From: an uncultured Rhodospirillales bacterium
GTDB lineage: Bacteria; Pseudomonadota; Alphaproteobacteria; ATCC43930; CGMCC-115725
Assembly: GCA_903897565.1 (NCBI GenBank)
Contig: CAIUCF010000320.1
Span: forward strand, 1-33,501
DNA length: 33,501 nt
Direction of reading: 5' to 3'
The notes under the pieces: model-generated
Told to the model about the DNA's origin: nothing
What the model saw: only the letters and a program-made list of their open reading frames with translations
Database searches by the model: none
Translations under genes and position numbers: made by a program
Shown: positions 1-33,501 of the stretch, one piece after another
Numbering within the stretch: the first letter of the stretch is position 1
How the letters are laid out: each line of letters begins with the position of its first letter

Positions 1-1
1 C

Positions 2-604
2 CGGTTCGCGGCCACTCCCTTGGTTGAGGAACCTTTTCCCCATCTTATTGTTCCCGGATTCCTGCGTGGCGACGCGCTGCCGGCGATCGCCGAAGATTAT
101 CCGAAGATCGCCCAGGCAGGCAGCTTCCCGACCAGTGAAGTCGCGATCGGACCGGTGTTCGGCGGGTTGCTCGACGAGCTGCAGGGGCCGGCGTTCCGCG
201 AGGCGATGGCCGCCAAATTCGCTATCGACCTTTCCGGCTACCCGACGATGGTCACCGTCCGCGGTCGAGCCCGCGCCAAGGACGGCCAGATCCACACCGA
301 CAGCAAGACCAAGTTGATCACGGTGCTGATCTACATGAACGGCCGCTGGGAGGCGCCCGGCGGCAGGCTGCGCTTGCTGCATACCCCCGACAGTCTCGAC
401 CACGTCATCACCGAGGTGCCGCCCGACGAAGGCACCCTGCTGGCGTTCCGGGTAACCCGGAACTCCTGGCACGGCCACGAACCCTTCGTCGGCGAGCGAC
501 GGGTCATTCAGTTGAACTGGGTAACCGGCGCCGATGTCGTCCAGCACGAGCAGCGCCGGCATCGCCTGACCGCGCGCCTGAAGAAGCTTTTGCCCTTCGG
601 CTGA
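2..604 (+). CDS. 2OG-Fe(II) oxygenase superfamily protein (prolyl-hydroxylase-like); the 5' end is probably outside the window
   Basis: ORF track 20..604. The frame stays open back to base 2 (..RFAATP-LVEEPFPHL), and the TTG at 20 is only the first in-window start. Candidate HxD...H iron ligands are 'IHTDSK' and 'SWHGHEP'. Overall length and layout fit a small double-stranded beta-helix dioxygenase. Confidence 0.7.
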   Translation, partial: RFAATPLVEEPFPHLIVPGFLRGDALPAIAEDYPKIAQAGSFPTSEVAIGPVFGGLLDELQGPAFREAMAAKFAIDLSGYPTMVTVRGRARAKDGQIHTDSKTKLITVLIYMNGRWEAPGGRLRLLHTPDSLDHVITEVPPDEGTLLAFRVTRNSWHGHEPFVGERRVIQLNWVTGADVVQHEQRRHRLTARLKKLLPFG

Positions 605-620
605 CCCGGGCCAGCAGCGG

Positions 621-872
621 TCAGTTGACGAACACCGCGCCACGCTCGTCGGCGATGCGCTGGATCGTCTTGGAGCCGCGGACGAGCAGGATAACCTGTA
701 CCATGTCGCCTCGCCGACGTGCCGCGGCGGCGGCGGCGCGGGTTCGCTGCCACAATGCCCGCAGCTCCGTGAGCTCGGCGGCGTAGAGCGCAGCCTCCAA
801 GCCGTCGCGACGAGGATCGTCCTCTTCGAACCAAAGCGTTTCGGGGAGATCGGCCTTGTGATCCGGGTTCAC
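621..872 (-). CDS. Hypothetical small protein (83 aa from a GTG start)
   Basis: This is the C-terminal part of ORF 621..1025. GTG at 872 is preceded by AGGGG. Third-codon positions are GC-rich (GAC, CTC, GCC, CGC...), consistent with coding. No recognisable motif. The upstream part of the ORF overlaps the neighbouring promoter and gene. Confidence 0.4.
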   Translation of the reverse strand: MNPDHKADLPETLWFEEDDPRRDGLEAALYAAELTELRALWQRTRAAAAAARRRGDMVQVILLVRGSKTIQRIADERGAVFVN

Positions 873-934
873 GGCACCCCTGTGCAATAATTGACACGGT
901 AAGCGAACATTTTTGGCACGCTCGGCAAATCTCC

Positions 935-2416
935 ATGCCCGATGGCGGCGCTTTGCTCCATGATAAACTTCGCGAAGAATCGCTACGGGACCGGGGCGAC
1001 AACCGGTCGGGGTGGAGTGTGTCACAAGGTTCGAGCTTTTCGTCTCTCCAGAAAATCTGCCTTCGGCAGGTCTGGGGAATTATTGCGGCGATCATGCTGT
1101 CGGGCCTTGCCGCGTGTTCCGGCGCGCCGCCAAAGCAAGCCGCCGTCGTCCAGCCACCGCCGCCCGCGGTCTTCAATCCCCAGGCGATGGCGACCGTCTT
1201 GGTCGCCGGGGATTCCGAACAACCCGTCTTCGACAATGCCATCAATTACATGCACGCCGCACTCGCGGGCGTCGGTTTGCCGGAATCGGCCATCCACCAA
1301 CTCTCGGTGCGCTACGCCGCGGCCAACGAGCCGGCGACCCTCGACCGGATCCTCACGCGAATCGCGGCAACCACAGCATCGGCCAATGGCGGCTGCCTGG
1401 TCTACATGACGTCGCACGGCGTCTACGGCCAGGGGCTCTATGTCGAGCTGTCCGATTCCGTATTGACCCCTGCAGCGCTCGACGGCGCCCTGCGCAAAGG
1501 CTGCCGTGACGCGCCGACGGTGGCGATCGTCTCGAGTTGCTTTTCGGGGCAGTTCGCGGCGCCGCCGCTTGCACAGGCGAATCGGATCATCATGACGGCC
1601 TCGGCACCGGACCGTTCATCGTTCGGCTGTGGTGCCGACTACACTTATACCTATTTCGACGACTGCCTGATGGGCTCGCTCGACGGTGCCATGACGTGGC
1701 AGGAAATCTTCCGCAGAACCGCCGGCTGCGTGGCCAAGCGCGAGGCGCAGAGCGGTGCCCAGCCCTCCCAGCCCCGCGCCGCCTTCGGCGCCCAAGTCGC
1801 CGATCTGCCGAGCCCATGGCGGCGGCCCGACGCCACCGCTCCCGTCGGCCTCGTGTTCCAGCCCAGCGGCCGGTCATTCGATCCGGCGCGGGTGCCGCTG
1901 TCGCAGGCCGACCGCAAGTCGATGCAGGATGAGCTGGACTATTACGCCAAGGCGGCGCTGCCGAAGGCGCTTGCGATCGCACCGATCGGCTTCGCCACCG
2001 CGGTGGCCCCCGACGGCACCGGCAAACGAACCGCGGATGACGTTGCGCGAATCGCGCTGCAACGCTGCGAATGGCTGACGGGCGGCGGTTGCGTGCTGTA
2101 CGCGCGCGACACCCAAACGACGGCGTTGCTGCCGTCGGGCCTGCCGCCCTTCCATCCGCAAATCCTCACTCGCGAGGGGACGCTCCGGGCCGATACCGTG
2201 CCGTTCATCCGCGACGACCAGCGCAATCAAATGGTCGATTATGTGGCGCTGAAAGGCCCGAAGGCCCTCGCGCTCAGCCCCAGCCACGATGAGATCAGCA
2301 TCGGAACCGGCGAGACCCAGGCCGCGGCCAGCCAGGTGGCGCTTGCCCGCTGCCAATTCGTCATGGAGAACTGTATCCTGTACGCTGAGGATAATCGCAT
2401 CGTCCTCGGCTGGTAG
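935..2416 (+). CDS. Lipoprotein with a clan CD (C13/legumain-like) cysteine peptidase domain plus two C-terminal DUF4189-like Cys-pair repeats
   Basis: Lipobox 'LSGLAAC' follows a K/R-containing hydrophobic stretch. The His/Cys dyad context 'YMTSHG' ... 'VAIVSSCFSG' ... 'DRSSFGCG' matches bacterial C13 family proteins as I remember them. Two C-terminal repeats ('ADDVARIALQRCEWLTGGGCVLYARD' and 'AAASQVALARCQFVMENCILYAED') look like DUF4189. The start is uncertain: ATG 935, GTG 1019 or ATG 1094. Confidence 0.75.
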   Translation: MPDGGALLHDKLREESLRDRGDNRSGWSVSQGSSFSSLQKICLRQVWGIIAAIMLSGLAACSGAPPKQAAVVQPPPPAVFNPQAMATVLVAGDSEQPVFDNAINYMHAALAGVGLPESAIHQLSVRYAAANEPATLDRILTRIAATTASANGGCLVYMTSHGVYGQGLYVELSDSVLTPAALDGALRKGCRDAPTVAIVSSCFSGQFAAPPLAQANRIIMTASAPDRSSFGCGADYTYTYFDDCLMGSLDGAMTWQEIFRRTAGCVAKREAQSGAQPSQPRAAFGAQVADLPSPWRRPDATAPVGLVFQPSGRSFDPARVPLSQADRKSMQDELDYYAKAALPKALAIAPIGFATAVAPDGTGKRTADDVARIALQRCEWLTGGGCVLYARDTQTTALLPSGLPPFHPQILTREGTLRADTVPFIRDDQRNQMVDYVALKGPKALALSPSHDEISIGTGETQAAASQVALARCQFVMENCILYAEDNRIVLGW

Positions 2417-2437
2417 ATGTTTGGAGATCGGCGCATC

Positions 2438-2680
2438 ATGTTTCGCTTACCCGCTTTGACGGTCCTGGTCGGGACCGCCGCCATCCTGTGCGGCTGCTCG
2501 CACGCACCGCCGCAAGATATGCTCTCTAAACCTGAGACCCTGCTGAGCTACCCCGCGGGAGATCCCCAGGCCGAGGCAAATGCCGGCCAGGTCTGCAAGG
2601 AACTTGGCCGGAAGGCGGTACTTGTCGGCACCCGCGCCAATGATGACGGCACCAAGACGACGACGTACAAGTGCGAGTGA
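2438..2680 (+). CDS. Small lipoprotein (about 80 aa precursor)
   Basis: ATG at 2438 is preceded by GGAG (2423-2426). Signal plus lipobox 'MFRLPALTVLVGTAAILCGCS'. The mature part has two further Cys residues. It lies 22 nt after the peptidase gene stop. Confidence 0.7.
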   Translation: MFRLPALTVLVGTAAILCGCSHAPPQDMLSKPETLLSYPAGDPQAEANAGQVCKELGRKAVLVGTRANDDGTKTTTYKCE

Positions 2681-2690
2681 GCGCGATACG

Positions 2691-4088
2691 ATGATGACAG
2701 CGCCGGCCCTCGTCGCCGACTCCACGACGCAAGCGACCCCGCTGGTCCTGCTCACCACTGATACGCTGCCAGGTTGGCTCGAGCAGCAAAGCGAAGCGAT
2801 CCGGAATTGGGTCGCGGGCCACTGTTTCACCGCCGCTGCGGGAACGAGTCTGGCGATCCCCGGACCGGACGGCGCCCGGCTCTGCATTCTCCACGGCTTC
2901 TCGCCGGCGGAGTCGCTCTGGGCGATCGCGGCCCTGCCCGATACCCTGCCCGCGGGCACCTACCGTCTCGAGACGACGGGCCCGGTAACGCTCTCGGCCG
3001 AGGATGCGACCCGACTCGCGCTCGGCTGGAGCCTCGGCAGCTATGGATTCGTCCGCTACAAGGAACGCAAGACCACGCCGGCCAGCCTGATCTGGCCTGA
3101 CCTCGCCGACCATGGTGAGGTTGCCCGACTTGCCGAGGCAATCTGCCTCGCCCGCGATCTCATCAATACGCCGGCCGAGGATCTCGGCCCGGCGGAACTC
3201 GCAAGGGCCGCGACGGATGTCGCAGCGCGCCATGGCGCGACCGTCGAGGTCATCGCCGGCGACGACCTGCTGGCCCGCAACTACCCACTCATCCACGCCG
3301 TCGGTCGAGCCAGCGTCCGACCGCCCCAACTGATCGATATCCGTTGGGGCAATCCTAACGCCCGCAAGGTCACGCTCGTCGGCAAGGGCGTCTGCTTCGA
3401 CTCCGGCGGGCTCGACATCAAGCCTTCCACCGGCATGCGCCTGATGAAGAAGGACATGGGCGGGGCCGCGACCGTTCTCGGCCTGGCGGCTGCGCTGATG
3501 GATCTCGGTCTCGATATCCGCTTGCGGGTGCTCATCCCGGCGGTCGAGAACGCGATCTCGGGCCTCGCCTTCCGTCCCGGCGATATTTTCAAGAGCCGCA
3601 AGGGGCTGACGGTCGAGATCGGCAACACTGACGCCGAGGGCCGGCTGATCCTCGCCGATGCGCTGACGGAAGCCGCAAGCGAGAAGCCCGAACTCCTGCT
3701 CGACTTCGCGACTCTGACCGGTGCCGCGCGGGTCGCGCTCGGGCCGGATCTGCCCGCCCTGTTCACCCCGGACGATTCGCTGGCCGAGGATCTGCTGCGC
3801 GCCGGCGCGTCCTGCGCCGACCCGCTGTGGCGCCTGCCACTGTGGAAGCCCTATTTCAAACAGATCCAGAGCAAGTCCGCCGATCTCAACAATGCCGGCG
3901 GCGACGGCGGCATGGCGGGTGCGATCACGGCGGCACTGTTTCTCGAGGCCTTCGTCGAGCCGGGCATGGCCTGGGCTCATATCGACACTTATGCCTGGAA
4001 TGGCTCCGCCCGGCCGGGCCGCCCCGAAGGCGGCGAGGCGCTCACCTTGCGGGCCGTCTATACCCTGATCCGGCAGCGTTTCGGCTGA
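2691..4088 (+). CDS. M17 family leucyl aminopeptidase
   Basis: M17 signature 'NTDAEGRLILADAL' and 'VGKGVCFDSGGLDIKP'. The ATGATG at 2691 directly follows the upstream lipoprotein stop. The ORF-track extension back to 2580 overlaps that gene. Confidence 0.9.
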   Translation: MMTAPALVADSTTQATPLVLLTTDTLPGWLEQQSEAIRNWVAGHCFTAAAGTSLAIPGPDGARLCILHGFSPAESLWAIAALPDTLPAGTYRLETTGPVTLSAEDATRLALGWSLGSYGFVRYKERKTTPASLIWPDLADHGEVARLAEAICLARDLINTPAEDLGPAELARAATDVAARHGATVEVIAGDDLLARNYPLIHAVGRASVRPPQLIDIRWGNPNARKVTLVGKGVCFDSGGLDIKPSTGMRLMKKDMGGAATVLGLAAALMDLGLDIRLRVLIPAVENAISGLAFRPGDIFKSRKGLTVEIGNTDAEGRLILADALTEAASEKPELLLDFATLTGAARVALGPDLPALFTPDDSLAEDLLRAGASCADPLWRLPLWKPYFKQIQSKSADLNNAGGDGGMAGAITAALFLEAFVEPGMAWAHIDTYAWNGSARPGRPEGGEALTLRAVYTLIRQRFG

Positions 4089-4892
4089 TCAGGGCTGGTT
4101 GATCAGCCTGACCATCTCGGCGTGGAGCGCCGGATCTCCCGCGGCGATGATGCGGCCGTCGCCGCCGAGTCCGGCTGGATTGCCCTGCCAATCGGTCACG
4201 AGGCCTCCGGCGCCGGCGATGATCGGGATCTGCGCGCAGTAATCGTAAGGCTTGAGGTCGGCCTCGACGATGACATCGCAAAAACCAGAAGCAAGGAGCC
4301 CGTACGCGTAGCAATCGGCGCCATAGCGCCGGAGCTTGACGGCACCGGACACGCGCTCCCACGTCGCCTTGTCAGGACCCTTGAACATTTCCGGGCCCGT
4401 CGCGAACAGGGTCGCCCCTGCCACGGAACCGCAGGCCCGCGTCCGGATCGGTGCGCCATTGAGGGTCGACGGCGCGCCGGCAACCCCAAGCCAGCGCTCG
4501 CGCGAGATCGGCTGATCGATGATCCCGACTACCGAGGTTCCCTGATGAAGCAAGGCAATCAGGGTTCCGAAAAGCGGAACCCCGCAAATGAACGACTTGG
4601 TGCCGTCGATCGGATCGAGAACCCACACGAACTCGGCATCGGCACGCTCGGCGCCGTATTCCTCGCCGACGATGCCGTGATGGGGGAATTTCTCCCCGAT
4701 CAACTTGCGCATCGCCGCTTCGGATTCGCGGTCCGCGATCGTGACCGGACTTTCGTCGGCCTTGTCCTCGATCGCGTAGCTGCGTCGGAAATAACCCTGG
4801 ATGACGCCGCGCGCCGCATCCGCGAGTGCGGCGGCGAGCGCCGCGGCTGCGGCGATCTCGCGGGTCGCGGCGGGATCGCGGGGCGAAGCCAA
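4089..4892 (-). CDS. hisN: Histidinol-phosphatase, inositol monophosphatase family (HisN type)
   Basis: Motifs '[13 protein letters not shown]', '[12 protein letters not shown]' and '[30 protein letters not shown]...AGAGG' are IMPase-fold motifs in the HisN arrangement. TTG start at 4892. Confidence 0.8.
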
Positions 4893-4897
4893 GGCGA

Positions 4898-5521
4898 CTA
4901 CTTCGCGCTGCCGTCCGCCGGCTCGGAGGGCTTCGCGCCTTCCTTGACGAGATCGACCGGGGCATCGCTGTTCTGGTTCAGGAACGCGAGGACATTGGCC
5001 CGGTCCTGCGGATCAGGCAGGCCGCCGAAGCCCATCTTGGTCCCGGAGATGTAAGCCTTCGGCTTGAAGATGAAGCGGGCGATATTCTGGACGGTCCAGG
5101 TGCCGCCGAGATGGGCGACCGCGTCGGAATAGGCAAAACCTTCCATATGGGCGCGCTTGTTGTTGATGATGCCCCAGAGGTTCGGACCGACCTTGGCCGG
5201 GGTGCCCTTGGCGAAGTTATGGCAGACCATGCACTTTGCCGCGATCTTCTGGCCAGCGGCGGCATCGGCCTTGGTCAGCTGGTCGGCGGTCAGGTCTGCG
5301 GGGGCAGCGGCAGCGGCCGGAGCGGCGGCCGCCTTGCCGCCAGCCGCGGGAGCGGCCGATGCCGGAGCAGCGGCGACCGGCACGCTGGACAGCGGATAGG
5401 CGGCGTCGCCGACCGCGGCCGGCTTGACCAATACGGTCGAGAGCCCGAGCGTGACGAACACGAGGCCCACCGCAATGACGAGAGAAGCCGAGGCCTTAAT
5501 AGTGAGACCGGACACAGACAT
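4898..5521 (-). CDS. cycM: Membrane-anchored c-type cytochrome (CycM / cytochrome cy-like)
   Basis: ATG at 5521 gives '[27 protein letters not shown]' (a TM anchor), then an Ala/Pro-rich linker. Haem motif 'CMVCH' and a distal 'GTKMGFGG' Met ligand region. The upstream 35 codons of the ORF track are unlikely to be coding. Confidence 0.85.
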
Positions 5522-5815
5522 GACAGAGCCCTTGACGAGGCGGCAGGTCGGGTGGGACGCCGGCACGAGCCGACCCCTCGCCCGAGATCCGCGAGAGAAA
5601 AGCAACAGCCAGGGCTCCGCCCACAAACGAAACGATCCCCCGGCAACCCGAGGGTTTCATCATGTCACAACGGAAATGTCGAGGGGTCTCGGTTAAAAAT
5701 AGGACCATCCGCCGCATGCTCACGGCCACATTCCGGCGCGACACCGTTGACGCGGCACCGGCTTCGCCGGATCTCTACCCATCCCATTGCCCAGCAAGCC
5801 CGAAGGTCATCAGAA

Positions 5816-6604
5816 ATGCCACCGTCGAACTCGCCAAGGGAGGGCGGCCGTTGCGCCGTCTTCATCCCGGCGCGCCTCGCCTCCACCCGGCTCCCCGACA
5901 AACCCCTGGCGTTGATTCACGGACTCCCGATGATCATCCATGTCTGGCAGCGCGCCGTCGCCGCCGGGATCGGCCCGGTGATCGTCGCCGCCGCGGACCA
6001 AGCGATCGCGGATGCCGTCATCGCGGCCGGCGGCACCTGTGTGTTGACCGATCCGGACCTGCCATCGGGCTCGGATCGCGTCCATGCCGCGCTCGAGGCG
6101 ATTGATCCCGGAGGCGAGATAACCACGATCGTCAACGTCCAGGGTGACCTGCCGACGATCGATCCCACCCTGATCAGCCGCGTGCTCGACCCGCTGCTCG
6201 ACCCAGCGGTCGATATCGCCACCCTGGTCTGCCCGATTACCGAGCCGGACGAACGAACCCGGCCAAGCGTCGTCAAGGCGGCCGTGGCCTGGCAGCCCGG
6301 CAACATCATCGGCCGGGCGCTGTATTTCAGCCGCGCCACGATCCCCTGGGGCGAGGGCGAGTTGCTCCATCATATCGGCCTGTATGCTTATCGTCGCGCC
6401 GCGCTCGCCCGATTCGTCGGACTTCCCGCTGCCGCACTTGAACAACGCGAGAGTCTGGAGCAACTTCGCGCGCTTGAAGCAGGGATGCGGATCGATGTCG
6501 CCCGGGTGACGACGATCCCGCTCGGCGTCGATACGCCGGATGATCTGGAGCGGGCTCGGATCATGTTGGCTGGCACGAGAACGGGGAATAGACAGAATGA
6601 TTGA
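5816..6604 (+). CDS. kdsB: 3-deoxy-manno-octulosonate cytidylyltransferase (CMP-KDO synthetase)
   Basis: '[34 protein letters not shown]' and 'VNVQGDLP' are typical KdsB motifs. ATG at 5816. The 5' 990 nt of ORF 4826..6604 is antisense to cycM. Confidence 0.9.
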
Positions 6605-7460
6605 CGCGCAGACGCCCGGCCCGATCGCTTTCCAGGGCCTCCACGGCGCCTATTCCGACCTGGCCTGCCGCGCGGTATTCCCGGGCCGCGACACCCTGCC
6701 CTGCCGCAGCTTCGAGGACGCGCTCGCCGCCGTGCGCGGGGGCGAGGCCGCCTATGCCGTGATCCCGATCGACAATTCGCTCGCCGGTCGGGTCGCGGAT
6801 GTCCACCACCTATTGCCGAAGCTTGGCCTCCACATTATCGGCGAGCATTTCGAGCCGGTGCATCATCACCTGCTCGCCCTGCCCGGCGTCGCCTTGTCCG
6901 AACTCAAGACCGTGCACAGCCATGTCCACGCCCTCTCGCAATGCCGCGAGTCGATTCGAGCGCTCGGCCTGACGCCGATCGTCGCCTTCGACACCGCCGG
7001 CGCCGCGCAGGAACTCGCCGTTTCCGGCGACCGCAGCGTCGCCGCGATCGCGTCGGCGCTCGCCGGCGAGGTCTACGGGCTGGTCTCGCTCAAAGCCGGG
7101 ATGGAGGATGCAGCCCACAACACTACGCGCTTCATCATCCTGGCGCGCGAGGCGCTCATCTCGCGGGTCGATGCCGGCCCGGCGGTCACCAGCCTGATTT
7201 TCCGGGTCCGCAATGTTCCGGCCGCGCTCTACAAGGCGCTCGGCGGGTTTGCGACCAATGGGATCAACATGACCAAGCTGGAGAGCTACATGGCCGGCGG
7301 CATGTTCTCCGCGACCGAGTTCTATCTCGATGTCGAGGCCCATGAGGGCGAGCGACGCCTGCAGCTCGCGCTGGAGGAATTGGCCTTCTTCAGCGAATCG
7401 ATCTCGATTCTCGGCACCTACGCCGCCCATCCCTATCGGTTCAAGACCGCGACGCCATAG
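6597..7460 (+). CDS. pheA: Prephenate dehydratase
   Basis: '[14 protein letters not shown]' and 'NTTRFIIL', plus a C-terminal ACT-like segment '[32 protein letters not shown]'. ATG at 6597 overlaps the kdsB stop by 8 nt (ATGATTGA). Confidence 0.9.
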
Positions 7461-7547
7461 CACCGCGACGTTTACGCCGCGGTAGTGAAATAAGATCGTC
7501 ACATTCTCCGACTAGGTTTCCCGGAACCTGGTCGGAGGATTGCCCCG

Positions 7548-8054
7548 ATGAACAAGACCTATAATGTGTTGTTTCTGTGCGCGGCCAACTCCGCGCGTTC
7601 GATCTTCGCCGAGGCTCTGCTGAATCGCGAGGGCGCGGGCCGCTTCGTCGCCTATTCCGCGGGCTCGCGACCGCGCGGCATCATCGATCCCCACGCTCTT
7701 ACTCTGCTCAAGACCCTCGGCTTCGATACCGCGACGCTACGCTCGAAGAGCTGGGAAGAATTCGCGCGGCCCGGCGCGCCGGAGATGGATTTCGTCTTCA
7801 CGGTCTGCGACGAGACCGCGGGCGAGGCTTGCCCCGTGTGGCCCGGCGCGCCGGTCAGCGTGCGCTGGGCGATCCCCGATCCGGTGCAGGCCCAAGGCGA
7901 CGAGATCAGCCGCGCCTTCGCCTTTCGCGAGAGCTTTCGCGCGCTCGAGACCCGGATCAAGATCTTTATCGCCCTGTCGGACGAGCAGCTCGCATCGATC
8001 ACGATCAAGCACGCCCTCCACGACATCCACGCGGCGCAGCCTCAGACAAGCTGA
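7548..8054 (+). CDS. arsC: Arsenate reductase, LMW-PTPase (thioredoxin-coupled) family
   Basis: P-loop 'LCAANSARS' (CX5R-S) and a downstream Cys pair 'VCDETAGEAC'. GGAGG lies 8 nt upstream of the ATG. Confidence 0.8.
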   Translation: MNKTYNVLFLCAANSARSIFAEALLNREGAGRFVAYSAGSRPRGIIDPHALTLLKTLGFDTATLRSKSWEEFARPGAPEMDFVFTVCDETAGEACPVWPGAPVSVRWAIPDPVQAQGDEISRAFAFRESFRALETRIKIFIALSDEQLASITIKHALHDIHAAQPQTS

Positions 8055-8076
8055 CGCTGCGCTGTCGTTCCGGGAG

Positions 8077-9009
8077 CTACTCCGACTCCAGCCAGTCGGT
8101 GATCAGACGCCAGGCAATCGAATCGCGCGGCGGAATGCAGAATTTGTCGTCGCCGGGATGAGATTTCAGGAAATCGCGCGAATACCAGTCGGCCGATTCC
8201 AGCTCGGCGGTATCCACCTTGATTTCGGTCGAGGTCGCCTTCGCGCGGAAGCCGAGCATGACGGAGGCTGGGAACGGCCAAGGCTGCGATGACTGATAGA
8301 TCACCTCGCCGACCTCGATTCCGCTCTCTTCCTTGACCTCGCGGGCGACGGCATGTTCAAGGCTTTCGCCGGGCTCGACGAAACCGGCAAGCGTCGAATG
8401 CATGCCCGGCGGCCACACCTTCTGGCGTCCCAGCAGACAGCGGTCGCCATCGGTCACGAGCATGATCACGGCGGGATCGGTGCGGGGGAAATGCTGAGCG
8501 CCGCAGGCCGGATTGGTGCAGAGCCTGACATGGCCGCCATCGGTCGATTTGGCCGGGGCGCCGCAGACGCCGCAGAAGCGATGTCGGCTGTGCCAGTTCG
8601 CCATCCCGCGCGCATAGGCGAGCAATCCCGCATCGGCGGCCGCGAGCCGCGAGCCGATCGCCCGTAACGGCTCGAGCGACAGGTCGTCGGCGATATCCGC
8701 TGGCACCGCGATGCCGCTGAGCGGCTCGGCGAGTCCCGAGAGGTCGACAGAGAAGGTCGCGGCACCCGCGGCGTCGAGCCCGAGGAACACCGTATCGGCG
8801 AAGGGATCGCCGAGAGCCGCGAACGCCTCGGCGCTCAGCAGCGCTGGACGATTGCCCTGCGGCCCGCGGACGAGAAGTTGCTGGTCGCGCCAGATCACGA
8901 GAAAGCGCGTGGCCTCTTCGCCCAGACGGCCATAGAGCCAGTCATGATCCTTGCGCCGATCATGGGCGCGATCCAGGTAACTCGACGCGTAAAAATTCTG
9001 CTGGCGCAT
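8077..9009 (-). CDS. nudC: NAD+ diphosphatase (NADH pyrophosphatase), Nudix family
   Basis: C4 zinc ribbon 'CGVCGAPAKSTDGGHVRLCTNPACG'. Nudix box 'GFVEPGESLEHAVAREVKEESGI'. NudC-specific 'SQPWPFPAS'. ATG at 9009 (MRQQNFY...). Confidence 0.9.
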   Translation of the reverse strand: MRQQNFYASSYLDRAHDRRKDHDWLYGRLGEEATRFLVIWRDQQLLVRGPQGNRPALLSAEAFAALGDPFADTVFLGLDAAGAATFSVDLSGLAEPLSGIAVPADIADDLSLEPLRAIGSRLAAADAGLLAYARGMANWHSRHRFCGVCGAPAKSTDGGHVRLCTNPACGAQHFPRTDPAVIMLVTDGDRCLLGRQKVWPPGMHSTLAGFVEPGESLEHAVAREVKEESGIEVGEVIYQSSQPWPFPASVMLGFRAKATSTEIKVDTAELESADWYSRDFLKSHPGDDKFCIPPRDSIAWRLITDWLESE

Positions 9010-9109
9010 TCTCTTCCCGATCCTTGTTGAGCGGTTCCCGGCGCGGAGAATACGACCCTTCGGCGCGGCGATACAGACAAGAGTGATCCTCTGACCTCTG
9101 ATCAGGTCG

Positions 9110-9505
9110 TTAGTCGCTCGCCTCGATCCGCGCCATATCGGCGTCACTGAGCCCGAAATGATGACCAACCTCGTGAATCAGGACGTGCCGGATCAGATCG
9201 GCCAGATCTTCGCCCGTTTCGCACCAGTAATCGAGTAACGGCCGACGATAGAGATAGATCGTGTCGATCGACGGCGGCCCGCCGGCGTCGCGATTCTTGA
9301 GCGTAACCCCGCGATAGAGCCCGAGCAGGTCGAACGGGCTCTCTAGGCCCATCTCGGCGCAGGTCTCGTCGTCCGGGAAATCCATGACCACAATCGGCAC
9401 GGCCGCGATATACCTGCGCAATTCGGACGGAATTGTCGCAAGCGCCGCCATGCCGAGCACTTCTATCATCTTGTCATCGGGCGCAAAAATCGGCTTCTGT
9501 TCCAT
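9110..9505 (-). CDS. Small zincin-like metallopeptidase family protein
   Basis: 'HEVGHHFG' HExxH motif near the C-terminus of a 131-aa acidic protein. ATG at 9505 (MEQKPIF...). Confidence 0.7.
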   Translation of the reverse strand: MEQKPIFAPDDKMIEVLGMAALATIPSELRRYIAAVPIVVMDFPDDETCAEMGLESPFDLLGLYRGVTLKNRDAGGPPSIDTIYLYRRPLLDYWCETGEDLADLIRHVLIHEVGHHFGLSDADMARIEASD

Positions 9506-9590
9506 GGCTTGGTGTCCCCTCGCAATTCGGGCGGTCCGAAACCCTGCCGATGGAGAAGGTTGTTTTAATTCCATTCAGCACAATTGTTAG

Positions 9591-9619
9591 TTATGAAATC
9601 CGAATAAGCGCATTATAAT
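9591..9619 (+). promoter_or_regulatory. Possible sigma70-type promoter for the histidine kinase gene
   Basis: A perfect TATAAT (9614-9619) lies 17 nt after TTATGA (9591-9596), which is a weak -35 with 3/6 matches, in an AT-rich divergent intergenic region. The -10 overlaps the ATG at 9618. If this promoter is used, translation would start at ATG 9690. Confidence 0.25.
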
Positions 9620-11909
9620 GTTTACCAGGGCGGACTTCCGAGCCTTTTGCTCTCCGGGTCGCTCAAAAATAGTTGCTTCGGACACGCCCATGTCGGTCAG
9701 GCCCAACGGCATCCCTCATCACCATGAGTCGCGGACGATCCTGCTCTACTGGATCGCCGTGGGGGTGCTGGTGGCCGTCGTGCTGGGTATCGGGGCGTCC
9801 CTCGTATCGCGCGAAGTCGAGCGGCGGCGCTGGATCGAGCACTCCTACGAGGTAATATTCGAACTGAACACGGTCCTCAGCGACGTGATCGAGGCCGAGT
9901 CCGGGCAACGTGGCCTCGTGAGCACCGGAGTCGAAGCCTACCGACAGCGCTATCACGGCGCCTGCGCCAAGCTGGCGACCGACCTCGACACCGTCTCGAC
10001 CCTCATTCGGGACAACACCGAACAGTCAAACAGGATCAAGGACCTTCGCGGTCTGATCTTGCTCAAGATCGCCGACATGAATCAGATCATCGCGCTCGGG
10101 GATGGCGGGGATTGGAACAAGCTGCGGGCCTTCGTGCGCCCCGGCACCGGCCTAACCTTGATGGACAAGATTCGCAACACGCTGAATCAGCTCAACGGCG
10201 AGGAACTCCGGCTGCTGCGGCAGCGAACCGATGCCGCGCTCGGCCTCAATCGCTGGATCCTGCCGGCAGGAGGGGGCGGAGTGGTCCTCGCGGGGTTCAT
10301 CCTGCTCCTCGGAATGAGCCTCAATCACAAGGAGAAGGCCAGGCGCGCGGCCGCGGAAGAGGCGTTGCGACGCAGCGAGGCCCGGTTTCGCGTTCTGGTC
10401 AATCGGGTTTACGATTACGCGATCTTCATGCTCGCCCCGGATGGGACGATCCTATCCTGGAATACCGGCGCCGAACGGATCAACGGCTACAGCGCCGAGG
10501 AAGCAGTCGGCAAGCATTTCTCGATTTTGTATTCGGCCGAGGATCTGGCCTTGGGCAGACCGGAACTCGAGCTGGGAAACGCGCTCAAGACCGGCCATTG
10601 CGAGGAAGAGGGCTGGCGAATCCGCAAAGACGGCTCCCGATTCTGGGCCAATGCCAGCGTCACGGCGATGCGTGACGATGAAGGAATGCTGCTGGGTTTC
10701 GCCAAGATCTCTCGCGATCTCACTGACCGCAAACGTATCGAGGACGCCCTCCAACACGCCAAAGAGCTGGCCGAAGCATCGACGAGGGCGAAGTCGACCT
10801 TCCTCGCGACGATGAGCCACGAGTTGCGGACCCCGATGACCGGGGTTCTCGGCATGATCGAGCTACTGCAGACCAATCCGCCGCCGGCGGAGACCCAGCT
10901 GTTTCTCGATACGCTGCGCAGTTCGGCGGTGTCGTTGATGACAGTCCTGGGCGACATCCTCGACCTGTCGAAGATCGAAGCCGATCGGATCATCCTGGAG
11001 ACCGTCGATTTCAACGTCTTCGATCTGGTCTCGACGATTCTGACGTTATTCATGCCGCAGGCGTCCTCGAAGGGCCTGACGCTCAAATTCAGCGCCACCT
11101 TCACACGGGAGTACAGTTACGTGCGCGGTGACCCAAACCGCCTGCGCCAGGTACTTTCGAATCTCATCAACAATGCGATCAAATTCACCCAGAACGGCTC
11201 GGTCGAACTGATTGCCGAGGCGCCGAGTGCCGAGGATTCGCTGTTCTGGCGCTTCGAAATCCGCGACACCGGGATCGGCATGACGCATGAAGAGCGCGAG
11301 CGGGTCTTCGACAGCTTCAGCCAAGCAGATGTTTCGACGGCCCGCCGCTTCGGCGGCACCGGCCTCGGCCTCACGATCAGCAAGCGGATCGTCGAGATCA
11401 TGGGTGGTGAGATCGGGGCCACCAGTACGGTCGGCATCGGCTCGAGCTTCTGGGCCCGGGTACCCCTGCAGTCCGGGACCCCGGAGGCCGTTTTTGCCAC
11501 GGAAACGCGCGAGCCGCTGGATTTGGCGCCGATGGCCAAATCCTTGCGAATCCTCGTTGCCGAAGACAATCCGGTAAATCAGCTGCTCTGCAGCTACATG
11601 CTCCAGCAGATGGGGCACGAGGTGACCAGCGTCGGCAACGGCCGAGAGGCTGTCGATGCCGTGATGGCCACGCCACTCGATGTCGTTCTCATGGATATGC
11701 AGATGCCGGAGATGGACGGACCCGAGGCGACCCGGCTAATCCGCTTGCTGCCGGAGCCACAGTCGAGGATTCCGATCATCGGCCTCACCGCGGACGTCAC
11801 GCTCGATAATCGCGAACGCTATCACGCGTCGGGGCTGGACGGCTTCATCACCAAGCCGATCGATCCCCGGCGCCTGCGAGCGGAACTGGAGCTTCTCGTT
11901 CAGGACTGA
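9618..11909 (+). CDS. Hybrid sensor histidine kinase (CHASE3 - TM - PAS - HisKA - HATPase - receiver)
   Basis: N-terminal TM segment, then a CHASE3-like segment 'WIEHSYEVIFELNTVLSDVIEAESGQRG'. A second TM, then PAS ('DGTILSWNTGAERINGYSAEEAVGKH'). H-box 'MSHELRTPM', N-box 'NLINNAIKFT', G-boxes 'DTGIGM' and 'GGTGLGL'. Receiver 'ILVAEDNPVNQ...VLMDMQMPEMDG...K'. The start may be ATG 9690 instead. Confidence 0.9.
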   Translation: MFTRADFRAFCSPGRSKIVASDTPMSVRPNGIPHHHESRTILLYWIAVGVLVAVVLGIGASLVSREVERRRWIEHSYEVIFELNTVLSDVIEAESGQRGLVSTGVEAYRQRYHGACAKLATDLDTVSTLIRDNTEQSNRIKDLRGLILLKIADMNQIIALGDGGDWNKLRAFVRPGTGLTLMDKIRNTLNQLNGEELRLLRQRTDAALGLNRWILPAGGGGVVLAGFILLLGMSLNHKEKARRAAAEEALRRSEARFRVLVNRVYDYAIFMLAPDGTILSWNTGAERINGYSAEEAVGKHFSILYSAEDLALGRPELELGNALKTGHCEEEGWRIRKDGSRFWANASVTAMRDDEGMLLGFAKISRDLTDRKRIEDALQHAKELAEASTRAKSTFLATMSHELRTPMTGVLGMIELLQTNPPPAETQLFLDTLRSSAVSLMTVLGDILDLSKIEADRIILETVDFNVFDLVSTILTLFMPQASSKGLTLKFSATFTREYSYVRGDPNRLRQVLSNLINNAIKFTQNGSVELIAEAPSAEDSLFWRFEIRDTGIGMTHEERERVFDSFSQADVSTARRFGGTGLGLTISKRIVEIMGGEIGATSTVGIGSSFWARVPLQSGTPEAVFATETREPLDLAPMAKSLRILVAEDNPVNQLLCSYMLQQMGHEVTSVGNGREAVDAVMATPLDVVLMDMQMPEMDGPEATRLIRLLPEPQSRIPIIGLTADVTLDNRERYHASGLDGFITKPIDPRRLRAELELLVQD

Positions 11910-11917
11910 TGAGATCG

Positions 11918-12142
11918 TCAGTCGCGATCCCAGCCGCGATGGCGATCGCCATCATGATCCCAATGTCCGCGGTAGCCGTCGTCATAGCCATAATAGGCCG
12001 GCCCGTGGCCATAATAGCCGGCGGGATAGACGACACAGCCGGAGAGGACGAGCCCGCACAAGGCCAGGGCGCCCAGCGTCGCCAGCGGCTTCAACCTCAC
12101 GATGGGCTTGCGCTTCCGGGTTTCCGCATCAAACACGGTCAT
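11918..12142 (-). CDS. Small Gly/Tyr/His/Asp-rich lipoprotein (74 aa precursor)
   Basis: GGGAG lies 8 nt upstream of the ATG at 12142. Signal plus lipobox 'LATLGALALCGLVLSGC'. Mature peptide 'VVYPAGYYGHGPAYYGYDDGYRGHWDHDGDRHRGWDRD'. Confidence 0.7.
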   Translation of the reverse strand: MTVFDAETRKRKPIVRLKPLATLGALALCGLVLSGCVVYPAGYYGHGPAYYGYDDGYRGHWDHDGDRHRGWDRD

Positions 12143-12278
12143 GACCGATACTCCCTGATCGCGACAATGACGTCGCTACAGGACAACGCGCTCATGATCG
12201 CCTCCTTCCACGCGCTCCGCTCGCGCCAGTCATGCGCCTGGATGATGGAACAAAATGACCGCTGGCGACGGGCGTCGA

Positions 12279-12815
12279 TCAGTTCAGACGATAACTGGCG
12301 ACATCCTCGTAGAACGAGCCCGCCTTGGTCAGGTAGCTGCGGACGAGGTGGAAGCGATCGACCGCGAACGGCTCCAGTCGGAACAGATTGTTCGCGGCCA
12401 TGAATTGCAGGATTTCCGTCGGATTCGGCTTCGCACAATAGGCTAGGGTCACGTGCGGCGTGAACCGGCGGTGATCGGGCGGCAGACCGACCCGTGCCAT
12501 CGCCACGCCAAGCTTCTCGAACAGGTGCTGAAGTCCGGGCTCCCGGTCGAGCGTCGCGATCACCGCACGTGGTTTCTCGGCCGGACCGAAATAATCGACA
12601 CCGGCGACACTCAGCGAGAACTGAGGCGCCCGCAGCAACGCAACCTCGGCATCGAGATCGGCGGCGACGACCTCATCGATCTCGCCGATGAAGCGGATCG
12701 TCACATGGAAATTACCGGGATCGACCCAGCGCACGCCATGGAGACCAGAACAGATCGTCGACAAGGCGAGCGCCCGCTCCGGGGGCAAGGGGATGCCGAG
12801 AAACAGTCGCAGCAT
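12279..12815 (-). CDS. thpR: RNA 2',3'-cyclic phosphodiesterase (2H phosphoesterase, LigT/ThpR)
   Basis: Two HxT/S motifs, 'HVTIRF' and 'HVTLAY', at the spacing expected for the 2H superfamily. 178 aa. Confidence 0.85.
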   Translation of the reverse strand: MLRLFLGIPLPPERALALSTICSGLHGVRWVDPGNFHVTIRFIGEIDEVVAADLDAEVALLRAPQFSLSVAGVDYFGPAEKPRAVIATLDREPGLQHLFEKLGVAMARVGLPPDHRRFTPHVTLAYCAKPNPTEILQFMAANNLFRLEPFAVDRFHLVRSYLTKAGSFYEDVASYRLN

Positions 12816-12824
12816 CGCTCGAGG

Positions 12825-13868
12825 TCACGGCGCGGGGTTGGGGATACGCTGATGGATGGCATTGATCTCCTTGATGATCTCCGGCGACAGCGTCAGGTCG
12901 AAGGCGTCGATATCCGCCTTCAACTGCGCCAATGAAGTAGCCCCGATAATCGTCGCCGTGACGAAGGGCTGCGCGGCAATGAAGGCGAGCGCCATCTGCG
13001 CCGGATCGAGGCCATGCTTGCGGGCAAGCTCGACGTAGGCGTCGGCCGCTGTCTGAACCAAGTCGCCGGCGTAGCGGCTGAACCGGGTGAAGACCGTAAT
13101 CCGAGCGCCGGCCGGCCGGGCACCGCGGTAATACTTGCCCGTCAGGAATCCCATGGCCAAGGGGGAATAGGCCAGCAGCCCCAGCCCGTCGAGATGGGCG
13201 AATTCCGCCAACCCGATCTCGAACACCCGATTCAGGAGGTTATAGGCATTCTGGATCGAGGCCGGCTTGGTCGTGCCTCGATGGGCAGCAAGGCCGAGGA
13301 ATTGTGCTGCGCCCCAGGGCGTTTCATTGCTTAGCCCGTAAGACAGGATCTTGCCTTCGCGGATCAGCTCGGCCAAGGCGTCGACCGTCTCCGCGATCGG
13401 GGTCGACTGCTCGTCGGTCGGGGTGTCGAACCCGAGCCTGCCGAAGGTGTTGGTCTGTCGATCCGGCCAATGGAGCTGGTACAGATCGATGCGATCGGTC
13501 CGCAACCGCTTCAGGCTGCCCTCGACGGCGGCGCGGAGATTGGCGCGATCGAAGCGGCTCTTGCCGTTGCGGAGATAGTCCATGCCGCCGCGGCTCGGCC
13601 CGGCGATCTTGGTTGCCAGCACGACCTGGTCACGGGTGCCGGCGGCCGCGAACCACGAGCCGATGTAGCTTTCCGTCAGGGTATAGGTCTTGGCCGTCGG
13701 CGGCACTGGGTACATCTCGGCCGTATCGATGAAATTCACACCGCGGTCGAGCGCGTAGGACAGCTGCTGGTGCGCTTCAGCCTCGGTGTTCTGCTCTCCC
13801 CAAGTCATTGTGCCGAGACAGCACGCGCTGACCTTGAAGCCGGTATCCGCAAGTTGACGATAGTGCAT
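12825..13868 (-). CDS. NADP(H)-dependent aldo/keto reductase (Tas-like)
   Basis: ATG at 13868 gives 'MHYRQLADTGFKVSACCLGTMTWGE...GVNFIDTAEMYP', the classic AKR N-terminus. 347 aa. Confidence 0.85.
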   Translation of the reverse strand: MHYRQLADTGFKVSACCLGTMTWGEQNTEAEAHQQLSYALDRGVNFIDTAEMYPVPPTAKTYTLTESYIGSWFAAAGTRDQVVLATKIAGPSRGGMDYLRNGKSRFDRANLRAAVEGSLKRLRTDRIDLYQLHWPDRQTNTFGRLGFDTPTDEQSTPIAETVDALAELIREGKILSYGLSNETPWGAAQFLGLAAHRGTTKPASIQNAYNLLNRVFEIGLAEFAHLDGLGLLAYSPLAMGFLTGKYYRGARPAGARITVFTRFSRYAGDLVQTAADAYVELARKHGLDPAQMALAFIAAQPFVTATIIGATSLAQLKADIDAFDLTLSPEIIKEINAIHQRIPNPAP

Positions 13869-14062
13869 AGCGCGCTCGTTTCCGTGGAGAGGAAGACCGG
13901 ATTTTCGTATCACATGCCGCACGGCGGCAACTATCGCGTTTTCGCCAGGCCGAGCAGCGCCCGCGACAGCGAGCGCTGTTTCACCGGCGCGGCCCATCGG
14001 GCAAGATGCAGCTCCGGGAGTTGTTCAGGATTTTCATTCATGGCGAAGGGCGGTAGGAGGCG

Positions 14063-15103
14063 ATGACGGATACTGTCCCCCTGACGATCGCCTTCCGCGT
14101 CGACGGCAATCACGCCATGGGGCTCGGCCATCTGATGCGCTGCCGGGCGCTCGCCGAAGCCCTGATCGCGGCGGGTCATCGCTGCAGCTTTCTCGTGGCT
14201 GCGCCAGACCCCGAGGTAACCGCTCCACTCAAGGCGGCTGGCATCGCGATTCTGGCGATCGATCCGGCCCGGGACCGCGACGCCGCGGAAACCCTGACCC
14301 AATGCCGTGCGCTCGGCGCCGCGGCTCTGGTGATCGATGGCTACCATTTCGAGGACGGCTGGCGCCGCGCCGCGCGCGCCGTCGCGACGCCGATCGTGGC
14401 CTTTGCCGATGGCCCGCTACGTCCAGGCCATGCCGACCTGCTGATCGATGCCGCCAGCCCCGAGTCCAGCGATCCGTCTGAACTGTTCGGTCCCGACTAC
14501 GTGCTCCTGCGGCGCGAACTCGTCGAGGCTGCCCGTTTGCCGCTGTTACCGATTGAGCAGCGTCCGACGATCCTGATTACCTTTGGCGGCTCCGATCCGC
14601 TGGCGCTGACCCATCGGGTCACGATAAGCCTGTTCGGCCTCCTGCCGGACACCCAGCTCGCCGTCGTGATCGGGCCAGCGACCGAAGGCGGCGACGCCGT
14701 AGCCCGCAGCCTTCGCGCGCTCGGCCGGCGCGTTACGGTACATCGTGCACCGCCTGCGATGGGAGAGCTGATGCGCCATGCCGGGCTCGCCGTCTCGGCG
14801 GCCGGCGGGACAGTCGGGGAATTGGCAGCCCTCGGCGTTCCGGCGGTGTTGGCCGTCGTCGCCGATAACCAGCTTGCTGGTGCGCAGGCTTGCGTGGCGG
14901 CCGGCTGGTGCTCGGGCGTTGACGCACGCACCGATCCGGCCGCCTCGAACCGGCTCGCCCTCGCTGCGGTTCATCTTTGGCTTCATCCAGAAAAGCGCGC
15001 GCTCTGGGCGGCGCGAGCTCGGTCGGCCGTCGATCCAGGCGGCGCGGATCGGGTCGCCGCGGCGCTACTCGCGGCGATCGCCCGCCGCAAAGCAGGAAAT
15101 TAA
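14063..15103 (+). CDS. pseG: PseG-like UDP-2,4-diacetamido-2,4,6-trideoxy-beta-L-altropyranose hydrolase (GT28-C fold)
   Basis: AGGAGG (14055-14060) lies before the ATG. N-terminus 'IAFRVDGNHAMGLGHLMRCRALAEAL'. Central 'ILITFGGSDPLALT'. C-terminal 'SAAGGTVGELAALGVPAVLAVVADNQ'. These three blocks are the pattern I associate with the PseG family (TIGR03590). Confidence 0.75.
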   Translation: MTDTVPLTIAFRVDGNHAMGLGHLMRCRALAEALIAAGHRCSFLVAAPDPEVTAPLKAAGIAILAIDPARDRDAAETLTQCRALGAAALVIDGYHFEDGWRRAARAVATPIVAFADGPLRPGHADLLIDAASPESSDPSELFGPDYVLLRRELVEAARLPLLPIEQRPTILITFGGSDPLALTHRVTISLFGLLPDTQLAVVIGPATEGGDAVARSLRALGRRVTVHRAPPAMGELMRHAGLAVSAAGGTVGELAALGVPAVLAVVADNQLAGAQACVAAGWCSGVDARTDPAASNRLALAAVHLWLHPEKRALWAARARSAVDPGGADRVAAALLAAIARRKAGN

Positions 15104-15199
15104 CCGAATAAAAACCGTGGCCGTCGGTAGAATGCGGTCCCGAGACGACAGAACTGCTCGGGCAGCGGCAATACCGGCCCAGCCGGTCGAGGAGGCAAG

Positions 15200-16288
15200 G
15201 TGGCGACTATCCAGATCCAGGGCGTTCGTGTCGCCGGCATCGCTGCCGCGGTGCCCGAAGGCACCCGCGGTGTCGCGGATGAAGCCGCAATCTTCGGTGT
15301 CGACGAAATGGAGAAGACCGCCAAGGTGATCGGCGTCCGCTCCCGCCATATCGCGCCGCCGCAGCTCTGTACCTCCGACCTCTGTCACGCCGCCGCCGTT
15401 CGCCTGCTCGACGACCTCGGCTGGGCTCGTGACAGCGTCGACGGCCTCATCTTCGTCAGCCAGTCGCCCGATTACGAGCTGCCGGCCACCGCCTGCACCC
15501 TGCAGGCGCGGCTCGGCCTGCCCGACCGTTGCGCCGCCTTCGACGTCAATCTCGGCTGTTCCGGCTTCGTCTACGGGTTATGGCTCGGCAGCCAGATCGT
15601 CGGTGGCGGCGGCATCAGGCGCTTGCTGCTGCTCGCCGGCGACGTCAGCACGCGCCGCCTCGCTCCCCACGACAAATCGGTGAAGCCCTTGTTCGGAGAC
15701 GCCGGCACGGCGACAGCGATCGAGTTCTCGCCCGGTGCTGCACCCATGGCATTCGAACTCGGCACCGACGGCGCCGGCTTCGCCAGCATCATCATCCCGG
15801 CGAGCGGCTTCCGTCAGCCGCGCACCGATGAAACCAAGGCTCTCTTCGCCGGCGCGGACGGCATCGAGCGCAGTGCCGAGAACATCTATATCAACGGTGC
15901 CGAGGTCTTTAATTTCACGATCAAGCGCATTCCGCCGCTGGTCGAAACCCTGATGGCGAGCGCCGGCAAGACCCGGGAGCAATACGATCACTTCGTCTTT
16001 CATCAGGCCAATGCCTTCATGCTGCAGCATTTGGCCAAGCGCCTCAAAATTCCGACAGAGAAGTTCGTCCTGGCGATGGAGACGGTCGGCAATACCAGCA
16101 GCGCCTCGATCCCGCTCGCCATCACCATGGCGCTGCGCGAATCCCTCGCCGAGCAACCCCGCGAGATGCTCCTCGCCGGTTTCGGAGTCGGCCTCAGCTG
16201 GGCTGCGGCATCGCTGACCCTCGACAGGCCGGTCGTTCCGGCGCTTGTTATCGTTCCCGACGATACTCCCGCGATGGCCGCAGGCTAG
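15200..16288 (+). CDS. 3-oxoacyl-ACP synthase III (FabH-like KAS III)
   Basis: GGAGG (15191-15195) lies before the GTG at 15200. The Cys-His-Asn triad contexts 'NLGCSGFVYGL', 'FVFHQANAFM' and 'VGNTSSASIP' are all present. Confidence 0.85.
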   Translation: MATIQIQGVRVAGIAAAVPEGTRGVADEAAIFGVDEMEKTAKVIGVRSRHIAPPQLCTSDLCHAAAVRLLDDLGWARDSVDGLIFVSQSPDYELPATACTLQARLGLPDRCAAFDVNLGCSGFVYGLWLGSQIVGGGGIRRLLLLAGDVSTRRLAPHDKSVKPLFGDAGTATAIEFSPGAAPMAFELGTDGAGFASIIIPASGFRQPRTDETKALFAGADGIERSAENIYINGAEVFNFTIKRIPPLVETLMASAGKTREQYDHFVFHQANAFMLQHLAKRLKIPTEKFVLAMETVGNTSSASIPLAITMALRESLAEQPREMLLAGFGVGLSWAAASLTLDRPVVPALVIVPDDTPAMAAG

Positions 16289-16290
16289 AG

Positions 16291-17046
16291 ATGTTCAACC
16301 CCCTCGATTTCACCGGCCGACGCTTCCTGGTCACCGGCGCTTCCTCCGGCATCGGCGAGGCGACCGCGATCATGCTCGGTCGCCTCGGCGGCCAGGTCGT
16401 ACTGGCGGGACGCGATCTCGATCGCCTGAACCAGGCGGTGGCCGCGGTCCCCGGGTCCGGCCACAGCGTTGCGTCGTTCGATCTCGGCGATACTGATGCC
16501 ATTCCCGGCTGGGTCGCCAAACTTGCCGCTGACGGGCCGTTCCATGGCCTCGCCCATTGCGCCGGCCTGCAGACCCTGCGCCCGCTGAAAAGCGCCAGTG
16601 CCGCCTTCGTCGAGGAAATGCTGCGCGTCAATGTCGGCGCCGCGCTGGCGATCGGCCGCGCGATTCGCCAGCGCAATGTCGCTGCCAAGCCCGCCAGCCT
16701 GGTGCTGATCTCCTCCACGGCCGGCATGACCGGTCAGCCCGGCAACGTCGTCTACAATGCGACCAAGGGCGCGATCATTGCCGCGGTCAAGGGCATGGCC
16801 CTCGAACTGGTCCGCGACGACATCCGCGTCAATGCCGTGGCCCCTGCCCTGGTGCGGACACCGATGTCCGAGAAATCGATGAAGATCTGGTCGCCTGAGC
16901 AATTGCAGGCGGTCCTCGCGATCCACCCGATGGGCTTCGGCACCGCCGACGACGTCGCCAACGCGATTGTCTTTCTCCTGAGCGACATGGCGCGCTGGAT
17001 CACCGGAACAACGGTCGTGGTCGATGGCGGATACACGGCCCAATAA
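16291..17046 (+). CDS. SDR family oxidoreductase (FabG-like 3-ketoacyl reductase)
   Basis: The start is 2 nt after the KAS III stop. 'VTGASSGIGEA' (TGxxxGxG) and 'SSTAG...YNATKGA' (Ser-Tyr-Lys). Confidence 0.85.
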   Translation: MFNPLDFTGRRFLVTGASSGIGEATAIMLGRLGGQVVLAGRDLDRLNQAVAAVPGSGHSVASFDLGDTDAIPGWVAKLAADGPFHGLAHCAGLQTLRPLKSASAAFVEEMLRVNVGAALAIGRAIRQRNVAAKPASLVLISSTAGMTGQPGNVVYNATKGAIIAAVKGMALELVRDDIRVNAVAPALVRTPMSEKSMKIWSPEQLQAVLAIHPMGFGTADDVANAIVFLLSDMARWITGTTVVVDGGYTAQ

Positions 17047-18175
17047 CGCCTCCACGCTGGCGGCCAACCGCCTGGGTCCGGGTGACTACACTGATCCCGC
17101 GATCCTTGCGGCCGAGCGCGCGCACATCTTTCGCAGACATTGGCATTTCGTCGGCCTCGATCGCGACCTCGCCGAGCCCGAGTCCTGGTTTCTGACCAAG
17201 GTCGCCGGAACCGAGATCATCATCCAGCGCGTTGCCGGGGATGGGTTGCGCGCGTTCGTCAATGTCTGCCCGCACCGCTACAATGCCCTCGTCAACGCCC
17301 CGAACGGCCGCGGCCGGCTGCGTTGCGGCTACCATCTCTGGTCGTTCGACGACAACGGCTTGGCTGCTCAGGTCCCCCTGCGCGCCGGCGTCGCGTTGGA
17401 GGCGTGTCAGACCGCCGCGCTGTCGCTGCGCCGTTGGTCGGTCGAGCGCTGTGGCGCGCTCATCTTCGTCGCCGAGCAGCCGGAGCGGCCGCTCGCAGCC
17501 TTCCTCGGACCGCTCGGCGCTGAGCTGGCGACGCTCTCGCGGGGACTCGGCACCGAGGTCCTGAGATTCTCCCAGGACATCGCCGCGAACTGGAAGGTGA
17601 TCCTGCAGAACACGGTCGAGTTCGATCATGCCTTCGGCGTTCACCCGGAAACCTTCGCTGCGATGGTCGAGCGACCGCTCCATCTTGTCCCTCACGATGC
17701 GGTGGCGCCCCACATCGCCTATCACACGCGGATGAAACCGCGCGATGGGCTGAAGCCGATCGAGCGCCGGATCGAGGACATCTTCGCCCGCTCGGTGATC
17801 CCGCAAGCCGAGGGCTACACCCACGCGACATTGTTCCCTTCCGCGACGATCGGCACGACGGCAAACCGGATCTTCGCCCTCATTCGCTACCAACCACTGG
17901 CGCCGGACCGGACGCACGCCGAGTACCGGCTGTTCATCTCGCAGATCACCGGTCTGACGGCCGTCGAGCAGGCCATTCTCGATCGCGTGGTTCCGGTCGA
18001 TGTCGCCTTCACCCAGCGCCTGCTCGAGGAAGATCGCCAGATCTGCGAGTCGGTGCAACGCGGTCTTAGCAATGCGCCCGCCGATCTTGCTGGCATCCTG
18101 ATGCCGGGAGAGAGTCTGGTCGGGCGATTTCAGCAGTATTGGCTCGACGCCATGCGCGCAGGCGCATTAACTTAA
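17024..18175 (+). CDS. Rieske non-haem iron oxygenase, alpha-subunit type (intact)
   Basis: Rieske ligands 'CPHRYN...CGYHLWSF'. Mononuclear iron region 'NWKVILQNTVEFDHAFGVH' and a distal 'EEDRQICESVQRG'. It overlaps the SDR stop by 23 nt. Confidence 0.85.
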   Translation: MADTRPNNASTLAANRLGPGDYTDPAILAAERAHIFRRHWHFVGLDRDLAEPESWFLTKVAGTEIIIQRVAGDGLRAFVNVCPHRYNALVNAPNGRGRLRCGYHLWSFDDNGLAAQVPLRAGVALEACQTAALSLRRWSVERCGALIFVAEQPERPLAAFLGPLGAELATLSRGLGTEVLRFSQDIAANWKVILQNTVEFDHAFGVHPETFAAMVERPLHLVPHDAVAPHIAYHTRMKPRDGLKPIERRIEDIFARSVIPQAEGYTHATLFPSATIGTTANRIFALIRYQPLAPDRTHAEYRLFISQITGLTAVEQAILDRVVPVDVAFTQRLLEEDRQICESVQRGLSNAPADLAGILMPGESLVGRFQQYWLDAMRAGALT

Positions 18176-18197
18176 CCATGCGCTGCGACGCATTAAC
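18150..18197 (+). repeat. Tandem 22-nt imperfect direct repeat (26-nt period), each unit a short hairpin, spanning the oxygenase stop codon
   Basis: Unit A, 18150-18171, is CCATGCGC-GCAGG-CGCATTAAC. Unit B, 18176-18197, is CCATGCGC-TGCGA-CGCATTAAC. They share 18/22 identity. In unit A, ATGCGC and GCGCAT form a perfect 6-bp stem with a 4-nt loop. Confidence 0.6.
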
Positions 18198-18235
18198 CTT
18201 GAATTCAGAGGCCGCAGGCCATTCTCCCCCTTCAG

Positions 18236-18248
18236 ACAATTAAATTGT
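18236..18248. promoter_or_regulatory. Perfect 6-1-6 palindrome ACAATT-A-AATTGT immediately upstream of the ACP ribosome-binding site (candidate operator)
   Basis: Read directly from the sequence. It is an AT-rich island in about 65% GC DNA. GAGGA (18250-18254) and the ATG at 18259 follow. Confidence 0.3.
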
Positions 18249-18258
18249 TGAGGACGTC

Positions 18259-18492
18259 ATGACACCCACCGAATTCTACGCCGCGCTCGACGAAATGCTC
18301 GAGCTCGACCCCGGCACCATCACCGGAAACGAACGGCTCGAGGATGTCGAGGCGTGGGATTCGCTGGCCGTGATCAGCTTCATCGCACTCGTCGACGAGA
18401 AGTTCGACATCCTGGTCGAGACAGAGAAGCTCGCGGCCGCCGAATCGGTCGGCGATCTCTACGCACTGGCGACCCGCCAGAAGGCCGCCTGA
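18259..18492 (+). CDS. Acyl carrier protein (dedicated, 77 aa)
   Basis: An acidic small protein with the phosphopantetheine attachment context 'EDVEAWDSLAVISFIALVDEKF' (DSL Ser). RBS GAGGA. Confidence 0.8.
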   Translation: MTPTEFYAALDEMLELDPGTITGNERLEDVEAWDSLAVISFIALVDEKFDILVETEKLAAAESVGDLYALATRQKAA

Positions 18493-18511
18493 ACCGTCGC
18501 AGCGGCCACCC

Positions 18512-19327
18512 GTGAGCACCGTGAACCCGGCACGGGTCAAATATCGCCAGATTGAACTCGCCGGCCAGCGCGTCGGCCTCCTCACCGCAGGTCCGCCCGA
18601 GGCCGTGCCGATGCTGTTGCTGCATGGCTTCTCGGGCGACGCCCTGACCTGGCAGTTCAATGTCGGTGCACTCGCCCGCCATCACCGCGTCACCGCGATC
18701 GACCTTCCCGGCCATGGCCTGACCGAAGCGACCGAGCAGATCGGCTATTGGCGTGGCATGGTGGATTGGGTCGCGGAGATCGTGGCGGCCCTCGAACTCC
18801 CGCCAGCGCACCTCGCCGGGCATTCCCTCGGCGCCCGCATCCTGCTCGGCGGCCTGGAGGAGGAAAAGTTGGCCGGGCTCAGCCTCAGCCTGATCTCCTG
18901 CGCCGGCATCTCGCCGAGCTATGATTACGAATTCCTCGATCGGCTCTCGCGAATCGAGACGATGGCCGACGCCGTCGCCTGCGTCCTGCGCCTGCTCGGC
19001 GATGCCCCCGACCAGCCGGAACGTCTCGCCAAGGGCCTGTTCCAGAAACTGACGACCCCCGCCGCCAAGGCAGCCTTGCGTGCCTATCTCGCCAGCAATT
19101 TTGCCGAAGGCCGGCTTCTGCCGGCCGCGCCGGTGCGCTGGGACGCGCTCGCCTGCCCGTTGCAGATCATCTGGGGAGCCGATGACGGCATCGTACAACT
19201 TCCGCCACCCGATTGGCTCCCGGCCGGAATCGCCGTGCATCTGCTGGATCGCGTCGGACATCTTCCGCACATGACGGCTGCCGATCGCGTCAATGCGCTG
19301 TTGGTCGCCCATGCCGGAGCGACGTGA
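18512..19327 (+). CDS. Alpha/beta-fold hydrolase (possible acyltransferase or thioesterase)
   Basis: 'MLLLHGFSGDALTW', 'AIDLPGHG', the nucleophile elbow 'GHSLGA', and a C-terminal 'DRVGHLPHM' (catalytic His region). Confidence 0.8.
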   Translation: MSTVNPARVKYRQIELAGQRVGLLTAGPPEAVPMLLLHGFSGDALTWQFNVGALARHHRVTAIDLPGHGLTEATEQIGYWRGMVDWVAEIVAALELPPAHLAGHSLGARILLGGLEEEKLAGLSLSLISCAGISPSYDYEFLDRLSRIETMADAVACVLRLLGDAPDQPERLAKGLFQKLTTPAAKAALRAYLASNFAEGRLLPAAPVRWDALACPLQIIWGADDGIVQLPPPDWLPAGIAVHLLDRVGHLPHMTAADRVNALLVAHAGAT

Positions 19328-19905
19328 TGAGCGCGACCAATCTGCGCAGCGGCGTCCTCAGCTACCCCGCGCTCGGCGAAGAGCACGCCGCATTGGTCCT
19401 CGGCTGGCGAACGCGCCCGGATATCACCCAATACCTGCTGACGGATATCGTCCCGGATCTCGACGCCCAGAAGCGCTGGCTGGCGGCTTGCGTCGAGAGA
19501 CCGGATTTCCTCCATCGCCTGATCGCGGTCGACGACGTTCCGGTCGGCTATTGCTCGATCACGACCACGGATGCGAGCGCCGGGATAGGCGCGATCGGGG
19601 TCTATCTTGCCGAAAAGACGTCGCGCAGCGGCATCGCCAGCTTCAATTTCATCCATATCCTCAATCACGCGCTACTGACGCTCGGATTGTTCAAGATCGT
19701 CAACCACATCATGAGCGCCAATGAACGCGTGATCCGCAGCCAGGTCATGAACGGCTACCGTCCGGTCGGGATATTGCGCCAGCACGCTGTCAAACATGGC
19801 GAGCGCCACGATCTCCACGTCTTCGAGCAACTGCGCGAGGATTGGCTGAAGCATCGCGAGAAGTTCCGAGACTATCGCGATCTCGACGGCATCGAACGGC
19901 GCTAG
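19327..19905 (+). CDS. pseH: PseH-like GNAT N-acyltransferase (UDP-4-amino-4,6-dideoxy-AltNAc N-acetyltransferase family)
   Basis: The ATG overlaps the hydrolase stop (GTGATGA). 192 aa. Layout: 'LGEEHAALVLGWRTRPDITQYL', 'KRWLAAC', 'HRLIAVDDVPVGYCSIT..IGAIGVYL', 'IVNHIMSANERVIRSQVMNGYRPVGILRQH...HDLHVFEQLREDW'. This matches the PseH family pattern (TIGR03585) as I remember it. Confidence 0.65.
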   Translation: MSATNLRSGVLSYPALGEEHAALVLGWRTRPDITQYLLTDIVPDLDAQKRWLAACVERPDFLHRLIAVDDVPVGYCSITTTDASAGIGAIGVYLAEKTSRSGIASFNFIHILNHALLTLGLFKIVNHIMSANERVIRSQVMNGYRPVGILRQHAVKHGERHDLHVFEQLREDWLKHREKFRDYRDLDGIERR

Positions 19906-19908
19906 ACC

Positions 19909-20859
19909 ATGGCCGACCTCACGGAAACGCCAGCGCTCGGGCATGAGGCTTACTGGAAGGCCGAGAGTTTCGCCGCGGAGATGGGTGCCGTGTTCGCGCG
20001 GTCATGGCTTTTCGCCGGCCTCACGACCGCGTTTCCACCGGGGACGCATCCGCTGGACCTCGCCGGCATGGCGCTCACGATCGATGCCACGCCTACCGGT
20101 TTCTCGGCACGCTTTGGCGAGGCCGTGTCGGATGTCGATCGATGCGGCCAGCTGCTGTTCGTGCGTCCGGTCTCCGGGGGCCCCGGCCTTGCAGAGTTCC
20201 TCGCACCTTACGCGACGCTCCTGGAGACGATTTCGCAGGCCCTCGTCGAGGTCGACCATGTCGCGCGCATGGTGGCGCCCGTGAACTGGAAGGCCCTGGT
20301 CGAGAACACGCTCGACGATTGCCACGCGGCCACGGTTCACACCAAGAGCCTGCAGCCGGCGATGGATCCGGCCTGGCTGGCGCGCTACCGGCCCGACCGC
20401 CACGGCGCCCACAGCATGATGGGCAATGATCTCGGCGCGGCGGACGCGACGTTCTGGTCGCGTCTCGCCGAACGGCTGCCGCTCGCCCGCCACCATCACG
20501 ACGCCGTCTACAAGCACCTGTTCATCTTTCCGAATCTCTACGTCGCCACGTTTTTCGGGGCGATGGTGATCCTCCACCGGATCGATCCGATCACAGCGGA
20601 ATCGGCGGCGCTCGAATTGCTCACCTGCCTGCCCGTCACCCGCGCCATGAGCAATCGCGAGCGGGCGCTGCACGCGGCGGTGCTGCGCGATCTCGTCGCC
20701 AAGGCTGAGATCGTGGTCGAAGAGGACATGGCGGTCTGCCGCCTCGCCCAGCGCGGCCACCATTTCGCCGTCCACCCCGGCATCCTGGGCACGCGGGAGT
20801 GCCGAGTCGGCGATTTTCAGCGGACCCTGGTCCAGGCCATCGCCGAAGCCGTGGGATAG
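19909..20859 (+). CDS. Rieske-oxygenase alpha-subunit homologue retaining the catalytic (mononuclear Fe) domain but lacking the Rieske cluster ligands
   Basis: The N-terminal helix 'YWKAESFAAEMGAVFARSWLFAG' is present. No CxH...CxxH occurs anywhere, and the segment between 'ALTIDATPTG' and 'CGQLLFVRP' is too short. The catalytic motif 'NWKALVENTLDDCHAATVH' and distal 'EEDMAVCRLAQRG' are present. Confidence 0.75.
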   Translation: MADLTETPALGHEAYWKAESFAAEMGAVFARSWLFAGLTTAFPPGTHPLDLAGMALTIDATPTGFSARFGEAVSDVDRCGQLLFVRPVSGGPGLAEFLAPYATLLETISQALVEVDHVARMVAPVNWKALVENTLDDCHAATVHTKSLQPAMDPAWLARYRPDRHGAHSMMGNDLGAADATFWSRLAERLPLARHHHDAVYKHLFIFPNLYVATFFGAMVILHRIDPITAESAALELLTCLPVTRAMSNRERALHAAVLRDLVAKAEIVVEEDMAVCRLAQRGHHFAVHPGILGTRECRVGDFQRTLVQAIAEAVG

Positions 20860-20866
20860 CGCCGCG

Positions 20867-21502
20867 CTATTCGGGCGACGGCGCGATGAAATCGAACCGC
20901 GCCACCTCAATTCCCCGATTACCCGCGGGGAGCGTGATCTCGACGCTGCTCGCGCGATGATCGCCGTGAATGCAGAGATTGCGGAAGCGGATCTCCGCGA
21001 CGCCCTCCAGCTCCGGCCCGTCACCGGTTCCGAGCAGCCGGTGTCCGAGAGCCGGCGTTACGGCGAGAGCCTCGATGCGGCTCCCCAAGGCTTCGATCAG
21101 TGGCTCCGTACCCGGATCCACCCTCACGAATACCAGGCGGCCGAGGATCTCGACCTCGACCCGACGCAGCGCCAACCGCTTTCGGGCCGTGGCATCGAGC
21201 CCGAAGAGCAGGTCATTGTCGGGAATACCGATTGGTATGCCATGGGCATTGTAGACCCAGCCGTGATAAGGGCAACGCAACGGACCGACGCCGCAGCCGG
21301 CCTCCCGCATCTGGGTACCGCGATGCGAGCACACGTTCCAGTATCCGCCCAGGGCGCCGCGAAAATTCTGCACCGTGATCGAGAGCTCCGGCAGGTCGAC
21401 GGTCACATGCTGGCCGTCGACCGCGAGCCGGTCGCGAATGGTCAGGCAGAACCAACCGGTTCGCCATGATACTGCTGTCAACGGATCACCAATCCTCGCC
21501 AT
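20867..21502 (-). CDS. Stand-alone Rieske [2Fe-2S] domain protein (oxygenase alpha subunit lacking the catalytic domain)
   Basis: 'CSHRGTQM...CPYHGWVY' Rieske ligands, then 'GRLVFVRV'. Only about 90 further residues follow, with no NWK..D..H....H motif. 211 aa. Convergent with the previous gene, with a 7-nt gap. Confidence 0.75.
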   Translation of the reverse strand: MARIGDPLTAVSWRTGWFCLTIRDRLAVDGQHVTVDLPELSITVQNFRGALGGYWNVCSHRGTQMREAGCGVGPLRCPYHGWVYNAHGIPIGIPDNDLLFGLDATARKRLALRRVEVEILGRLVFVRVDPGTEPLIEALGSRIEALAVTPALGHRLLGTGDGPELEGVAEIRFRNLCIHGDHRASSVEITLPAGNRGIEVARFDFIAPSPE

Positions 21503-21565
21503 GATTTATCCGAAAATTAACTCTCGCGCGGGACACTCGACGTCGTTAGATCCTGACTTGCGATC

Positions 21566-23533
21566 TTGACCGCGTTTCTCGTCCCAAAGCCAGGTATCAT
21601 CAAGACTGTGACGACAAGCAACAGCGCCGAAACCTCCGCCACGTTCCTCGCAGCGCGAATTCTGGCCGCGCTCAATGAGGGCGCGCTGGAACAAGCCATC
21701 GGCGATCTTCAGAAGCTGCAGCAGGACGGCAGTGCCCCGGCCCTGACTCTGCATCTGGTCGGGCTCGCGTCGTTGCGCGTCAATGAGGTCGGCAAGGCCG
21801 TCGCAGCGTTCGAGGAGGCCCATCGCCTCGATCCCCAGCTCAACGAACCCGTCGAGGTTCTCGCGATCCTCCACGCCAAGCTCGGCCGTCTAACGGACGG
21901 GCTGTACTACGGCAAGCTCTCGATCGCGGCGCAGAATCGCTTCCCCGTCGCCGGCATGATCCCGGATTGGCTCGGCAAGTTCGAGGAATCCTTCTTCAAC
22001 ATGCAGGATCGCCCGCTGCTGGCCCAGGCCGAGCGGGCAATGGCGTCGGGCCATTATCTGGAAGCGATCCGGTGTTTCCGTCAGGCGGCCGAGATCGACG
22101 GCAATGCCGCGGAGACGTGGCGCGGCCTCGCGACAGCGCATCGCCTCGCCGGGCAACCCTTCGAGAGCGTCGTCGCCCTGCGCAAGATCGAGGCGATTGC
22201 CGCGCCGGAGGCCCGCGACTATGCCGCCCTCGGTGAGGCGCTGCAGATGCTGGGCCGCTGGGACGAAGCGATCGAGTGCCATGAGCACGCCGTAACGCTG
22301 GCGCCCCGGGATGAGCAATTCGGCTGGGCGGCACTGCGCTGCCGGCTGCGGCAACCGGCGACCGAGGAGGCGATCGCCGCGGCCACCCAAATCTGGGCCG
22401 CCGCCAATCGTCGAGAGCCGATCTTCGACGCGCCACCCTGGCCGGACGTCACTGCGCTGGAGCGCCGCCCGGTCCGCCTCGGTATCTATACCGGGAGTTG
22501 GCTCGACCCTGTTGCGCTCGCCCTGGTCGTGCCTCTGCTGCTTGCGCTGCCCCCGGACCGGATCGAGCTTTGTGTCTATTCCGACGGACCGGCAGACACC
22601 GAACTCGCCCGCCGGCTGCGCGGCCACGCCAAGCGATGGGAAAGCCTGACCGATCTCGACGACGAAACCGCCGCCTTCACCCTGGGCAACGAGGAACTCG
22701 ATGTCCTGATCGACCTCGATGGCCCCTTGCGGCGGACATGGCGGCCGCTGCTGTTCCAGTACCGCCCGCATCCGATCGCGTTGAGCCTACTTGACCTGCC
22801 CGTGACGGCCATGGCTGCCGGCTATTCCCACGCCCTGACCGATGCTCCGATCGGCTTGGCGGACCGCCAGCAGGTCGGCATTCCCGGGATCGCGACCAAT
22901 CTTCCAAGCGATCTTTCCCTCCTGATCCAGCCCGTACCTGATCGGGCCCTGACCGAGGGCGGTATCGTTTTCGGCACGCTCGTGCCCTATGGCCGGATTT
23001 CGATGACCGAGACGGTGCTCTGGGCCGATCTGCTGGCACAGGTGCCGGGCTCGACGCTCGCGCTTGAGCCCGATCGTCTCGGAGGCGAGCCGGGGCTCGC
23101 CGAAATTCTCGATCGCTTCAACCGCATCGGACTGGCCGACCGGGTCCGGGTCGAGCCGCGCGACCAGGTCGCGACCGCCTATCTCGAGCGCGTCGATCTC
23201 CTGCTCGACGCCCCCGGATCGCCGCACTACGAAGAGGCCGTGATGGCGATCGCCGCCGGTATGCCGGTCATCACGGTTCCCGGAACGACGCCGGCAACCC
23301 GGGCACTGGGCAATTGGCTCGGGTCGACGCTCGGCCTCGGTGAACTCATCGCCCATGATGGCGAAAGCTATGTCGCGCTGGCGCGCAACGCCGTCTCGAG
23401 CTCGGCAGGGCCTGCCCTGCGGCAACGGCTTCGCGATGCTGTGGACCGCGAGCGCAAGACCGGCGCGCCGACGCGTGCACGACTGTTCGATGCCGCCCTT
23501 CGCGAACTCCTTGCCCGGGTGAGGGCAGAATAA
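21566..23533 (+). CDS. TPR-repeat protein fused to a GT41-like (SPINDLY/O-GlcNAc-transferase family) glycosyltransferase domain
   Basis: The N-terminal ~270 aa are TPR-like helical repeats (e.g. 'GKAVAAFEEAHRLDPQLNEP', 'YLEAIRCFRQAAEIDGNAAETW', 'WDEAIECHEHAVTLAPRD'). The C-terminus follows the COG3914 pattern: 'VRLGIYTGSW', 'LDVLIDLDGPLRRTWRPLLFQYRPHPIAL', 'IVFGTL', 'VDLLLDAPGSPHYEEAVMAIAAGMPVITVPGTTPATRALGNWL..LGLGELIA'. The start is TTG 21566 or GTG 21608. Confidence 0.75.
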   Translation: MTAFLVPKPGIIKTVTTSNSAETSATFLAARILAALNEGALEQAIGDLQKLQQDGSAPALTLHLVGLASLRVNEVGKAVAAFEEAHRLDPQLNEPVEVLAILHAKLGRLTDGLYYGKLSIAAQNRFPVAGMIPDWLGKFEESFFNMQDRPLLAQAERAMASGHYLEAIRCFRQAAEIDGNAAETWRGLATAHRLAGQPFESVVALRKIEAIAAPEARDYAALGEALQMLGRWDEAIECHEHAVTLAPRDEQFGWAALRCRLRQPATEEAIAAATQIWAAANRREPIFDAPPWPDVTALERRPVRLGIYTGSWLDPVALALVVPLLLALPPDRIELCVYSDGPADTELARRLRGHAKRWESLTDLDDETAAFTLGNEELDVLIDLDGPLRRTWRPLLFQYRPHPIALSLLDLPVTAMAAGYSHALTDAPIGLADRQQVGIPGIATNLPSDLSLLIQPVPDRALTEGGIVFGTLVPYGRISMTETVLWADLLAQVPGSTLALEPDRLGGEPGLAEILDRFNRIGLADRVRVEPRDQVATAYLERVDLLLDAPGSPHYEEAVMAIAAGMPVITVPGTTPATRALGNWLGSTLGLGELIAHDGESYVALARNAVSSSAGPALRQRLRDAVDRERKTGAPTRARLFDAALRELLARVRAE

Positions 23534-23539
23534 CGGCGG

Positions 23540-23758
23540 TTAGTTCTCGACGAGCCGGAACAGGCGGGAATCGCTGAGCGCGTCGGCGCCCACTGTCTTA
23601 CTCAGGCTGCCGTCATTGCTGCAGATCAGCCGGACATGGAGGAGGCCGTCGATGGCGACGAACATGTCACGCACCACCCAGGACGGGGACGGTCGGGAGA
23701 AATGCATGCTCAGCGGTGGCTGGTAGGTCTGGCCGAGCGCGATCTCTTGTTTCGCCAT
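23540..23758 (-). CDS. Hypothetical small protein (72 aa)
   Basis: GGGAG lies 9 nt upstream of the ATG at 23758. GC-rich third codon positions throughout. No motif recognised. Confidence 0.55.
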   Translation of the reverse strand: MAKQEIALGQTYQPPLSMHFSRPSPSWVVRDMFVAIDGLLHVRLICSNDGSLSKTVGADALSDSRLFRLVEN

Positions 23759-23815
23759 GGCGGTGTCGCTCCCGATCGGGTCGTCGAAATTAGCGCAGGC
23801 GCAGCAATTGTTCGG

Positions 23816-23843
23816 GGCAGTCGGCGGTCACCCGCCGACTGCC
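23816..23843 (-). terminator. Perfect 12-bp GC-rich stem-loop 12 nt downstream of the FYDLN_acid gene stop (candidate intrinsic terminator without a U-tract)
   Basis: GGCAGTCGGCGG-tcac-CCGCCGACTGCC read directly. No T/U run on either side, so terminator function is not assured. Confidence 0.45.
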
Positions 23844-23854
23844 GGGAACAGGAC

Positions 23855-24229
23855 CTATTCCGGCGGCAGGTTGCCGATGCCGGTGATGTCCTCGGCGTCG
23901 TCGCCGAGTTCGGAGATATCCTCGATGACGTCCTCGCCATCAGCATCCTCGTCAGCGTCGACGGCCTCTTCGTCATCGACCGCTTCGAGCTCCTCGACCT
24001 CGGCATTGGGCTCGCTCTCGACGATGCCGAGCGGTGTCGCCACACCGAAGACGCTCTTGGCGCGACCACCCTGCTTCTTGATGAAGGTATCGCCGCGCGA
24101 CTTCAGTCCGGCCTCGGGGTCGAACGGCACATGGCATTTCGGGCAAACCCGCGGCTCGCGATTGAAATCATAATATCGCGCCTGACAGGCCTGACAGATG
24201 CGTTTGGTGCCGAGGTCGGGATGGGCCAA
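23855..24229 (-). CDS. TIGR02300 'FYDLN_acid' family protein (zinc-ribbon N-terminus, acidic C-terminus)
   Basis: TTG start at 24229 with GAGGAAG upstream. 'LAHPDLGTKRICQACQARYYDFNREPRVCPKCH' (CxxC...CxxC and a YYDFN variant of the FYDLN motif), followed by a long D/E-rich tail. The upstream 62 codons of ORF 23855..24415 are unlikely to be coding. Confidence 0.8.
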   Translation of the reverse strand: MAHPDLGTKRICQACQARYYDFNREPRVCPKCHVPFDPEAGLKSRGDTFIKKQGGRAKSVFGVATPLGIVESEPNAEVEELEAVDDEEAVDADEDADGEDVIEDISELGDDAEDITGIGNLPPE

Positions 24230-24514
24230 TGAAACTTCCTCTATGAAAATCTGAACGAAAGCCGCCGGTCGGTTGCCTTGAACCCGACGGACCTCACGAA
24301 TTTTTCGACCTAAAAGATCGCGTTCTTGCCGCCGGCGGTGCCTCCACCACGGGCGATAGGAGCCCGGCGCATTTCGCTGCGTGCCGGGCAAGAAGAGCAC
24401 GCGCGCGCCGAACATCCGGTGCCGAGCCTCGTATGAGCAGCCACCCTAGCTGAAATTCGTAGCCGGCAGGCAACTAATTCGCCTGCGCCGGGCACGCTTG
24501 CGCCGGGCTCACGG

Positions 24515-25117
24515 CTATTCGGGGGTGAGCCTCAGGCGAACGGTGATGGGGCGATGATCCGAAGTTCCCCGGGCGAGGACATGGACGTCGGCGGCGTCGA
24601 GGCCCCGCACGAAACAGCGATCGAGCCGAACCGGGATCAGCCGGCCGGCGACATGGGTCCAGCGCCGCGGCCCGACATCGCGAAACCCGGGTAGCAGCGA
24701 CGGCCCAACGAGATTACAGTCGCCGAGGATGGCGGCCGATCGCGGCAGCATCCCCGCGATCTGCCGTAATTGCCGGCGGTTGAGCATCTGGCCATGGGAC
24801 AGATGGACGTTGGCGACGCCGAATTGCTTGAACTCAAGGATCTGGCAGACGCGGCGGACGATCAGCCCGCGTTGCAGGATGTGCGCTTCGGGCGGCACGG
24901 CGAAGGCTGTGGGGCTCCAGGCCGCCAGTCCGTGCAGGCGTCCCGGTAGCGGATCGCGTGCGTAGAAGCCGCCCACCTTGGCCGGCAGCCGATCGATCGC
25001 CGCGGTCGTCTCCTGCATCAGCAACAAGTCAGGGCGCTCGTCCAGGATGAGCTGCGCGACCTCGTCGACACCGGCGCCGACACTGTGCAGCAGATTCCAG
25101 CTGATGATTTTTACCAC
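24515..25117 (-). CDS. Endonuclease/exonuclease/phosphatase (EEP) family protein
   Basis: 'IISWNL', 'LLLMQET', 'NVHLSHG', 'GDCNL' and 'TSDHRP' motifs in EEP order. 200 aa. It starts 15 nt after the PLD gene stop. Confidence 0.8.
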   Translation of the reverse strand: MVKIISWNLLHSVGAGVDEVAQLILDERPDLLLMQETTAAIDRLPAKVGGFYARDPLPGRLHGLAAWSPTAFAVPPEAHILQRGLIVRRVCQILEFKQFGVANVHLSHGQMLNRRQLRQIAGMLPRSAAILGDCNLVGPSLLPGFRDVGPRRWTHVAGRLIPVRLDRCFVRGLDAADVHVLARGTSDHRPITVRLRLTPE

Positions 25118-25132
25118 GGCAAGAACATGGCC

Positions 25133-26587
25133 TCAGAGATCACGACGCCGTGCCCGGAATCGCCAGGCACGTGCAAACAGGGTCGATGCGACCCAGAGCG
25201 CGATCGCCGCGACCGGATAGGCGATCCCGGCGGGGAAGATCACGCCGAATGCGGCGAGGCCGACGAGTACGAGTCCTGCAAGCGAGAGCAGCGGCATCTC
25301 CGTCGGCCCGACATTGCGATGCTGAGCCAGCGTCGCCGAGACCGCGCTGCCGACGCCGACGGCACCGGCGAGGAGTCGTCCGGCGCTACCGGTCCTCCGC
25401 CTCTGGTCGGCACCGTTCCATCGCGGTGCGGCGCTGACCGGACCGACCCGGTGCCCCGTCAACACGATTTCGGTCGCGTTCTCGAGATCCTGTTCGAACA
25501 TGGCCTCCATCTCCGCGGCGAACGCCGGATCGTGAATGGCGATATCGAGCTCGCGATTGGAGATCCAACTCGCCAGGTTCGAGTTGCTGGAGCCGACGCG
25601 CGCCCAACGGCCGTCGGCAACCGCGGTCTTGGCGTGCATCATCGGCCCGTTCCATTCGAACACCCGAACGCCGGCTTCGAGCAGGCCGTGGTAGCCGGCG
25701 CGCGACAGCGAGCCGACCAGCGGCAGATTGGTGATCCCGGGGACGAGCAAGCGGACATCGACGCCCGCCCGGGCGGCCCCGGTCAGCGCCCGGGCATAGC
25801 CGGTCGTAGCCACGAAATAAGCGTCACTGAGCCAAAGCCTGCGCTGGGCGATTTCAGCGACGAGCTGGCCGAGGCGATACAGGCCCATGCTGTCCGGCCG
25901 GCCCGGAATCACCCAAAGATCAAGCGAGCCGGCAACGGCAGCGGGGTGTTCGACGGCCTCGGCGATGGGTGGACCGGCGACCGACCAGCTATCGGCGAAA
26001 GTGGCTTCAAGATGAGCGACCGCCGGACCACGAATCTCGAGCGCCGTGTCACGCCAGGGCGGGACGCCACGTGCGGGATCGCCGAGCCAGTCCTGCGCGA
26101 TGCAGAGCCCCCCGGTGAAAGCGATCGACCCGTCCACGCATAGGAGCTTGCGATGGTCACGGCTAACCCAGCCCAGAGGATTTGCGAGACTCGGCGGATT
26201 GTAGCAGCGGACTTCGACACCGCTTGCGCGCAGCCGTGACCAGAAGGCCGCTGACGTCCAGCGGCGGCTCCCCATCCAATCATAGAGCACGCGACAGCGA
26301 ACACCCCGGCGAGCGGCGGCTTCGAGCGCCGCGGTGAATTGCCGGCCGAGACCATCATCGGCCAGGATATAGTTTTCGAGATGGACGCTTCGACCGGCTC
26401 GCTCGATCGCCGCGAGCCAAAGCGGAAAATTCTCCGTGCCGTCGCGAAGCAGGCGCACGGCATTGCCCGAGACCTCGCTCGCCTCGGCGACCCGCGAGAA
26501 GGCGCTTCCCGCCAACGCGTCGAGGGCTGCCAGCCCCTGTCGCTCCGCGCGTTCGACTGGAACAGACCCGTTCAACCGATCAGGCAT
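25133..26587 (-). CDS. Phospholipase D / cardiolipin synthase family protein (ClsB-like) with a C-terminal double transmembrane segment
   Basis: Two HKD motifs, 'HRKLLCVDGSIAFTGG' and 'HAKTAVADGRWARVGSSN'. C-terminal hydrophobic stretches 'LLSLAGLVLVGLAAFGVIF' and 'YPVAAIALWVASTLFA'. Confidence 0.85.
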   Translation of the reverse strand: MPDRLNGSVPVERAERQGLAALDALAGSAFSRVAEASEVSGNAVRLLRDGTENFPLWLAAIERAGRSVHLENYILADDGLGRQFTAALEAAARRGVRCRVLYDWMGSRRWTSAAFWSRLRASGVEVRCYNPPSLANPLGWVSRDHRKLLCVDGSIAFTGGLCIAQDWLGDPARGVPPWRDTALEIRGPAVAHLEATFADSWSVAGPPIAEAVEHPAAVAGSLDLWVIPGRPDSMGLYRLGQLVAEIAQRRLWLSDAYFVATTGYARALTGAARAGVDVRLLVPGITNLPLVGSLSRAGYHGLLEAGVRVFEWNGPMMHAKTAVADGRWARVGSSNSNLASWISNRELDIAIHDPAFAAEMEAMFEQDLENATEIVLTGHRVGPVSAAPRWNGADQRRRTGSAGRLLAGAVGVGSAVSATLAQHRNVGPTEMPLLSLAGLVLVGLAAFGVIFPAGIAYPVAAIALWVASTLFARAWRFRARRRDL

Positions 26588-26762
26588 CCCATTCTCGCAC
26601 CATGATTTTCCCTATCGACCGGCCCATGCGCCCTTCCGTCACCGCGCCATTTTGTCGCAGCCATTTCACGCATGCCACAGGCGCCTCGACTATTCGCTAT
26701 CGGGTAACGATATCGGCGCTATCTTGGCATACCTCAACGATGAAAGCCCTGCATTCCGTTCG

Positions 26763-27788
26763 ATGACCTGGGGAAAACAAAAATCACTGCTGGTCGTCCT
26801 CCTGGTGCTCGGTTTCGCCGCGCTCGGCCATGCCTTCGTGCCCCTGCCCCGACCGCCGGTGACTGTCTACGGCTCGCATATCATCGCAAACGTGGAGATG
26901 CCGAGCCTCGCGCTCGGCCACCCGATACCGGTCACCCTCTATATCCCCGATAAGGCGGCGATGGCTTCCGGCCCGCTACCCGTCATCATCCTCCTCCATG
27001 GAGTCAACAGCCAGGGCATGGATTGGGTAACGCGCGGCCAGATCCAGGCGACCCTCGACCATCTGATCGCCGGCCGCCGGATGCCGCCGGTGATCGTCGC
27101 GATGCCCTCGACCGGCACCAGCTGGTACGTCGATTCAGCGGATATCGGCGGCCCGGGAAACTACGAGACGGCGATCGGCAGTGAATTGCCGGCCTGGCTG
27201 TCCGCGCATTGGAACGCGCGTTCCGATCGCGACGGCAAGGCCATCGCCGGATATTCGATGGGTGCTTTCGGCGCCCTTCATATCGCGTTCAAACACCCCG
27301 AGGATTGGGCAGCGGCGGGCTCGCTGAGCGGGACGTTCCTGACAGTGGTCGGCAACCAGGCCGCCATCCCGGCGCTCAACCGCCGCCTGATCGCTGGCGC
27401 ATTCGGGACTCCTTTCAATCGTGACCGCCTCCTCAAGGCAAGCCCAGTCACACTCGCGCGGGCGCTGCGGCCGCGCGAGCGCCCCGCTCCCGCGGTCTTC
27501 ATCGGCTGCGGCAAGCGCGATCAGCTGCATCTGAGCGCCGAGACCAACGGCATGATCGACGAGCTCCATCAGCTCGGGATCCCGCTCGCTACCGACATCA
27601 TCGACGGCGGGCATGACTGGAAGACCTGGAAGCAGCTGCTCCCCGATGCGCTGGTCTTCATCGGCGACCATTTCGACCAGACGACGCGGTCGGATCGTAC
27701 CGTCGCGGCGTCGACGACGACGAATACCGAGGCTCCGGTGAGCCCCGGACAGTCCGCCTCGCTCCCCCGACCGCACATCATTCCTTGA
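26763..27788 (+). CDS. Secreted esterase (esterase D / PF00756-like alpha/beta hydrolase)
   Basis: ATG at 26763 gives the signal peptide 'MTWGKQKSLLVVLLVLGFAALGHA'. 'PVIILLHG', nucleophile elbow 'GYSMGAFGA', and a distal 'GGHDW'. The upstream part of ORF 26436.. overlaps the PLD gene start region. Confidence 0.75.
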   Translation: MTWGKQKSLLVVLLVLGFAALGHAFVPLPRPPVTVYGSHIIANVEMPSLALGHPIPVTLYIPDKAAMASGPLPVIILLHGVNSQGMDWVTRGQIQATLDHLIAGRRMPPVIVAMPSTGTSWYVDSADIGGPGNYETAIGSELPAWLSAHWNARSDRDGKAIAGYSMGAFGALHIAFKHPEDWAAAGSLSGTFLTVVGNQAAIPALNRRLIAGAFGTPFNRDRLLKASPVTLARALRPRERPAPAVFIGCGKRDQLHLSAETNGMIDELHQLGIPLATDIIDGGHDWKTWKQLLPDALVFIGDHFDQTTRSDRTVAASTTTNTEAPVSPGQSASLPRPHIIP

Positions 27789-29374
27789 CCTACGCCCTCC
27801 GGCACCGGCCGGGCGCCCGCGCGCCGGGAACAGGCGACATCACCGTCGCGCTGGGCTTTTTCATCCTCGCCCTCGCCACACGCTATGTCAGCTTCCACCG
27901 CAGCGTCATCGACTGGGACGAGAGCCTGTATTTTCTGATGGCCGAGGCCTGGCGCGCCGGCCATCTGCCCTATACGACTATCTGCGACAACAAGCCGATC
28001 GGCATCTACGTGATCTTCGCCACCTTCCAGTCATTGTTCGGCGACAGTGTCGGATCGATGAGGCTCGCGGCGGTGACGGCGGTTTCGGCTACCGCGTTCG
28101 GACTCTACCGGCTCTATCTGGCCATCATGGCCGCCGGGGGCGAGCCGCCTGACGGCGGAAACCTGCGGGCGCGGCTGCCCGCCGTCGTCGCCGGCGTCCT
28201 GTATCTGCTTGCGTCGACCCGGGACGGCGGGATGGCGGCGAATACCGAACTCTTCATCGCCCCTCTGATCTGCGGCGGGCTGCTCTTCGCGCTGTCGTCG
28301 CGGAAAGGCCCCGCGCCGGTCTTCGTCTCGGGGCTGCTGTTCGGCCTCGCCTTCATCGTCAAATATGTCGCGATCTTCGAGTTCGCGGCGCCGCTGCTCG
28401 CGCTGACGATGCTCCGCACGCGCGCGCCAGCGACGCCAGGGCCGACGCGCGCCATCGGGTTGTTCGCGGCCGGGGCAGCGATCCCGCTCGCGGCGTGCTT
28501 CGCCCTCTATGCCTGCGCCGGGCGTGCCGCAATCTTCGTCTCGGCAAGCCTGGTCGCCAACACGCGCCGGCTCGACATGCCGTTTTCCGTCGATCTCGCG
28601 CATCGCGCGTTCCACGACCACGCCGTGGCCTTCCTCCTTCCCTATTGCGCCTTCGTGTTGCTCCTCGTGCCGCTGATCCGCGGTATCGCGGCGGCCCAGG
28701 ATGCCGAGGCGCGACGACGCGACGGCGTCATCGCCGCGGTCTTGCTGCTCTGGGTCGCCGGCGCTCTGGTCGGCACGGCTTCCGCCAAGTCGTTCTATCC
28801 GCATTATTTCCTGCAACCCTTGCCGGCGCTGTGTCTCACCGCGGTCTGGATTGCCGGGCGCGCCCTGCCGTTTCGTGGCGTTACCGGCTTCGCCATGACT
28901 CTCGCCCTGTTGGTTCAACCGGTGTCGGGCGCGCACGACGCGATTGCCGAGACCTGGGATCCGATCAGACTCGACCAACCCGGGATCGGCTGGTTGCGCG
29001 ACGAACCAGCCCGCATCGCCGCCGATCTGCGGCCGGCTCTGGCCGGCCTCTCCGGAACTCCGCTCTATGTGGTCGACTATCAGCCAATCCTCTACAGCCT
29101 GACCGCGGTGCCGGCGCCGACCCGGTTCGCGTTCCCGTCGTTCATCATCGGCCGTTTCCTGTCACGCGTCGTCGCGATCGATGCCCCGGCCGAATTCGCC
29201 GAAATCGCGGCGAAGCGGCCCCATTTCATCATCCGCGATCGCGTCCGCCACCCGAGCGCCGAGCGCGACAATCTGGAGGTCTATGTTGCCCTCGCTGCCT
29301 TGCTCGACACTCAGTATCGCATCTGGAAGACCTACCCCACCGCGGTCGTCTACCGGCGGCGCGACGATCCGTGA
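27785..29374 (+). CDS. GT-C fold membrane glycosyltransferase (ArnT/PMT_2-like), copy 1
   Basis: A polytopic membrane protein. First-loop motif 'DWDESLYFLMAEAWRAGHLPYTTICDNKPIGIYVIF'. The TTG start at 27785 overlaps the esterase stop (TTGA). Confidence 0.75.
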   Translation: MTYALRHRPGARAPGTGDITVALGFFILALATRYVSFHRSVIDWDESLYFLMAEAWRAGHLPYTTICDNKPIGIYVIFATFQSLFGDSVGSMRLAAVTAVSATAFGLYRLYLAIMAAGGEPPDGGNLRARLPAVVAGVLYLLASTRDGGMAANTELFIAPLICGGLLFALSSRKGPAPVFVSGLLFGLAFIVKYVAIFEFAAPLLALTMLRTRAPATPGPTRAIGLFAAGAAIPLAACFALYACAGRAAIFVSASLVANTRRLDMPFSVDLAHRAFHDHAVAFLLPYCAFVLLLVPLIRGIAAAQDAEARRRDGVIAAVLLLWVAGALVGTASAKSFYPHYFLQPLPALCLTAVWIAGRALPFRGVTGFAMTLALLVQPVSGAHDAIAETWDPIRLDQPGIGWLRDEPARIAADLRPALAGLSGTPLYVVDYQPILYSLTAVPAPTRFAFPSFIIGRFLSRVVAIDAPAEFAEIAAKRPHFIIRDRVRHPSAERDNLEVYVALAALLDTQYRIWKTYPTAVVYRRRDDP

Positions 29375-29577
29375 TCGGCCTGCGACGAACGTGAAGCGCG
29401 GCGTATCAGCAACCAGACGGCTCTGCTATCATTGGTAGGTTTTCGAGTCCGATCCGGAGATTCCGCGCTGCCGGGCGCGCCGCACATCAAGCATTCCAGG
29501 GTGCCACGCTGAAGCAAGTCGCTTTCATCCTTCTCATCCTGGCGGTCTGGACCGGGCTCTACATCCCCAATCTCGGG

Positions 29578-31125
29578 TTGCCCGCGTTTTCCGGGATGGA
29601 GGGGTTGCGCTACTCCGTGGCCAAGGAAATGCTCGTCCACCGCGACTGGCTGCACCTGTATTTCAACGGAGATCCCTATTTCAACAAGCCGCCGCTGACG
29701 ATGTGGCTGATCGCGCCGATGATCGCGCGGGTCGATGAGATCGACGAATTCAGTGCGCGGCTGCCTTTCGCCCTGTCGATGCTGGCAATGGCCCTGGTGT
29801 CCTTCACGGTCACCGCCCGCTGGCTGTCCCCTGGTCGAGCGACGATCGTGGCGCTGTTGCCGCTGACGACGATCGGCGCGCTGCGTTTCGGGCGGGCCTG
29901 CGAGATCGACGGGCTGTTCGCGGTGTTCTTTGTCGTCGCGGTGGTGCTGTGGAGCGATATCTGGCTCTCGCAGTCGCGGCGGCCGAGATCTTCGTTGCTG
30001 CTCGGCCTGACGATCGGCCTCGGCGGGCTGTGCAAGGGCCCGCTGATCCTGGCGCTGATCGGGCTGTTCTGTGCGCTCGTCACCCTCCATGCCCGGGACT
30101 GGAGACGCCTGCCGCTGAAAGCCCTGTGCATCGGTGCGGTGATCCCGCTGGTGTGGGTCGTCGCCCTCTACGCCGGCGGCCTCGGCCATACTGCCGTCGC
30201 GACCTGGAGCCATGAAATGGCGATGCGCTTCGACCCCCATGTCGTTCCCGCGTCGGAGCCACCCTGGCTCGTACAGGTGCTCTGGGCCTTCTCGCTGACC
30301 CTGCCGTGGTCGCTGCTCTACCCGCTGCTCTACCTGCCGCACCTCCTGCCGGAGGATCGCGTCGTCGGCGCCTTGCTGCGCGGCGGGCGCGACGCCGGAA
30401 GCTTGAGCTTTCTCGCGATCGTGTTCTGGCCGGGTCTGCAATATCAGTATTTCGTGCCGATCGGCTTGCTCATGGCCCTGGAGATCGCGGTCGTGATCGT
30501 GACCTTACCGATGGGGGTAGGGACCCAGCTTGCTCGCGGCCTTCGCCTGGTGACGATATCTTTGACGCTGTTCCTCGGCGTCGCCAGCCTCGCAGTTGCC
30601 GGATTCACCGATAATGTCGGCGCAGGCCTCGCGGGCGTGGCCGGACTCCTGATCAGCCTGACGCTCGTGCGGACGCCGTCGCGCCAGGCAAGTGCCGCAG
30701 CAGAAGCCCGACGCGCGCTCGTCGGCATGATCGGAGTCACGGCGATTGCGGTACTCGTGGTGATTCCGCCGCTGAACGGCGTTGCCCAGGACCGCGATAT
30801 CGGCGTCAGGCTACGCGGCATGGTGCCCGCGGGAGAGAAGGTCTTCTGCCCGTTCTCGATCGACAATCTCGCAACCTATATCGAGCGACCGGTGCTGATC
30901 TACGTCCCGGAACTGCGCCAGGACCATCTCTACGCGATCCTGCGTGAGGCGGATGTCGTCAGCCTGCGTGGCTCGACCACCCTCGCGGTCGAGGATCTGC
31001 TGCCGTTCCGCTATCTCTCAGGCTGGCGGCGCGAACCGGAAGCTCTGCATCTCGTCCGCCTGACGACCCGGGACATCGGCCAGTTCGTCAAGCCCTCGGA
31101 CCTGCGTGGCCATCTGCAGTCCTGA
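29578..31125 (+). CDS. GT-C fold membrane glycosyltransferase (ArnT/PMT_2-like), copy 2; the true start is possibly upstream
   Basis: 'MEGLRYSVAKEMLVHRDWLHLYFNGDPYFNKPPLTMWLIAPM' is the canonical ArnT-type first periplasmic loop. Many TM segments follow. The frame is open upstream to 29395 and encodes a TM-like helix there (see finding). Confidence 0.75.
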   Translation: MPAFSGMEGLRYSVAKEMLVHRDWLHLYFNGDPYFNKPPLTMWLIAPMIARVDEIDEFSARLPFALSMLAMALVSFTVTARWLSPGRATIVALLPLTTIGALRFGRACEIDGLFAVFFVVAVVLWSDIWLSQSRRPRSSLLLGLTIGLGGLCKGPLILALIGLFCALVTLHARDWRRLPLKALCIGAVIPLVWVVALYAGGLGHTAVATWSHEMAMRFDPHVVPASEPPWLVQVLWAFSLTLPWSLLYPLLYLPHLLPEDRVVGALLRGGRDAGSLSFLAIVFWPGLQYQYFVPIGLLMALEIAVVIVTLPMGVGTQLARGLRLVTISLTLFLGVASLAVAGFTDNVGAGLAGVAGLLISLTLVRTPSRQASAAAEARRALVGMIGVTAIAVLVVIPPLNGVAQDRDIGVRLRGMVPAGEKVFCPFSIDNLATYIERPVLIYVPELRQDHLYAILREADVVSLRGSTTLAVEDLLPFRYLSGWRREPEALHLVRLTTRDIGQFVKPSDLRGHLQS

Positions 31126-31163
31126 GCCCGAACCCAGAACTGCAAATTAAGCCGGCATGAGCC

Positions 31164-32777
31164 TCAGTGGGCGATCTTGGCGAAGAAGTCGTTGCCCTTG
31201 TCGTCGGTGATGACGAAGGCCGGGAATTTTTCGACTTCGATCTTCCACACCGCTTCCATACCGAGCTCGGGGTAATCAAGCACCTCGACCTTGCGAATCG
31301 CGTCGAGTGCGAGCCGGGCCGCAGCACCGCCGATCGAGCCGAGGTAGAACCCGCCATAGGCCTTGCAGGCATTCGTGACGGCCGCGGACCGATTGCCCTT
31401 GGCGAGGGTCACGAGGCTCGCGCCCTGCGACATCAGGAAATCGGCGTAGGAATCCATGCGGCCCGCAGTGGTCGGACCGAACGAGCCAGAGGCCATGCCG
31501 TCCGGCTTCTTCGCCGGGCCGGCGTAGTAGATCGGATAGCGGCGCGTATAGTCGGGCAAGGGCTCGCCGCGCTCGACCACTTCACGCCAGCGCGCATGGG
31601 CGATGTCGCGGGCAACGATCAGCGGCCCGGTCAGGGACAGCCGTGTACCGATCGAACACTGGCTGAGGACCTCGCGGATCTTCTCCATCGGCTGGTTGAG
31701 ATCGATTTCGATGGTCTCGGCGCTGAGTGAGCTGTCCTCGATCTCCGGCAGGAAGCGGGCCGGATCGGTCTCCAGCGCCTCGAGCCACACGCCCTCGGCG
31801 TTGATCTTGCCGAGGATCTGGCGGTCGGCGCTGCACGAGACACCGATGCCGATCGGCAGGCTCGCGCCATGGCGCGGCAGCCGGATCACGCGGACGTCAT
31901 GGCAGAAATACTTGCCGCCGAACTGCGCGCCGATGCCGAGCTCGCGGGTGATCTTCAGGACCTCCTGCTCGAATTCGATGTCGCGGAAGGCACGGCCGGA
32001 GCGGTCGCCCGTGGTCGGCAGCGAGTCGAGATAACGGGTGCTGGCGAGCTTGACCGTCTTCAAGGTCTGCTCCGCCGAAAGGCCGCCGATCACGATCGAC
32101 AGATGGTAAGGCGGGCAGGCCGAGGTGCCGAGGGTCGCTGTCTTGTCGGCGAAGAACTTCGCCAGCGATTTCGGGCTAAGCGTCGCCCGCGTCTCCTGGT
32201 AGAGGAACGTCTTATTGGCGGAGCCCCCGCCTTTGGCCATAAACAGGAAATGGTACTCGTCGCCGGGCTCGGCCAGGATATCGATCTGCGCCGGCAGATT
32301 GGTGCCGGTATTGACCTCCTCATACATCGAGAGCGGCGCCATCTGGCTGTAGCGGAGATTGCCGTCGGCGTAGCTGCCGCGAATGCCCTCGCTCAAGTAG
32401 GCGGTATCGTCGGCCCCGGTCCAGACCTGCTCGCCCTTGTGTGCGACGACAATCGCCGTGCCGGTATCCTGGCACATCGGCAGTACCCGGCCTGCCGCGA
32501 TCGTGGCGTTCTTGAGCAGTTCCAGCGCGACGAAGCGGTCATTGGAGGACGCCTCGGGATCGGAGAGGATCGCCTTCAGCTGGCCGAGATGCCCGGGCCG
32601 CAAGAGGTGGGAGACGTCGTCAAGCGCCGCGTGGGCAAGAGTCGAAAGCGCCTTCGGATCGACCTTCAAAACCCGTTTGCCGGCAAAATTCTCGACGGAC
32701 ACGTAATCGCTGGTCAGCAGCCGATAGGGCGTCTCATCAGCGCCGAGCTGGAACAGGTGATGAAAACCCTCGGTCAT
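31164..32777 (-). CDS. fumA: Class I (Fe-S) fumarate hydratase
   Basis: ATG at 32777 (MTEGFHHLF...). '[12 protein letters not shown]', '[11 protein letters not shown]', 'GPTTAGRMD' and 'GNRS' are typical of fused alpha/beta class I fumarases. 537 aa. Confidence 0.9.
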
Positions 32778-32860
32778 GGCAAACTCCCGGCAACTCTCGA
32801 AAATGACGGCTGAGGGATAGCCCCGAGAGGCCTCGCGGCGCAAGCGTCTCTCGCGAAACC

Positions 32861-33501
32861 CTACTGCGCGGCCTTGGGCAGGTAATTGGCGATGTCGACC
32901 GCGTCGAGCTGCTCCGGGAGCAGGTAGAGCTCGGCGTAATGCCGGTATACGCCCGACGTCAGGAAGAATTCGAACAGATCCGGGTCGATATGGCGGTCCT
33001 TGACCATGAAGGACATGATCTTGAGCGCTTCCGAGAGCTTCTTGGCCGGTTTGTAGGGGCGGTCGCGCGCCGTCAGCGCCTCGAAGATGTCGGCGATCGC
33101 CATCATGCGCGCCGGGATGCTCATCTCGTCGCGCTTCAACCCCTTGGGATAGCCGGACCCGTCCATCTTCTCGTGATGGCCGCCCGCGATCTCCGGAACG
33201 CGGCGCAGGTTGCGCGGCAGCGGCAGGGATTCGAGCATGATGATCGTCTGCACGATATGATCATTGATATGGAAACGGTCCTCGGCCGTGAGCGTACCCC
33301 GGGAGATTGCGAGGTTGTAGATCTCGCCGAGATTGAACTTCTGCTCCGGCACCGGAATCTTGAAGCCCCAGGGATTATCGGGGCCGATCGGCGGCTTGCT
33401 GTGGGCGATGACATGCTCCGGCTTGTCTTCAAGCAGGTGCTCGACGGCCGGCACGGAAACGCTGTGCGCCGTCTTGCGCGCCTTTTCCTCCCAGGCGAGT
33501 C
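32861..33501 (-). CDS. HD-GYP domain protein (probable c-di-GMP phosphodiesterase); the 5' part is outside the window
   Basis: '[16 protein letters not shown]', '[23 protein letters not shown]'. The frame remains open from 33454 to the window edge (..[21 protein letters not shown]). The HD..GK motif expected upstream is not in the window. Confidence 0.8.

Follow-up and report, generated by a model that had tools for sequence, protein, structure and literature searches.

The window analyzed in this study is an entire contig (33,501 nt) of an uncultured Rhodospirillales bacterium. The original prediction described ten consecutive genes of named families between positions 14063 and 23533, and profile searches recovered all ten open reading frames with the coordinates, strands and domains that it had given. 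Each gene has a domain match as well as syntenic orthologues, and pairwise dN/dS values of 0.03–0.37 across all ten genes (dS about 1 or above in the orthologue pairs) indicate purifying constraint. The identical ten genes in identical order, between the same housekeeping flanks, are found in several related metagenome contigs. Given this synteny and constraint, the cluster is real, beyond chance. The shared genes, order and flanks also show that it has been inherited vertically and is no recent island, in agreement with the earlier remark that nothing marks it as one. The junction distances were given correctly as well, with one exception: the hydrolase and GNAT genes do not meet in an ATGA overlap but in the sequence GTGATGA, corresponding either to a 1-nt overlap (TGATG) or to a 4-nt overlap (GTGA) with a GTG start. 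As predicted, profile searches detected no pseB, pseC, pseI or pseF within the window; these genes and flagellar genes are also missing from its syntenic contigs.

The first gene (14063–15103, + strand) encodes a PseG-type UDP-sugar hydrolase, corresponding to step 4 of the pseudaminic acid (Pse) pathway. The protein has a GLGHLMR motif at its N-terminus and passes the equivalog cutoff of TIGR03590 (159.5 vs. 153.55 bits), so its earlier designation as PseG-like stands. Its orthologues share 60–68% identity, with a dN/dS of 0.20–0.29. It is followed by a dedicated KAS III, a FabH-like condensing enzyme (15200–16288, + strand; PF08545 and PF08541) that scores under every NCBIfam FabH cutoff. 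Its predicted Cys-His-Asn triad is intact: the contexts NLGCSG, FHQAN and GNTSSAS match the solved KAS III structures 4EFI and 3GWA upon alignment, and dN/dS between orthologue pairs is only 0.06–0.12. The third gene, which adjoins the KAS III gene in all related loci, encodes a classical SDR with TGASSGIG and YNATK motifs (16291–17046, + strand; PF13561 and PF00106). It is a putative 3-oxoacyl-ACP ketoreductase, its FabG-like matches being sub-cutoff.

Further downstream lies a dedicated ACP of 77 aa with a DSL site (18259–18492, + strand; PF00550, 23.0 bits vs. cutoff 20.8). Its orthologues are 90–92% identical (dN/dS 0.03–0.08), and the motif WDSLAVISFIALVD is common to the window ACP and the cassette ACPs of Aliidongia and Asticcacaulis. 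The next gene (18512–19327, + strand; PF12697 and PF00561) encodes an alpha/beta-fold protein with a GHSLG nucleophile elbow, presumably a hydrolase or acyltransferase. Its best NCBIfam match is PRK14875 (177.7 bits), the alpha/beta domain of an AcoC-type acetoin-dehydrogenase acetyltransferase, which is also matched by the Asticcacaulis homologue (183.6 bits). Among the loci collected in a KAS III genome scan and from the closest KAS III relatives (L001–L065), homologues of this hydrolase occur solely beside GNAT- or pse-linked cassettes; two Azospirillum-type loci (L073 and L074) have a GNAT and no alpha/beta hydrolase.

The GNAT N-acyltransferase itself (19327–19905, + strand) had been called PseH-like. 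PseH (TIGR03585) is indeed its best family, but the score of 56.4 bits lies under the cutoff of 93.1. Its homologues in Asticcacaulis, L006 and L001 are likewise sub-cutoff, so that all four cassette-linked GNATs scanned fall between 55 and 58 bits on the PseH model. On these scores the cassette GNATs are a PseH-like sister group, not certified PseH, and the uniformity of the scores fits a distinct, acyl-specific sister group.

RHO1, encoded between the SDR and ACP genes (17024–18175, + strand; PF00355 and PF00848), is a complete Rieske non-heme iron oxygenase alpha subunit with Rieske ligands CPHR..CGYH and iron motifs DH-x4-H and EED. Its start codon is uncertain, the L001 orthologue beginning past the SDR stop codon. 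IadD (7YLS), CntA and Stc2 are among its closest solved relatives. RHO2 (19909–20859, + strand; PF00848 only) is predicted to be the Rieske-less catalytic subunit of a split oxygenase. Both of its Cys-His ligand pairs have been lost by internal deletion, with DDCH-x4-H and EED retained, and its AlphaFold model (pLDDT 89.9) has Stc2 and CntA as best fold matches (TM 0.73–0.75). Other genomes carry members of this Rieske-less clade (302–341 aa), in which the iron ligands are invariant. The convergent neighboring gene (20867–21502, - strand; PF00355 only) encodes a stand-alone Rieske [2Fe-2S] protein with intact CSHR..CPYHGW ligands (dN/dS 0.16–0.25), the proposed trans partner of RHO2.

The domains of these two proteins had been described correctly, though not their pairing. 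In two other contigs (L074 and L075) a Rieske-only gene lies directly 5' of a Rieske-less subunit gene with a 4-nt overlap, in a third (L073) an IS605-family gene sits between the two, and in the metagenomic protein P0309 both parts are naturally fused. Judged from these pairings and the fusion, RHO2 and the stand-alone Rieske protein are a genuine, conserved two-gene split oxygenase. The same three contigs carry SDR, Rieske-only, Rieske-less and GNAT genes one after another, close to a KAS III gene and a gene for a full-length oxygenase; ACP, hydrolase and pse genes are missing within 10 kb of these Azospirillum-type loci. In Asticcacaulis the Rieske oxygenase gene is placed between KAS III and SDR, and a Helicobacteraceae sugar locus has ACP, SDR and Rieske oxygenase genes together with three KAS III genes. 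Together with the invariant iron ligands, the Stc2/CntA fold and the P0309 fusion, this gene context indicates that the oxygenases are part of the acyl cassette module.

Among solved structures, RHO1 and RHO2 are closest in fold and sequence to the CntA/Stc2/GbcA alpha3 Rieske monooxygenases, which do without a beta subunit and whose substrates are small, polar and aliphatic. In the known members a single chain includes the Rieske domain, and they process free quaternary amines in catabolism, whereas RHO2 has no cluster-binding loops, has a separate Rieske partner and occurs in a biosynthetic glycan context. Neither a reductase nor a ferredoxin to serve the oxygenases is encoded in the cluster. 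A functional analogy exists in animal CMP-Neu5Ac hydroxylase (CMAH), in which a Rieske center supports hydroxylation of the N-acyl group on an activated nonulosonic acid; the catalytic domain of CMAH is not known to be of the ring-hydroxylating alpha-subunit type, and the analogy is functional only.

The original prediction regarded the KAS III-SDR-ACP-hydrolase cassette as private to this locus, yet at least three alphaproteobacterial lineages have it. The accompanying idea that this set and the GNAT serve Pse synthesis fared better, as a gene-neighborhood comparison places cassette homologues next to pse genes in Asticcacaulis, Aliidongia and contig L006. In Asticcacaulis machinosus (L022) the order is pseB-pseC-pseI / pseF-u307-ACP / KAS3-RHO-SDR-ABH-KAS3b-PseG-GNAT. 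The pseB, pseC, pseI, pseF and pseG products all exceed their NCBIfam cutoffs, and the pse operon has no PseH-like gene other than the cassette GNAT, which lies directly 3' of pseG (21 kb scanned). Five other Asticcacaulis genomes have the same cassette. The Aliidongia metagenome-assembled genome (L004) carries a flagellin gene, a CMP-transferase, a PseI above cutoff (470 bits) and a divergent KAS3-SDR...ACP-ABH cassette; its PseG homologue is sub-cutoff (122.4 vs. 153.55 bits) and no GNAT homologue was found in the stretch examined. Contig L006 has the order SDR-GNAT-ACP-ABH-PseI. The PseG score, these pse-embedded cassettes, the common ACP motif and the grouping of the GNAT scores support a tie between the cassette and Pse synthesis.

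These same loci bear on the possibility that KAS III, SDR, ACP, hydrolase and oxygenases make a non-glycan product (a lipid, a polyketide-like acid or a signal) and that the PseG-like protein and the GNAT are unrelated or misassigned. KAS III, SDR, ACP and alpha/beta hydrolase are generic building blocks, the GNAT scores under the PseH cutoff and core pse genes are absent locally. However, the same families occur beside pse genes in independently arranged loci of three lineages, a wider set of KAS3-ACP-SDR trios lies beside DegT-type sugar aminotransferase genes in many phyla, and PseG scores above the equivalog cutoff. We therefore regard a non-glycan product as highly improbable.

The last gene of the cluster (21608–23533, + strand) encodes a TPR protein with a GT41-type (OGT/SPINDLY-like) glycosyltransferase part (PF13844, 33.9 bits vs. 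25). The open reading frame spans 21566–23533, and the called GTG start at 21608 gives a protein of 641 aa, which aligns with SPINDLY over residues 152–633 and with human OGT over 443–592. These domains had been recognized earlier; overlooked were the FlmG-like architecture and the flagellin/Maf context of the family. The likeness to FlmG is one of domain layout and not of a sequence alignment to Caulobacter FlmG. In all four contexts examined, a Maf gene lies directly 3' of the full-length homologue (28–39% identity), and one of the four also has flagellins, FlaF and FlbT. The cluster and its syntenic relatives have no Maf gene, leaving the GT41 gene as the sole glycosyltransferase gene there.

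The divergent promoter region of the Rieske and TPR-GT41 genes contains a CtrA-box-like motif, TTATCCGAAAATTAAC (21506–21521; TTAA-N7-TTAAC with at most one mismatch). It is the single match in the window, where about 0.26 are expected by chance; as one or more matches also turn up in 21 of 100 shuffles, the motif by itself is not significant. Among orthologous intergenic regions the 16 nt are near-invariant (one G/A change) and the flanks mostly kept, despite a coding dS of about 1 or higher. CtrA activates the flmG promoter (PflmG) of Caulobacter (PMC7591256), and CtrA may likewise control expression of the transferase and Rieske genes.

We consider it fairly probable that the cluster is an accessory Pse-pathway module, passed on vertically and coupled with a protein glycosyltransferase, which most likely serves flagellin glycosylation and builds an unusual oxygenated short acyl group that replaces acetate on Pse. 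Each step proposed here draws on family knowledge and gene context. On the dedicated ACP, KAS III would condense malonyl-ACP with an acyl-CoA (probably acetyl-CoA) as primer. Reduction of the 3-oxo group by the SDR would give a short 3-hydroxyacyl thioester, in the simplest case 3-hydroxybutyryl. The two CntA/Stc2/GbcA-like Rieske monooxygenases (RHO1; RHO2 with the Rieske protein) may oxygenate the acyl group or the acylated sugar, and the AcoC-like alpha/beta enzyme may move the acyl group between ACP and CoA thiols or otherwise load or unload the ACP. The PseH-like GNAT would then acylate, in place of acetate, the 4-amino group of UDP-4-amino-4,6-dideoxy-beta-L-AltNAc, which becomes N7 of Pse. 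PseG would remove UDP, and PseI and PseF, presumably encoded elsewhere, would complete the CMP-activated sugar. Finally, the TPR half of the GT41 protein would bind an acceptor protein, probably flagellin, and the GT-B half would transfer the sugar, like Caulobacter FlmG. Counting against this reading are the lack of pseB/C/I/F and flagellar genes in the window and syntenic contigs, the sub-cutoff GNAT, the missing oxygenase reductase or ferredoxin in the cluster, the absence of ACP, hydrolase and pse genes within 10 kb of the Azospirillum-type split-oxygenase loci, and the CtrA-like motif that alone does not stand out from shuffles.

The pairing of GT41 homologues with Maf in the four other contexts implies that the window protein may transfer something other than Pse. 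Maf is the usual nonulosonate transferase, while OGT transfers GlcNAc and SPINDLY fucose. Acyl-Pse synthesis could thus be correctly assigned, with a Maf encoded elsewhere transferring the Pse derivative and the GT41 protein adding another sugar to flagellin or its glycan, or modifying a different protein. Structure matches and family knowledge point the same way, as solved GT41 members take UDP- or GDP-sugars and not CMP-sugars, and the FlmG likeness is one of architecture. On the other hand, no Maf is found in the cluster or its syntenic relatives, a TPR + GT-B protein can suffice for Pse transfer to flagellin, as FlmG of Caulobacter demonstrates, and the GT41 gene and the tailoring module's Rieske gene have a conserved promoter region in common. 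We rate such a division of labor as possible but rather unlikely.

The acylated nonulosonate might also be destined for a polysaccharide (capsule, K-antigen or O-antigen) instead of flagellin, with the TPR-GT41 protein unrelated to flagella. N7-hydroxybutyryl Pse is known from the K-antigen of Sinorhizobium fredii and the O-antigen of Pseudomonas aeruginosa. It also occurs in a polysaccharide of A. baumannii (PMC9676051), the window has no flagellar genes, and the Azospirillum-type split-oxygenase loci, rich in GT2/GT1 genes and with a BNR sialidase-like gene, look like polysaccharide loci. Yet genes for Wzx/Wzy, an ABC exporter or a polymerase are absent from the cluster, a flagellin gene adjoins the homologous Aliidongia cassette, the TPR-GT41 family sits in flagellin/Maf/FlaF/FlbT loci, and the CtrA-like box resembles Caulobacter flagellin-modification promoters. 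A polysaccharide destination is accordingly judged unlikely, and flagellin remains our preferred acceptor.

Although the cluster has known relatives, no described system shows the same make-up with its Rieske oxygenase divided between two proteins. The original prediction was right that no locus of the same composition is characterized, and missed the precedent for KAS III, ketoreductase and ACP in Pseudomonas syringae pv. tabaci (PMC3927599), which is the closest analogue. Its viosamine island (vioA, vioB, vioS, vioR, acp, vioM and vioT), with homologous genes in the flagellin glycosylation island of P. aeruginosa PAK, places a dedicated KAS III (vioS), 3-oxoacyl-ACP reductase (vioR) and ACP beside an amino-sugar N-acyltransferase (vioB) and a transferase, yielding N-(3-hydroxybutanoyl)viosamine on flagellin. 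Mass spectrometry revealed loss of the sugar in vioR and vioB deletions; the roles of vioS and acp are assigned by homology (PMC3927599). The product is an N-(3-hydroxybutanoyl) 4-amino-4,6-dideoxy sugar that derives from dTDP-viosamine rather than a nonulosonate precursor. The island lacks GNAT, PseG, alpha/beta hydrolase and Rieske oxygenase, and VioT is another kind of transferase.

In A. baumannii the psaABCGHF module makes Pse5Ac7(R-3-hydroxybutanoyl), the variants PsaG and PsaH replacing the acetyl-specific PseG/PseH-type pair (PMC9676051). Since it does so with these variants alone, without dedicated ACP, KAS III, ketoreductase or oxygenases, an ACP module is not required for 3-hydroxybutanoyl Pse; the product goes to capsule, not protein. 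The Group II polar flagellin glycosylation islands of Aeromonas interleave pse genes with ACP, 3-oxoacyl-ACP reductase and other acyl-handling genes of putative role (PMC7874193), but lack Rieske oxygenases and have an AMP-dependent synthetase and LuxE/LuxC in place of KAS III, as well as Maf transferases and numerous additional glycosyltransferases. The FlmG/FlmH/Flm-Pse system of Caulobacter crescentus has no KAS III, ACP, hydrolase or Rieske genes, and FlmG acts alone, whereas a Maf usually accompanies the homologues of the window protein. It is alphaproteobacterial as well, with a soluble two-domain TPR + GT-B flagellin Pse transferase, a PseH-like GNAT weakly similar to C. jejuni PseH, pse genes scattered over several loci, and CtrA control of flmG, paralleled by the CtrA-box-like motif of the window (PMC7591256).

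The G+C content of the window is 59-68% and long spurious open reading frames (ORFs) abound, yet the ten ORFs between 14063 and 23533 stand out, and Pfam/NCBIfam profile scans of the window gave a family match for each of them. The first gene encodes PseG (14063-15103) and is followed by the genes for a KAS III (15200-16288), an SDR (16291-17046), a complete Rieske oxygenase alpha subunit (RHO1, 17024-18175), an ACP of 77 aa (18259-18492), an alpha/beta hydrolase (18512-19327), a GNAT (19327-19905) and a second oxygenase without a Rieske domain (RHO2, 19909-20859). A Rieske-only protein is encoded on the minus strand (20867-21502), and the cluster ends with a TPR-GT41 protein (ORF 21566-23533, called from a GTG start at 21608). 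The distances between these genes are those described in the original prediction, apart from the hydrolase/GNAT junction, which reads GTGATGA (an overlap of 1 nt or 4 nt) and not ATGA. Scans for consensus sigma-70 promoters and intrinsic terminators between 13800 and 24000 gave counts no higher than those in shuffled sequences and are thus uninformative on operon boundaries.

All ten genes recur in several metagenome contigs with identical order and flanks, the encoded proteins being 54-94% identical to those of the window. The nearest named relatives are Rhodospirillales metagenome-assembled genomes (MAGs), including an Aliidongia sp. Synonymous divergence (dS) is about 1 or above, and dN/dS (Nei-Gojobori) lies between 0.03 and 0.37 across all ten genes, with the strongest constraint on the core acyl genes (KAS III, SDR, ACP and GNAT) and the weakest on PseG, RHO2, the Rieske-only protein and the transferase. 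The cluster genes are real and vertically inherited. One flank contains the housekeeping genes kdsB, prephenate dehydratase, nudC, a hybrid histidine kinase, thpR and an aldo-keto reductase, while a PLD-type synthase, an esterase, two PMT_2 glycosyltransferases and fumA make up the other, equally housekeeping flank. A recent horizontal island, already disfavored in the original prediction, is ruled out by a G+C content not distinct from that of the flanks, by the lack of any mobility gene nearby and by the same flanking genes in the relatives.

The six-enzyme pathway to CMP-pseudaminic acid (PseB, C, H, G, I, F) is incomplete in the window, where it is represented only by PseG and a PseH-like gene. 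No pseB, pseC, pseI or pseF is present in the 33.5 kb, which are the whole contig, and the sole cytidylyltransferase is that of kdsB (4826-6604), which is of the Kdo type and not of the pseudaminic acid (Pse) type. PseG scores above the TIGR03590 equivalog cutoff by a narrow margin (159.5 vs 153.55 bits, profile positions 2-278 of 280), and its homologues, with 26-42% identity, are found within the pse operons of Asticcacaulis and Aliidongia.

A scan of a genome collection with the KAS III protein yielded 59 loci, which were tabulated by tblastn with all window proteins and bona fide pse genes. Six Asticcacaulis genomes contain homologues of the ACP, KAS III, complete Rieske oxygenase, SDR, hydrolase, PseG and GNAT in one block. 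The order in Asticcacaulis machinosus is pseB-pseC-pseI / pseF-u307-ACP / KAS3-RHO-SDR-ABH-KAS3b-pseG-GNAT (ABH, hydrolase), with PseB (507 bits), PseC (472 bits), PseI (495 bits), PseF (343 bits) and PseG (168 bits) all above their NCBIfam cutoffs. The Aliidongia MAG has KAS3-SDR...ACP-ABH-KAS3b organized back-to-back with genes for flagellin, a CMP-transferase, PseI (470 bits) and a PseG homologue that is below the PseG cutoff (122.4 vs 153.55). A third contig has the order SDR-GNAT-ACP-ABH-PseI. From these neighborhoods, the acyl cassette (KAS III, SDR, ACP, hydrolase and GNAT) quite probably belongs to the Pse pathway, with a role in Pse-linked acyl tailoring.

The u307 gene, located between pseF and the ACP gene in Asticcacaulis, encodes a protein of about 307 aa with a 50%-identical homologue in the Azospirillum-type loci described below. 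Proteins of this kind (about 307-325 aa) have no Pfam or NCBIfam match and are encoded at 8706-9629 (minus strand) in the A. machinosus locus (L022), at 14183-15160 in L073 (Azospirillum sp. TSO35-2) and at 14054-15016 in the contig L074. The window contains no u307 homologue.

More distant KAS3-ACP-SDR trios are located beside DegT/PseC-type sugar aminotransferases in Opitutales, Bacteroidota, Bacillota, Massilia, Vibrio and a Campylobacter. The trio looks like a general N-acyl amino-sugar module, widespread and largely unannotated. Across loci L010-L062, with Cellvibrio also among the genomes, a KAS III-ACP-SDR trio was seen within a few kb of a DegT/PseC-like aminotransferase. The flagellin locus of Campylobacter jejuni presumably carries fabH2, acpP2 and acpP3, which plays no part in the argument here. 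Full-text literature searches for Pse with 3-hydroxybutyryl and ACP, and for Cj1303/Cj1299, returned nothing, and the matches for fabH2/acpP2 of Campylobacter with flagellin were off-topic as far as their titles and abstracts tell. For nonulosonic acid with ACP and ketoacyl, a single paper on A. baumannii capsule came up.

The original prediction described the GNAT as PseH-like. PseH (TIGR03585) is its top-scoring family, but the score of 56.4 bits is below the equivalog cutoff of 93.1 bits; against the solved C. jejuni PseH, the E-value is 0.007. The cassette-linked GNAT homologues are likewise below the cutoff of the PseH model (55.6-58.3 bits). In A. machinosus, a GNAT that is 41-44% identical to that of the window directly follows pseG in the operon with pseB, C, I and F. 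In the 21 kb examined around the pse operon, tblastn with the GNAT of the window retrieved no other GNAT homologue, and neither this search nor family scans of eleven ORFs gave another PseH-like protein, a result that concerns the homologue and not the window gene. Since the GNAT and its cassette-linked homologues are all sub-cutoff and one of them stands alone in the Asticcacaulis pse operon, we read the GNAT as a putative PseH sister group with a different acyl specificity, and not as a certified PseH.

The KAS III has both the N- and C-terminal ACP_syn_III domains (PF08545, 55.1 bits; PF08541, 94.3 bits) and a Cys-His-Asn triad, the contexts of which (NLGCSG, FHQAN and GNTSSAS) align with those of solved KAS III enzymes (4EFI, 3GWA). 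It scores below every NCBIfam FabH cutoff and is thus no housekeeping FabH. The ACP (PF00550, 23.0 bits vs 20.8) contains a WDSLAV motif at the predicted DSL phosphopantetheine site and is below all NCBIfam ACP cutoffs; the ACPs of the pse-linked loci have the motif WDSLAVISF(I/V)A(L/M)VD in common. There is about an even chance that the acyl group made by this line is a C4 3-hydroxyacyl starter.

The best NCBIfam match of the hydrolase is PRK14875 (177.7 bits), the alpha/beta-fold domain of AcoC-type acetoin-dehydrogenase ‘dihydrolipoyl acetyltransferases’, on which the Asticcacaulis homologue scores 183.6 bits. The protein carries a GHSLG nucleophile elbow and its sequence matches in the PDB are generic hydrolases. 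Among loci L001-L065 (the KAS III scan loci and the closest KAS III relatives), the hydrolase gene occurs only beside GNAT- or pse-linked cassettes. The Azospirillum-type loci L073 and L074 contain the GNAT gene and no hydrolase gene. From the AcoC-type match and the GHSLG elbow, we infer that the hydrolase might act in thioester acyl transfer, either from ACP to CoA to serve a CoA-using GNAT or in the loading of the ACP. Alternatively, it may be a thioesterase or an O-acyltransferase.

RHO1 combines PF00355 and PF00848, with both Rieske Cys-His pairs and an H-x4-H / EED iron site in one chain. RHO2, by comparison, is not a two-domain Rieske alpha subunit: it has a PF00848 match and none to PF00355, and both Cys-His pairs are missing through a clean internal deletion that leaves DDCH-x4-H and EED in place, both of which are invariant across the RHO2 family. 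The AlphaFold model of RHO2 (pLDDT 89.9) keeps a residual N-terminal beta-sheet and best matches the stachydrine demethylase Stc2 and the carnitine monooxygenase CntA (TM 0.73-0.75). The neighboring Rieske-only protein matches PF00355 only and retains CSHR...CPYHGW.

The Rieske-less clade (302-341 aa) is also present in other genomes. Azospirillum sp. TSO35-2 (L073, 8044-10990) and two other contigs (L074, 9342-11583; L075, 1427-3620) encode, in a row, an SDR, a Rieske-only protein (212-220 aa), a Rieske-less catalytic subunit and a GNAT that is 49% identical to that of the window. The gene rows of L074 and L075 show 4-nt overlaps, and in L073 an IS605-family gene (OrfB/TnpB-type) is inserted between the two oxygenase halves. 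A KAS III is encoded near these rows (48-50% identity to that of the window in the two contigs compared). In all three, a full-length Rieske oxygenase gene and a BNR_2 (sialidase-like) gene are convergent downstream. In addition, a Rieske [2Fe-2S] domain is naturally fused to a complete Rieske-less unit of the RHO2 type in the metagenomic protein P0309 (457 aa), which makes this protein a Rosetta-stone link for the putative split pair of the window. The adjacency with 4-nt overlaps in L074 and L075 and the P0309 fusion point to the Rieske-only protein as the partner of RHO2, the missing half of which would be supplied by the separate gene at 20867-21502. That the two genes are decaying remnants of one oxygenase is ruled out by their conservation, their intact ligands, dN/dS values of 0.13-0.37 and the occurrence of the pair as adjacent or fused units elsewhere.

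Rieske oxygenases accompany acyl-ACP modules outside the Alphaproteobacteria too. A sugar locus of a Helicobacteraceae MAG (L049, 4212-20044) combines a complete Rieske oxygenase with three KAS III genes, an ACP and an SDR, along with PglD-like/hexapeptide acyltransferases, a formyltransferase, WbqC, an ATP-grasp enzyme and an FkbM methyltransferase. Based on the recurrence of the split pair, the P0309 fusion, the constraint on both genes and the Helicobacteraceae locus, we take the oxygenases to be integral to the tailoring module. Their action on the acyl group is a tentative assignment, to which we give somewhat less than an even chance. No reductase for the oxygenases is encoded locally, and no Rieske oxygenase linked to Pse or flagellin glycosylation was found in the literature searched.

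The last protein of the cluster (641 aa) has an N-terminal TPR region (repeats at about residues 150-280, TPR_1/2 matches) and a C-terminal Glyco_transf_41 domain (about residues 440-635; PF13844, 33.9 bits vs 25). Its alignment with SPINDLY covers residues 152-633 (E = 2.6e-18), and that with human OGT residues 443-592. FlmG of Caulobacter is 596 aa long with TPR repeats within its first 313 aa; flagellins are bound by the TPR-containing N-terminal half, and the glycosyltransferase activity resides in the GT-B C-terminal half (PMC7591256). The window protein has the same two-domain architecture of about 600 aa as the FlmG class, of which it is a candidate member; in the citing literature searched, FlmG is given no family assignment beyond GT-B. 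An exhaustive HMMER search retrieved full-length homologues of 615-675 aa with about 28-42% identity, all from alphaproteobacterial MAGs wherever the source names an organism; the source names are generic and do not mention FlmG. A word-seeded search with the same protein returned close relatives only, and a search of a plasmid protein collection gave only generic TPR-GT proteins of Azospirillum and others (23-33% identity).

In all four examined contexts of full-length TPR-GT41 homologues (L068-L071, genes from 10001 to about 14000), a Maf gene (Maf_flag10_N and MptE-like) directly follows the TPR-GT41 gene. In one of these contexts, two flagellin genes, FlaF, FlbT and hook genes come before the TPR-GT41 gene and nonulosonate genes come after it. 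This conserved alphaproteobacterial GT41-Maf gene pair was not found in the literature searched, and the window itself contains no flagellar gene. We consider flagellin a fairly likely acceptor. Given the pairing with Maf, the GT41 enzyme may transfer a different sugar. At one homologue locus, a full-length oxygenase gene is divergent from the TPR-GT41 gene and is followed by a GNAT gene; the Rieske domain of this oxygenase is 47% identical to the Rieske-only protein of the window.

The region between the divergent Rieske-only and TPR-GT41 genes contains TTATCCGAAAATTAAC (21506-21521), one mismatch away from the CtrA box TTAA-N7-TTAAC. It is the sole site of that kind in the window with one mismatch allowed, a count that is not significant alone, as 21 out of 100 shuffles had at least one match. 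Across the orthologous intergenic regions of three syntenic relatives (L001, L003 and L066), the 16 nt of the motif vary by only one G/A difference and the flanks are conserved for the most part, despite saturated synonymous divergence. With chance matches being common in shuffles, it is the conservation that argues for a candidate CtrA-like motif. The aligned region upstream of pseG in the orthologues has no conserved block like this one. In Caulobacter, CtrA directly activates PflmG, PflmA and PneuB (PMC7591256).

The closest characterized logic to that of the cluster is found in the viosamine island of Pseudomonas syringae, where vioS (KAS III), vioR (reductase), acp and vioB lead to N-(3-hydroxybutanoyl)viosamine on flagellin; mass spectrometry showed loss of the sugar on deletion of vioR or vioB, while vioS and acp have their roles assigned by homology (PMC3927599). 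The Group II islands of Aeromonas have pse genes interleaved with genes for an ACP, a reductase, an AMP-ligase and LuxE/LuxC of unproven role (PMC7874193), and Acinetobacter baumannii makes Pse5Ac7(3-hydroxybutanoyl) with variant psaG/psaH genes alone (PMC9676051). In contrast to the cluster, none of these systems unites a KAS III/ketoreductase/ACP line and pse genes with an AcoC-like hydrolase, Rieske oxygenases and a GT41-type transferase. The cluster falls among the flagellin/nonulosonate glycosylation loci with N-acyl diversification and, since the full combination is found in none of the three systems, we class it as a variant of such loci.

Nonulosonic acids on flagella and capsules shape motility as well as phage and immune recognition, and N-acyl groups are the main source of their chemical diversity. 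To our knowledge, the supply of acyl groups other than acetyl is mostly not known. We regard our model as a whole as moderately likely. Its most specific joint reading, a Pse with a polyhydroxylated short N7 acyl group made by two Rieske monooxygenases, one of them trans-split, and delivered to flagellin by a GT41-type enzyme with a CMP-sugar donor, is possible but rather doubtful. If this joint reading is true, the N7 acyl group would be, for example, a di- or trihydroxybutanoyl, not yet reported for Pse, and Rieske monooxygenases would work on an ACP-tethered or sugar-bound acyl group. Bacterial nonulosonate tailoring would then have its first assigned Rieske oxygenases, as a bacterial equivalent of CMAH chemistry, and a separate [2Fe-2S] polypeptide would have to dock onto a Rieske-less catalytic trimer. 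The split oxygenase offers a natural test case for how electrons pass between the domains of Rieske oxygenases. The acyl-tailoring gene set, which recurs in several Alphaproteobacteria, could be used for genome mining and glyco-engineering; it would join a private KAS III/ketoreductase/ACP line and an AcoC-like acyl shuttle with a PseH sister clade and with Rieske oxygenases. The GT41-type TPR family, linked to flagellin/Maf loci, adds candidate flagellin glycosyltransferases beyond Maf and the FlmG proteins studied.

Further observations concern the flanks. Between 26436 and 31125, two genes for PMT_2/ArnT-like membrane glycosyltransferases (27785-29374 and 29578-31125) come after an esterase-family gene, an arrangement that is syntenic in the relatives and has no obvious connection to the cluster. 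A 493-aa ORF at 935-2416 weakly matches the EACC1-associated caspase family (26.7 bits, far below the cutoff). Of the 592-aa ORF at 4826-6604, the kdsB (CMP-Kdo synthetase) match spans just residues 343-583; the long extension at the N-terminus is probably an artefact of ORF calling at high G+C or an overlap with the ORF at 4122-5054.

Follow-up and report, generated by a model that had tools for sequence, protein, structure and literature searches.

The window, by which we mean the whole 33,501 nt stretch of DNA analysed here, holds about 30 plausible genes, all of which were screened against family models. Nine of these form a block on the forward strand, encoding in order a PseG-type UDP-sugar hydrolase (14063..15103; TIGR03590, 159.5 bits against a cut-off of 153.55), a 362-residue KAS III-like condensing enzyme of a FabH paralogue subfamily (15200..16288), a classical SDR and putative 3-ketoacyl-ACP reductase (16291..17046), a Rieske non-haem-iron oxygenase alpha subunit (17024..18175), a dedicated 77-residue ACP (18259..18492), an alpha/beta hydrolase (18512..19327), a PseH-like GNAT and candidate N-acyltransferase (19327..19905), an oxygenase catalytic domain without the Rieske cluster core (19909..20859) and a FlmG-like protein O-glycosyltransferase (21566..23533). 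A stand-alone Rieske-domain protein is encoded on the reverse strand (20867..21502), convergent with the Rieske-less oxygenase gene. From PseG to that oxygenase the genes overlap or are separated by gaps of 2 to 97 nt; the start of the Rieske gene overlaps the SDR stop, as does that of the GNAT gene the hydrolase stop. The acyl cassette is not free-standing, being the middle of a nine-gene block, between PseG and the PseH-like GNAT.

The original prediction read the interval 15200-19327 as four genes: a KAS III, a ketoreductase-type SDR, an ACP and an alpha/beta hydrolase. All four are real, but the complete Rieske oxygenase gene among them was overlooked. The predicted shortage of fatty-acid genes was borne out, as FabZ/FabA, enoyl reductase, KAS I/II, FabD and PPTase families found no match among the roughly 30 window genes. 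There is likewise no second ACP or second KAS III in the window, the operon SDR is single, and pseB, pseC, pseI, pseF and flagellin genes are all missing from the window.

The KAS III-like protein (PF08545 and PF08541) is preceded by a GGAGG ribosome-binding site 6 nt upstream of its GTG start, and its triad, predicted to be intact, is Cys112/His244/Asn274 in E. coli FabH numbering and is invariant in 60 family members. Its best PDB matches are 4efi (296 bits) and 3gwa, with E. coli FabH reaching only 133 bits, and it scores under both the equivalog and the subfamily cut-offs for FabH. The SDR and the ACP similarly fall below the NCBIfam curated cut-offs for housekeeping FabG and AcpP. The SDR (PF13561 and PF00106) is a classical one, with TGASSGIG, N-S-Y-K and, in an alignment to 1pr9, an Arg after beta2; it is no nearer to FabG than to xylulose or carbonyl reductases. 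The ACP carries its serine in a WDSL motif and matches PF00550 at 23.0 bits (cut-off 20.8), scores far below cut-off with NCBIfam ACP models, and is 76% identical to its counterpart in the related locus L001 and 45-48% identical to those of Asticcacaulis.

Throughout the KAS III family the FabH docking residues W32 (CoA stacking) and R249 (ACP) are replaced by K/R and F/Y/M. Together with the scores below the curated FabH cut-offs, this is what could be said for the KAS III-like protein acting as the acyltransferase on the sugar, with CoA or ACP as acyl donor, like some natural-product KAS III-like enzymes, an option that had been raised for this gene. A second KAS III paralogue, which often adjoins PseG in relatives, could also be such a transferase. 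We consider this reading very unlikely. The invariant triad includes the Asn required for decarboxylation; an ACP and a ketoreductase-type SDR, which are nearly always present, would be superfluous for a simple transferase; and at most loci an LbH protein or a GNAT is available as a separate N-acyltransferase candidate. In characterised KAS III-like acyltransferases, moreover, the triad is usually altered.

For a condensing KAS III, the original prediction gave 3-hydroxybutyryl as the product if acetyl-CoA is the primer. This is only a guess; no member of the family retains the docking residues W32 and R249. It is possible, if the less probable outcome, that another primer or repeated action of the KAS III yields a longer or branched hydroxyacyl group rather than a C4 product. 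The residues lining the pocket differ from those of E. coli FabH (F87 to L, L142 to S, L189 and L205 to I), and some relatives have two KAS III paralogues, sometimes with two SDRs or with an AMP ligase and a second ACP, which indicates that the module as a whole serves varied acyl groups. The window itself, with one KAS III, one operon SDR and neither an AMP ligase nor a second ACP, speaks for the simplest output, a single extension of a CoA primer.

The encoded enzymes would suffice for one condensation followed by one reduction, and the operon has neither a dehydratase nor an enoyl reductase to take the chain further; to this extent the predicted stall at a 3-hydroxyacyl thioester stands. 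That the chain remains at this stage is doubtful because of the oxygenase genes. In the Rieske protein (PF00355 and PF00848) the cluster ligands are CPH...CGYH and the iron site is NxxExxHxxxxH...D, NTVEFDHAFGVH...EED; the solved structures nearest to this protein are those of alpha3-type oxygenases, CntA among them. The protein encoded at 19909-20859 matches PF00848 (68 bits) with an iron site, ENTLDDCHAATVH...EED, and has no match to PF00355; it aligns only to residues 17-45 and 140-377 of the Rieske protein, so that approximately residues 46-139 are missing. The reverse-strand protein (PF00355) aligns to residues 36-162, and both of these proteins are conserved in the related loci L060 and L061. 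No ferredoxin or reductase partner was evident in the window. With one Rieske gene lying inside the cassette and a second oxygenase, in split form, encoded after the GNAT, the finished acyl group is probably at a higher oxidation level than a plain 3-hydroxyacyl.

The substrate of the Rieske oxygenase could instead be the sugar. By analogy with CMP-Neu5Ac hydroxylase, the oxygenase or oxygenases might act on the sugar, or on its N-acyl group once this has been transferred, with N-acetyl hydroxylation as one example; we hold this to be rather unlikely but worth weighing. The nearest solved relatives (CntA, stachydrine demethylase and GbcA-like proteins) use small polar substrates, the second oxygenase gene comes after the GNAT and not after the ACP genes, and in Niveispirillum L064 the Rieske gene lies apart from the acyl genes, near SIS/CBS and isochorismatase-like genes. 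On the other hand, a Rieske homologue occupies the same position in L060, L061 and L003 (partial in the last, at a contig end) and lies beside the KAS III gene in Asticcacaulis, L063 and L044. In L060, Asticcacaulis, L063, L044 and the window the gene is wedged among those for KAS III, SDR and ACP, and in the window it also overlaps the SDR stop. Such an arrangement is more typical of enzymes of the same sub-pathway, and oxidation of the acyl chain remains our preferred reading. The gene is missing from L001, from L062 and from the acyl genes of L064, and the oxygenase is therefore accessory to the cassette.

The alpha/beta hydrolase has the predicted GHSLGA elbow and is a homologue of the AcoC catalytic domain without the lipoyl domain. 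It aligns to positions 108-370 of PRK14875 at 177.7 bits, below the full-length cut-off of 307 bits, and is 28-33% identical to eight aligned proteins that combine PF00364 with a hydrolase domain; HG, GHSxG, Asp and His, and with them the Ser-Asp-His triad, are invariant across the relatives. Its closest named relatives are AcoC proteins, annotated as thioester acetyltransferases. The AlphaFold model (pLDDT 90.9) retrieved only generic hydrolases in a fold search, including esterases and a PKS thioesterase. Across 49 loci of at least 12 kb, 13 have the hydrolase only, 22 a PglD-like LbH protein only, 14 neither and none both (Fisher p = 1.4e-4), an exclusivity that tracks phylogeny, as every hydrolase locus is alphaproteobacterial, and that may thus be phylogenetic and not functional. 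NeuB, PseG or a GNAT was found at 13 of 14 hydrolase-bearing loci; at two hydrolase loci, L001 and L063, no GNAT was found within 8-9 kb.

Malonate loading, acid release and acyl transfer had all been suggested for this enzyme. The enzyme can be placed more precisely than by these options, as a homologue of the AcoC acyltransferase domain. Given this homology and the mutual exclusion with PglD-type transferases, we propose that the hydrolase may transfer the acyl group from ACP onto CoA and so make it available to the GNAT. A less probable role is that of a FabD surrogate loading malonate onto the dedicated ACP, or of a thioesterase freeing the hydroxy acid for re-activation. AcoC-type chemistry, from thioester to thiol via a serine, runs in both directions, FabD is not encoded in the window, a PKS thioesterase and esterases are among the fold matches, and an AMP-dependent ligase present in L006, L007, L011 and L064 could re-activate a free acid. 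Against this, about 30 loci have the KAS III-ACP-SDR core without such a hydrolase, indicating that malonyl loading is generally independent of it; the operons of the window and L060 contain no AMP ligase; and the hydrolase is found exactly at loci that lack LbH and have GNAT or Pse genes.

The GNAT (PF13302) scores 56 bits with the PseH model TIGR03585, under the cut-off of 93. Its family profile matches both solved PseH structures with E about 2e-5 and the longest coverage of all matches, and in a fold search, where the matches are generic GNATs, PseH 4ri1 ranks 2-5 and FdhC 5ktc was also recovered. The FlmG-like protein, with TPR (TPR_1 and TPR_2) and GT41-like (PF13844) regions, has the same gene in L060.

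The gene order of the window recurs in Rhodospirillales and is identical in the 84%-identical relative L060/L061; PseG also lies upstream of KAS III in L003, L060 and L061. In six Asticcacaulis loci the same set, shuffled, sits inside complete pse clusters next to pseB/C/I/F. In Niveispirillum L064, NeuB, PseF, ACP, hydrolase, SDR and KAS III adjoin FlbT, flagellin and a TPR protein, and L062 and L063 have similar gene sets. Of the 49 loci, 46 have an SDR and 44 an ACP no more than 8 kb from KAS III; 22 carry a PglD-like LbH protein, and a GNAT is present at 11 loci. The KAS III-ACP-SDR core stands beside amino-sugar genes at about 45 loci from many phyla, its neighbours in other phyla being DegT aminotransferases, PglD-like LbH acyltransferases, 4,6-dehydratases and PglC-like transferases, which fits a general role of the core in N-acylating amino sugars.

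The proposal that a short 3-hydroxyacyl thioester is made here for N-acylating a nonulosonic sugar is well supported by the PseG gene upstream, the PseH-like GNAT and FlmG-like genes downstream, and the recurrence of pse, flagellin (NeuB, PseF or flagellin nearby) and amino-sugar genes in relatives. The cassette might conceivably be a mere neighbour belonging to, for example, a small lipid or secondary-metabolite pathway, as the window is without pseB, pseC, pseI and pseF and the GNAT is weakly PseH-like. We judge this highly improbable, since linkage to PseG, NeuB, PseF and GNAT is kept across two alphaproteobacterial orders despite shuffled gene order, the genes follow closely on one another on a single strand, and the core is tied to amino-sugar genes in other phyla. 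In Caulobacter the pse genes are scattered through the genome and flmH is adjacent to flmG (PMC7591256), so the absence of pseB/C/I/F from the window poses no problem.

These data allow us to favour, with moderate confidence and from sequence evidence, a model in which this region supplies the acyl group within an operon of a Rhodospirillales bacterium for glycosylating flagellin with pseudaminic acid (Pse), where the cassette and the overlooked oxygenase most likely build a short hydroxylated acyl group for pseudaminic acid. The dedicated ACP would be malonylated, and KAS III would carry out a single condensation of malonyl-ACP with a short acyl primer, of which acetyl-CoA is the probable one. 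Reduction of the 3-keto group by the SDR with NADPH would give a short 3-hydroxyacyl-ACP, to which the embedded Rieske oxygenase would probably add another hydroxyl, and the split downstream oxygenase may add one more. The AcoC-like hydrolase would then take the acyl group off the pantetheine thiol of the ACP and hand it to CoA or pass it straight on, and the PseH-like GNAT would acylate the 4-amino group of UDP-4-amino-4,6-dideoxy-L-AltNAc, a position that becomes N7 of Pse. PseG, with PseI and PseF encoded elsewhere, would complete CMP-Pse5Ac7(hydroxyacyl), and the FlmG-like TPR glycosyltransferase would link the sugar to flagellin.

Literature searches found no description of cassettes of this type in sugar loci, and several known systems share parts of it. 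Initiation of type II FAS (FabH, FabG and AcpP) has in common the Cys-His-Asn KAS III, a classical SDR and a small carrier with a DSL serine. All three window proteins, however, fall below the housekeeping models, and W32 and R249 are replaced in the KAS III. FabZ/FabA, FabI, FabB/F and FabD are not encoded, and the setting is a pse operon with an oxygenase and a hydrolase. AcoC, the E2-like acetoin dehydrogenase subunit with lipoyl and alpha/beta-hydrolase domains, shares HG, GHSxG, Asp and His in its homologous catalytic domain and is annotated as moving an acyl group between thiols, whereas the window hydrolase adjoins an ACP and not E1 subunits. LpxD/LpxA-type left-handed beta-helix acyltransferases use (R)-3-hydroxyacyl-ACP and provide a precedent for direct transfer from ACP to a sugar amine. 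This is matched by the PglD-like LbH proteins that accompany the core in 22 loci of other phyla, but the window has a GNAT and the AcoC-like hydrolase instead of an LbH protein.

For the GNAT, PseH (PDB 4ri1, 4xpk) has the same fold and is the best full-length match in sequence and structure. FdhC (PDB 5ktc), solved with CoA and 3-[(R)-3-hydroxybutanoylamino]-3,6-dideoxy-D-galactose, is a precedent for a GNAT that uses a CoA donor to N-acylate an amino sugar with a 3-hydroxybutanoyl group, although the FdhC and PseH structures share only 13-18% identity with the window GNAT. To our knowledge, neither FdhC nor PseH has a dedicated KAS III and ACP supply. Caulobacter crescentus FlmG combines an N-terminal TPR with a C-terminal GT-B domain and, as in the window, has the gene for a PseH-like acetyltransferase (FlmH) beside it, but the pathway as described has six enzymes and no KAS III, ACP, SDR, Rieske or hydrolase genes (PMC7591256). 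The Aeromonas group II flagellin glycosylation islands, like the window, place carrier-protein acyl genes among pse genes at a flagellin glycosylation locus: an ACP, a 3-oxoacyl-ACP reductase, an AMP-dependent synthetase, LuxE and LuxC (PMC7874193). These islands are without KAS III, Rieske oxygenase and AcoC-like hydrolase and rely on AMP-ligase and LuxCE-type chemistry, and a lipo-sugar has been suggested as their product (PMC7874193).

Five closely packed genes, rather than the four that had been described, lie on the plus strand between 15200 and 19327 of the window, which has a G+C content of ~65%. They encode a KAS III-like protein (15200-16288; PF08545 and PF08541; GTG start with GGAGG 6 nt upstream), a classical SDR (16291-17046; PF13561 and PF00106; TGASSGIG, Asn-Ser-Tyr-Lys and an Arg after beta2), a Rieske non-haem-iron oxygenase (17024-18175; PF00355 and PF00848; CPH...CGYH and NxxExxHxxxxH...D), a 77-aa carrier protein (18259-18492; WDSL; PF00550 at 23.0 bits against a cut-off of 20.8) and an alpha/beta hydrolase (18512-19327; GHSLGA). 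The original prediction had read this region as a minimal acyl-ACP factory made of a KAS III, an SDR, an ACP and a hydrolase, and family matches and motifs bear out all four. It had also listed a dehydratase, an enoyl reductase, an elongating KAS I/II, FabD and a PPTase as missing, and no match to the FabZ/FabA, enoyl reductase, KAS I/II, FabD or PPTase families was found among ~30 plausible window genes. The parts and absences it listed are therefore correct, but the Rieske oxygenase gene at 17024-18175 was left out.

The KAS III matches the ACP_syn_III domain PF08545 at 55.1 bits and the ACP_syn_III_C domain PF08541 at 94.3 bits, each above its cut-off. Its Cys-His-Asn triad, which corresponds to C112, H244 and N274 in E. 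coli FabH, is invariant in 60 family members; for the E. coli FabH reference sequence used here, the 317-aa length and the residues at the numbered positions agreed. In the same 60-member alignment, Trp32, Arg249, Asn210 and Gly306 of E. coli FabH are systematically replaced across the family. Because W32 and R249 are among these, the docking mode of the KAS III may differ from that of E. coli FabH. The protein also falls below the housekeeping FabH cut-offs (PRK09352, 225.6 versus 249; TIGR00747, 189.1 versus 292.1; PRK12880, 193.4 versus 436). Its best matches in a PDB sequence search were 4efi (296 bits) and 3gwa, which are named only generically as '3-oxoacyl-ACP synthase' and so give no functional lead.

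The original prediction had offered an alternative in which the KAS III is itself the transferase of the acyl group. This is disfavoured by the invariance of the decarboxylating triad, by the constancy of ACP and SDR as partners of the gene, and by the separate transferase candidate carried at most of the related loci. We therefore favour a condensing role. The window carries a single KAS III. A second, shorter paralogue (334-368 aa, triad intact) is present in nine of the related loci (L001, L006, L007, L011, L016, L017, L020, L062 and L063; for example at 13778-14800 of L016), where it often adjoins the hydrolase or PseG gene, sometimes together with a second SDR or an AMP ligase. Its role could be that of a transferase or of an enzyme for a second round of extension.

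The SDR and the carrier protein are similarly distant from their housekeeping counterparts. Both the sequence of the SDR and its alignment to 1pr9 contain TGxxxGxG and the N-S-Y-K tetrad. It scores below the FabG cut-offs (TIGR01830, 125.8 bits versus 297.75; PRK12826.1-2, 127.5 versus 222), and its PDB matches, to xylulose/carbonyl reductases and to FabG, score alike at ~100 bits. The carrier protein has a PP-binding domain with the serine attachment site and scores far below AcpP models, which marks this 77-aa protein as a dedicated carrier.

The oxygenase encoded within the cassette at 17024-18175 has both the Rieske CxH...CxxH ligands and the 2-His-1-carboxylate site. Two further genes downstream look like a single Rieske oxygenase that has been split. 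The first, at 19909-20859 on the plus strand, encodes an oxygenase catalytic domain in which the iron site is retained and the Rieske core is missing; in the alignment with the first oxygenase, its product covers residues 17-45 and 140-377 of the latter. The second, at 20867-21502 on the minus strand, is convergent with it and encodes a Rieske domain alone (CSH...CPYH). A recent rearrangement or disruption was rejected as the explanation, since the 84%-identical relatives L060 and L061 have conserved the two halves as well. No cognate Rieske reductase or ferredoxin was recognised among the annotated window genes. In the Aliidongia relative L001, the slot that the Rieske gene occupies between SDR and ACP (12214-13720) instead holds opposite-strand ORFs, which by eye comprise two small ones forming a toxin-antitoxin pair and one EAL-domain gene; the module thus does not require the oxygenase. 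A PhyH-like gene of the phytanoyl-CoA dioxygenase family, of which the window has none, is divergent from the ACP-KAS III genes in the Asticcacaulis loci L006, L011, L016, L017 and L020 (for example at 8706-9629 of L016, minus strand), and is thus a further oxygenase that accompanies the module.

By far the best family match of the hydrolase is the alpha/beta-hydrolase catalytic domain of AcoC (PRK14875), with 177.7 bits over positions 108-370 against a full-length cut-off of 307; the next family scores 65.6 bits. The hydrolase gave no match to the lipoyl domain PF00364. A database search placed it in a small, lipoyl-less clade of ~270-aa proteins whose next relatives are AcoC-type proteins with both lipoyl and hydrolase domains (28-33% identity in the alignment), and HG, GHSxG, Asp and His are invariant in the clade and in the PF00364 plus hydrolase proteins alike. 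The AlphaFold model (pLDDT 90.9) returned generic alpha/beta-hydrolase matches with similar scores, among them lipases, C-C hydrolases, esterases and a PKS thioesterase, from which transferase and hydrolase functions are not separable. Among 49 loci the hydrolase occurs in 13 and a PglD-like left-handed beta-helix (LbH) acyltransferase in 22, and the two never occur together (Fisher p = 1.4e-4), with the caveat that the 13 are all alphaproteobacterial. LbH enzymes such as LpxD accept 3-hydroxyacyl-ACP directly, and GNATs normally use CoA thioesters. We infer that the hydrolase may take the acyl group off the carrier protein and load it onto CoA, from which the GNAT encoded next to it would draw.

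The genes that flank the cassette point to pseudaminic acid (Pse). Upstream lies a PseG gene (TIGR03590, 159.5 bits, just above the cut-off of 153.55). Directly downstream, with a start that overlaps the hydrolase stop, is the GNAT gene (19327-19905), whose best NCBIfam match is PseH (TIGR03585, 56.4 bits, under the cut-off of 93.1). A family profile of the GNAT matched two solved PseH structures, 4ri1 (E = 1.9e-5, residues 8-171) and 4xpk (E = 2.9e-5), with the longest coverage of any match. With the AlphaFold model (pLDDT 86.5), Foldseek placed H. pylori PseH (4ri1) at ranks 2-5 in a list dominated by SpeG-type GNATs, and the fold search also matched FdhC, which was solved with CoA and a 3-hydroxybutanoyl-amino sugar. 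These modelled-fold matches are consistent with PseH, although not decisive. GNATs 41-48% identical to that of the window follow PseG in Asticcacaulis pse clusters. Further downstream, a 655-aa protein combines TPR_1/TPR_2 repeats at residues 150-250 with a GT41-like PF13844 domain at 461-632. The window contains no flagellin gene and none of pseB, pseC, pseI and pseF, which in relatives stand next to the cassette. The pse genes of Caulobacter are scattered too, with flmH adjoining flmG (PMC7591256).

A scan for promoters and terminators over 13800-23800 gave counts no better than those from shuffled sequence. Elsewhere in the window, the KdsB match of a 592-aa ORF (4826-6604, plus strand) is limited to residues 343-583, and its N-terminal part overlaps a 310-aa ORF without a family match (4122-5054, plus strand); either the mechanical ORF call placed the kdsB start wrongly or a gene without annotation lies upstream. 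A 529-aa ORF without a family match, followed by a PMT_2/ArnT-like glycosyltransferase, occupies 27785-31125, and AT skew over 28-31 kb is strongly negative (-0.19 to -0.33), unlike the remaining window. A Peptidase_C13/caspase-like protein with a weak match to the EACC1-associated caspase family is encoded at 935-2416 (plus strand), next to leucyl aminopeptidase, and has no relation to the cassette.

A scan of one genome per species yielded 59 related loci. The closest are from Rhodospirillales MAGs and Aliidongia, at 71-90% identity. In L060 and L061 the order is the same as in the window, running from PseG through KAS III, SDR, Rieske oxygenase, ACP, hydrolase, GNAT and the Rieske-less oxygenase to the Rieske-only gene on the minus strand and the TPR/GT41 protein. 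At 18312-20049 of L060 (minus strand), an SDR and MaoC/hot-dog dehydratase pair, a TetR gene and an AMP ligase gene follow the FlmG-like gene; these are probably outside the module because the window lacks them at the equivalent position. Six Asticcacaulis loci carry ACP, KAS III, Rieske oxygenase, SDR, hydrolase, the second KAS III paralogue, PseG and GNAT, and in five of the six the module is near homologues of PseI, PseF or a DegT-type (PseC-like) aminotransferase. Two further loci contain SDR, GNAT, ACP, hydrolase and NeuB (L062), and SDR, KAS III, Rieske oxygenase, SDR, ACP, PseF, NeuB, a PseG-like gene and hydrolase (L063). In Niveispirillum (L064), NeuB, PseF, ACP, hydrolase, AMP ligase, SDR and KAS III adjoin FlbT, flagellin and a TPR protein. 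Because these loci keep Pse or flagellin genes in varied order, the linkage to them outlasts gene-order shuffling across two alphaproteobacterial orders.

The core of the module is more widespread. Across the loci of at least 12 kb, an SDR lies within 8 kb of the KAS III in 46/49 and a carrier protein in 44/49. Loci outside the Alphaproteobacteria come from Opitutales, Bacteroidota, Bacillota, SAR11, Vibrio, Campylobacter and Helicobacteraceae relatives, and others. The genes that most often accompany the core there encode AMP-dependent ligases together with a second carrier protein, DegT-type aminotransferases, PglD-like LbH acyltransferases, 4,6-dehydratases and PglC-like sugar transferases. 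Such neighbours would be expected if the acyl group is destined for an amino sugar.

These data allow us to propose a route by which the cassette could decorate Pse. The KAS III would carry out a single condensation of malonyl-ACP with a short acyl-CoA, and the SDR would reduce the product to a short 3-hydroxyacyl-ACP, the operon having no dehydratase or enoyl reductase. The embedded Rieske oxygenase would add a further hydroxyl, and one more may come from the split oxygenase. By way of the AcoC-like hydrolase and the PseH-like GNAT, the acyl group would then reach the UDP-sugar intermediate at its 4-amino group, later N7 of Pse. PseG, together with PseI and PseF encoded elsewhere, would complete the sugar, and the FlmG-like enzyme would attach it to flagellin. 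Each step from condensation to flagellin attachment is read from sequence comparison, and on balance we lean slightly towards the scheme as a whole. We are less sure of the C4 chain length, of the oxygenase substrate and of the exact role of the hydrolase. A bolder reading joins three claims: that a dedicated KAS III/ACP/ketoreductase line makes the nonulosonic-acid N-acyl group de novo, that the Rieske oxygenase hydroxylates the short chain on the carrier, and that the AcoC-derived hydrolase is an acyl-ACP:CoA transacylase bridging to a CoA-dependent PseH-like GNAT. That all three hold together seems to us rather improbable.

The N-acyl groups carried by pseudaminic and legionaminic acids, 3-hydroxybutyryl among them, shape how flagella, capsules and O-antigens are recognised. 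To our knowledge, the supply of nonulosonic-acid N-acyl groups has been little studied. The Pse reading of the cassette is plausible and of moderate interest, and is drawn entirely from comparative genomics. If an acyl group is indeed built on a carrier and tailored by an oxygenase, this would explain a recurrent, unannotated glycan-locus gene set in Alphaproteobacteria, Verrucomicrobia (Opitutales), Bacteroidota, Bacillota, SAR11, Vibrio and Campylobacter relatives, would offer a genomic predictor of sugar decoration, and would provide enzymes for modified nonulosonic acids for use in vaccines and probes. Were the joint reading true, the KAS III-ACP-KR core would be a general and so far unrecognised source of amino-sugar hydroxyacyl decorations in many phyla, and the AcoC-like hydrolase would represent a new way of passing acyl groups between ACP and CoA. 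A full-text literature search brought up no account of a KAS III-ACP-ketoreductase cassette at loci for pse, leg or flagellin glycosylation, and none of its Rieske partner or of a hydrolase resembling AcoC in pse loci; in a Campylobacter paper the housekeeping fabH is the only fabH mentioned.

Several known systems resemble parts of the proposed route. Flagellin glycosylation islands of Aeromonas contain FAS-like genes, namely those for an ACP, a 3-oxoacyl-ACP reductase, an AMP-dependent synthetase and LuxE/LuxC, but they lack a KAS III and their FAS-like genes have no assigned function (PMC7874193). The sfmABCDE genes of Shewanella were considered as a match and rejected, as their products are a PseI-like protein, a TPP enzyme, an SDR, a methyltransferase and an ATP-grasp protein, and neither FabH nor ACP is among them. 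The 655-aa protein is likened to FlmG, a flagellin pseudaminyl-transferase of TPR and GT architecture, by its N-terminal TPR and C-terminal GT-B-type domains, following the described architecture (PMC7591256). The KAS III, SDR and ACP resemble the parts of the FabH-FabG-AcpP initiation module, yet all three miss the curated housekeeping cut-offs. The window hydrolase has the catalytic Ser-Asp-His hydrolase domain in common with AcoC but is without its N-terminal lipoyl domain. Finally, the Rieske step of the joint reading, if true, would parallel in bacteria, with another scaffold, the action of CMP-Neu5Ac hydroxylase on sialic acid.

Follow-up and report, generated by a model that had tools for sequence, protein, structure and literature searches.

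A PseH-like GNAT gene inside a fatty-acid-synthase-like cassette of a Rhodospirillales genome, with a predicted change of acyl donor

Here, we describe by computational analysis a string of genes from an uncultured Rhodospirillales bacterium (contig CAIUCF010000320.1); the window, that is, the whole stretch of DNA analysed, is 33,501 nucleotides long. The string starts with a pseG gene and runs through genes for a KSIII condensing enzyme, an SDR, a Rieske oxygenase, an ACP, a hydrolase, a GNAT and a split Rieske oxygenase to an FlmG-like transferase (Table 1). Within the split oxygenase, the stand-alone Rieske protein is presumed to be the partner of the cluster-less catalytic gene that precedes it. 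The TPR/GT41-like protein, which is FlmG-like by its domain layout, is a candidate flagellin pseudaminyl-transferase (PMC7591256). In the ACP, the WDSLAVISF motif with Ser35 is invariant (alignment A3). An ORF at 13470-14066 was rejected as a gene, as it overlaps an aldo-keto reductase gene on the opposite strand and has no family match.

Table 1. Genes and features of the string in the window
Feature	Position	Strand	Evidence and remarks
PseG-like UDP-sugar hydrolase	14063..15103	+	TIGR03590 PseG, 159.5 bits against a cut-off of 153.55; first gene of the string
KSIII (FabH-like) condensing enzyme	15200..16288	+	Pfam ACP_syn_III, ACP_syn_III_C
SDR, probable 3-ketoacyl reductase	16291..17046	+	Pfam adh_short_C2, KR; FabG-type NCBIfam matches below cut-off
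Full-length Rieske non-haem-iron oxygenase	17024..18175	+	Pfam Rieske, Ring_hydroxyl_A
Dedicated ACP	18259..18492	+	Pfam PP-binding
Alpha/beta-fold serine hydrolase or acyltransferase	18512..19327	+	Pfam Abhydrolase_6, Abhydrolase_1; stop overlaps GNAT start
GGAG, Shine-Dalgarno-like	19316..19319	+	Read from the sequence; 7 nt 5' of the GNAT ATG
PseH-like GNAT N-acyltransferase	19327..19905	+	Pfam Acetyltransf_3; TIGR03585, 57.2 bits against a cut-off of 93.1
Rieske-oxygenase catalytic domain without Rieske cluster domain	19909..20859	+	Pfam Ring_hydroxyl_A only
Stand-alone Rieske [2Fe-2S] protein	20867..21502	-	Matches the Rieske part of oxygenase alpha-subunit models
TPR + GT41-like transferase, FlmG-like	21566..23533	+	Pfam TPR repeats, Glyco_transf_41

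The hydrolase stop codon (TGA, 19325-19327) and the GNAT start codon (ATG, 19327-19329) share a single nucleotide inside GTGATGA, just as the preliminary description of this DNA had read them. An in-frame GTG at 19324 offers an alternative start, with a 4-nt overlap; the ATG is the likelier of the two because of the GGAG that precedes it, and the GNAT homologues share this start (alignment A1). The GNAT gene had been called coupled to both the hydrolase and the ACP genes, and this is literal for the hydrolase/GNAT pair; the ACP gene, which does lie upstream of the GNAT as described, is merely closely spaced, with a gap of 19 nt to the hydrolase gene. A gap of 3 nt separates the end of the GNAT gene from the next gene. 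The GNAT is literally not next to pseG, pseC or pseI, as had been pointed out, but pseG starts the same string, five genes upstream. Since stop/start overlaps are frequent in operons, the overlap alone is unremarkable. Among distant relatives, the GNAT gene is tightly joined to the hydrolase gene (L004, L079), the SDR gene (L007) or the cluster-less oxygenase subunit gene (L083), and this joining to varying cassette genes is more than chance. A promoter and terminator scan gave nothing exceeding the shuffled background, so the operon limits are based on spacing alone.

Cassette genes, for KSIII, SDR, ACP, hydrolase and Rieske proteins, surround the GNAT in relatives at 38-84% identity, namely L004, L007, L019, L066, L069, L071 and L072, as well as L020/L023 (Aliidongia), L022/L025 (Stellaceae) and L021 (Azospirillum oryzae). 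None of our statements draws on the unpublished genome G040. In L004, the PseG-like gene holds the same position (60% identity) and the KSIII is 84% identical, against about 48% in L020-L022. The SDR gene lies immediately 5' of the GNAT gene in L007, L021, L072 and L078. A full-length Rieske oxygenase is kept in L004, L019, L020-L022, L069, L071, L078 and L083, while the cluster-less catalytic gene adjoins the GNAT in L004, L019, L071 and L083 too, with the stand-alone Rieske gene kept in the same four. In L071, the KSIII, SDR, ACP, hydrolase and Rieske genes and the GNAT form one cluster with pseB, pseC and pseI. GNAT relatives stand among pse genes in L071, L023 and L056, and in L071 and L056 they occupy the PseH slot of a pse operon.

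The best NCBIfam match of the GNAT is to the PseH equivalog model TIGR03585, at 57.2 bits (E 2.1e-15) against a cut-off of 93.1. This model is narrow, with above-cut-off matches in only 5 of 401 alphaproteobacterial genomes. Because the curated cut-off is missed, the earlier assignment to the PseH family is true only in a wide sense, and we call the protein PseH-like. Its identity to alphaproteobacterial PseH proteins that pass the cut-off is about 24-25%, and its C-terminal tail of about 20 residues is conserved (alignment A1). Our AF2 model (pLDDT 86.9, pTM 0.81) matches H. pylori PseH (4ri1) in Foldseek at rank 3, with TM 0.77/0.82 and E 3e-13, and the polyamine acetyltransferase SpeG ranks as high, so that the fold alone is not specific for PseH. 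A single-protein search of PDB sequences gave weak matches to phosphinothricin acetyltransferase (3.8e-5) and C. jejuni PseH (0.007).

Could the GNAT be an unrelated enzyme, a housekeeping acetyltransferase of RimJ/RimL or aminoglycoside type, whose place in the operon is incidental? One public source labels a homologue 'RimJ/RimL family protein N-acetyltransferase', and there are weak NCBIfam matches to arsinothricin, phosphinothricin and AAC(6') models, all of which fall far under their cut-offs. Although the gene order changes, the linkage to the same genes holds in several alphaproteobacterial families, and the distribution is patchy and island-like, with the GNAT in 12 of the 201 genomes searched in the order. 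We regard this explanation as very improbable.

The preliminary description had proposed placing the protein relative to PseH from canonical pse operons, and the tree sets it clearly apart from these. The GNAT falls in a clade of 30 rows (SH-aLRT 100) that includes no PseH from a plain operon and all 10 GNATs with a fatty-acid-synthase-like context; the context groups were defined by the very feature counted, and the blind checks are two clade members only, P0027 and P0034, which were chosen afterwards and have ACP/SDR/KSIII or SDR-hydrolase neighbours. The contigs of two GNATs outside the clade, P0049 and P0044, are about 0.7-1 kb long and show no neighbouring genes. In all 12 clade members with a neighbourhood read, the GNAT has genes for KSIII, SDR, ACP, hydrolase or Rieske proteins nearby, in varying order; the homologue search gave 538 representative clusters in total at E 1e-10 or less. 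PseH proteins above the cut-off (L058-L060, L062) are encoded in plain pseB-C-G-H-I operons without cassette genes. Canonical PseH (H. pylori 4RI1, C. jejuni 4XPK) has the GNAT fold, the sugar-site and pantetheine contacts and the pathway context in common with our protein but, in the neighbourhoods read, comes without the KSIII/SDR/ACP/Rieske cassette that is found with this clade. As this branch sits beside a private mini fatty-acid factory, a hydroxy-acyl rather than a plain acetyl group is probably what it adds.

The window's own genome is a fragmented MAG that is 95% complete, and it holds the remaining pathway genes. With pseG in the string of the GNAT, pseB and pseC lie inside a flagellar cluster on contig C684, pseI on contig C672 with a second KSIII gene adjoining it, and a PseF-like gene on contig C318. 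Acylation at N4 is required in every Pse pathway. A search of this genome for other PseH candidates gave none, with no other PseH-like match above 23 bits, which leaves the GNAT as the sole candidate there for N-acylation in pseudaminic acid synthesis.

That position bears on a further alternative, in which the GNAT does not act on a nucleotide sugar and instead serves the carrier-protein line by priming the ACP, or acylates a different amine (another sugar or a flagellin lysine). Some polyketide synthases have loading domains of the GNAT type, which decarboxylate malonyl and load acetyl; family searches found no malonyl-CoA:ACP transacylase or obvious ACP-loading enzyme in the cluster. The sub-threshold PseH score and the equal rank of SpeG would fit this alternative, as would the relative L083, on an Azospirillum-like contig, whose GNAT lies in a polysaccharide cluster with Wzy_C and glycosyltransferase genes and not in a flagellin cluster. 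It would, however, leave the genome without an N4 acylation step, and it sits badly with the retained Ser/Thr pair of the PseH amino-altrose site (S77/T79) and with the GNATs in the PseH slots of L071 and L056. More distant relatives include PseG/GNAT fusions (P0153, P0060), which tie the wider GNAT family to PseH. We consider a carrier or another amine as the acceptor improbable.

Canonical PseH uses acetyl-CoA as its acyl donor. Residues were mapped onto H. pylori PseH through an HMM profile alignment that is weak (25 bits) and is supported only by the matching secondary-structure elements of our model; the residue roles are those given for the H. pylori enzyme (PMC4363471). The sugar-site pair Ser78/Thr80 is kept as S77/T79, and the pantetheine and pyrophosphate contacts to CoA (Asn131, Lys133 and Gly103) correspond to N132, R134 and G102, all of them invariant in alignment A1. 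The acetyl contacts are replaced, with Leu125 becoming N126 and Glu126 becoming H127, and the general acid Tyr138 becomes Q139; the acetyl contact Leu91 becomes I90, which is no smaller. Across the 13 close homologues of alignment A1, N126 and Q139 are invariant and H127 is nearly so, and Gln predominates at position 139 in the 30-row clade. Canonical alphaproteobacterial PseH proteins carry Trp at 90, Cys, Gly or Ala (once Thr) at 126, mostly Glu at 127 and His or Tyr at 139. Because the CoA-type contacts N132, R134 and G102 are kept, an ordinary acyl-CoA, acetyl-CoA included, could still serve as the donor.

These contacts would suit an ordinary, acetyl-CoA-dependent PseH or FlmH that makes the 2,4-diacetamido sugar. 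In such a scheme, the cassette's substituent would be attached elsewhere by the alpha/beta-fold enzyme acting as an acyltransferase, either as an O-acyl group on pseudaminic acid, at N5 after deacetylation, or on another part of the glycan. Caulobacter FlmH, a divergent PseH analogue beside flmG, serves a di-N-acetyl pathway (PMC7591256), and the GNAT, as the only candidate for an indispensable N4 acylation, could fill the same place. The scheme gives no account of why the cassette accompanies this GNAT clade and not canonical PseH, and it leaves the replacement of all the acetyl-contact residues and of the general acid unexplained. Its other requirement, an acyltransferase, draws on the coupled hydrolase, in which the HGF motif, Ser105 in GHSLG, Asp225 and His250 are invariant (alignment A2), so that the Ser-Asp-His triad is intact. 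The hydrolase gene also adjoins the ACP gene in the window and in six relatives (L004, L019, L007, L023, L025 and L071); on the other hand, none was seen in the stretches read of L078, L069 and L083, and in L056 the GNAT and the carrier domain form one fusion protein. We judge an acetyl-CoA-dependent GNAT to be rather unlikely.

As to the activity of the hydrolase, the NCBIfam model that it matches best is the AcoC-type PRK14875, in its alpha/beta part (177.7 bits, below the cut-off). Its matches among PDB sequences are generic alpha/beta hydrolases only (top match 6i8w, 58 bits), and we make no call between thioesterase, transacylase and O-acyltransferase. It could be an ACP-to-CoA transacylase, or the transferase itself.

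Coupling of a GNAT to a carrier protein is seen in the more distant relative P0046, in which a GNAT that is 32% identical to ours over its full length is fused to a PP-binding (ACP) domain. This fusion takes the PseH slot in an operon of the order Maf-PseF-PseI-PseG-[GNAT-ACP]-AMP-ligase...PseC-PseB. BLAST found no similarity between its carrier domain and the window's ACP, so the fusion backs the principle and not the orthology of the carriers. Another distant relative, P0073, has the GNAT fused to a MaoC hydratase domain. The complex prediction for the window's GNAT and ACP scored 0.51, against 0.02 for the best control, with at least 98% contact agreement between runs and a partner pLDDT of at least 84. 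Of 80 solved complexes, 58 passed the mark, as did 2 of 110 mismatched pairs; these counts hold only roughly because our own alignments were used. At scores of 0.60 or less, only 7 of the 80 solved complexes passed, together with both passing mismatches, and 0.51 lies in the weak range.

The clade-wide association with KSIII, SDR and ACP genes, the GNAT-ACP fusion and the replaced acetyl contacts point away from acetyl-CoA, in keeping with the change of donor that the preliminary description had predicted. We put the probability at roughly 0.6 that the GNAT is an N-acyltransferase that moves a 3-hydroxyacyl group made by the cassette, whether carried by ACP or by CoA. On this reading of the sequences, the GNAT would take the role of PseH in a flagellin pseudaminic-acid pathway of Rhodospirillales. 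Its target would be the 4-amino group of UDP-4-amino-4,6-dideoxy-beta-L-AltNAc, whose nitrogen ends up as N7 of pseudaminic acid. The private KSIII, ketoreductase and ACP would supply a short 3-hydroxyacyl thioester, of which 3-hydroxybutyryl is the simplest. The second KSIII, beside pseI, may extend this product, or the Rieske oxygenases may hydroxylate it further. The GNAT would then transfer the 3-hydroxyacyl group in place of acetyl, taking it from ACP directly or from CoA after transacylation by the coupled hydrolase. PseG, PseI and the PseF-like enzyme would process the acylated product, and the FlmG-like transferase would attach the sugar to flagellin.

An altered PseH donor is not a wholly new idea, and the capsule loci of A. 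baumannii partly anticipate the claim that the PseH family gains a new specificity here. There, psaABCDEF leads to Pse5Ac7Ac and psaABCGHF to Pse5Ac7(R-3-hydroxybutanoyl) (PMC9676051, Table 7), and the psaD/psaE (PseG/PseH) pair is swapped for psaG/psaH, an assignment made by genetic inference only (PMC9676051). In both systems a PseG/PseH-type pair is the varying part: in A. baumannii it varies with the N7 acyl group, and the window has a divergent PseG and a divergent GNAT in one string. The A. baumannii module, which we liken by its description, differs in serving capsule and not flagellin. It also has no ACP, KSIII or Rieske genes of its own, and presumably draws on a metabolic acyl-CoA as donor.

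Private acyl-making genes are known from the viosamine island of Pseudomonas syringae, a flagellin glycosylation island, which comprises vioA, vioB (annotated as a dTDP-viosamine acetyltransferase), vioS for a KSIII, vioR for a 3-oxoacyl-ACP reductase and acp; when vioR is knocked out, the modified sugar is lost (PMC3927599). This island and the orfA-N flagellin island of P. aeruginosa PAK resemble the window in that a KSIII, a ketoreductase and an ACP lead to an N-(3-hydroxybutyryl) 4-amino-6-deoxy sugar. The viosamine island differs in its acceptor, which is dTDP-viosamine and not a pseudaminic-acid precursor, and in having no Rieske oxygenases and no alpha/beta hydrolase; VioB, moreover, is presumably not a GNAT.

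The group II polar-flagellin islands of Aeromonas carry ACP, 3-oxoacyl-ACP reductase and AMP-dependent synthetase genes immediately 3' of pseH, interpreted as fatty-aldehyde (luxC/luxE) functions with no changed PseH donor proposed (PMC7874193). In gene content, they resemble the ACP2/AMP-ligase modules present in L023, L025, L056 and L078, but they are without the KSIII/Rieske pairing; a search of the window's own genome at E 1e-8 gave nothing that corresponds to the modules of L023 and L078. In Caulobacter crescentus, an alphaproteobacterium with a flagellin pseudaminic-acid system, the PseH analogue FlmH has low identity to C. jejuni PseH and adjoins the TPR-glycosyltransferase FlmG (PMC7591256). 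The likeness is by description, and the Caulobacter pathway differs in being described as acetylating (reconstituted in E. coli), with no KSIII/SDR/ACP cassette described (PMC7591256).

A more specific version of the hydroxyacyl reading is possible but doubtful. Judging from gene content, the clade might take its acyl group directly from the dedicated acyl-ACP and not from CoA, with the chain built by the KSIII and ketoreductase and hydroxylated by the Rieske enzymes. Flagellin or polysaccharide would then carry a pseudaminic acid with an N7-(di)hydroxyacyl group, a form not described so far.

The N-acyl groups of pseudaminic acids vary (acetyl, formyl, 3-hydroxybutyryl and others), and they influence antigenicity as well as recognition by phages or antibodies. 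A 2024 study calls the enzymes behind such N-modifications still 'largely unknown' (PMC11040635), and our literature search found no paper characterising a PseH homologue with a hydroxyacyl donor. The locus and its clade provide testable candidates: an acyltransferase, the cassette that likely makes its donor, and the discriminating positions 90, 126, 127 and 139. If the GNAT uses acetyl-CoA, the product of the cassette and the matching transferase are still to be found. If it transfers a hydroxyacyl group, the enzymes would aid the prediction of glycan chemistry from genomes and would be tools for the chemoenzymatic synthesis of N7-modified pseudaminic acids; were the group taken directly from acyl-ACP, these would be the first enzymes for non-acetyl N-acyl decorations of nonulosonic acids.

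The PseH-like acyltransferase gene (GNAT) is the sole PseH-like gene of its own genome, where the runner-up match scores 23 bits, and is the only candidate there for the N4-acylation step of what is a flagellin pseudaminic-acid pathway of the alphaproteobacterial FlmG type (PMC7591256). We put at roughly 0.6 the probability that the encoded enzyme, from a separate clade tied to a gene cassette, is a PseH-like N-acyltransferase adding a 3-hydroxyacyl-type group at the future N7 of pseudaminic acid. The genome is a fragmented MAG of 938 contigs (4.78 Mb, 65% G+C, 95% complete), the longest of which is the window (C320); the nearest named relative is likewise a MAG, from an uncultured member of the Rhodospirillales. 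PseG scores 159.5 bits against a curated cut-off of 153.55. PseB and PseC exceed their curated cut-offs and lie on contig C684 with FlaF, flagellin, FlgK, FlgE and FlhB as neighbours, and a PseF-like cytidylyltransferase on contig C318 shares 56% identity with its counterpart in the Aliidongia cluster. PseI, also over its curated cut-off, is found on contig C672 (L018:1199-2260), immediately after an abutting second KSIII gene of FabH-like type (L018:167-1195). A second SDR-KSIII pair is also present in the Aliidongia, Stellaceae and L078 clusters, accompanied there by a second ACP (ACP2) and an AMP-ligase; a search of the own genome at E 1e-8 gave no homologue of either. From these second sets, the acyl chain may be longer than C4 or assembled in two rounds.

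Genes around the GNAT in the window
Gene	Position (nt)	Strand
PseG-like	14063-15103	+
KSIII	15200-16288	+
SDR	16291-17046	+
Rieske oxygenase	17024-18175	+
ACP	18259-18492	+
Alpha/beta hydrolase	18512-19327	+
GNAT	19327-19905	+
Oxygenase catalytic domain without Rieske domain	19909-20859	+
Rieske-only gene	20867-21502	-
TPR and GT41-like, FlmG-like gene	21566-23533	+

The gene arrangement observed in the preliminary description is confirmed. The hydrolase stop codon (TGA, 19325-19327) and the GNAT start codon (ATG, 19327-19329) overlap within GTGATGA, with a GGAG 7 nt 5' of the ATG and an in-frame GTG at 19324, a start at which would make the overlap 4 nt; GNAT homologues have their start Met at the equivalent position. 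The overlap is limited to this junction, and coupling to the ACP gene does not hold literally, as 19 nt separate ACP and hydrolase. The gene does lie downstream of the dedicated ACP and away from pseG, pseC and pseI, with the qualification that pseG heads the same gene string. An ORF at 13470-14066 (+, 198 aa) has no family match and overlaps the 5' part of an aldo-keto reductase gene on the opposite strand (12825-13997, with its real start probably close to 13868). We take the ORF to be most likely spurious, and about 200 nt of divergent intergenic DNA would then lie ahead of pseG. Elsewhere in the window, a 493-aa ORF (935-2416, +) that is unrelated to the GNAT has a weak match to the EACC1-associated caspase-type domain (26.7 bits, far under the cut-off).

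Against TIGR03585, the PseH model, the GNAT scores 57.2 bits where the cut-off is 93.1, and by this measure it is a PseH in the wide sense only. The model is narrow, being exceeded in 5 of 401 alphaproteobacterial genomes, and plain pse operons carry sub-threshold GNATs (64 bits in L067, 56 bits in L073), from which we conclude that TIGR03585 under-calls PseH in Alphaproteobacteria. The AF2 model is confident (pLDDT 86.9) and matches H. pylori PseH (4RI1) with TM 0.77/0.82; the polyamine acetyltransferase SpeG matched equally well. With E values up to 1e-10, a profile built from 13 homologues retrieved 538 representative clusters, including PseG-GNAT and GNAT-PseG fusions, which anchor the wider family to PseH.

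The same partner genes are retained, in varied order, in close and distant relatives. Gene order is identical in L004 (81% identity), becomes SDR-GNAT-ACP-hydrolase in a relative at 61%, and in Aliidongia (47%) consists of flagellin, PseF, PseI, PseG and ACP on one strand and GNAT-KSIII-Rieske-SDR-hydrolase-ACP2-AMP-ligase-SDR-KSIII on the other, with a similar arrangement in a Stellaceae MAG. L071 unites pseB, pseC, SDR, a split Rieske pair, GNAT, Rieske, pseI, ACP, hydrolase, SDR and KSIII in a single cluster. GNATs over the PseH cut-off (L058, L059, L060, L062) sit in plain pseB-C-G-H-I operons and are 24-25% identical to that of the window. Maximum-likelihood analysis of 82 sequences gave a clade of 30 rows (SH-aLRT 100) that holds all ten cassette-context GNATs and no plain-operon PseH. 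Since these groups had been set by gene context itself, two further clade members were looked up blind: P0027 lies in ACP-SDR-GNAT-ACP2-AMP-ligase-KSIII-SDR between pseB/C and pseF/I, and P0034 in SDR-hydrolase-GNAT with the same 4-nt overlap. This reading covers clade members, two out-of-clade contigs being too short to read. The clade is patchy: of 201 genomes searched in the order, 12 have a member, and of 20 genera, 6.

Several further features of these neighbourhoods were observed. Between its FlmG-like gene and an EEP/PLD pair, L004 (14198-18286) carries genes for an SDR, a MaoC and a hot-dog dehydratase, a TetR regulator and an AMP-binding enzyme. None of these is present in the window, which has only an unassigned 198-aa ORF there (23636-24232), shared with L019. 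The oxygenase catalytic subunit that lacks a cluster domain and the separate Rieske protein are paired beside the GNAT in distant relatives, including L071 and L083 (314-1938); in the latter both genes are co-directional and the stop codon of the catalytic subunit gene overlaps the start codon of the GNAT gene. It may be the oxygenases, and not the ACP, that are the most constant neighbours of the GNAT. On L083 (1-12507), an Azospirillum-like contig, GNAT and Rieske genes adjoin glycosyltransferases, a methyltransferase and a Wzy_C protein, a polysaccharide locus and not a flagellin island, so the module is not confined to flagellin glycosylation.

Residues were mapped by profile alignment to 4RI1 (subtracting 6 from the chain index gives the paper numbering, as Asn34, Trp38 and Met39 confirm), with roles from PMC4363471; the alignment is weak and serves residue mapping only, not volume measurement. 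On it, Ser78 and Thr80 (water and sugar site) are kept as S77 and T79, and Asn131, Lys133 and Gly103 (pantetheine and pyrophosphate) as N132, R134 and G102, while the acetyl contacts Leu91, Leu125 and Glu126 become I90, N126 and H127 and the general acid Tyr138 becomes Q139. All 13 close homologues share N126 and Q139, and H127 is nearly invariant among them. In the tree alignment, positions 90, 126, 127 and 139 of canonical alphaproteobacterial PseH hold Trp, Cys/Gly/Ala (once Thr), mostly Glu, and His/Tyr, where the window subclade has Ile/Val, Asn, His/Gln and Gln; in a sister subclade position 90 is Thr/Ser/Pro and the loop Gly of position 102 is lost. These replacements are consistent with an acyl site that has been remodelled and is more polar. 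At columns 102 and 104, the sister subclade and the branch with the GNAT-ACP fusion have Lys/Arg/His/Glu/Ile in place of the Gly through which H. pylori PseH contacts the CoA pyrophosphate, which might point to a donor without pyrophosphate (phosphopantetheine on ACP); the window GNAT retains this Gly.

The ACP has its DSL serine within an invariant WDSLAVISF motif, and the hydrolase retains an HGF motif, Ser105 in GHSLG, Asp225 and His250, its best family match being the alpha/beta part of AcoC-type proteins, under cut-off. Some alpha/beta-fold enzymes shift 3-hydroxyacyl groups off ACP, and the hydrolase could accordingly pass the acyl group to CoA, act as a thioesterase, load the ACP or itself be the true transferase. 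The main rival reading, with the GNAT as an ordinary acetylating PseH and the hydrolase attaching the cassette product, strikes us as rather unlikely. Complex prediction lends weak support to a GNAT-ACP pairing (score 0.51, best control 0.02; at least 98% of contacts agree between runs, partner pLDDT at least 84). Of 80 solved complexes, 58 reached the mark used, as did 2 of 110 mismatches; only 7 of the 80 reached it at 0.60 or under, and so did both passing mismatches. These counts hold roughly here, since the prediction used our own alignments.

A carrier-bound donor for PseH-like GNATs is best indicated by P0046 (L056:5291-6076), a fusion of GNAT and PP-binding domain that shares 32% identity with the window GNAT along its whole length and takes the place of PseH in the operon Maf-PseF-PseI-PseG-[GNAT-ACP]-AMP-ligase...PseC-PseB; it is the strongest single indication that such enzymes can draw the acyl group from a carrier protein. 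After it come genes for an AMP-binding enzyme and for an ABC importer with an NMT1_2 binding protein, and the system looks like one in which a carboxylic acid is imported or activated, then placed on a pseudaminic-acid precursor. In P0073 (L057:1250-2224) the GNAT is joined to a hydratase domain of MaoC type; enzymes of this sort produce (R)-3-hydroxyacyl-CoA. As both fusions fall outside the 30-row clade, they support the principle and not the window case. The wider family also includes formyltransferase-GNAT and GNAT-glyoxalase fusions (P0118 and P0104), which together with GNAT-MaoC suggests several independent routes to non-acetyl N-acyl groups.

Related systems are known. In the viosamine island of P. 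syringae, KSIII, a 3-oxoacyl-ACP reductase and ACP serve to place N-(3-hydroxybutyryl)viosamine on flagellin (PMC3927599), and in Aeromonas group II islands genes for an ACP, a reductase and an AMP-synthetase lie downstream of pseH (PMC7874193). In A. baumannii loci for 7-N-(3-hydroxybutanoyl) pseudaminic acid, psaD/psaE (nucleotidase and acetyltransferase) are swapped for psaG/psaH (PMC9676051), so a donor change in PseH-type enzymes had already been inferred genetically. The proposal of a 3-hydroxyacyl donor as a new PseH specificity is partly supported: the distinct cassette-bound clade favours a changed donor, and the novelty of the specificity is in part anticipated by the A. baumannii loci. 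No PseH homologue characterised as using a hydroxyacyl donor turned up in our literature search, and a 2024 paper describes the enzymes of pseudaminic acid N-modification as largely unknown (PMC11040635). The finding turns an unsolved question of nonulosonic-acid biosynthesis into a direct enzyme assay.

Follow-up and report, generated by a model that had tools for sequence, protein, structure and literature searches.

A reciprocally degenerate gene pair that probably encodes one Rieske non-heme-iron oxygenase in two halves on separate chains

The window (the whole 33,501-nt stretch of DNA analyzed) contains two convergent genes whose products divide between them the metal sites of a Rieske oxygenase. 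A preliminary description had called the pair reciprocally degenerate, with a cluster-less catalytic subunit beside a Rieske protein without a catalytic domain, and the term proved apt. Both open reading frames that it reported are present, and direct reading of the junction (TAG at 20857-20859, CGCCGCG, CTA at 20867-20869) confirmed the 7 nt between the stop codons. An identical 7-nt gap occurs in reference loci L006 and L046. The pair has the following features.

19909..20859, + strand: catalytic-only (cluster-less) Rieske-oxygenase alpha subunit, 316 aa (PF00848 only; conserved family; AF2 model; Stc2/CntA fold match)
19936..20040, + strand: N-terminal helix region still present in the 316-aa protein, residues 10-44 (GbcA profile positions 33-67; hhalign E 2.6e-11)
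20008..20166, + strand: vestigial stub of the Rieske domain (residues 34-86), made up of six beta strands and lacking the cluster-binding loops (DSSP; alignment gap)
20302..20340, + strand: mononuclear-iron motif E132-N-T-L-D136-D-C-H139-A-A-T-V-H144 (invariance in the family; position equivalence with CntA)
20722..20727, + strand: E272-D273, predicted to supply the carboxylate ligand of the catalytic iron (no variation within the family or among full-length relatives)
20860..20866, no strand: spacer of 7 nt between the convergent stop codons (sequence read directly)
20867..21502, - strand: Rieske-only, alpha-subunit-derived protein, 211 aa (PF00355 only; conserved family; AF2 model; alpha-subunit fold matches)
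20870..21070, - strand: tail (residues 145-211), probably what remains of the catalytic-domain beta sheet, with no iron ligands (family hhalign; predicted strands)
21263..21331, - strand: Rieske [2Fe-2S] ligand block C58-S-H60 ... C77-P-Y-H80 (invariant in the family)

The sole Pfam match of the 316-aa protein was PF00848, the catalytic domain (residues 120-312, E 1.3e-18); the same search returned no Rieske domain match, and the CxH/CxxH cluster ligands are absent. Members of its family are 292-343 aa long. In hhalign (E 2.6e-11), residues 8-67 aligned with the part of full-length relatives that comprises the N-helix and the first strands of the Rieske domain, and the N-terminal helix region is present even in the shortest relatives. 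Alignment to the intact paralog encoded at 17024-18175 left a gap over that protein's residues ~78-133, the stretch that bears CPH...CGYH. The Pfam, hhalign and family alignments thus agree with the preliminary description that the helix and iron motifs were kept while the cluster ligands and their loop segment were lost. One refinement is that, beyond the lost metal sites, the missing halves are not gone outright: both chains retain a folded remnant of the half that they lost (residues 34-86 of the 316-aa protein and 135-206 of the 211-aa protein), and the trimming differs by lineage. In the AF2 model of the 316-aa protein (pLDDT 93.7, pTM 0.92), DSSP assigned stub strands at 34-38, 45-51, 54-61, 64-69, 72-79 and 82-86 (pLDDT ~97); in Niveispirillum-type relatives these strands are entirely gone. 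The middle of the stub (residues 38-75) gave no significant match by itself to full-length profiles (E 0.04), and its assignment as a Rieske vestige rests on the longer N-terminal alignment and the predicted strands. When the catalytic-only family profile was compared with full-length enzymes by hhalign, fusion protein P0015 was left out of the family.

The iron motifs noticed earlier, NWKALVENTLDDCHAATVH and EEDMAV, correspond to the invariant E132, D136, H139, H144 and D273 of the family alignment, a pattern of E132-x3-D136-x2-H139-x4-H144 plus D273. Across 15 catalytic-only family members, E132, D136, D137, H139 and H144 are all invariant. H139 and H144 are predicted to be Fe ligands and D136 the bridging carboxylate. 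In CntA, the bridging E205 lies three residues ahead of the first His ligand, His208 (PMC7948474), and D136 occupies the same position. The best PDB matches of the model were the alpha3-type oxygenases Stc2 and CntA (TM 0.73-0.76). The 316-aa chain therefore has the PF00848 fold, the predicted His/His/Asp site and the predicted bridging carboxylate of a catalytic domain.

The 211-aa protein has the complementary content, with PF00355 (the Rieske domain) as its sole Pfam match (residues 17-96, E 4e-10). It begins at the end of the N-helix region, with WRTGWFCL aligned to FRRHWHFVGL, and the [DE]xxHxxxxH iron motif is absent from it; as previously described, its Rieske ligands are intact (CSHRG...CPYHGW). 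C58, H60, C77 and H80 are invariant across 19 Rieske-only family members, which range from 195 to 255 aa. Its PDB sequence matches were all oxygenase alpha subunits (residues 15-142, E down to 3.7e-12). The AF2 model (pLDDT 91.2) has an alpha-type Rieske domain fold: all 50 of the top 50 fold matches were alpha subunits (TM up to 0.75), and Rieske ferredoxins were not among them. A helix and four strands occupy residues 135-206 (strand pLDDT 88-94). In a family-to-family hhalign, the tail matched the FPN...P strands found in full-length enzymes, leaving a ~75-residue gap at the site of the iron motif. The tail by itself reached E 4.6e-4 at a probability of 33% in profile comparison, which is suggestive of a catalytic-domain vestige; the two-block match to the catalytic domain is clearer in the 273-aa Rieske partner at locus L048. 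Nitrospirillum and Niveispirillum Rieske partners of 126-163 aa are missing the tail, and we counted its dispensability in some lineages against a single enzyme made of the two chains.

The pair lies within an island of sugar- and acyl-modification genes.

14063..15103, + strand: PseG-type UDP-sugar hydrolase (pseudaminic-acid pathway) at the start of the island (TIGR03590, 159.5 bits, cutoff 153.55)
15200..19327, + strand: co-conserved acyl-building block (Pfam; same set in L001, L046 and L057)
15200-16288, + strand: FabH-like KAS III (Pfam)
16291-17046, + strand: SDR (Pfam)
17024..18175, + strand: intact full-length Rieske oxygenase paralog, 383 aa (PF00355 and PF00848)
18259-18492, + strand: ACP (Pfam)
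18512-19327, + strand: alpha/beta hydrolase (Pfam)
19327..19905, + strand: PseH-like GNAT N-acyltransferase, constant neighbor of the catalytic-only gene (PF13302; TIGR03585 PseH, 56.4 bits, cutoff 93.1)
21566..23533, + strand: TPR and GT41-like glycosyltransferase, divergent from the Rieske-only gene (TPR repeats and PF13844)

The paralog has both domains, as the preliminary description held; over the shared parts, its identity is 27% with the 316-aa protein and 32% with the 211-aa protein.

The two genes adjoin each other in 38 of 39 evaluable reference-genome loci, mostly from Azospirillaceae, and the lone exception ends at a contig end; conservation as a pair in related genomes, which the preliminary description had raised, is thus borne out. 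Among the 38 paired loci, the Rieske gene lies directly upstream on the same strand in 36 and is convergent in two. In most lineages, the genes are translationally coupled through an ATGA stop/start overlap. In the clade of the window they are convergent and not co-transcribed, which we counted against the two chains forming one enzyme; a promoter and terminator scan around the pair found nothing beyond shuffled expectation. Starting instead from the Rieske-only proteins P0025 and P0037, we found catalytic-only genes adjoining both. Two natural fusions (457 aa, 71% identical to each other) join a Rieske domain to a catalytic-only chain, and at one of their loci the gene order is SDR, fusion, GNAT, with no separate Rieske gene. 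The fusions join the parts in non-canonical order (i.e., the Rieske domain precedes the N-helix) and are nested within the split clade with 86% bootstrap in a rough vectorized NJ tree (Kimura-corrected distances, 232 columns, 100 replicates). At least two further lineages of this oxygenase clade (L048 and L050) contain similar split pairs, in a context of FabH, ACP and N-acyltransferase genes. The gene pairing, ATGA overlap and fusions, together with the invariant ligands, the predicted bridging carboxylate and the purifying selection described below, argue that the two genes probably encode a single Rieske non-heme-iron oxygenase whose halves are carried on separate chains, within an acyl-ACP/N-acyltransferase sugar-modification module. 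Among the options that the preliminary description had listed, this comparative evidence favors the heteromeric oxygenase.

Rieske-type ferredoxins (BphF/CarAc type) are small soluble proteins that have a Rieske [2Fe-2S] cluster as their sole cofactor and donate electrons to an oxygenase. The 211-aa protein could likewise be a diffusible, ferredoxin-like shuttle for several oxygenases (the catalytic-only protein, the full-length paralog and perhaps others) rather than a dedicated subunit, much as the preliminary description had suggested for both oxygenases of the island. We consider this unlikely. The protein is an alpha-subunit fragment by sequence and fold, and at 211 aa, with an alpha-type linker to about residue 142 and an ordered tail that appears to be a catalytic vestige, it differs from Rieske ferredoxins of ~100-120 aa without alpha-specific extensions. 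Its relatives are translationally coupled to the catalytic-only chain in most genomes and fused to it in two diverged natural proteins. Full-length enzymes have a cluster of their own, and in 15 loci whose flanks extend for at least 9 kb, a full-length oxygenase is missing within ~9-10 kb while the Rieske-only partner is always present. The idea of a shared donor draws support from locus L055, where one Rieske-only gene lies upstream of two catalytic-only genes and a full-length enzyme, a layout that fits a shared donor equally well as a fixed 1:1 complex. Separate transcription of the convergent Rieske gene in the clade of the window also favors a shuttle, as do the tail-less lineages, in which a domain of ~130 aa is left and whose 126-163-aa homologs approach ferredoxin size. 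The annotated open reading frames of the island likewise yielded no ferredoxin gene.

The 316-aa protein might alternatively assemble into mixed trimers with the full-length paralog and use that protein's cluster, leaving the 211-aa protein unrelated or redundant. The window and 17 of the 39 reference loci do have a full-length paralog of the same clade within the operon-like block, the N-helix and folded stub of the catalytic-only chain could preserve trimer contacts, and alpha3-alpha'3 assemblies of paralogs are known, for example NdmA/NdmB (PMC12445004). However, the 15 full-flank loci that lack a full-length oxygenase retain the Rieske-only partner in every case, the fusions and ATGA coupling tie the catalytic-only chain to the Rieske-only chain and not to the full-length enzyme, and the 316- and 383-aa proteins share the low identity given above. 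We therefore regard mixed trimers as quite improbable.

Whole-gene dN/dS was 0.16-0.37 for the catalytic-only gene and 0.20-0.27 for the Rieske-only gene, and the functional domains gave 0.10-0.29, compared with 0.04-0.20 for neighboring genes. Values were higher in the vestiges (0.26-1.1 for residues 45-75 of the 316-aa protein and 0.33-0.61 for the 211-aa tail). The truncated architectures are held down to 37% identity (catalytic-only) and ~55% identity (Rieske-only), with stable lengths and no frameshifts, and codon-position GC in the pair is typical for coding sequence. Orthologs of the pair in relatives are not full-length single genes, which was one of the signs of pseudogenization named in the preliminary description. 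Although each protein lacks half of the canonical enzyme and the vestigial segments evolve faster, these conserved families, invariant ligands, dN/dS values and confident models rule out a pseudogene or frameshift scar and leave next to no chance that either gene is a functionless, decaying remnant of a full-length oxygenase, an option that the preliminary description had kept.

A VExxGxLxFV...LxexLg linker segment is common to the 316- and 211-aa proteins. Because both proteins contain this linker and each keeps a vestige of the other half, we conclude that they descend from two complete copies; both derive from full-length alpha subunits of one ~360-aa oxygenase clade and have lost complementary metal sites. 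The 316-aa chain would have lost the cluster-binding loops; from the 211-aa chain, the helices that bind iron would be gone, together with the C-terminal half of the catalytic domain. Simple fission or inversion of one ancestral gene is contradicted by the shared linker and the reciprocal vestiges.

If the two chains act as one enzyme, the Rieske cluster of the 211-aa chain would be reduced by an unlinked reductase, possibly with a ferredoxin; neither a reductase nor a ferredoxin gene was found among the annotated open reading frames of the window or of loci L001-L004 and L026, a result that we counted against a two-chain enzyme. The 211-aa chain would dock on the catalytic domain of the 316-aa chain, as the Rieske domain of the neighboring subunit does in alpha3 oxygenases. 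An electron could then pass via D136 to the iron, which H139, H144 and D273 would coordinate and at which O2 would be activated. We infer this physical complex and electron path, together with the stoichiometry and the substrate, from the comparative evidence. In a C3 ring of catalytic-only chains, the place where the partner would dock is not obvious, and we counted this against a two-chain enzyme as well.

Split Rieske oxygenases have already been described, and the present pair is a further bacterial case; the novelty implied by the preliminary description was too high, since the chlorophyllide a oxygenase (CAO) of Micromonas (bioRxiv 10.1101/2025.02.10.637544, citing Kunugi 2013) and NdmCDE (PMC4408171) precede it. 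In Micromonas and other Mamiellophyceae, CAO is split into MpCAO1 and MpCAO2 (Kunugi et al. 2013, as summarized in bioRxiv 10.1101/2025.02.10.637544 and PMC9615114), and according to the bioRxiv paper both gene products are required. The present pair resembles this system in having two genes, one for a product with only the Rieske site and one for a product with only the iron site, and it shares the published rationale, namely that electron transfer runs between subunits anyway. However, CAO is eukaryotic, plastid-targeted, devoted to chlorophyll b synthesis and from an unrelated branch of the superfamily, whereas our pair comes from bacteria and forms part of a sugar/acyl-modification cluster. 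The pair is also usually translationally coupled, re-fused in some lineages and recurrent in several lineages of one clade. Its context (glycan and acyl genes in non-photosynthetic Azospirillaceae) and its closest structures, CntA and Stc2, offer no sign that it is orthologous to CAO.

The N7-demethylase NdmCDE of Pseudomonas putida CBB5 was the only other bacterial Rieske oxygenase of this divided kind that our literature search found. NdmC has a non-heme iron site without a Rieske cluster, which comes from another polypeptide; the Rieske domain is fused to the FMN/NADH/plant-type ferredoxin reductase NdmD, and the GST-like NdmE is required (PMC4408171). The 316-aa protein is likewise a catalytic subunit without a Rieske cluster. 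In contrast, its Rieske partner is a stand-alone, alpha-derived protein of 211 aa with PF00355 only, not fused to a reductase, and no GST-family (NdmE-like) match was found among the window open reading frames scanned with Pfam. CntA and Stc2 (PDB 6y8j/6zgp and 3vca) were the best structural matches of both models, at 12-16% identity. They share with the pair the catalytic fold, the His-His-carboxylate site and a bridging carboxylate three residues ahead of the first His, but they have both metal sites on one chain and form homotrimers, and their quaternary-amine substrates are not implied for the pair. The canonical arrangement of both sites on a single polypeptide is found in neither chain, but only in the pair together or in the paralog at 17024-18175.

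The neighboring genes suggest a substrate. In Azospirillum-type loci, an ortholog of the GNAT gene (47% identity) directly follows the catalytic gene; orthologs are also found in the Nitrospirillum locus and beside the fusion gene. FabH, SDR and ACP genes also accompany the independent split pairs of L048 and L050, and the TPR-GT41 gene is kept beside the pair in L001, L046 and L057. We take the architecture of its product to be FlmG-like, and FlmG-type proteins to be flagellin glycosyltransferases. PseG passes its curated cutoff and the PseH-like GNAT falls short of its own, which weakens the substrate assignment, and PseB, PseC, PseF, PseI and flagellin genes were not found among the annotated window open reading frames. 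A literature search yielded nothing relevant on a link between Rieske proteins and pseudaminic acid, flagellin or the glycosylation of Azospirillum. Judging by gene context, the enzyme most probably oxidizes an acyl or N-acyl-amino-sugar intermediate of a nonulosonic-acid-type glycan, which is possibly destined for flagellin.

More tentatively, the pair and its independent look-alikes at L048, L050 and L055 may exemplify a recurrent route in which duplication of a homotrimeric Rieske oxygenase is followed by division of the two metal sites between the copies. The dead halves might serve first as scaffold and later be trimmed, and the quaternary architecture could be one that no solved Rieske oxygenase has shown so far, such as (Fe-chain)3(Rieske-chain)3 or 1:2. 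The reaction might be an undescribed N-acyl side-chain oxidation on a pseudaminic-acid-type sugar of flagellin or another surface glycan.

If our proposal holds, the pair would be a compact bacterial model with the electron-donating and catalytic halves on separate chains, in which inter-subunit electron transfer, redox tuning and assembly could be adjusted one chain at a time. Natural controls are available in the full-length paralog next door, the re-fusions and the lineages with progressively trimmed dead halves. The pair would also be a clean case of reciprocal degeneration (subfunctionalization) after duplication of a homo-oligomer subunit, which seems to have happened several times within one clade. 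In genome annotation, catalytic-domain-only and short Rieske open reading frames of this type should be treated as one unit and not as fragments. Azospirillaceae and their relatives are plant-associated, and surface and flagellar glycans matter in colonization. The gene pair points to an uncharacterized oxidative tailoring of acylated amino-sugar or nonulosonic-acid glycans in these bacteria.

We found that two adjacent, convergent genes each encode one half of a Rieske-oxygenase alpha subunit, with 7 nt between their stop codons (TAG-CGCCGCG-CTA):

19909-20859, + strand: catalytic-only gene, ORF of 316 aa; PF00848 at residues 120-312 (E 1.3e-18)
20867-21502, - strand: Rieske-only gene, ORF of 211 aa; PF00355 at residues 17-96 (E 4e-10)

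Pfam gave PF00848 only, and no Rieske domain, in the 316-aa protein, and PF00355 only, and no catalytic domain, in the 211-aa protein; both domains were found in the full-length paralogue (17024-18175). Three-way alignment revealed that the stretch of the paralogue with CPH...CGYH is missing from the 316-aa protein and that the 211-aa protein is alignable until shortly past the linker, not beyond. Codon-position GC of both ORFs is normal for coding sequence. The ORFs, Pfam and the alignment thus bear out the reciprocally degenerate split of the preliminary description.

The catalytic-only family aligned with full-length relatives over its entire length (hhalign E 1.2e-47, with a confounding fusion sequence left out). 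Residues 8-67 of the 316-aa chain matched the N-terminal helix and first Rieske strands (E 2.6e-11 alone), followed by a gap deleting both ligand loops, with the alignment restarting at V-D-R-C-G-x-L-x-F-V. An AlphaFold2 model (pLDDT 93.7, pTM 0.92) predicted six beta strands at residues 34-86 (pLDDT ~97), which suggests that the Rieske remnant is a folded stub. This stub is gone completely from the 291-aa Niveispirillum-type catalytic chains. The Rieske-only family also aligned with full-length relatives as one continuous stretch (hhalign E 1.5e-44), with its tail on the catalytic domain's FPN...P strands and a ~75-residue gap at the expected NWK..EN..D..H....H iron-motif site. Because the tail of the 211-aa protein alone gave just E 4.6e-4 (probability 33%) against full-length relatives, its homology to the catalytic-domain strands is suggestive. 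The predicted model of this protein (pLDDT 91.2 overall) superposes on alpha subunits (TM up to 0.75), and its tail is ordered (helix 135-148 and four strands 169-206, pLDDT 88-94). The vestige pattern is clearer in the 273-aa partner at locus L048, which covers two blocks of the full-length HMM (positions 18-185 and 251-310) separated by a degenerate 'PWSVLVRSRVQAGQG' at the expected His-ligand site. The Rieske-only partner is 273 aa at its longest, 255 or 211 aa in other cases and ~130-160 aa at its shortest, and the dead halves have been trimmed to differing degrees across lineages.

Both proteins carry the linker segment, which argues for descent from two complete gene copies and rules out an origin by the splitting of a single gene. 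Searching 1.84 billion representative proteins exhaustively with a profile returned only ~10 clusters of the core catalytic-only family at 50% identity plus the fusion, together with other cluster-less proteins of the same architecture (P0063, P0070, P0096, P0147, P0150, P0155, P0159, P0178 and P0181). The latter occupy several places in a rough NJ tree, in some cases beside intact enzymes (such as P0063 and P0096 with P0107, 86%, and P0059 with P0065, 87%), which suggests that the cluster may have been lost repeatedly. P0059 is a 344-aa metagenomic protein; its Rieske ligand positions are replaced by a zinc-ribbon or rubredoxin-like CPGCH...CPRCG (CxxC-x12-CxxC), its iron motif is intact, and it may hold a different metal site instead of a [2Fe-2S] cluster. 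Catalytic-only P0147 (331 aa; L052:6001-6996 and L053:277-1272) has no Rieske-only partner within 6 kb and adjoins HicA/NikA-like genes, with planctomycete-like surroundings (PSCyt/PSD1/DUF1501); the clade of P0147, P0155, P0178 and P0181 may obtain electrons from some other source. At L050:7230-9933, a full-length oxygenase gene is seemingly interrupted: a 479-aa ORF that has no Pfam matches and is possibly a mobile-element insertion lies between a 222-aa ORF (Rieske plus partial catalytic) and a 176-aa catalytic fragment.

Scanning reference genomes yielded 40 loci, mostly in Azospirillum, Nitrospirillum and Niveispirillum, with one Aliidongia MAG and one Rhodospirillales MAG; several loci are plasmid-borne. 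An ORF/HMM census of these loci found the catalytic-only gene in 39, of which 38 have both genes. The Rieske-only gene lies directly upstream on the same strand in 36/39, usually with ATGA-type stop/start overlaps, and the arrangement is convergent in 2/39; the remaining locus (L038) is cut by a contig end. In the reverse check, Rieske-only P0025 and P0037 adjoin catalytic-only genes. Among the closest relatives, synteny with the window, including the convergent pair, extends to L046 (80% identity), L006 (71%), and L057/58 and L001/2 (58%). A full-length paralogue is near 17/39 loci and is lacking from 15 loci whose flanks reach at least 9 kb in each direction; thus, the catalytic-only chain need not draw on the cluster of a full-length enzyme encoded nearby. 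Furthermore, two fusion proteins, P0015 and P0050 (457 aa each, 71% identical), have a Rieske domain placed N-terminal to an entire catalytic-only chain, and the fusion locus L054 reads SDR, fusion, GNAT without a separate Rieske gene. The fusions are nested inside the split clade of the NJ tree (86% bootstrap) and are therefore secondary re-fusions. With this pairing, the ATGA overlaps and the fusions, the earlier leading interpretation that the halves lie on separate chains stands, and we consider it probable that the pair is a two-chain oxygenase.

Several loci differ in detail. In Azospirillum sp. TSO35-2, an IS605 OrfB/TnpB-type gene (L003:6697-7902, same contig as L008) sits between the two genes of the pair and disrupts their usual ATGA coupling; in L016 a gap of comparable length (~1.3 kb, 5131 to 6449) occupies this position. 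The pair is on plasmids of 283-317 kb in several Azospirillum strains (L014, L015, L017), so the module belongs to the accessory genome. Niveispirillum-type pairs (Rieske-only 161/159 aa, catalytic-only 292/295 aa) in the 'Rhizobium sp. Q54' (L035) and betaproteobacterial 'Hydrogenophaga intermedia' (L036) MAGs reflect either horizontal transfer or mis-binning.

The distance from cluster to iron in alpha3 Rieske oxygenases is ~12 Å between neighbouring subunits versus ~44 Å within a subunit, and a carboxylate bridges the cluster of one subunit and the iron of the next (PMC7948474; PMC12445004). E205 forms this bridge in CntA; it lies three residues ahead of His208, and the enzyme is inactive when it is mutated (PMC7948474). 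CntA and Stc2 were the best matches of both predicted models, and the 316-aa protein has an invariant D136 three residues ahead of H139. On the most parsimonious view, the 211-aa chain's Rieske domain would substitute for that of a neighbouring subunit and feed, via D136, the iron bound by H139/H144/D273. The annotated ORFs of the window and of the inspected loci include no reductase gene; biosynthetic Rieske oxygenases commonly have their redox partners encoded away from the oxygenase genes (PMC12445004).

A Rieske-only protein shared as donor among several oxygenases is possible given metagenomic locus L055 (6001-9773), where four co-directional, overlapping genes encode, in this order, a 255-aa Rieske-only protein, two catalytic-only proteins of 324 and 311 aa, and a 369-aa full-length oxygenase. 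Each catalytic-only protein has the iron motif without cluster ligands, and a single Rieske chain may serve both. The option of a decaying pseudogene is refuted by persistent architectures (catalytic-only, 292-343 aa, kept down to 37% identity; Rieske-only, 195-255 aa, shorter in some genera, kept to ~55% identity over the aligned part), by invariant residues (E132, D136, D137, H139, H144, E272 and D273; C58, H60, C77 and H80) and by purifying selection (Nei-Gojobori dN/dS, measured against three orthologues: 316-aa gene 0.16-0.37, 211-aa gene 0.20-0.27). Functional domains gave 0.10-0.29 versus 0.04-0.20 for neighbouring genes, and constraint is relaxed in the vestiges (residues 45-75 of the 316-aa protein, 0.26-1.1; 211-aa tail, 0.33-0.61). 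The split is genuine, conserved and almost certainly functional.

The pair lies in an island of the window:

14063-23533: island, from PseG to TPR + GT41
18259-18492, + strand: ACP gene, 77 aa, between full-length oxygenase and hydrolase; PF00550 (E 9.7e-5)

The island encodes PseG (above its curated cutoff), a FabH-like KAS III, an SDR, the full-length oxygenase, the ACP, an alpha/beta hydrolase, a PseH-like GNAT (below its own cutoff), the pair, and a TPR + GT41 protein. The GNAT gene consistently neighbours the catalytic-only gene: in Azospirillum-type loci and in Nitrospirillum its orthologue (47% identity) comes just after the catalytic-only gene, and in L054 after the fusion. Independent split pairs occur in similar modules, in the order ACP, SDR, PglD-type acyltransferase, pair, GT2, FabH in L048 and pair, GNAT, FabH, ACP in L050. 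This gene context suggests a module that would make a short acyl-ACP and then move the acyl group onto an amino sugar, here probably of pseudaminic-acid type, with the oxygenases oxidising the acyl or sugar moiety. We hold the proposed substrate class, the weakest part of this account, with low confidence. The annotated ORFs of the 33.5-kb window include no PseB, PseC, PseF, PseI or flagellin gene, so either the core nonulosonic-acid pathway is elsewhere or the sugar is something else. The TPR-GT41 glycosyltransferase is FlmG-like. The ACP is highly conserved (97% identity to L046, dN/dS 0.04), and the orthologous 77-aa gene has no recorded Pfam family in the related contigs inspected. G+C dips to 0.59-0.61 at 9001-12000, versus 0.63-0.68 elsewhere in the window; a CHASE3-PAS hybrid histidine kinase gene (9618-11909) begins within this dip.

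A 2025 review lists only alpha3, alpha3-beta3, alpha3-alpha'3 and alpha3-alpha3 quaternary structures (PMC12445004). In Micromonas and other Mamiellophyceae, CAO is encoded by two genes, with the iron motif on one product and the Rieske cluster on the other, and its activity needs both (bioRxiv 10.1101/2025.02.10.637544; PMC9615114); judging by its motifs, the pair would work alike, with one metal site per gene product. NdmCDE has a Rieske domain fused to a reductase and requires a GST-like subunit (PMC4408171), whereas the pair departs from both of these defining features: its Rieske domain is not on a reductase, and the window ORFs scanned with Pfam include no GST-like partner. Our literature search found no description of this bacterial split-pair family and no Rieske protein in pseudaminic-acid or flagellin glycosylation. 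The novelty first implied is therefore to be moderated: split Rieske oxygenases were already known from CAO and NdmCDE, and what is new is a bacterial, glycan-associated member.
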